Source of the DNA: Macrostomum lignano
Lineage: Eukaryota
DNA: 37,112 nucleotides
Direction: 5' to 3'
Assembly (NCBI GenBank): GCA_002269645.1
Contig: NIVC01004718.1
Location: 1-37,112 of the forward strand
The notes beneath the pieces are model-generated. The model saw only the letters and a program-made list of their open reading frames with translations. It did not search any database and was not told the origin of the DNA. Position numbers and translations under genes: made by a program. This document shows positions 1 through 37,112 of the stretch, in pieces. Each line of letters starts with the position of its first letter. Position 1 is the first letter of the stretch.

Positions 1-3000
1 TGTCTGATTTACCTATTGTATAGGATCCGTCCTTGTCTGATTTACCTATTGTATAGGATCGTCCTTGTCTGATTTACCTATTGTATGGATCCGTCCTTTG
101 TCTGATTTACCTATTGTATAGGATCGCCGTCCTTGTCTGATTTACCTATTGTATAGGATCCGCCCTTGTCTGATTTACCTATTGTATAGGATCCGCCCCT
201 TGTCTGATTTACCTATTGTATAGATCCGCCCTTGTCTGATTTACCTATTGTATAGGATCCCCTTGTCTTGATTTACCTATTGTATAGGATCCGCCCCTTG
301 TCTGATTTACCTATTGTATAGGATCCGCCCCTTGTCTGATTTACCTATTGTATAGGATCCGTCCTTTGTCTGATTTACCTATTGTATAGGATCGTCCCCT
401 TGTCTGATTTACCTATTGTATAGGATCCGCCCCTTGTCTGATTTACCTATTGTATAGGATCCGCCTTGTCTGATTTACCTATTGTATAGGATCCGTCCTT
501 TGTCTGATTTACCTATTGTATAGGATCCGCCCCTTGTCTGATTTACCTATTGTATAGGATCCGTCCTTTGTCTGATTTACCTATTGTATAGGATCCGCCC
601 TTGTCTGATTTACCTATTGTATAGGATCGCCCCTTGTCTGATTTACCTATTGTATAGGATCCGTCCTTGTCTGATTTACCTATTGTATAGGATCCGTCCT
701 TGTCTGATTTACCTATTGTATAGGATCCGCCCCTTGTCTGATTTACCTATTGTATAGGATCCGCCCCTTGTCTGATTTACCTATTGTATAGGATCCGTCC
801 TTTGTCTGATTTACCTATTGTATAGGATCCGTCCTTGTCTGATTTACCTATTGTATAGGATCGCCCCTTGTCTGATTTACCTATTGTATAGGATCCGCCC
901 TTGTCTGATTTACCTATTGTATAGGATCCGTCCTTTGTCTGATTTACCTATTGTATAGGATCCGTCCTTGTCTGATTTACCTATTGTATAGGATCCGTCC
1001 TTTGTCTGTTACCTATTGTATAGGATCGCCCCTTGTCTGATTTACCTATTGTATAGGATCGCCCCTTGTCTGATTTACCTATTGTATAGGATCGCCCTTG
1101 TCTGATTTACCTATTGTATAGGATCCGCCCTTGTCTGATTTACTATTGTATAGGATCCGTCCTTGTCTGATTTACCTATTGTATAGGATCCGCCCCTTGT
1201 CTGATTTACCTATTGTATAGGATCCGCCCCTTGTCTGATTTACCTATTGTATAGGATCCGCCCTTGTCTGATTTACTATTGTATAGGATCCGTCCTTGTC
1301 TGATTTACCTATTGTATAGGATCCGCCCCTTGTCTGATTTACCTATTGTATAGGATCCGCCCTTTGTCTGATTTACCTATTGTATAGGATCCGTCCTTTG
1401 TCTGATTTACCTATTGTATAGGATCCGCCCCTTGTCTGATTTACCTTTTGTATAGGATCCGCCCCTTGTCTGATTTACCTATTGTATAGGATCCGCCCTT
1501 TGTCTGATTTACCTATTGTATAGGATCCGTCCTTTGTCTGATTTACCTATTGTATAGGATCCGCCCTTTGTCTGATTTACCTATTGTATAGGATCCGTCC
1601 TTTGTCTGATTTACTATTGTATAGGATCCGCCCTTTGTCTGATTTACCTATTGTATAGGATCCGCCCTTTGTCTGATTTACCTATTGTATAGGATCCGTC
1701 CTTTGTCTGATTTACCTATTGTATAGGTCCCTTGTCTGATTTACCTATTGTATAGGATCCGCTCTTGTCTGATTTACCTATTGTATAGGATCGCCCTTGT
1801 CTGATTTACCTATTGTATAGGATCCGTCCTTGTCTGATTTACCTATTGTATAGGATCCGTCCCTTGTCTGATTTACCTATTGTATAGGATCCGCCCTTGT
1901 CTGATTTACCTATTGTATAGGATCCGCCCCTTTGTCTGATTTACCTATTGTATAGGATCCGTCCTTTGTCTGATTTACCTATTGTATAGGATCCGCCCTT
2001 GTCTGATTTACCTATTGTATAGGATCCGCCCTTGTCTGATTTACCTATTGTATAGGATCCGCCCTTGTCTGATTTACCTATTGTATAGGATCCGTCCTTT
2101 GTCTGATTTACCTATTGTATAGGATCCGCCCTTTGTCTGATTTACCTATTGTATAGGATCCGTCCTTTGTCTGATTTACCTATTGTATAGGATCCGTCCT
2201 TGTCTGATTTACCTATTGTATAGGATCCGCCCTTGTCTGATTTACCTATTGTATAGGATCCGCCTTGTCTGATTTACCTATTGTATAGGATCCGCCCCTT
2301 GTCTGATTTACCTATTGTATAGGATCCGTCCTTGTCTGATTTACCTATTGTATAGGATCCGTCCTTGTCTGATTTACCTATTGTATAGGATCCGCCTTGT
2401 CTGATTTACCTATTGTATAGGATCCGCCTTGTCTGATTTACCTATTGTATAGGATCCGCCCTTGTCTGATTTACCTATTGTATAGGATCCGCCTTGTCTG
2501 ATTTACCTATTGTATAGGATCCGTCCTTGTCTGATTTACCTATTGTATAGGATCCGCCCTTGTCTGATTTACCTATTGTATAGGATCCGCCCCTTGTCTG
2601 ATTTACCTATTGTATAGGATCCGCCCTTGTCTGATTTACCTATTGTATAGGATCCGCCCTTGTCTGATTTACCTATTGTATAGGATCCGCCTTTGTCTGA
2701 TTTACCTATTGTATAGGATCCGTCCTTGTCTGATTTACCTATTGTATAGGATCCGCCCCTTGTCTGATTTACCTATTGTATAGGATCCGTCCTTGTCTGA
2801 TTTACCTATTGTATAGGATCCGCCCTTGTCTGATTTACCTATTGTATAGGATCCGCCTTGTCTGATTTACCTATTGTATAGGATCCGCCCTTGTCTGATT
2901 TACCTATTGTATAGGATCCGCCCCTTGTCTGATTTACCTATTGTATAGGATCCGCCTTGTCTGATTTACCTATTGTATAGGATCCGCCCTTGTCTGATTT

Positions 3001-6000
3001 ACCTATTGTATAGGATCCGCCTTGTCTGATTTACCTATTGTATAGGATCCGTCCTTGTCTGATTTACCTATTGTATAGGATCCGCCCTTGTCTGATTTAC
3101 CTATTGTATAGGATCCGCCTTGTCTGATTTACCTATTGTATAGGATCCGCCTTGTCTGATTTACCTATTGTATAGGATCCGCCTTGTCTGATTTACCTAT
3201 TGTATAGGATCCGTCCTTGTCTGATTTACCTATTGTATAGGATCCGCCCCTTGTCTGATTTACCTATTGTATAGGATCCGTCCTTGTCTGATTTACCTAT
3301 TGTATAGGATCCGCCCTTGTCTGATTTACCTATTGTATAGGATCCGCCTTGTCTGATTTACCTATTGTATAGGATCCGTCCTTGTCTGATTTACCTATTG
3401 TATAGGATCCGCCCCTTGTCTGATTTACCTATTGTATAGGATCCGCCCTTGTCTGATTTACCTATTGTATAGGATCCGCCCTTTGTCTGATTTACCTATT
3501 GTATAGGATCCGCCTTGTCTGATTTACCTATTGTATAGGATCCGCCTTGTCTGATTTACCTATTGTATAGGATCCGCCCTTGTCTGATTTACCTATTGTA
3601 TAGGATCCGCCTTGTCTGATTTACCTATTGTATAGGATCCGCCTTGTCTGATTTACCTATTGTATAGGATCCGCCTTGTCTGATTTACCTATTGTATAGG
3701 ATCCGTCCTTTGTCTGATTTACCTATTGTATAGGATCCGCCTTGTCTGATTTACCTATTGTATAGGATCCGCCTTGTCTGATTTACCTATTGTATAGGAT
3801 CCGTCCTTGTCTGATTTACCTATTGTATAGGATCCGCCTTGTCTGATTTACCTATTGTATAGGATCCGCCCTTGTCTGATTTACCTATTGTATAGGATCC
3901 GCCCTTGTCTGATTTACCTATTGTATAGGATCCGCCTTGTCTGATTTACCTATTGTATAGGATCCGCCCCTTGTCTGATTTACCTATTGTATAGGATCCG
4001 CCTTGTCTGATTTACCTATTGTATAGGATCCGCCCCTTGTCTGATTTACCTATTGTATAGGATCCGCCTTGTCTGATTTACCTATTGTATAGGATCCGCC
4101 TTGTCTGATTTACCTATTGTATAGGATCCGCCCTTGTCTGATTTACCTATTGTATAGGATCCGCCTTGTCTGATTTACCTATTGTATAGGATCCGCCCCT
4201 TGTCTGATTTACCTATTGTATAGGATCCGCCTTGTCTGATTTACCTATTGTATAGGATCCGTCCTTGTCTGATTTACCTATTGTATAGGATCCGCCCTTG
4301 TCTGATTTACCTATTGTATAGGATCCGCCTTGTCTGATTTACCTATTGTATAGGATCCGCCCTTGTCTGATTTACCTATTGTATAGGATCCGCCTTGTCT
4401 GATTTACCTATTGTATAGGATCCGCCTTTGTCTGATTTACCTATTGTATAGGATCCGCCCCTTGTCTGATTTACCTATTGTATAGGATCCGCCTTGTCTG
4501 ATTTACCTATTGTATAGGATCCGCCTTGTCTGATTTACCTATTGTATAGGATCCGCCCTTGTCTGATTTACCTATTGTATAGGATCCGCCTTGTCTGATT
4601 TACCTATTGTATAGGATCCGCCTTGTCTGATTTACCTATTGTATAGGATCCGCCCTTGTCTGATTTACCTATTGTATAGGATCCGCCCTTGTCTGATTTA
4701 CCTATTGTATAGGATCCGCCTTGTCTGATTTACCTATTGTATAGGATCCGCCTTGTCTGATTTACCTATTGTATAGGATCCGCCTTGTCTGATTTACCTA
4801 TTGTATAGGATCCGTCCTTGTCTGATTTACCTATTGTATAGGATCCGCCCTTGTCTGATTTACCTATTGTATAGGATCCGCCCCTTGTCTGATTTACCTA
4901 TTGTATAGGATCCGCCCTTGTCTGATTTACCTATTGTATAGGATCCGCCCTTGTCTGATTTACCTATTGTATAGGATCCGCCTTGTCTGATTTACCTATT
5001 GTATAGGATCCGCCCTTGTCTGATTTACCTATTGTATAGGATCCGCCCCTTGTCTGATTTACCTATTGTATAGGATCCGCCTTGTCTGATTTACCTATTG
5101 TATAGGATCCGCCCTTGTCTGATTTACCTATTGTATAGGATCCGCCCCTTGTCTGATTTACCTATTGTATAGGATCCGCCTTGTCTGATTTACCTATTGT
5201 ATAGGATCCGCCCCTTGTCTGATTTACCTATTGTATAGGATCCGCCTTGTCTGATTTACCTATTGTATAGGATCCGCCTTGTCTGATTTACCTATTGTAT
5301 AGGATCCGCCTTGTCTGATTTACCTATTGTATAGGATCCGCCTTGTCTGATTTACCTATTGTATAGGATCCGCCTTGTCTGATTTACCTATTGTATAGGA
5401 TCCGCCTTGTCTGATTTACCTATTGTATAGGATCCGCCTTGTCTGATTTACCTATTGTATAGGATCCGCCCTTGTCTGATTTACCTATTGTATAGGATCC
5501 GCCTTGTCTGATTTACCTATTGTATAGGATCCGCCTTGTCTGATTTACCTATTGTATAGGATCCGCCCTTGTCTGATTTACCTATTGTATAGGATCCGCC
5601 CTTGTCTGATTTACCTATTGTATAGGATCCGCCCCTTGTCTGATTTACCTATTGTATAGGATCCGCCCTTGTCTGATTTACCTATTGTATAGGATCCGCC
5701 TTGTCTGATTTACCTATTGTATAGGATCCGCCTTGTCTGATTTACCTATTGTATAGGATCCGCCCTTGTCTGATTTACCTATTGTATAGGATCCGCCCTT
5801 GTCTGATTTACCTATTGTATAGGATCCGCCTTGTCTGATTTACCTATTGTATAGGATCCGCCTTGTCTGATTTACCTATTGTATAGGATCCGCCTTGTCT
5901 GATTTACCTATTGTATAGGATCCGCCTTGTCTGATTTACCTATTGTATAGGATCCGCCTTGTCTGATTTACCTATTGTATAGGATCCGCCCTTGTCTGAT

Positions 6001-9000
6001 TTACCTATTGTATAGGATCCGCCTTGTCTGATTTACCTATTGTATAGGATCCGTCCTTGTCTGATTTACCTATTGTATAGGATCCGCCTTGTCTGATTTA
6101 CCTATTGTATAGGATCCGTCCTTGTCTGATTTACCTATTGTATAGGATCCGCCTTGTCTGATTTACCTATTGTATAGGATCCGCCTTGTCTGATTTACCT
6201 ATTGTATAGGATCCGCCCTTGTCTGATTTACCTATTGTATAGGATCCGCCCTTGTCTGATTTACCTATTGTATAGGATCCGCCCTTGTCTGATTTACCTA
6301 TTGTATAGGATCCGCCCTTGTCTGATTTACCTATTGTATAGGATCCGCCCTTGTCTGATTTACCTATTGTATAGGATCCGCCCTTGTCTGATTTACCTAT
6401 TGTATAGGATCCGCCTTGTCTGATTTACCTATTGTATAGGATCCGTCCCTTGTCTGATTTACCTATTGTATAGGATCCGCCCTTGTCTGATTTACCTATT
6501 GTATAGGATCCGTCCTTGTCTGATTTACCTATTGTATAGGATCCGCCTTGTCTGATTTACCTATTGTATAGGATCCGCCTTGTCTGATTTACCTATTGTA
6601 TAGGATCCGCCTTGTCTGATTTACCTATTGTATAGGATCCGCCTTGTCTGATTTACCTATTGTATAGGATCCGTCCTTGTCTGATTTACCTATTGTATAG
6701 GATCCGCCTTGTCTGATTTACCTATTGTATAGGATCCGCCTTGTCTGATTTACCTATTGTATAGGATCCGCCTTGTCTGATTTACCTATTGTATAGGATC
6801 CGCCTTGTCTGATTTACCTATTGTATAGGATCCGCCTTGTCTGATTTACCTATTGTATAGGATCCGCCTTGTCTGATTTACCTATTGTATAGGATCCGCC
6901 TTGTCTGATTTACCTATTGTATAGGATCCGCCTTGTCTGATTTACCTATTGTATAGGATCCGTCCTTGTCTGATTTACCTATTGTATAGGATCCGCCTTG
7001 TCTGATTTACCTATTGTATAGGATCCGTCCTTTGTCTGATTTACCTATTGTATAGGATCCGTCCTTGTCTGATTTACCTATTGTATAGGATCCGTCCTTG
7101 TCTGATTTACCTATTGTATAGGATCCGTCCTTTGTCTGATTTACCTATTGTATAGGATCCGTCCTTGTCTGATTTACCTATTGTATAGGATCCGCCCCTT
7201 GTCTGATTTACCTATTGTATAGGATCCGCCCCTTGTCTGATTTACCTATTGTATAGGATCCGCCTTGTCTGATTTACCTATTGTATAGGATCCGTCCTTG
7301 TCTGATTTACCTATTGTATAGGATCCGTCCTTTGTCTGATTTACCTATTGTATAGGATCCGTCCTTGTCTGATTTACCTATTGTATAGGATCCGCCTTGT
7401 CTGATTTACCTATTGTATAGGATCCGTCCTTGTCTGATTTACCTATTGTATAGGATCCGTCCTTGTCTGATTTACCTATTGTATAGGATCCGCCTTGTCT
7501 GATTTACCTATTGTATAGGATCCGCCTTGTCTGATTTACCTATTGTATAGGATCCGTCCTTGTCTGATTTACCTATTGTATAGGATCCGTCCTTTGTCTG
7601 ATTTACCTATTGTATAGGATCCGTCCTTGTCTGATTTACCTATTGTATAGGATCCGCCCCTTGTCTGATTTACCTATTGTATAGGATCCGTCCTTGTCTG
7701 ATTTACCTATTGTATAGGATCCGTCCTTTGTCTGATTTACCTATTGTATAGGATCCGCCCCTTGTCTGATTTACCTATTGTATAGGATCCGCCCCTTGTC
7801 TGATTTACCTATTGTATAGGATCCGCCTTGTCTGATTTACCTATTGTATAGGATCCGTCCTTTGTCTGATTTACCTATTGTATAGGATCCGTCCTTTGTC
7901 TGATTTACCTATTGTATAGGATCCGCCTTGTCTGATTTACCTATTGTATAGGATCCGCCCCTTGTCTGATTTACCTATTGTATAGGATCCGCCCCTTGTC
8001 TGATTTACCTATTGTATAGGATCCGCCCCTTGTCTGATTTACCTATTGTATAGGATCCGCCCCTTGTCTGATTTACCTATTGTATAGGATCCGTCCTTTG
8101 TCTGATTTACCTATTGTATAGGATCCGCCCCTTGTCTGATTTACCTATTGTATAGGATCCGCCCCTTGTCTGATTTACCTATTGTATAGGATCCGCCTTG
8201 TCTGATTTACCTATTGTATAGGATCCGTCCTTTGTCTGATTTACCTATTGTATAGGATCCGCCCTTGTCTGATTTACCTATTGTATAGGATCCGTCCTTT
8301 GTCTGATTTACCTATTGTATAGGATCCGCCCCTTGTCTGATTTACCTATTGTATAGGATCCGCCTTGTCTGATTTACCTATTGTATAGGATCCGCCCTTG
8401 TCTGATTTACCTATTGTATAGGATCCGTCCTTTGTCTGATTTACCTATTGTATAGGATCCGTCCTTTGTCTGATTTACCTATTGTATAGGATCCGTCCTT
8501 TGTCTGATTTACCTATTGTATAGGATCCGTCCTTTGTCTGATTTACCTATTGTATAGGATCCGCCTTGTCTGATTTACCTATTGTATAGGATCCGCCCCT
8601 TGTCTGATTTACCTATTGTATAGGATCCGCCCCTTGTCTGATTTACCTATTGTATAGGATCCGCCCCTTGTCTGATTTACCTATTGTATAGGATCCGCCC
8701 CTTGTCTGATTTACCTATTGTATAGGATCCGCCCTTGTCTGATTTACCTATTGTATAGGATCCGCCCTTGTCTGATTTACCTATTGTATAGGATCCGCCC
8801 TTGTCTGATTTACCTATTGTATAGGATCCGCCTTGTCTGATTTACCTATTGTATAGGATCCGCCCCTTGTCTGATTTACCTATTGTATAGGATCCGTCCT
8901 TGTCTGATTTACCTATTGTATAGGATCCGCCTTGTCTGATTTACCTATTGTATAGGATCCGCCCCTTGTCTGATTTACCTATTGTATAGGATCCGCCCTT

Positions 9001-12000
9001 GTCTGATTTACCTATTGTATAGGATCCGCCTTGTCTGATTTACCTATTGTATAGGATCCGTCCTTTGTCTGATTTACCTATTGTATAGGATCCGTCCTTG
9101 TCTGATTTACCTATTGTATAGGATCCGCCTTGTCTGATTTACCTATTGTATAGGATCCGTCCTTGTCTGATTTACCTATTGTATAGGATCCGCCTTGTCT
9201 GATTTACCTATTGTATAGGATCCGCCCCTTGTCTGATTTACCTATTGTATAGGATCCGCCCTTGTCTGATTTACCTATTGTATAGGATCCGCCTTGTCTG
9301 ATTTACCTATTGTATAGGATCCGCCCCTTGTCTGATTTACCTATTGTATAGGATCCGTCCTTTGTCTGATTTACCTATTGTATAGGATCCGCCCTTGTCT
9401 GATTTACCTATTGTATAGGATCCGTCCTTTGTCTGATTTACCTATTGTATAGGATCCGTCCTTGTCTGATTTACCTATTGTATAGGATCCGTCCTTTGTC
9501 TGATTTACCTATTGTATAGGATCCGTCCTTGTCTGATTTACCTATTGTATAGGATCCGTCCTTTGTCTGATTTACCTATTGTATAGGATCCCCCTTGTCT
9601 GATTTACCTATTGTATAGGATCCGCCTTGTCTGATTTACCTATTGTATAGGATCCGCCCCTTGTCTGATTTACCTATTGTATAGGATCCGTCCTTTGTCT
9701 GATTTACCTATTGTATAGGATCCGTCCTTGTCTGATTTACCTATTGTATAGGATCCGTCCTTTGTCTGATTTACCTATTGTATAGGATCCGCCTTGTCTG
9801 ATTTACCTATTGTATAGGATCCGTCCTTTGTCTGATTTACCTATTGTATAGGATCCGCCTTGTCTGATTTACCTATTGTATAGGATCCGCCCCTTGTCTG
9901 ATTTACCTATTGTATAGGATCCGCCTTGTCTGATTTACCTATTGTATAGGATCCGTCCTTGTCTGATTTACCTATTGTATAGGATCCGTCCTTTGTCTGA
10001 TTTACCTATTGTATAGGATCCGTCCTTTGTCTGATTTACCTATTGTATAGGATCCGCCTTGTCTGATTTACCTATTGTATAGGATCCGTCCTTGTCTGAT
10101 TTACCTATTGTATAGGATCCGTCCTTTGTCTGATTTACCTATTGTATAGGATCCGCCCCTTGTCTGATTTACCTATTGTATAGGATCCGCCCCTTGTCTG
10201 ATTTACCTATTGTATAGGATCCGCCCCTTGTCTGATTTACCTATTGTATAGGATCCGTCCTTTGTCTGATTTACCTATTGTATAGGATCCGCCTTGTCTG
10301 ATTTACCTATTGTATAGGATCCGCCTTGTCTGATTTACCTATTGTATAGGATCCGCCCCTTGTCTGATTTACCTATTGTATAGGATCCGCCCCTTGTCTG
10401 ATTTACCTATTGTATAGGATCCGCCCTTGTCTGATTTACCTATTGTATAGGATCCGCCCCTTGTCTGATTTACCTATTGTATAGGATCCGCCCCTTGTCT
10501 GATTTACCTATTGTATAGGATCCGCCCCTTGTCTGATTTACCTATTGTATAGGATCCGCCCCTTGTCTGATTTACCTATTGTATAGGATCCGTCCTTTGT
10601 CTGATTTACCTATTGTATAGGATCCGTCCTTTGTCTGATTTACCTATTGTATAGGATCCGTCCTTTGTCTGATTTACCTATTGTATAGGATCCGCCCCTT
10701 GTCTGATTTACCTATTGTATAGGATCCGCCCCTTGTCTGATTTACCTATTGTATAGGATCCGCCTTGTCTGATTTACCTATTGTATAGGATCCGTCCTTT
10801 GTCTGATTTACCTATTGTATAGGATCCGTCCTTTGTCTGATTTACCTATTGTATAGGATCCGTCCTTTGTCTGATTTACCTATTGTATAGGATCCGTCCC
10901 TTGTCTGATTTACCTATTGTATAGGATCCGTCCTTTGTCTGATTTACCTATTGTATAGGATCCGTCCTTGTCTGATTTACCTATTGTATAGGATCCGCCC
11001 CTTGTCTGATTTACCTATTGTATAGGATCCGCCCTTGTCTGATTTACCTATTGTATAGGATCCGTCCTTGTCTGATTTACCTATTGTATAGGATCCGTCC
11101 TTTGTCTGATTTACCTATTGTATAGGATCCGTCCTTTGTCTGATTTACCTATTGTATAGGATCCGCCTTGTCTGATTTACCTATTGTATAGGATCCGCCC
11201 CTTGTCTGATTTACCTATTGTATAGGATCCGCCTTGTCTGATTTACCTATTGTATAGGATCCGCCTTTGTCTGATTTACCTATTGTATAGGATCCGCCCC
11301 TTGTCTGATTTACCTATTGTATAGGATCCGCCCCTTGTCTGATTTACCTATTGTATAGGATCCGCCCCTTGTCTGATTTACCTATTGTATAGGATCCGCC
11401 CCTTGTCTGATTTACCTATTGTATAGGATCCGCCCCTTGTCTGATTTACCTATTGTATAGGATCCGCCCCTTGTCTGATTTACCTATTGTATAGGATCCG
11501 CCCCTTGTCTGATTTACCTATTGTATAGGATCCGCCCCTTGTCTGATTTACCTATTGTATAGGATCCGCCCCTTGTCTGATTTACCTATTGTATAGGATC
11601 CGCCCCTTGTCTGATTTACCTATTGTATAGGATCCGCCCCTTGTCTGATTTACCTATTGTATAGGATCCGCCCCTTGTCTGATTTACCTATTGTATAGGA
11701 TCCGCCCTTGTCTGATTTACCTATTGTATAGGATCCGCCCTTGTCTGATTTACCTATTGTATAGGATCCGCCCTTGTCTGATTTACCTATTGTATAGGAT
11801 CCGCCCCTTGTCTGATTTACCTATTGTATAGGATCCGCCCCTTGTCTGATTTACCTATTGTATAGGATCCGCCCCTTGTCTGATTTACCTATTGTATAGG
11901 ATCCGCCCCTTGTCTGATTTACCTATTGTATAGGATCCGCCCCTTGTCTGATTTACCTATTGTATAGGATCCGCCCCTTGTCTGATTTACCTATTGTATA

Positions 12001-12728
12001 GGATCCGCCCCTTGTCTGATTTACCTATTGTATAGGATCCGCCTTGTCTGATTTACCTATTGTATAGGATCCGTCCTTTGTCTGATTTACCTATTGTATA
12101 GGATCCGCCCCTTGTCTGATTTACCTATTGTATAGGATCCGCCTTGTCTGATTTACCTATTGTATAGGATCCGCCCCTTGTCTGATTTACCTATTGTATA
12201 GGATCCGCCCCTTGTCTGATTTACCTATTGTATAGGATCCGCCCTTGTCTGATTTACCTATTGTATAGGATCCGCCCCTTGTCTGATTTACCTATTGTAT
12301 AGGATCCGCCCCTTGTCTGATTTACCTATTGTATAGGATCCGCCTTGTCTGATTTACCTATTGTATAGGATCCGCCCCTTGTCTGATTTACCTATTGTAT
12401 AGGATCCGTCCTTGTCTGATTTACCTATTGTATAGGATCCGCCTTGTCTGATTTACCTATTGTATAGGATCCGCCCCTTGTCTGATTTACCTATTGTATA
12501 GGATCCGCCCCTTGTCTGATTTACCTATTGTATAGGATCCGCCCCTTGTCTGATTTACCTATTGTATAGGATCCGCCCCTTGTCTGATTTACCTATTGTA
12601 TAGGATCCGCCCCTTGTCTGATTTACCTATTGTATAGGATCCGCCCCTTGTCTGATTTACCTATTGTATAGGATCCGCCCCTTGTCTGATTTACCTATTG
12701 TATAGGATCCACCTATTGTATAGGATCC
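1..12728. repeat. Intronic satellite, 32-34 bp unit TTGTCTGATTTACCTATTGTATAGGATCCG(C/T)C(C)(C/T), roughly 385 copies, runs off the left edge
   Basis: Head-to-tail copies are directly visible. About 29 bp are invariant and length variation is confined to the C/T run after GGATCCG. The array ends 22 nt before the AG acceptor at 12751-12752. Confidence 0.99.
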
Positions 12729-12752
12729 ACTTCTTTATTCTTCTTATCGCAG

Positions 12753-12995
12753 GTGTCAGTTCGCAGTCCGCGCATCGATTCGGACTCGTTCCGCGCCCTC
12801 CTGCAGTACCTGTACACCGGCCGCGTGGAGATCCGACTGGATAGACTCGACAGTCTTCTCAGGCTGGCTGACAAGACCGAGCTGGAGGAACTGCGGGCCC
12901 GGCTGCTGCAGCGACAGTCGGGACTGGACGGGCTGAGAGCTGCCAAGCCCGGGATGCGAGTCACCACCATTGTGCTGGACCCGGACATGGACCAG
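12753..12995 (+). CDS. ABTB1: ABTB1 (ankyrin repeat and BTB/POZ protein 1) internal exon: end of BTB1 plus linker
   Basis: Translation FRALLQYLYTGRVEI...KPGMRVTTIVLDP resembles ABTB1 FGALLQYLYTGRLDI...KPGTCVKVLTIEP (from memory). Acceptor TTCTTTATTCTTCTTATCGCAG and donor CAG|GTGGGT; 243 nt, phase 0/0. Confidence 0.88.
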
Positions 12996-13020
12996 GTGGG
13001 TGGTCACTGAAGTACCGTGT

Positions 13021-13811
13021 ATTCACTGAGTGAGCCTCTGCACCATTCACACATTCACTGAGTGAGCCTCTGCACCATTCACACACATTTACTGAGTGAG
13101 CCTCTTGTCCATTCACACACATTTACTGAGTGAGCCTCTTGTCCATTCACACACATTCACTGAGTGAGCCTCTGCACCATTCACACACATTCACTGAGTG
13201 AGCCTCTTGCCGATTCACTGAGTGAGCCTCTGCACCATTCACACACATTCACTGAGTGAGCCTCTTGCCCATTCACTGAGTGAGCCTCTGCACCATTCAC
13301 ATGCATTCACTGAGTGACCCTCTACACCATTCACACACATTAACTGAGTGAGCCTCTGCACCATTCACACACATTCATTGAGTGAGCCTCTTGCCCATTC
13401 ACACACATTCACTGAGTGAGCCTCTTGCCCATTCACTGAGTGAGCCTCTGCACCATTCACATGCATTCACTGAGTGACCCTCTACACCATTCACACACAT
13501 TCACTGAGTGAGCCTCTGCACCATTCATACACATTTACTGAGTGAGCCTCTGCACCATTCACACACATTCATTGAGTGAGCCTCTGGCCCATTCACATGC
13601 ATTCACTGAGTGAGCCTCTGGCTATTTCACACGCATTCACTGAGTGAGCCTATGGCTGTTTCACATAAATTCACTGAGTGAGGCTCTGGCTATTTCATAC
13701 ACATTCACTGAGTGAGCCTCTGACTATTTCACACACATTCACTGAGTGAGCCTCTGCACCATTCACACACATTCACTGAGTGAGCCTCTGCACCAGTCAC
13801 ACGCATTCACC
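13021..13811. repeat. Intronic minisatellite, ~34-bp unit CATTCACTGAGTGAGCCTCTGCACCATTCACACA with ~22-bp short variants
   Basis: About 25 tandem copies fill almost all of the 841-bp intron 12996-13836. Confidence 0.97.
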
Positions 13812-13836
13812 GATCGGACGCTTTTGTCACTCACAG

Positions 13837-14369
13837 GTGAAACGCGACTTGGCATTCCTAGCGAATCAGGCCACGCCGCCGCACCTTCTGCCGGAGGCTG
13901 AGTCAGACCGCATCAGTTGCTACCCGGACCTCTGTCTGGAGGCCGAGTCCAGCTCGGAAGATTCTGTCGATAGCCCCGACGTCGCCAGCCGTCAGTTTCT
14001 CTGCCATCGGGCCTTCGTCTGCGGCCGTAGCGACTATTTTCGAGCCGCTGTCGACAGCGAGCTGAGCGACGCCGACTGGCTGGCCGACGGTATCCGGCAT
14101 CTCCGGCTTCGCTGCCTAAGCTTTGGCGAACTGGCCAGCGTGGTGGCCTACGTGTACAGCGACCAGCTGGTCATCAGCCGTGACGACGACCTCGACGATT
14201 CCAGCAGCTTCGCCGCTATTCTGGCTTTGATGTCGGCCGCCGATCTGTTGCTGCTGCCCGGACTGAAGCGGCTGTGCGCCGGCAGGCTGGAGACTCGGCT
14301 GGACTGTGACAATGTGGCCGATGTGCTGCGGCTGTCCCGGCTGATGCGGCTGCCCAGGTTGGAGGACAG
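13837..14369 (+). CDS. ABTB1: ABTB1 exon encoding the second BTB/POZ domain
   Basis: Contains FLCHRAFVCGRSDYFRA, VAYVYSD, ADLLLLPGLKRLC and LRLPRLED-type motifs, matching ABTB1 BTB2 (FLCHKAFFCGRSDYFRA, LLPGLKRLC). Acceptor TCACAG|GTG and donor AG|GTGAGC (phase 2). Confidence 0.92.
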
Positions 14370-14427
14370 GTGAGCTTTATTTGGGAGTCTTGCCTCTCTA
14401 TGCTAATCCCGCCTAATTCCAGTCGTT

Positions 14428-15170
14428 GAATCCTAGTCGGGGAAATCCCAATCAGGAGAATCCTAGTCGGGGAAATTCCAGTCAGGGGAATCCTAAAAGG
14501 GGAAATCAGGTAAAGTGGCTCGCTTGATGAAGAGTAGATAAATAAAGGTAAATATCAACATGAAGTATTATTTGAGTTGCCGATGCATTTCGTCCATTTG
14601 CATTAGGACATCGTCAGGGTCTTTTTATTTAAGATAAATAAATCTCCTGACTAGGAGAATCCTAGTCAGGAAAATCCCAGTCAGGAGAATCCTAGTCAGG
14701 AGAATCCTAGTCGGGGAAATCCCAGCCAGGTGAATCCTAGTCAGGGAAATCCCAGCCAGGAGAATCCTAGTCGGAGAAATCCCAGTCAGGAGAATCCTAG
14801 TCAGGGAAATCCCAGTCAGGAGAATCCTAGTCGGGGAAATCCCAGCCAGGAGAATCCTAGTCAGGGAAATCCCAGCCAGGAGAATCCTAGTCGGAGAAAT
14901 CCCATTCAGGAGAATCCTAGTTGGGGAAATCCCAGTCAGAAGAGTCCTAGTCGGGGAAATCCAAGTCAGAAGAGTCCTAGTCGGGGAAATCCCAGCCAGG
15001 AGAATCACAGTCAGGAGAGTCCTAGTCGGGGGAATCCCAGCCAGGAGAATCACAGTCAGGAGAGTCCTAGTCGGGGGAATCCCAGTCAGGAGAATCCTAG
15101 TCGGGGAAATCCTACCCAGAGAACTACCGGTCTGGGAAATCCTAGTCGGGAAAATCCTATCTGCGGAAAT
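14428..15170. repeat. Intronic 15-bp-unit minisatellite (AGGAGAATCCTAGTC / GGGGAAATCCCAGTC, often as a 30-bp dimer), interrupted by ~130 bp of unique AT-rich DNA at about 14510-14640
   Basis: Tandem copies visible inside intron 14370-15344. Confidence 0.95.
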
Positions 15171-15344
15171 CCATGTCATTGAAGTCCCATTTATTAAAAT
15201 CCCCTGTGCAATAAAAGCCCTATTCTGTATGATAAGTCCTGCATTTCGTAAAAAATACGCCTGTCCGTATCTTGTGCAGACTACTTATCGAGTAGTAGCA
15301 TCAGCAACAGACATTCCTCTCTCTCTATCTCTTATTAAAACAAG

Positions 15345-15564
15345 GTGCGCCGAGTACTGCGCCCGCCATTTGTCCGAGGTTCTGCCGCGGTCGGATTTCC
15401 GCCTGCTAATCATGGAGGACGCGGCCAGCGTTCGCGACCGTCAGGAAGCCGACACCATAGACATTATCGATCAGGTGCGCTCTCACCTGCCTAGAGGTGC
15501 CAGGTCAGCTCAGCTGAACCAGGACATCGACCAGTGCCTGGAGGAACTAGGACTCGAAGCTTGA
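15345..15564 (+). CDS. ABTB1: ABTB1 terminal coding exon
   Basis: AG|G join restores EDR-CAEYCARHL...EDAASVRDRQEADTIDIIDQVRSHL...LEELGLEA*, colinear with the ABTB1 C-terminus (EDQCTEYMAK...RQETDSIPLVDDIRFH...LVSIGLDC). Pyrimidine tract plus AAG acceptor at 15343-15344; stop TGA at 15562-15564. Confidence 0.88.
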
Positions 15565-15659
15565 TCGGCTCTTGTTTCAAAAGATTGATTTTAAGCTGAT
15601 AAACGCTTAGATGAAAAAGTTTTCTTTCAACACGGCACTTTCTTAATCTGCTGCCGGAA

Positions 15660-17033
15660 GCATCCTAAACTCAGTTGAGAATCATCCCTAAACTCAATTG
15701 AGAATCATCCCTAAACTCAATTGAGAATCATCCCTAAACTCAATTGAGAATCATCCCTAAACTCAATTGAGAATGGCCCCTAAACACAATTGAGAATGGC
15801 CCTAAACTCAATTGAGAATCATCCCTAAACTCAATTGAGAATCATCCCTAAACTCAATTGAGAATCATCCCTAAACTCAATTGAGAATCATCCCTAAACT
15901 CAATTGAGAATCATCCCTAAACTCAATTGAGAATCATCCCTAAACTCAATTGAGAATCATCCCTAAACTCAATTGAGAATCATCCCTAAACTCAATTGAG
16001 AATCATCCCTAAACTCAATTGAGAATCATCCCTAAACTCAATTGAGAATCACCCCTAAACTCAATTGAGAATCATCCCTAAACTCAATTGAGAATGGCCC
16101 CTAAACTCAATTGAGAATCATCCCTAAACTCAATTGAGAATCATCCCTAAACTCAATTGAGAATCATCCCTAAACTCAATTGAGAATCATCCCTAAACTC
16201 AATTGAGAATCATCCCTAAACTCAATTGAGAATCTCCCCTAAACTCAATTGAGAATGGCCCCTAAACTCAATTGAGAATCATCCCTAAACTCAATTGAGA
16301 ATCATCCCTAAACTCAATTGAGAATCATCCCTAAACTCAATTGAGAATCATCCCTAAACTCAATTGAGAATCATCCCTAAACTCAATTGAGAATCATCCC
16401 TAAACTCAATTGAGAATCATCCCTAAACTCAATTGAGAATCCCCCCTAAACTCAATTGAGAATCATCCCTAAACTCAATTGAGAATCATCCCTAAACTCA
16501 ATTGAGAATGGCCCCTAAACTCAATTGAGAATCATCCCTAAACTCAATTGAGAATGGCCCCTAAACTCAATTGAGAATCATCCCTAAACTCAATTGAGAA
16601 TCACCCCTAAACTCAATTGAGAATCATCCCTAAACTCAATTGAGAATCATCCCTAAACTCAATTGAGAATCCCCCCTAAACTCAATTGAGAATCCCCCCT
16701 AAACTCAATTGAGAATCATCCCTAAACTCAATTGAGAATCATCCCTAAACTCAATTGAGAATGGCCCCTAAACTCAATTGAGAATCATCCCTAAACTCAA
16801 TTGAGAATGGCCCCTAAACTCAATTGAGAATCATCCCTAAACTCAATTGAGAATCATCCCTAAACTCAATTGAGAATGGCCCCTAAACTCAATTGAGAAT
16901 CATCCCTAAACTCAATTGAGAATGGCCCCTAAACTCAATTGAGAATCATCCCTAAACTCAATTGAGAATCATCCCTAAACTCAATTGAGAATGGCCCCTA
17001 AACTCAATTGAGAATCATCCCTAAACTCAATTA
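15660..17033. repeat. 23-bp minisatellite AAACTCAATTGAGAATCATCCCT (variant ...GAATGGCCCCT), about 60 copies
   Basis: Highly homogeneous tandem copies, each with the perfect 10-bp palindrome CTCAATTGAG. Confidence 0.98.
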
Positions 17034-17369
17034 ATGCATACCGTGCCTTTCAAAGATCTGTGAGCACAGATCTGTACTATATATACTACTAATTTATCAA
17101 AAGTAAGACACTATCGCTATTTTCTTCGATGAAATGTTAATTATTTTACTAATTGAAAAAGCATTTTATCGTATTAAAATTGTTCACTCAGCTACCTTAC
17201 AAGAATTGAAATAAAATTCATGCTTGAATACACCATACACATTTGCATGGTACGAGCAGTTGTAGATTATACACAAACTTGAACTAAATCTTCTTCATAT
17301 TTGTTTATAAGCCTTGCACACAGACATAAGGCCATTGACAGTGTCTTACAGGACTGTTGTATTACGGGC

Positions 17370-17830
17370 CAGGGGTCAGCAAGCTCCGGTCCGGCGGCGA
17401 CTAGCGGCCCGCGACTCTCTCTATCCGACCCTCGCTTCCTTTGAAACTTCACAATAGCAATCCGGCCCGCTCAGGGTTTGTCTCTTCTCAGCTCTCTTAT
17501 CTTTTCTGTCTTCTCTCCCCTCCTCTCCCCTCGCCTCTCCCTCCTCTCATCTCTCCCCTCTCCTCCCCCTTCTCTCCCCTCTCCCCTCTCCTCTCCCTTC
17601 TCTCCTCTCTCCTCTCTCCCCTCATCTCCACTCTCCTCTCTCATCTCCCCTCTTATCTCTCATTCTCTCATCTCTTCTCTCTCCTCTCATCTCCTCTCCT
17701 CTCTCCTTCCCTCTCAACTTCCCATTTTCTGTTCCCTCTCTGTTCTCCTTTCTTTTCCATTCCGCAGTCATGCGCTTAGATTTCATATCTGGCGCATGGT
17801 CTTTACGTTAAAAAAGTTTGCCGACCCCTA
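17370..17830. mobile_element. Non-autonomous hAT-like DNA transposon (MITE), ~460 bp, with a CT-rich low-complexity interior (about 17476-17760)
   Basis: Left end CAGGGGTCAGCAAGCT versus reverse complement of right end TAGGGGTCGGCAAACT (13/16). Subterminal GCGGCCCGCG and ATCCGGCCCGC motifs are typical of hAT/Charlie-type ends. The TSD is only partial (ATTACG on both flanks). Confidence 0.65.
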
Positions 17831-18317
17831 GATTACGCCGTGTAGATACAGATTCTGTCTCTATTTTAAAACAACTTGCAACCTATTTTCAAGGACTATA
17901 GCTACTGTACTCGGTAACCCTTTTAACTGAACCATTGGCTGCCCTAATTTTCTGTAGTTTTCGTCTGGGGAAATTCCACAACAAGCTCTAATAAGCTAGA
18001 TATCTAATCTATATTACTTATCTATACATATAGGCGCCTACCGAATACAGTATAAGGATTGCATTGATCTATCCGCAGGTATTCCGTAAGCTGCACATAG
18101 TTTGGATAAGCTATTCACATGATCAAAGGACTGTTGTTAGATAAATGGCACGCCATATCTACTACTAGTATCTGTCACGCAGCATGCTTTAGCACCTGTT
18201 GCTGCTTTTGCTACTGAGCACGCGTTTGCAGGACAGGACAGGCCTGGCTATCCGATTAACATAACAGCGAATAGAATTTATGGCCTGTGCTGCAGTGCGC
18301 AGCAGACCTTAGTTAGT

Positions 18318-18347
18318 GGGAGGGGCCTGCCGGGGTGGGCGGGCCTG
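18318..18347 (+). promoter_or_regulatory. GC-box-like cluster (GGGAGGGG, GGGGTGGGCGGG) about 270 bp upstream of the ATG at 18617
   Basis: Sp/KLF-type motifs in otherwise AT-richer DNA; their position upstream of a candidate start codon is the only support. Confidence 0.25.
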
Positions 18348-18616
18348 GTTCACAAGTCGCAGGTCAAATCTTCAAAAGAAAGATTCAAAACGAGTTTTAG
18401 TTCTATATGTATTACTGGAAAATTACTGGAACAGTATGCGCATGTACGCTGGACGTGTATGCATAAAAGCCTGTGCGCTAGCGCGCCTAGACTTACATAA
18501 TAAACAACTTGTAGCTGCTCTACTACATGTATTTGCTGCTATAATTCTCTATGCAAATTCAAATGCGAGACACTGCCGCCAGCTTCTCATTAGCGATACG
18601 CCGGCGCCACTCCACC

Positions 18617-18999
18617 ATGGAGACCGGCGTCGGGGTCGACCCGAACTCGAATTCCGTTCGCCGGATTTCGCGATTCCGGCCGGTCCGTTTCCAGGAATAC
18701 CGGATGCGCTGGGGCTGCGCTGCCGCCTCCGTGTGCGACCTGCACGTGCTGGTGCCGCAGAAACGGGTCGAAGGATTCCGCGAAAACCCGGGCCGGTTCG
18801 CTGACCGACCGTTGCCAAGCGACAGAGAACTAACTGTTATAGCCGCTGGTGGCATCGGCGAAGTCGGACGCGCCGGCCGGCCCGGCCACTCCGGCTGTTG
18901 CGCAGTTCAGCCGCTGCGCTGCGAGTGGCGTCGCGCCATTGGCGCCTGCGTTCACGTCGACCGTTGCCTGCACACCGGCAGTCGAAGGAGTCCGGTGGG
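18617..18999 (+). CDS. Putative exon 1 of an uncharacterised two-exon gene (Cys/His/Arg-rich N-terminal half)
   Basis: Perfect Kozak context CCACCATGG, about 75-80% GC at third codon positions, and donor GG|GTGAGA at 19000. Phase 2 is compatible with the acceptor at 19736. No family recognised. Confidence 0.42.
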
Positions 19000-19027
19000 G
19001 TGAGAGACGAAGCCAATAAAATGGGGG

Positions 19028-19667
19028 AGTCACGAGAGGGGCCAGAGAGTCACCGCTAGGGAGACCATTGAGTCACTGAAAAAGCCAGAGAGTCACTGGG
19101 AAGACCAGATAATCACTGGGAAGGCCATACATGTAGAGTCACTGAAAAAGCCAGTGGGTCATTGCAGATGCAAGAGAGTCACTGGGAAGGCCAGAGAGTC
19201 ACTGGGAAGGCCAGAGAGTCACTGGGAAGGCCAGAGAGTCACTGGGAAGGCAAGAGAGTCACTGGGAAGGCCAGAGAGTCACTGGGAAGGCCAGAGAGTC
19301 ACTGGGAAGGCCAGAGAGTCACTGGGAAGGCCAGAGAGTCACTGGGAAGACCAGATAATCACTGGGAAGCCCAGAGAGTCACTGGGAAGGCCAGAGAGTC
19401 ACTGGGAAGGCCAGAGAGTCACTGGGAAGGCCAGAGAGTCACTGGGAAGGCCAGAGAGTCACTGGGAAGGCCAGAGAGTCACTGGGAAGGCCAGAGAGTC
19501 ACTGGGAAGGCCAGAGAGTCACTGGGAAGGCCAGAGAGTCACTGGGAAGACCAGATAATCACTGGGAAGCCCAGAGAGTCACTGGGAAGCCCAGAGAGTC
19601 ACTGGGAAGCCCAGAGAGTCACTGGGAAGGCCAGAGAGTCATTGGGAAGGCCAGAGAGTCACTGAAA
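19028..19667. repeat. 20-bp minisatellite CACTGGGAAGGCCAGAGAGT, about 32 copies, degenerate at the left edge
   Basis: Tandem copies. The diagnostic variant pair (GACCAGATAAT + GCCCAGAGAGT) recurs 200 bp apart (19341 and 19541). Confidence 0.97.
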
Positions 19668-19736
19668 GACAAAATTAGCTGTCCATGGCCAAAGCGATTC
19701 GTCAAGAAACTCAAAGCTGTCAATCCTGCAATGCAG

Positions 19737-20376
19737 AGGTCGAACCCACCGGCTGCCCAGCGACACCGCCGGCTGGGCTCAGGAGCCGGCGACAGCTCCT
19801 ATCGACACTCGCCGCCGACTGCTGCATCCCCCGCCGGTGTCAGTCTACTGGTACCTGTCGCCGCCGCAGCTGGCCACCCCGCCGACAACTCCGGAGCTGT
19901 TGCCGCCTCTGTCCGCAAATGTCGCTTCCTCCGCGGCATCAACTAGCTCGTCGACGGCATCGTCTCAGTCGTCGGCAGTTTGTCTCCGGCCAATCGACGT
20001 CAAGGACTCGTTGACGACGGCCGCAGAGGCTACGACGGCAGTGACCACTGCGGCTGTCTCGTGCAGCTCAACCGACATGCTGCTCGGCCTCACGGCAACC
20101 GCTGCTTCGGTGACCGCTGCGAAATCTTTGGTCTGTCGGCAGCAGTCGGCTGTCGAGAGGCGCGTGGCCTCGGTGGTTGAGCAGCTGCAGGACGCCCTCC
20201 TGGCGGCGGTTCGTGCCGAGACAGAACCGCTGGAACGCCGCCTGCTGGAGCGGGAGGCCCAGCTGAAGCAGCTGCAGTCCGAGCTGGAGGCCAAGGACGC
20301 CAGGCTGCGGCACCTCACCGCGCTGCTGTCCTGCCGCCAGTGCAGGGACGATGCCGCCGGCAAGAACTCCGGATAA
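19737..20376 (+). CDS. Putative terminal exon: S/T/A/P-rich low-complexity region followed by a coiled coil / leucine-zipper-like helix and CxxC
   Basis: The frame is open from before 19737 to TAA at 20374-20376. Heptad pattern LERRLLEREAQLKQLQSELEAKDARLRHLTALL, GC3-rich codons, CAG acceptor at 19734-19736, and AATAAA at 20924-20929. Confidence 0.6.
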
Positions 20377-20471
20377 AGACTTAACTGTTCAATTCTGAAC
20401 CTGCACCATTTGCTATTCGGCTGTTCGATCATTATGAATTGTTGCCATCGACCACCGGTTAGCGAGAGGGA

Positions 20472-20735
20472 AGGGGAACAAAGACCTGAACCTTCTGAGC
20501 CATGGACCCTTAAGAGGAGCAGTTAGGGGGAACAAAGACTCGAATCAAGACTCAGCCATGGAACCTTAAGAGGAGCAGTTAGGGGGAACAAAGACCCGAA
20601 CCTTCTGAGCCACGGACCCTTAAGAGGAGCAGTTAAGGGGAACAAAGACCCGAATCAAGACTCAGCCATGGAACCTTAAGAGGAGCAGGAAGAGGAACTA
20701 AGACCCAAACTTAGACTGAGCCATGGACTACTAGG
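20472..20735. repeat. ~55-57 bp tandem repeat with alternating A/B variants (GGGGAACAAAGAC...GAGCCATGGA(C/A)CCTTAAGAGGAGCAGTTA), 4-5 copies
   Basis: Units start near 20474, 20526, 20581, 20637 and a degenerate one near 20692. They alternate between CCTTCTGAG and TCAAGACTCAG cores. Confidence 0.9.
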
Positions 20736-21057
20736 GAGCAAGTGGGCGGGCAGTTACAAAGACTCTTTTACACCGGTATTTTCTGGCACAAGTGTATGGA
20801 CTTATTCAGCTCAGGTGAATTGCGTAATCAAAAATTGAACTGACCCCGACAGATATTGCTTGGTCGCTTGGAGATCCTAGCCGATTAAAGTGTCCTTCTC
20901 ATCACAAACCATTTTTTGTTGTAAATAAATCATTTTATCACCGGTGCAAACGCTGCTTGCTGGTATTCAGCGTTTTTTGGATAAAGACCTAAAATTATCG
21001 AGTTGAAGATGTGCAGCTTGTGCATTGTTTCAAACATACTTTTGATTTTTACTAACT

Positions 21058-21541
21058 TCTACCCTGACCCAATCCCACACCTGACCCAATCCCACACCTG
21101 ACCCAATCCCACACCTGACCCAATCCCACACCTGACCCAATCCCACACCTGACCCAATCCCACACCTGACCCAATCCCACACCTGACCCAATCCCACACC
21201 TGACCCAATCCCACACCTGACCCAATCCCACACCTGACCCAATCCCACACCTGACCCAATCCCACACCTGACCCAATCCCACACCTGACCCAATCCCACA
21301 CATGCCCCAATCCCACACCTGACCCAATCCCACACCTGACCCAATCCCACACCTGACCCAATCCCACACCTGACCCAATCCCACACCTGACCCAATCCCA
21401 CACCTGACCCAATCCCACACCTGACCCAATCCCACACCTGACCCAATCCCACATCTGACCCAATCCCTCACCTGACCCAATCCCTCACCTGACCCAATCC
21501 CACACCTGACCCAATCCCTCACATGCCCCAATCCCACACCT
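21058..21541. repeat. 19-bp minisatellite CACCTGACCCAATCCCACA, about 25 copies, G-rich on the minus strand
   Basis: Tandem copies directly visible. Confidence 0.97.
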
Positions 21542-21967
21542 AATCAGACCTTACACATTAAATAGAAATTCCATACTTCTGCGAGGCTACTTGAAGTAGC
21601 ACAATTAGAAAAGTTAGACAAGCTTTCTTCTGACTTTGTCTTCGGTCATTGATCTGATTAAGAAGTTGCATCTCTTCTATGGCTATTGAATTATTAATAT
21701 TTTTGGATAATCTGTCTATGAGGCTATCGGCATTGATTCATCAGGAGGTCCATCTAGACAGGACAAAAAGCTGAGGACACGGTCGCGGCATTAGCATTGT
21801 GCTTGTCTACCGCCAAAGTAATCAGAGTTAGGCATCTGGGCGGTCGCCTCGAATGACTAATTTATTTGACTGAATTCAGTTTGGCATCCAATGGAAGACT
21901 GGACTCTCTTGTGGGAGTTTGTTGGAAACTATTTGGCTGTAGCATCGAGATCAGAAACTAGGAGGTG

Positions 21968-23897
21968 GCACAAAGGACCTAAATGGAAAGTTAGACAGCC
22001 CAGAGGACCTAAATAAGAAGTTAGACAGCCTATAGGACCTAAATGGGGACCGACAGCCCTAAAGACCTAAATAAAGGAGTTGTAGACAGCCCAAAGGATC
22101 TAAATGAGGAGTTATAGACAGCCCAAAGGACTTAAATGAGGAGTTATAGACAGCCAAAGGATCTAAATGGGGAGTTATAGACAGCCCAAAAGACCTAAAT
22201 GAGGAGTTATAGACAGCCCAAAAGACCTAAATGGGGAGTTATAGACAGCCCAAAAGACCTAAATGAGGAGTTATAGACAGCCCAAAAGACCTAAATGGGG
22301 AGTTATAGACAGCCCAAAAGACCTAAATAAAGGAGTTATAGACAGCCAAAGGATCTAAATGGGGAGTTATAGACAGCCCAAAATACCTAAATGAGGAGTT
22401 ATAGACAGCCCAAAAGACCTAAATGGGGAGTTATAGACAGCCCAAAATACCTAAATGAGGAGTTATAGACAGCCCAAAATACCTAAATGAGGAGTTATAG
22501 ACAGCCCAAAAGACCTAAATAAAGGAGTTATAGACAGCCCAAAGGACCTAATGAGGAGTTATAGACAGCCCAAAGGACCTAATGAGGAGTTATAGACAGC
22601 CCAAAAGACCTAAATAAAGGAGTTATAGACAGCCCAAAGGACCTAAATGAGGAGTTATAGACAGCCCAAAGGACCTAATGAGGAGTTATAGACAGCCCAA
22701 AAGACCTAAATAAAGGAGTTATAGACAGCCCAAAGGACCTAATGAGGAGTTATAGACAGCCCAAAGGACCTAATGAGGAGTTATAGACAGCCCAAAAGAC
22801 CTAAATAAAGGAGTTATAGACAGCCCAAAGGACCTAAATGAGGAGTTATAGACAGCCCAAAGGACCTAATGAGGAGTTATAGACAGCCCAAAAGACCTAA
22901 ATAAAGGAGTTATAGACAGCCAAAGGACCTAAATGAGGAGTTATAGACAGCCAAAGGACTTAAATGAGGAGTTATAGACAGCCCAAAAGACCTAAATAAA
23001 GGAGTTATAGACAGCCAAAGGATCTAAATGAGGAGTTCGACAGCCCAAAGGACCTAAATAAAGGAGTTATAGACAGCCCAAAATACCTAAATGAGGAGTT
23101 ATAGACAGCCCAAAATACCTAAATGAGGAGTTATAGACAGCCCAAAAGACCTAAATAAAGGAGTTATAGACAGCCCAAAGGACCTAATGAGGAGTTATAG
23201 ACAGCCCAAAGGACCTAATGAGGAGTTATAGACAGCCCAAAAGACCTAAATAAAGGAGTTATAGACAGCCCAAAGGACCTAAATGAGGAGTTATAGACAG
23301 CCCAAAGGACCTAATGAGGAGTTATAGACAGCCCAAAAGACCTAAATAAAGGAGTTATAGACAGCCAAAGGACCTAAATGAGGAGTTATAGACAGCCAAA
23401 GGACTTAAATGAGGAGTTATAGACAGCCCAAAAGACCTAAATAAAGGAGTTATAGACAGCCAAAGGATCTAAATGAGGAGTTCGACAGCCCAAAGGACCT
23501 AAATAAAGGAGTTATAGACAGCCCAAAATACCTAAATGAGGAGTTATAGACAGCCCAAAGTACCTAAATGAGGAGTTATAGACAGCTCAAAGGACCTAAA
23601 TGAGGAGTTATAGACAGCCCAAAAGACCTAAATAAAGGAGTTATAGACAGCTCAAAGGAAGGCCCTAATGAGGAGTTAGACAGCTCAAAGGAAGGCCCTA
23701 ATGAGGAGTTCGACAGCTCAAAGGAAGGCCCTAATGAGGAGTTCGACAGCTCAAAGGAAGGCCCTAATGAGGAGTTAGACAGCTCAAAGGAAGGCCCTAA
23801 TGAGGAGTTAGACAACTCAAAGGAAGGCCCTAATGAGGAGTTAGACAACTCAAAGGAAGGCCCTAATGAGGAGTTAGACAGCTCAAAGGACCTAAGA
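21968..23897. repeat. 30-34 bp purine-rich minisatellite GAGGAGTTATAGACAGCCCAAAGGACCTAAAT, about 60 copies, ending in a block of a 33-bp variant (GACAGCTCAAAGGAAGGCCCTAATGAGGAGTTA)
   Basis: Tandem copies with a degenerate left edge and a distinct homogeneous variant block at about 23650-23880. Confidence 0.97.
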
Positions 23898-24150
23898 TAG
23901 AGTTGGAATTGGACCTTGGAGCTGAGAGCAAGGAAGGCCAATTGCTGAGCATTCCAATGCAACTGTTGCACAGTTAAGAGTAACCATAATACTCACTTAG
24001 ACTTGTTAAAAAATTTCCAGCATATCATCAATTATACTATTTGTATTTTAATAATGTGCGATTACTAATTTAATCATATTTTAATATAGCCGTTAGCACT
24101 ATTATTGCGATTACAATAGCAGAAATTTCGCATTTAGTAATTGAATTCAG

Positions 24151-25146
24151 TCAGCGCTGCCTGTGCACCTGGTGCAGCCGCATGTGCCTGTCCAAGTTGG
24201 CTCGCTGGCTGAAGCCTTGCAAGCAGGTCGGGCACTGGTGCGGCTTTTCGCCTCGGTGAATGTTGCGCAGATGGCGCTGCAGGTTGCTGCTGATGCTGAA
24301 GGCCCTGGCGCACAGGCTGCACTGGTAGGGCTGCTCACCAGTGTGCACCCGGAGGTGCCGGGTCAGGTTGGCCGATCTGGGGAAACTCTTGCCGCACCAC
24401 CGACAAGAATACTTGGACGCTGGCGATGAGCGGACGCCAGGGACATGTGGGGGCGGCGGCGGCGGCGGCGGCGGTGGCAGGTGCTGCTGCTGCTGCTGCT
24501 GTTTTTGCTGCTGCTGACGGTGCAGCAGCTGGTTCTGTAGAGCCTGATGATGATGATGATGAATCCGGCGATGCTGATGACCGCCACCGCCGCTGCTACG
24601 GTCGCGCAGCTGGGCGAGGCGGAGACGCTGCTGCAGCAGGCTGGGATCTCGGCTGGGAGCCAAGCGACCGCCTGACGACTGGGGCGGTGGCGGCGGCTGT
24701 GACGGCGGGTGAGCTGCGTTGAAGCCTCCGCAGCAGAGGAGTCGGCCGAATTCGCTGACTGCCGGTCGAATTCGCTGCTGATGCTCCAGTTCGCCAGTCG
24801 GTTTGCCAGCCAGAAGGGGCGGCTGAAGCGGCTGCGTAGGCGGCGGCGGCGGCGGCGGTGGCGGAAGTGGCGGCCGTGGAGGCGGCGGAAGCGGAGCGGC
24901 CAGCAGACGCCGCATCGCTGCGCCAAGAGCGAAGCGCCACGGGTCCCAGGAGGCTGCGGCTGCGGCGGCTGCGGCGGCTGCGAAGGCCGCGTTCGGAGCC
25001 GAAGGACGTTGCAGCCCAGCGGCTGACGGACTGCGCATGATGAGGCGTTCAATAGAATGATTGCTCAGCTTCCTGACCGGCTGCTGCTGAAGTCCTGCAG
25101 CAGCTTCGGCAGCGGCCTGCGATTGAGCAGCGGATGTTTCAATCAT
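24151..25146 (-). CDS. Prdm3/16: Prdm3/16 (Evi1/MECOM, PRDM16, hamlet, egl-43)-type C2H2 zinc-finger transcription factor, C-terminal three-finger cluster; single exon as modelled (331 aa from ATG 25146)
   Basis: [57 protein letters not shown]...NLDRH carries the family-diagnostic [10 protein letters not shown] / [10 protein letters not shown] / NLDRH recognition helices of Evi1 ZF8-10. The N-terminus is poly-A/P/Q/H. The start codon is uncertain. Confidence 0.88.
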
Positions 25147-28100
25147 TGAGTTTGGTTTAATGTGTTTTCTGCTGCCGGCTATCGCAGCATTCAAGGTCGG
25201 GGGGGGGGGTGCGGTGGTGAAGGTTTCTCCTGTCTGCGAGCTGTCAGTTTTATAACCAATGCTGGAAGCTATGGGTTTTAAATTACAGCAGGCAAAGGAT
25301 TATAACTGCAGCTCAACTTGTTAAAGGGAGAAGTTTGAATTCGAGAGAAAAAACTTGAAACTCTTGGAAAAGAAATTTTTCAAGCCCGATGGCCCGTTCT
25401 GGCTGAGCGAGGAGCAGCCATCTGCTGAGGATCCGTGCATATGGAAGATCTGACTTTTGCAAAGGTTGTAGGGGGGGTTCTTGAGTAATCCGATCTCATC
25501 TTCCCCAGTGCTAGCGAGGTGAGCAGTTAGTTACGGTGTCAAGTTTCACGGTGACGTTAGTAACGGGTTTTTTCATTCCGCAGCTGTATCAGCTGTATCG
25601 GAGTGGGCAAGCAATGCAGCTCCTACCTGAGTAGCCGGGTCCATCGCCAGATATTGTCAGTTCAGGTCTCAGGCAGAGAGCGCTCGTCGGTGTCGCATCA
25701 GTGAAATGGAGAGTCGGAGATCCGAAATCTCCCGTCCAGTTTATCCCGACTCGCCCCGGCTGGACAACTCCCCTTCCTCCTTTCCAGATGCGAATGGAAG
25801 AGGATCAAGAGAAAGTTGATTGAGGATGAGGGGAGATGAGGGAGATGAGGTGGAGAGCACGGATGAGCTCCCATTGGCTGGCCTGAGCTCCGCTTTGAGT
25901 TGCGTTGACTCTGCCCGCGCTTAGTCTGGAATGCCAGCCCCCCCCCCCCACAGCTGCCTCTCTTCACCCTGCCCCATCAGCAGGCACAGTCATGCGCCAT
26001 CTTCCGCCAACATGGCAGCATCTTCCCGTCGTTCCTGCGGCTCACACACACACACGCTCGCTAACACACACTCACACCTAGCGCCGCCGCCAGAGCTGCT
26101 CATGGCAGGGCCATTGTCATGCAAAACCTCGCTCTCAGCACCCGCATCCTGTCTGTTAGAAGCGGAACCTTATATTATTGCCCTAACACCAGTTCCCGTC
26201 TCGCGTATCAAAATTGCTTGGTGCTTTCTTTTGGCCAGCAAGCGCGCCGCCTGCCACTTTCCATAGGTGTAAAATCTATCTATCTTTCACACTGCGACCC
26301 ACCCCGCCACCAACCCCAAGCCAGTCACAATATACCGTCATTAGGGGGGAATTTAGACTTCCGGGGTCTGTTCTCAGCATCATCAGATGCCGATTATTTT
26401 CCTTTGATGATTGCAAGATTTCACGCGCAACCTAATGAATGCTATTGAAAAAAATTGTTGTGAGCAATCAGCTCATGCACTGCAGCAATCGGAGCTCACT
26501 GCTTGCTGGTAGATGAAATGAATCTGAGGCTTATAGGAGTGATGCATGCGGTTGACCCCAACGACATCTGGCCAAAGAGGCGAGCGGCAACATCGGATCC
26601 ACAGCCGCCGCCACCGCGGCCGCTGTTTGCGCTAGCCCTGACTGGCTGCGGAGATCAAAGTCAGCGCGCGGAGGGAAGTGGCCACTGGTCCAGGAAATTG
26701 CAAAGGAGATGAGCTTGAAGCGGTGCTCGAGTGTCCTCATTTCCTGGAGGAGGAGGGCGCCACGAGCTCTCCGGGGCTGATAGCAAACTTTGTGCATAAA
26801 GCGGCTGATCTGGACAAGAGAGAGAGAGAGAGTGATTGATGGAGGGCCGTGTTTCAGCTGTTGATGCTCTGGTCATGTTCCAGTTCTGGGCAAACACCCA
26901 GTATACCCCCAGAGCCATCAGTCTGTGGGGTGCCGCTCCCACCGCTTAGCAAAGTTGTGAGCACCAAGCGGCTTTCTTCCCCTCCCCGAGTCCCCTCTCT
27001 CGATCTCTCTCCCACTCTCCGACGCATATCTCATTTCGTGTGCCATCTCATTGAGCCCAGCAGCTCATTGCCAATGCGCTGCCCCCCAGGTCCTTCATCC
27101 GAGCACTTGTCATTCTGCTTTACTCTGCTTCTTATATCAACTATGTAGATCTAAGAACCGACTCTCTATACATCTGTCTCTTTATCTTCTCCTAGTAGAG
27201 CTCATTATTGTTCTCAACTGAGCGCATGCGTCAACAAGTCAATCCAGTTCTCTAAAGTTATTTCTCAACATCTTTAATATTCTTTTGTTTCACTCAGCCT
27301 GTCAAGACTTGGCGTGTCAATTGCCTATTTGACTTTTACTATTGAATTTTACTCTGCAACCCTGCATTGCAAGCCTCTCCCCGCTTGTTGACAGTCTTCC
27401 CGGTCTCAATACCCCCGGTAATCCTCATCGCCGTGTCTTCCTTGCAGCATCCAGCCCCCGATCCTTCCTACTCGCCTTCCTTCCTCCATCTCCGACGGCA
27501 CCTCCGATCTCAGTTTCACTGAAGGCGCGTCACTCAAAGTTTGCAGAAAGACATGATCTGACTGACTGACTGCGCGCCTCCCGCAGCTGTGGCACCTTCC
27601 CCCCTGGAATGGATCGACTCTCTCCCTGCTCTCCGATTTTCCCATTTTCCCATCCTTCATAACCAGTCCCGTCTCCGCTCTCTCTCTCTCTCGCTAATCA
27701 GCAGAAGCTCTGCAGAATGGGAAGAGGCGAGAGGTCGCGCTGCGAAGGATAGCCAGTTCCCAGCTTCAAGCGAGGAAGGTGCCACTCAGAGCAGCAGCTG
27801 GCGCCGCACCCAAACTTCCGCGGCGTCCGGAGAGTCGTCAAATGATGTGCGGCTGCGACCTAGCCGCGGGGCGGAGCTCTTGAAGAGGCTCTTGAAGTTG
27901 GCCAGTTACTGCTAGAGAGCCAGCGCAGTCCCCCATGGCTTCCCAGAATCTGCATGCTTATCCCTTTCTCTGCCGACCCCTTTCCCCCCCGAGGACGTCA
28001 ATAGCCAAGGCAAACACGGTGCGATCGAGCTAATTATGAAGCCTGCCGCATGATCCTTTAAATAATTGAAAAATTGGGGAGAATTCTCCCATCTCCAAAC

Positions 28101-28484
28101 CGTTTTGGAGTATATCGATGAGGCCCCGAGTTGAGTTTCACTGAGCAAACCACCTCCCCCTCCCTACGGCTTTCTCTCGTCGCTACCTCATCTTCGTTTT
28201 GGTGGGTGTCTTCCAAAATGACCTTTGTAAAATGTATTTAGCTACGAAAAAAGAACTCCTGACATTGTTTAACGGATTTCGCATCGAATACGCGGAATGG
28301 AAAATAACGCAGATTTCTATGCGATCCGAGCGTTCAATCAGTAGTTATTTGTATTTGCATGAGTTTTATAAATAGACTGTGTCGCAGCCAGTGTTGGAAC
28401 CCTGCATACATGCAGGACTCTGTCTGGTTAGCAGCTTGTAACAGTTTCTATGACAAGATGGGGGACACGCTGCAGTCGAGAGCA

Positions 28485-30866
28485 TCAGAGCAGTTGCAGC
28501 GGGTGCTCCTGACTGCCGGCGCGCACCGCGATGCCATCCAGGGCTGCGCCTTCTGGCGGAGCGAAGTAGCCGATGATCTTGTCGCGACTCGGATCGTAGG
28601 AGCTGCACAGAACCGTGCCGACCGCTTCGCCGTTGCGGAAGAGCGGCTCGCCGCCCCAGATCCAGTAGTCGCTGGCCGGATTGAGGCTGGGCAGGGCGAA
28701 CTTGCCCAAGTTGGCCAGCTGGCGGGGGCTCAGGCGGCAATGGAAATCCTCGGCAAACTCCGGACGGCGTTCGCTCAGCCGGAACATCCGCATAGCGTAG
28801 TAGCCGATCGGGACGAAGCCCTGGGCGTGGTTCAGATAGCGAAACACTGACGGAGCGTTGCCGGCCTGGGCCAGGACGAATACGTCCGTCTCGTCAGCGA
28901 AGGTGAACGGATCCGAGGGTAGTCGCGGGAATTCGCCGTAGTGAACGGCCCGGGGCAGGTGCAACAGGCAGTAGTTGATGCTGATGTCCGTGATGGCCAC
29001 AGTTTCGTCTGCCGCCTTCTCGTTCAAGAGGGAGACGGCGCGCGTCTGAGCGACTCCGGACGAAAGAAAGATTGCCGAGCGTTCCGTCTGTTTGACAAGA
29101 CGGCCGAAGAGTTCAAGGGACTGGCCGTCCCTGGACGACATGGTGACGAAGTCTCCGGATGGCAGGCGCGACAAGCCGGACTCGAAGCGTGTACGGTTGA
29201 ACACGGACGACAGGAAAGCCTCCAGATCGTCTGGCGTGTGTGCCGTGATGCGGATCTGCGTAGCCGAGCTGTTGTCGTAGATGGTCTTCATCCGCTGGAT
29301 CTTGCGGTACTCAGCCGAGGCGAAGTCGATCCAGAACGGCCGGCCGTACGAGCGCCAGCTGGCCTGCATCTGGTTTTGGGACTGCGGATGGTCGTAAAAC
29401 ACCGGGTGCTCGTAGCCGTTCTGCGTCTGCTCCAGCACAGCCCCGTGCTCCCTTTGCGCCTCGTGCAGCGCGGAGACAATCAGCTGGCGGCCTGTGTTGA
29501 ACTGGTTCTTCGGCCCAGGGTTGATCAGCGCGTTGTACGACTCGGGCAGTCGGTTGACGATGAAAGCCGGATGGTCCGTGTGCTGCGGCACGAACCGGCG
29601 AACGTCGATTGAAGTTGTGTCGACTTGAGTCTTTCCGTTCATCACCAGCTCAGCCATGGAGGCGCCCAGACCGCCGGACAGGCTGATGCCGACCGAGTTG
29701 AGCCCGGCCGCCACAAAATAGCCAGGTATGTCGGGCACCTCGCCGAAGATTGGTTGAGCATCCGGCGTGAACGTCTCGGGTCCGTTGATGCTGGATCGGA
29801 CCCCGAGCTTCGATAGCATCGGAAATCGATGGTTGGCGCCGCGGACAATTGGCTCGAACTGTTTGTTGTCCTCTGGTAGCAGTTGGTTCTCGAAGTTCGG
29901 CGGTACGCCAGTTGGAAACACAACTTTGCCTGTCGGCTCGAATCCACCAACGCACAGGCCGCCTTGCCATTCGCGAACGTAGAATAGGCGTTCGTTGTTC
30001 CGCACCACTGGGAAGGCCTTAGTGATGGAATCGTCCTCAGCCGGCTGGGTGAACATGGCGAAGTGCTCGCAGCTGCCCAGTGGAATTCGAACTCGCTCGG
30101 TGCAGCGCCTGCCCAGCTGCCGAGCCCACTGGCCGGCCGCATTGACGAACGCCTCGCACTCGATGAGGCCCTTCGGCGTCTCAACCGAGGCGACGCGGCC
30201 GTCCATGTTGAGGTGAACGCGACGGACGTGGGTGCCCAGTCGAATTTCGGCTCCTTTGGCCTTGGCCGCAGACAGGTAGGCGTTGGTCAGGTCCATCGGG
30301 CTGCTCAGGGCGCCGTCGCTTGGCGTGTACAGAGCACCGATAAGATCGTCCGTGAGCATCAGCGACGAAGGCACGAGTCGCTGGATCTCGCTTGGACCCA
30401 GCAGGTGGCTCTCAATTTTGTGCGCGTCGCCCATCGCCTTGAGCCGCTCGAGCGAGTGCATCGTTGCCGAGCTCTCGGCCAACGACAGGCTGCCGTAGTT
30501 CACAAAGCCGGACGGGAAGCCCTTGTCGTCCAGCTGTTTGCAGGTTTGCACCGTCTGTTTGGCCAGCTGGGTAAGAGCTTCGAACTGGCGCAGCTGGGAG
30601 ATCAGGCCGACCGAATGCCAAGTGGTGCCGCAGCCAACGCTGGCGCCCTGCTCAAGCAGGAGCACACTCTTGCAGCCCAGCTCGGTCAGGTGGTAGGCGA
30701 TAGAACAGCCTGTGACGCCGGCTCCGCAGACCACCACCTGAGCCGAGTCAATAACTGACAGGCTTGGCTCAGCCGGCCTGCTGCCGACGAAGCGAGCCTG
30801 AGAGGTCACCGCGGACCATCGCCGAGCTGCTGGTGGCAGCCGACGGCTGCAGATTGCGCGCAGCAT
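28485..30866 (-). CDS. PDPR: Mitochondrial FAD-dependent oxidoreductase of the PDPR/SARDH/DMGDH family, best fit pyruvate dehydrogenase phosphatase regulatory subunit; intronless, 793 aa
   Basis: Arg-rich transit-peptide-like N-terminus; VVVCGAGVTGCSIAYHL...LLEQG (GxGxxG FAD fold); GTTWH; IPLGSCEHF; VREWQGGLCVGGFEP; NGPETFTPD; YFVAAGLNSVG; WIWGGEP. CEHF, WQGG, PETFTPD and LLEQG favour PDPR over SARDH/DMGDH. Confidence 0.85.
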   Translation of the reverse strand: MLRAICSRRLPPAARRWSAVTSQARFVGSRPAEPSLSVIDSAQVVVCGAGVTGCSIAYHLTELGCKSVLLLEQGASVGCGTTWHSVGLISQLRQFEALTQLAKQTVQTCKQLDDKGFPSGFVNYGSLSLAESSATMHSLERLKAMGDAHKIESHLLGPSEIQRLVPSSLMLTDDLIGALYTPSDGALSSPMDLTNAYLSAAKAKGAEIRLGTHVRRVHLNMDGRVASVETPKGLIECEAFVNAAGQWARQLGRRCTERVRIPLGSCEHFAMFTQPAEDDSITKAFPVVRNNERLFYVREWQGGLCVGGFEPTGKVVFPTGVPPNFENQLLPEDNKQFEPIVRGANHRFPMLSKLGVRSSINGPETFTPDAQPIFGEVPDIPGYFVAAGLNSVGISLSGGLGASMAELVMNGKTQVDTTSIDVRRFVPQHTDHPAFIVNRLPESYNALINPGPKNQFNTGRQLIVSALHEAQREHGAVLEQTQNGYEHPVFYDHPQSQNQMQASWRSYGRPFWIDFASAEYRKIQRMKTIYDNSSATQIRITAHTPDDLEAFLSSVFNRTRFESGLSRLPSGDFVTMSSRDGQSLELFGRLVKQTERSAIFLSSGVAQTRAVSLLNEKAADETVAITDISINYCLLHLPRAVHYGEFPRLPSDPFTFADETDVFVLAQAGNAPSVFRYLNHAQGFVPIGYYAMRMFRLSERRPEFAEDFHCRLSPRQLANLGKFALPSLNPASDYWIWGGEPLFRNGEAVGTVLCSSYDPSRDKIIGYFAPPEGAALDGIAVRAGSQEHPLQLL

Positions 30867-31451
30867 CTTTCGATTTCAAGTAGCTTGTACTACCGAGCGC
30901 GATTCGTACGTCCGTCTTCGTTTGGTGTTGCAGATTTTGGCTGGACCCAATCAAGCGCTGCAATCTGTCAATGGTTAGATAGAGGTAGACAGGCCGGGTT
31001 GGTTGCAGGTTATCTATAAAAAGAAAAGTCACGAGCTCTTTGCTTGGCTATCAGTAGAGTAAAATTCCACTAAGAATTTTGTATTTCCTAAGAATGTAAC
31101 GTTGAATTTCCTTACATGGTCAGTAAATAACAAGAAAATGGTATAGTTATTGTCTTTCTAGTAAGTACACAAACATGCGACGTTAGCTTGGCAAATTAAA
31201 TTAAATGCTGGTTAAATACACTGAAACATCTTACAAGCACAGGACCTCGGCTTAATTATCCATAATTTTCTTGTTTTAATTTTAAAGGTAAGTACAATGT
31301 CCCCATTAGCGCGAATTCGAATTTCATTTAATTTACCGAATGTAAACTTAAGGGTGATTAATGTGGCTGAGATTGAAATGTTTTACGCTCGTAAGACTTA
31401 GATTTTAAAGAATCAGCCTACAGCCACTCACTCCAATTCATTGTTCAAAAA

Positions 31452-32401
31452 GATGGATCTAACAGATGTATCTAACAGATCTAACAGATCGATCTAGCAG
31501 ACAAATCTAGCATATATATCTAACAGATAGACCTAACATATATCTAACAGATAGACCTAACATATATCTAACAGATAGACCTAACATATATCTAACAGAT
31601 AGACCCAACGTATATCTAACAGATAGACCTAACATATATCTAACAGATAGATCTAACAGATATCTAACAGATAGACGACAGATGGATTTACCAGATGGAT
31701 CTACCGATGAATCCAACAGATAGATCCAACGGATAGATCCAACAGACAGATCCAACAGACAGATCCAACAGATAGATCCAACAGACAGATCCAACGATAG
31801 ATCCAACAGATAGATCCAACAGAAAGATCCAACGGATAGATCCAACGGATAGATCCAACAGATAGATCCAACAGACAGATCCAACAGATAGATCCAACAG
31901 ACAGATCCAACGGATAGATCCAACAGATAGATCCAACAGAAAGATCCAACGGATAGATCCAACGGATAGATCCAACAGATAGATCCAACAGATAGATCCA
32001 ACAGATAGATCCAACAGATAGATCCAACAGACAGATCCAACGGATAGATCCAACAGATAGATCCAACAGAAAGATCCAACGGATAGATCCAACGATAGAT
32101 CCAACAGATAGATCCAACAGACAGATCCAACAGATAGATCCAACAGACAGATCCAACGGATAGATCCAACAGATAGATCCAACAGAAAGATCCAACGGAT
32201 AGATCCAACGGATAGATCCAACAGATAGATCCAACAGATAGATCCAACAGATAGATCCAACAGATAGATCCAACAGAAAGATCCAACAGACAGATCCAAC
32301 AGATAGATCCAACAGATAGATCCAACAGATAGATCCAACAGACAGATCCAACAGACAGATCCAACAGATAGATCCAACGGATAGATCTAACAGATCCAAC
32401 A
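31452..32401. repeat. 13-bp minisatellite AGATAGATCCAAC (about 55 copies, 31690-32400) preceded by five copies of a related 24-bp dimer (CATATATCTAACAGATAGACCTAA)
   Basis: Tandem copies. The variant pattern AGAAAG-CGGAT-CGGAT recurs at roughly 117-130 bp spacing. Confidence 0.96.
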
Positions 32402-34844
32402 GGTCTACAAATAAATTTGAATTAAGTCGAGTTTTCTATATCAAATGGAAACTCTCGCAATAAATCTTGATGAAGGGGCGCCTCGTGGTCCAAAGTGGCT
32501 TGTTAATACGCTCGTGTTCATATTTTTCATAAATTACAATCGTACGATTGGGTTTTTGGCTAAATTATCCATACCCGCGTGCACACCAAGCCAATTTCAA
32601 GAAAGCACTTACCAAATAAATGCGAAAGCAAATGCCGATTGTTGTCGTGAAAAAACGAAATAATGTAAGCTTTTATCGCTGCGATTAGGCAAGAAAACTA
32701 ACGTTAGCATAACATACTGTATGAGATTGACCATTTATAAAATAGCTGCAGTTGACAGTCCGCGGCCTTATCAAATGCTACTGCGAAAGAATTTCTGTAG
32801 TGCCTGTCCTAGCTCTGCCGACTCGACCGCGTGTACACCGGAGCTGTACAGCTTTTGTAGGCTGTACAAAAATGTTAACTCTTATAGTTGCGCTCATGCA
32901 ACTACACAAGCGCATGCAGTGTGCGCTGCAGTGCAGGGGGTGTGTTCGTGCAATATATCCTAGCTCATAGATTGTTGCACACTGCTGCATGGGTAGGAAT
33001 GAATAATTGGCTTGAAGTTTCAGTTTATTGGGAGAGAGAGCCAAGCTGTGCACAGTAAAAACCAAATTTTAGCTGTATACCCTCACGCCTCTCATGTGAC
33101 TTGATCGAGGTGGGGGGGGGGCAAAACCAGATCTTCTCGACTAGATTTCAACGTGCAGGACTGTGTATATATTTAGACTTTCTTTTAACCACTAATTTCA
33201 GGAAAACTGGATAAGAAAGTTACAGTAGGTTTTAAAGCAAACTTTGATCTTCTTTCAAATTGTAAACTTGTGTTGAGCCTGAAGCAAAAAATCGCGTTAA
33301 GAAGTACACATTCAGTAGCCCTTGGAGAATTGGGCCGCGGGCATGTGGGGACCTTTTGAGAGGACTAGGAAAGGTTATTCTGGCCGAAAAACAATCTAGG
33401 CCGATCAGGCGCGTAGTCAGAATTTTGATTGGAAGGGTTCACATCTTTGGGAAGGCGCAACCCATTCGCCGCGCGGGTGCCATCTTGATCGAGAGAGTAG
33501 CTAATTTAATTACATGTACATGTATGTCAGAGATCAATAAACAGACCAGATATACAGTACTAAAAGATCGATGAATATTCTCTACTTACTTCCAATAAAA
33601 AACTATGATGTGTTACCACTCTAAAAATTTCCTAGATATCTCCATAGTGTTTATTTTTCGCAAGCCGGCCATGCTTCATCATCCCTTCGATTTTTCTATA
33701 TTAAGAAACCAGAATTTTCGGAATGATGTTAGTTCAGTTCAGTCGTCCTTATTTTTCAAAGTTAACTGGCTAGTCGGTCAGGTTATCTATTAATGCAAAA
33801 CAGTATTTTTACTTATGTTGTACAATATCTTGTTAAAGCTTGTAAAAGAAAAGGGATCAATTGTGATGGGACACGCAATGCGCAGATCCAGAAATTTTTA
33901 TGCTTGCAACCTGTACTAAGCTTATTCCTAACTAGTACAAGGTCAAAAAATCCATTAGGATCCGTCAATAACAAGACGCATGTGGCACACGAGTCACATG
34001 AATTGCATGGCAACATGTACGACGACAGCTACATATACCGGTGATTCGTAAGGGTAGAATTTTGATTTAAAAATTTATCAAAAAAGTCACGCACAACTAA
34101 CTTAAATATAAATGTATAAGTAATTATTTTGTCAGCTTAAAAATTCATTATGACAAAACACTTTGTTCAACTTTGCATGTTGACGTTAATTAAATTTATT
34201 GTTCTTAAATCTCGTCGACGTATAAATAATATAGTACCACGTATAATGTATCATATAACTAACTCATTTATGAGTCGTAGTAGCTAGTAAGCTAGTCAGG
34301 TATAGCTGTGTATCACAGGGCCTAGGAAGTAACGATTTAAAATACCGGCACGACCGGCACTCATTGACTCCTTTTTCTAGCAAAAAAGGAAATAATCAGT
34401 ACTTCTAACGATTACACAGGCGTAACGATTACACGACCACACAGGCCTGTCTATAACAGCACTGTCAGCAGTTTGCAGCATTGACCAGGAGGGGCGGGAC
34501 CCTGCGCACCAGGTATTGATATAACTCCCTAGCGTACACTGTAGAGTGGTATAGTCTGATTTTTGCATCAGTGCAAAAAGTTTTGCATGCATCCTTGAAA
34601 GTTAAATTAGGCAATCTTTTTAACAAGAAGTAGGCCTAACATTTTTCTAAGCTAGGCTGCTCAGTGTAGATTGTGGAATACTAAATAGATTACCATTCAG
34701 TTCAGTATATCTAAATATTTAATATTCAAATTAAAATATTAATGCTGTATAAGTATAACTATTAGAATGTCAAAACTTATGCTTAAATAAATCATTTTAA
34801 ATGTCCTTGACCTTTGTGTGCTAATGGTGTTTCCTGTACACTGA

Positions 34845-35033
34845 GAATCCCATTGCTGCCACCAAAAGCTATAACAGGGGTGATTCTTCCTTCTTAATAA
34901 TATCCCATTGTTGTTACCAAAAGCTGTCCCAGGGCTCTTAATTATTATTTTGTTTAGCCTTACTAGCTGCCACCAAGTTGTCAAAGGCTAAACTTCTTCT
35001 TACACTAATCTTTTAAGTTGGTAGCTGCCACCA
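34845..35033 (-). other. Four tRNA-Leu-3'-end-complementary (primer-binding-site-like) motifs at 55-58 bp period
   Basis: Minus-strand cores: TGGTGGCAGCTACC (35033), TGGTGGCAGCTA (34975), TGGTAACAACAATGGGAT (34919) and TGGTGGCAGCAATGGGATTC (34864). Metazoan tRNA-Leu(AAG/TAG) ends ...GAATCCCACCGCTGCCACCA. Confidence 0.6.
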
Positions 35034-35551
35034 GGATTATCCTATTAATAAATTATGAGTTTATCAATCTTAGATTAGAATAATTTGAGAAATGTTTCTT
35101 AGGCCTAGAATTGATCTGAGTATGTATCTTAGTATTTAGTCTAAGTATTTAGTCTGAGTATTTAGTCTGAGTATTTATCTGAGTATATTGTTCTTAGAAT
35201 ATTATTTAGCCCTTACAATTGTTATCGTTCTCTTGTTATTCTAGTAGCGTTTACTATTGTTCTGGTAGCATTTATTGTTATTCTAGCCTGAGTGGTCTAT
35301 TGGCTATATTGGTATATGTATTTCATGTACTTTGCAAGTCCTTGGGCATTACCGAGATCAGAGGGTCATAGCCTCCGGTTATTCTTACACTTATTACTTT
35401 AGAAATACTTTGTATTCTCTTACTACTCAATACTGCTACTTCTCAATAGTATGTACTGTATATGCCTCAGTCTATCTCGCTCTTATGTCTGCAAATGAAT
35501 AACTTAGAAAACGGCTCCTCTTATATTTATTCGTAACATTCCTTTCTTTCT
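35034..35551 (-). mobile_element. Possible LTR-like relic upstream (minus strand) of the PBS-like array
   Basis: The minus strand reads purine tract AGAAAGAAAGGAA, then TGTTACG (35538), then an A-rich segment with AATAAA and short internal repeats. No second LTR copy, no clear CA terminus next to the first PBS, and no gag/pol are seen. Confidence 0.3.
35131..35186. repeat. Short 13-bp tandem repeat AGTATTTAGTCTG, about 4 copies
   Basis: Directly visible. Confidence 0.9.
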
Positions 35552-36153
35552 ATGCTTACTCCTTTCATAGGAACTGCACAAAAGCAAGTTGCTCTCTCTT
35601 TGGCCCAGATTGTGTCTATTTATACTAAATTATTCCGTAGTTTTAAACAAAAATTAATTTGCAAAAATATTTTGGAAAACATGTACATTATAACAAATCG
35701 TTTGCTTAGTATTTTGGCACAAATTTAAAAGGATCAAATCGTAAAAATATAGATCACCCTGCACAACCTACCTCCCCTAAAAAGAAATTTGTGAACAAAG
35801 GTGCTATAACTAGTGCTCTGAGTGAACAAATTTCAAAATGCAACAAAAGTGTGGAGTGCAAAGTGCAAGAACAGTACAATGCAAAATTTTTAAAGCACTA
35901 CTAAATGATATATGTAAAACTATTATAACAGAACAAAGCATTATTCAATAATAAGCAAACAAATTTTGGTAAAAGTAAAACCTCAAAAAATAATAGCGCT
36001 AAATGACAACATATAAAAGCTTGCAGGAAAAACAGCACTAAAGTTCATAAAGGTTTAAAAATGACATGGATCAGGCAAGTCACAAAAATATGGCCAACCG
36101 ATTAGTCCGAAAAGCTAGCGCAGCTTGATGTTCAGGAGTCGATGCTGTACCGC

Positions 36154-37112
36154 TTAAGAGTCGGCTTGCATGATACGCCGCAGCTCCTCAGTGATGTATT
36201 GCAGCATGGCCTTGACAGAATCAACCGGAATAAATGCCAAAGCAGAGAAGCAGCAACATGCTTGGGCGCAACCTAGGGATTCACCCGGCCGTTTCTATTG
36301 GCAACACACACATGTAAGTCACTATTGGACGGAATAGTAGTCACGTGACTGCTCTCAGCCAATAGCGACTTACATGTGTGTGTTGCCAATAGAAACGGCC
36401 GAGTGATTCCCAAGGTTGCGCATGTATGAGCAGCAAAGCCACACTGAGAGCATGCCATCCTCAGCCTCAACTTGGCGCTTGAGTCCATTGGTGATGGCAT
36501 GTCCATATACACTTTGCACAGAAAGTGTGTACAGACATGTACAAAGTCACATATCCAGCGCTGGGGCTGTAAATTTGGTGCCAAAACTGTGAGCTGCTCG
36601 TATAAGCGATTGCAGACTGCTTGAGTCTTTGCTAGTAGCAGTGCATAAATTAATGGATGCACAAATCCATGAAGCTCAACATGGATGCTGACCAGTTGTG
36701 CAAATAATGGTGGAGAAGTATCAAAAGTGCCATCTGAATAAAATTGAGCAGCTGCCTGCAGCGCCAGCAAGTTCTTGTCGCTGCCAAAAATCAAAATTTG
36801 CATGTTTCCATGGCTGAAGTTGTCCAGTAGAAATCTTGACCCATTGTGTACTCAAAATTCATCAGGAACCACTAAATCGTTCAGATTGATCAGCTGTACA
36901 GGTAGTCCTTGGTGCACATAGCGCACATTCTGAACCATTCTCTTCAGCAAGTTCTGGCTAGGAAAGGCCACACCTGCTGCCTCAGGTAGACTGCTAGCGT
37001 GCTCCATGATTATCCTTGCAGTTGGGTCTTGGGTCTGCCTTGCATTGGTCTTCATGCCTTGGACGGCCTCCAGGATGCTGAAGCGTGAGCCAACTGCACC
37101 ATGGTTATGCTG
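36154..37112 (-). pseudogene. Degenerate Mutator-like (FLYWCH-MULE) transposase; continues beyond the right edge
   Basis: One frame reads HNH...FPSQNLLKRMV...DLVVPDEF*...RFLLD...ILIFGS...FYSDGTFDTSPPLFAQLVSIH...PLIYALL...WICDF, which includes the first two catalytic Asp motifs (DGTF, CDF). After a deletion/frameshift it continues QSVY...NGLK...CFSALAFIPVDSV. It has an in-frame TGA at 36852-36854 and a MITE insertion. Confidence 0.88.
36257..36428. mobile_element. 172-bp fold-back MITE with CAT...ATG termini and a perfect 8-bp TSD AGCAGCAA, inserted into the MULE transposase
   Basis: TSD at 36249-36256 and 36429-36436. Inverted arms 36266-36328 and 36359-36421 (63 bp, 4 mismatches). Removing the element plus one TSD restores the frame VWLCCFSALAFIP. 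Confidence 0.9.

What the first reader, a model, noticed from the sequence alone, without database searches (positions are those of the whole stretch)
34845..35033. Regularly spaced array of four tRNA-Leu primer-binding-site-like motifs with diverged spacers, several set in hairpins
Seen: GCTGCCACCA occurs three times, plus one decayed copy (GTTGTTACCA), ending at 34864, 34919, 34975 and 35033 (period 55/56/58 bp) in AT-rich DNA. The ~40-nt spacers share only faint similarity: on the minus strand a purine run (AAGAAG), then TG..CA-like TGACA/TGGGACA/TGTTATA just before the next TGG. The copy at 34964-34975 sits in the 22-nt loop of a perfect 10-bp stem (GTTTAGCCTT 34952-34961 / AAGGCTAAAC 34984-34993). 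The copy at 34845-34864 is enclosed by AGAATC/GATTCT. The copy at 35020-35033 reads GGTAGC-TGCCACCA, like the tRNA's 5' end fused to its 3' end. Known: metazoan tRNA-Leu(AAG/TAG) ends GAATCCCACCGCTGCCA-CCA, CCA is not normally encoded in eukaryotic tRNA genes, and LTR retroelements normally carry one PBS. In the two long copies all five differences from the canonical complement TGGTGGCAGCGGTGGGAT are G-to-A on the PBS strand. Inference: a conserved tRNA-complementary core in otherwise eroded units suggests selection. Candidates are a multi-PBS non-autonomous retroelement (collapsed PBS-PPT-LTR mini-units), a tRNA/3'-tRF sponge or target array, or the scar of repeated tRNA-primed cDNA capture with deaminase editing.
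Basis: partly seen in the sequence, partly recalled or inferred. Interest (0 to 1): 0.75.

Follow-up and report, generated by a model that had tools for sequence, protein, structure and literature searches.

The report
Decayed tandem repeat of tRNA-Leu primer-site-like motif
In non-coding DNA of the flatworm Macrostomum lignano, a short sequence that matches the site where a retrotransposon would bind tRNA-Leu has been copied four times in a row at 56-base spacing; it looks like a decaying leftover, not a working element.

Summary
GCTGCCACCA occurs exactly at 34855, 34966 and 35024, with a decayed copy at 34910. Spacing is 55/56/58 bp in AT-rich DNA. Chance expects 0.04 copies per window.

The window is a whole contig of Macrostomum lignano Mlig_3_7. 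Copies 1 and 2 are 18-mers of primer-binding-site (PBS) length. They match the CCA-bearing 3' end of tRNA-Leu(AAG/TAG) at 16/18 and 13/18, and that end is identical in human and planarian.

No part of a retroelement was found around the array:
- no LTR pair
- no gag or pol domains in any of six frames
- no tRNA gene and no Rfam family

The nearest mobile-element trace is a dead MULE transposase.

Four paralogous loci carry the array but form only two lineages, so they cannot test selection. Even spacing (P about 0.001) points to tandem duplication. A neutral-decay simulation reproduces an intact 10-mer beside unalignable spacers fairly often. The G-to-A bias follows from base composition.

A metagenome scan found three unrelated, younger arrays of the same 16-18-mer. 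Their units are 53-60 bp, a range the pattern itself fixed, and identity is 80-98%.

Verdict: a decaying PBS-like minisatellite. A function as a primer site or tRNA binder is not excluded but unsupported.

The parts
34845..34864 (-). Copy 1. On the - strand it is the PBS-like 18-mer TGGTGGCAGCAATGGGAT (34847-34864), plus 2 further tRNA-matching bases.
   Evidence: 18/20 to GAATCCCACCGCTGCCACCA. Identical in all four paralogous loci.
34902..34919 (-). Copy 2. A decayed 18-mer, ATCCCATTGTTGTTACCA on the + strand.
   Evidence: It lies in a 33-nt block (34902-34934) that is 82% identical to 34847-34879. The B-lineage paralogues read ATCCCACTGTTATTACCA, so this copy is drifting freely.
34964..34975 (-). 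Copy 3. The 12-mer TAGCTGCCACCA, of which 10 nt match the tRNA end.
   Evidence: The 8 bases upstream differ from copy 1 only by transitions plus a 1-nt gap (read).
35022..35033 (-). Copy 4. The 12-mer TAGCTGCCACCA, which is the last, partial unit of the array.
   Evidence: The downstream flank shows no similarity to the other spacers.
34952..34993 (.). A 10-bp inverted repeat, GTTTAGCCTT / AAGGCTAAAC, enclosing copy 3.
   Evidence: L004 has an extra G that makes a bulge, and L001/L003 carry a 7-nt duplication and an extra A in the loop. Roughly 1-4 such stems are expected by chance per window (my own calculation).
34847..35033 (-). The whole array: three full units of 55-58 bp and one partial unit. 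The inferred tree is ((1,2),(3,4)).
   Evidence: Spacing P = 0.0012. Copies 1 and 2 share 33 nt. Copies 3 and 4 share the derived TA before the core.
35115..35286 (.). Two neighbouring small tandem repeats (13-mer x 5.7 and 21-mer x 2.6), which show that local duplication is frequent here.
36273..37112 (-). A degenerate FLYWCH + MULE transposase pseudogene, the nearest mobile-element trace. It runs off the end of the contig.
   Evidence: Translation. Its only homologues carry PF10551 MULE. An in-frame stop is shared with L001.

Best explanation
The array is a relic. A short segment carried an 18-nt site complementary to the CCA-bearing 3' end of tRNA-Leu, the kind of primer-binding site that lies just inside the 5' LTR of an LTR retroelement. 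That segment was amplified in place by tandem duplication of a roughly 56-bp unit, through slippage or unequal exchange, in a genome that makes minisatellites very readily.

The order of events I infer is one old duplication, then one more recent duplication in each half, giving ((1,2),(3,4)). The array has since decayed by GC-to-AT transitions and small indels. I think it has no present function.

Shown: the motif copies, their even spacing, the tRNA-Leu match of PBS length, the absence of retroelement parts, presence of the array in four paralogous loci, and similar but younger arrays elsewhere. Inferred: origin from a retroelement PBS, the order of duplications, and neutrality.
For: - The motif is real and evenly spaced.
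- The tRNA match is 18/20 and stops at PBS length. Other tRNA parts are absent. No tRNA gene or Rfam family is found.
- A flatworm and human share exactly this tRNA end.
- M. lignano carries hundreds of Ty3/gypsy lineages (paper 10.1101/2024.12.18.629116).
- The window is packed with tandem arrays, two of them within 250 bp of this one.
- Copy 2 has lost 3 of 10 core bases and keeps changing between paralogues. The core is therefore not protected in every unit.
- A neutral simulation reproduces an intact 10-mer with undetectable spacer similarity at useful frequency.
- Three unrelated metagenome arrays carry the same 16-18-mer in 53-60-bp units at 98%, 97% and 80% identity. In them spacers and motif are equally conserved, so they are plain tandem repeats at earlier stages of decay.
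Against: - No LTR, gag or pol remnant ties the site to a retroelement.
- Between pairs (1,2) and (3,4) the spacers are at random-level identity, yet the 10-mer is perfect and unit length stayed within 3 bp. Substitutions alone would have destroyed the core, and many indels should have disturbed the spacing. My rough estimate is that the joint neutral outcome occurs at only a few per cent.
- The host's own tRNA-Leu and the genome-wide copy number could not be checked with these tools.
Confidence: 0.55

Rival explanations
1. The array works as a set of minimal primer-binding sites or tRNA/3'-tRF binding sites on a minus-strand transcript. It would be a non-autonomous retroelement or decoy, and selection would keep the 10 nt that pair with the primer's 3' end and also keep the spacing.
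For: - Three perfect 10-mers sit among spacers that no longer align.
- Spacing is kept at 55-58 bp.
- The conserved part pairs with the 3'-terminal bases of the tRNA. Priming needs that part, and Ty1 manages with a 10-nt PBS (my own knowledge).
- Unattached arrays of the same 16-18-mer recur in three unrelated eukaryotic contigs.
Against: - There are no LTRs, no PPT next to an LTR and no coding capacity.
- Folding is not better than shuffles.
- Copy 2 is decaying.
- In the L075 array the variable positions lie inside the PBS-like part while the spacers are invariant.
- The seed-matching part for a 3' tRF is eroded in copies 3 and 4.
- No gene is annotated over the array in any of the four loci.
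Confidence: 0.15
2. The motif has nothing to do with tRNA. It would be a cluster of protein-binding sites, either an enhancer or insulator upstream of the oxidoreductase gene, or subterminal transposase sites of the neighbouring MULE element.
For: - Short conserved motifs at regular spacing in AT-rich DNA, 4 kb upstream of a gene, look like this kind of cluster.
- The array lies downstream of a MULE transposase remnant.
Against: - Copies 1 and 2 match the tRNA-Leu end over 18-20 nt, with about 0.007 such matches expected per window.
- The same 16-18-mer occurs in independent arrays.
- No inverted copy of the motif lies on the other side of the transposase in L001.
- The related MULE contig L005 has no copy.
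Confidence: 0.1
3. Copies 3 and 4 and the 10-bp inverted repeat are short templated insertions made during error-prone break repair. They would have been copied from the nearby copy 1/2 sequence, so there never was a 56-bp unit spanning the whole array.
For: - Copies 3 and 4 share only 12 nt with each other and 10-11 nt with copy 1.
- A direct and an inverted micro-repeat lie within 200 bp.
- Indels dominate the differences between paralogues here.
Against: - Even spacing (P = 0.0012) is not expected from independent repair events.
- The 8 bases upstream of copy 3 differ from copy 1 only by transitions, which suggests that a longer tract was once homologous.
Confidence: 0.1

Closest known systems
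tRNA-Leu-type primer-binding site of LTR retrotransposons and endogenous retroviruses (the ERV-L class uses tRNA-Leu)
   Same: An 18-nt complement of the tRNA 3' end including CCA, beginning TGG. The match ends where reverse transcriptase stops copying the primer.
   Different: There are no flanking LTRs and no gag or pol. There are four copies in tandem instead of one, and two of them are cut down to 10-12 nt.
Terminal-repeat retrotransposons in miniature (TRIM) and other non-autonomous LTR elements
   Same: Short, non-coding, and carrying a PBS-like site and a purine run.
   Different: No terminal direct repeats were found. Units of 56 bp are far too short to hold an LTR. Genome-wide copy number is unknown.
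Minisatellites and satellites born from retrotransposon untranslated regions (described for plant Ty3/gypsy elements; my own knowledge)
   Same: Tandem amplification of a short stretch of retroelement-derived non-coding sequence. The younger analogues L101, L075 and L071 look like this.
   Different: Here the unit includes the PBS itself, and no parent element is attached in any of the four cases.
3' tRNA fragments that target PBS sequences of LTR retrotransposons (Schorn et al. 2017; my own knowledge)
   Same: The 18-nt tRF ATCCCACCGCTGCCACCA would pair with copies 1 and 2.
   Different: The conserved part of the array pairs with the tRF's 3' half, not its seed. There are no expression data.
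Subterminal transposase-binding repeats of DNA transposons (En/Spm, Ac, Mutator)
   Same: A short motif repeated several times within about 200 bp near a transposase gene.
   Different: No inverted counterpart was found at the other end, and the motif is absent from a related MULE copy.

Membership tests
LTR retrotransposon / TRIM | Two long terminal direct repeats flank the element | tested here: not met
   No direct repeat of 35034-35700 or of any flank was found in 24000-37112 or in the whole window at word size 7.
LTR retrotransposon / TRIM | A PBS complementary to a tRNA 3' end lies directly after the 5' LTR | tested here: inconclusive
   PBS-like 18-mers are present at 16/18 and 13/18, but there is no LTR for them to follow. 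The ...ACA plus 3-5 nt before the TGG in copies 2 and 3 (ATA in copy 1, none in copy 4) is only suggestive.
LTR retrotransposon (autonomous) | gag, protease, reverse transcriptase or integrase coding sequence | tested here: not met
   No Pfam retroelement domain at E <= 1 in six frames of 32400-37112.
LTR retrotransposon / TRIM | Dispersed copies with target-site duplications | not testable with these tools
   No DNA search of the M. lignano genome is on hand. The four loci found are segmental paralogues that share all flanks.
Tandem repeat (minisatellite) | Head-to-tail units of constant period | tested here: met
   Periods of 55/56/58 bp, P = 0.0012 for such evenness.
Tandem repeat (minisatellite) | Units are homologous over their whole length | tested here: inconclusive
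   Units 1 and 2 are homologous (33 nt at 82% plus a gapped remainder). Units 1/2 against unit 3 are not detectable. TRF reports nothing here. A simulation shows low power at this length.
tRNA gene, tRNA pseudogene or tRNA-derived SINE | A cloverleaf or at least the internal promoter half of the tRNA | tested here: not met
   ARAGORN finds none. Rfam finds none. The D-arm and T-arm probes are absent.
MULE terminal or subterminal repeats | The same motif in inverted orientation at the other end of the element | tested here: not met
   No copy within 2.1 kb upstream of the transposase start in L001, and none in the related contig L005. The true element ends are unknown.

The most novel reading that the evidence does not exclude
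Unattached tandem arrays of the tRNA-Leu primer-site 16-18-mer could be a recurrent class of element, not one-off debris. Units are 53-60 bp, and no LTRs or coding sequence were found. They were seen in M. lignano and in three unrelated eukaryotic metagenome contigs. They might be kept because they bind tRNA-Leu or its 3' fragments, or prime reverse transcription. Alternatively, the G-rich strand of this particular site may make it unusually prone to array formation.
Probability: 0.12. Interest if true: 0.65.

Novelty: new member of a known kind. Interest (0 to 1): 0.3.

Why it matters
As a relic it matters little. It is one more example of retroelement-like debris turned into a minisatellite in a repeat-rich flatworm genome. 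It also shows that a conserved-looking core in a four-unit array is weak evidence for selection.

The one point worth a specialist's time is the recurrence. Among roughly eleven non-coding tandem arrays that hold this 10-mer in public metagenomes, three carry the full tRNA-Leu-type 16-18-mer, and none was seen attached to a retroelement. L101 was checked with Pfam; L071 and L075 only by ORF listing and a motif regex.

If a genome-wide survey showed that primer-binding-site sequences seed tandem arrays more often than matched controls, two questions would open. One is how reverse transcription, or G-rich DNA, creates repeats. The other is whether such arrays titrate tRNA fragments that police retrotransposons.

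Tried and rejected
- **LTR pair.** Sought with the repeat finder and word-7 blastn. None found.
- **Coding remnants.** Six-frame Pfam on 32400-37112 gave none. The MULE remnant itself scores below Pfam's reach once stops are X-ed.
- **RNA genes.** ARAGORN and Rfam at both gathering and E <= 10 thresholds gave nothing.
- **MULE subterminal-repeat idea.** No inverted copies of the motif.
- **Sampling more of the M. lignano genome through the transposase.** This failed. Only 3 distant proteins are in the collection, because it holds NCBI-annotated proteins only for this assembly.
- **Paralogues as a test of selection.** The four loci collapse to two lineages, L001 = L003 and window about equal to L004, so there is no power.
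- **Literature.** Searches for multiple or tandem PBS and for the motif string returned only primers and unrelated uses. The supplement of the M. lignano LTR paper has no PBS data.
- **Similarity between L101 and the M. lignano units beyond the core.** A 13-nt match TGGGAYAGCTTTT, p = 0.07-0.11. GTTACAA lies before the PBS in L101 and in the B lineage (E = 0.1). Suggestive, but not significant.
- **Reverse transcriptase in the 119 metagenome loci.** A motif regex found none.
- **Deaminase-editing reading.** Rejected on base composition and on the plus-strand G-to-A change in copy 2 of the paralogues.

Full report
**Where the window comes from.** The 793-aa ORF at 28485-30866 (-) is found by exact look-up on NIVC01004718.1, a 37112-bp contig of assembly GCA_002269645.1. 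That assembly is Macrostomum lignano Mlig_3_7 (paper 10.1101/2024.12.18.629116; source names). The window is therefore a whole contig of a free-living flatworm. It is mostly tandem repeats: 12.7 kb of a 34-mer and at least seven further minisatellites. The finding lies in AT-rich intergenic DNA (GC 0.31-0.36). It sits 4 kb upstream of the oxidoreductase gene and downstream, on the minus strand, of a dead transposase.

**The observation.** GCTGCCACCA is exact at 34855, 34966 and 35024 on the + strand. One further copy lies inside the coding ORF. Shuffles expect 0.04 copies. The decayed copy GTTGTTACCA ends at 34919. Intervals of 55, 56 and 58 bp are far more even than random placement allows: 12 of 9870 arrangements, P = 0.0012. 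The 10-bp stem around copy 3 is real. No further copies, even with 3 mismatches, extend the array.

**The tRNA likeness.**
- The stretch 34845-34864 matches GAATCCCACCGCTGCCACCA at 18 of 20 bases, against an expectation of 0.00. After allowing for about 60 different tRNA ends, about 0.007 such matches are expected per window.
- The homology between copies 1 and 2 begins at ATCCCA, 18 nt from the end. That is the length of tRNA that reverse transcriptase copies (established knowledge).
- Probes for the D-arm and T-arm of tRNA-Leu find nothing. ARAGORN and Rfam find nothing. This is a primer-binding-site-type match, not a tRNA gene, pseudogene or SINE.
- I could not scan the host's tRNA genes. 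However, the human 3' fragments ATCCCACCGCTGCCACCA and TCGAATCCCACCGCTGCCACCA are on record (PMC12025293). The tRNA table of the planarian Schmidtea mediterranea has 12 entries ending GAATCCCACCGCTGCCA on a Leu(AAG/TAG)-type body; in the passages read they carry other anticodon labels (PMC7962491, supplementary file 8). A flatworm and a vertebrate thus share this end exactly.

**Anatomy of the array.**
- Copies 1 and 2 share a 33-nt block at 82% (34847-34879 and 34902-34934). The rest of their units aligns with one indel of about 9 nt.
- Copies 3 and 4 share TAGCTGCCACCA and little else. Copy 4 is the end of the array, because its downstream flank is unrelated to the spacers.
- The derived TA before the core unites copies 3 and 4, and AA unites copies 1 and 2. 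The tree is therefore ((1,2),(3,4)).
- The 8 bases before copy 3 differ from those before copy 1 only by transitions, once a 1-nt gap is allowed. This hints that copy 3 once held the full 18-mer.
- Outside these parts the spacers are not significantly similar.
- The region does not fold better than shuffled sequence on either strand.

**What is not there.** No LTR pair was found. No Pfam retroelement domain was found in any frame of 32400-37112. No gene is annotated over the array in any locus. The nearest mobile-element trace is a FLYWCH + MULE transposase pseudogene at 36273-37112 (-). Its only homologues carry PF10551. The motif is absent from the other side of that gene and from a related MULE contig.

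**Paralogues.** Cluster look-up gave two more proteins, and through them two more loci. Four loci hold the array: the window, L004 (99.4-99.9% identical to it), and L001 and L003 (identical to each other here and about 93-96% identical to the window). L001 and L004 lie inverted on one 462-kb contig. The three exact cores are kept in all four loci. With only two lineages and about 3% substitutions, however, one change was expected in the 30 core bases, so finding zero means nothing. Copy 2 does change (ATCCCACTGTTATTACCA in the B lineage). The stem gains a bulge in L004 and loop insertions in L001/L003.

**Is the core selected?** If substitutions alone had randomised the spacers, three perfect 10-mers would be impossible. 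If indels did it, the even spacing is somewhat surprising. A simulation of unit pairs at 57-68% identity with three indels keeps some 10-nt block intact in 11-30% of cases, and fails to detect spacer similarity in 40-67%. Adding the need to keep unit length within 3 bp, I put the neutral outcome at a few per cent. That is unusual, but not remarkable for a feature picked by eye from a repeat-rich window. Selection is neither shown nor excluded.

**The G-to-A claim.** All differences from the canonical site in the window are C-to-T on the + strand. That strand of the 18-mer has 10 C and 2 G, so five of five has P = 0.40. The B lineage also has a plus-strand G-to-A in copy 2. Ordinary GC-to-AT drift in AT-rich DNA is enough to explain this.

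**Related sequences elsewhere.**
- A scan of metagenome contigs for two cores 40-54 nt apart gave at least 119 loci.
- Of these, 43 are tandem repeats. Most have periods divisible by three and look like coding repeats.
- Among roughly eleven non-coding arrays, three carry much more than the 10-mer.
- L101 (marine, AT-rich) has 2.2 units of 60 bp at 98% identity, each with the exact TGGTGGCAGCGGTGGGAT.
- L075, which is the same sequence as L053, has 5 units of 53 bp at 97% identity, with 17/18 in the end units.
- L071 has 5.5 units of 55 bp at 80% identity, with 16/18.
- By chance, six further adjacent matches are expected in about 0.03 of 100 loci.
- No LTR-retrotransposon-type reverse-transcriptase motif appears in any of the 119 loci (regex). 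L071 and L075 show no plausible retroelement ORF. L101 has no retroelement domain in the 3 kb downstream and no LTR pair.
- In these younger arrays the motif and spacers are equally conserved. In L075 the variable sites lie inside the motif.
- They look like ordinary tandem repeats at earlier stages of the decay seen in M. lignano. The 53-60-bp period is set by my search pattern and carries no weight.

**Verdict.** The tRNA-Leu primer-site reading of the motif is well supported. The retroelement, sponge and editing readings are not. The best account is a PBS-like segment amplified by local tandem duplication and now decaying (confidence 0.55). A working primer-site or tRNA-binding array remains possible (0.15). 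The recurrence of unattached arrays of this site in unrelated genomes is the only part that may deserve follow-up.

Noticed in passing
window 1-12710: A 12.7-kb satellite of a 34-bp unit (384 copies, 95% matches) fills the first third of the contig. At least seven further minisatellites lie at 13021-23895, with periods of 17-56 bp (some also scored at 110 and 191).
   Followed up: no
window 28485-30866 (-); L001, L003, L004: An intronless, GC-rich (about 60%) 793-aa ORF with DAO, FAO_M and GCV_T domains. It is present in at least four paralogous copies. The L004 copy is frameshifted (525 aa). L001 and L004 form a large inverted duplication on one 462-kb contig.
   Followed up: partly
window 36257-36428: A 172-bp insertion relative to L001/L003, with 63-nt inverted arms (94% complementary). 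It is also present in L004. It looks like a miniature inverted-repeat element or a local foldback.
   Followed up: partly
window about 36210, against L001 3023-4427: The window and L004 lack about 1.4 kb that L001 and L003 have. That stretch holds the C-terminal part of the MULE transposase and a GC-rich repeat. The in-frame stop after PDEF is shared by both lineages, so the transposase died before they split.
   Followed up: partly
window 24151-25194 (-): An ORF ending in C2H2 zinc fingers of the PRDM/EVI1 kind ([15 protein letters not shown]), preceded by long Pro, Gln and Ala runs. It is probably one exon of a larger gene.
   Followed up: no
L101 815-943; L075 6647-6911 (same as L053); L071 5470-5790: Three unrelated metagenome contigs carry tandem arrays of 53-60-bp units, each holding the tRNA-Leu primer-site 16-18-mer. 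No LTRs or retroelement genes were found on the contigs.
   Followed up: partly
L005 1567-1715 against L001 1290-1329: A JGI metagenome contig (3300040801) holds a MULE copy 59% identical in protein. It carries the same short tandem repeat that lies upstream of the transposase in L001. A relative of this flatworm transposon is therefore present in an environmental sample.
   Followed up: no
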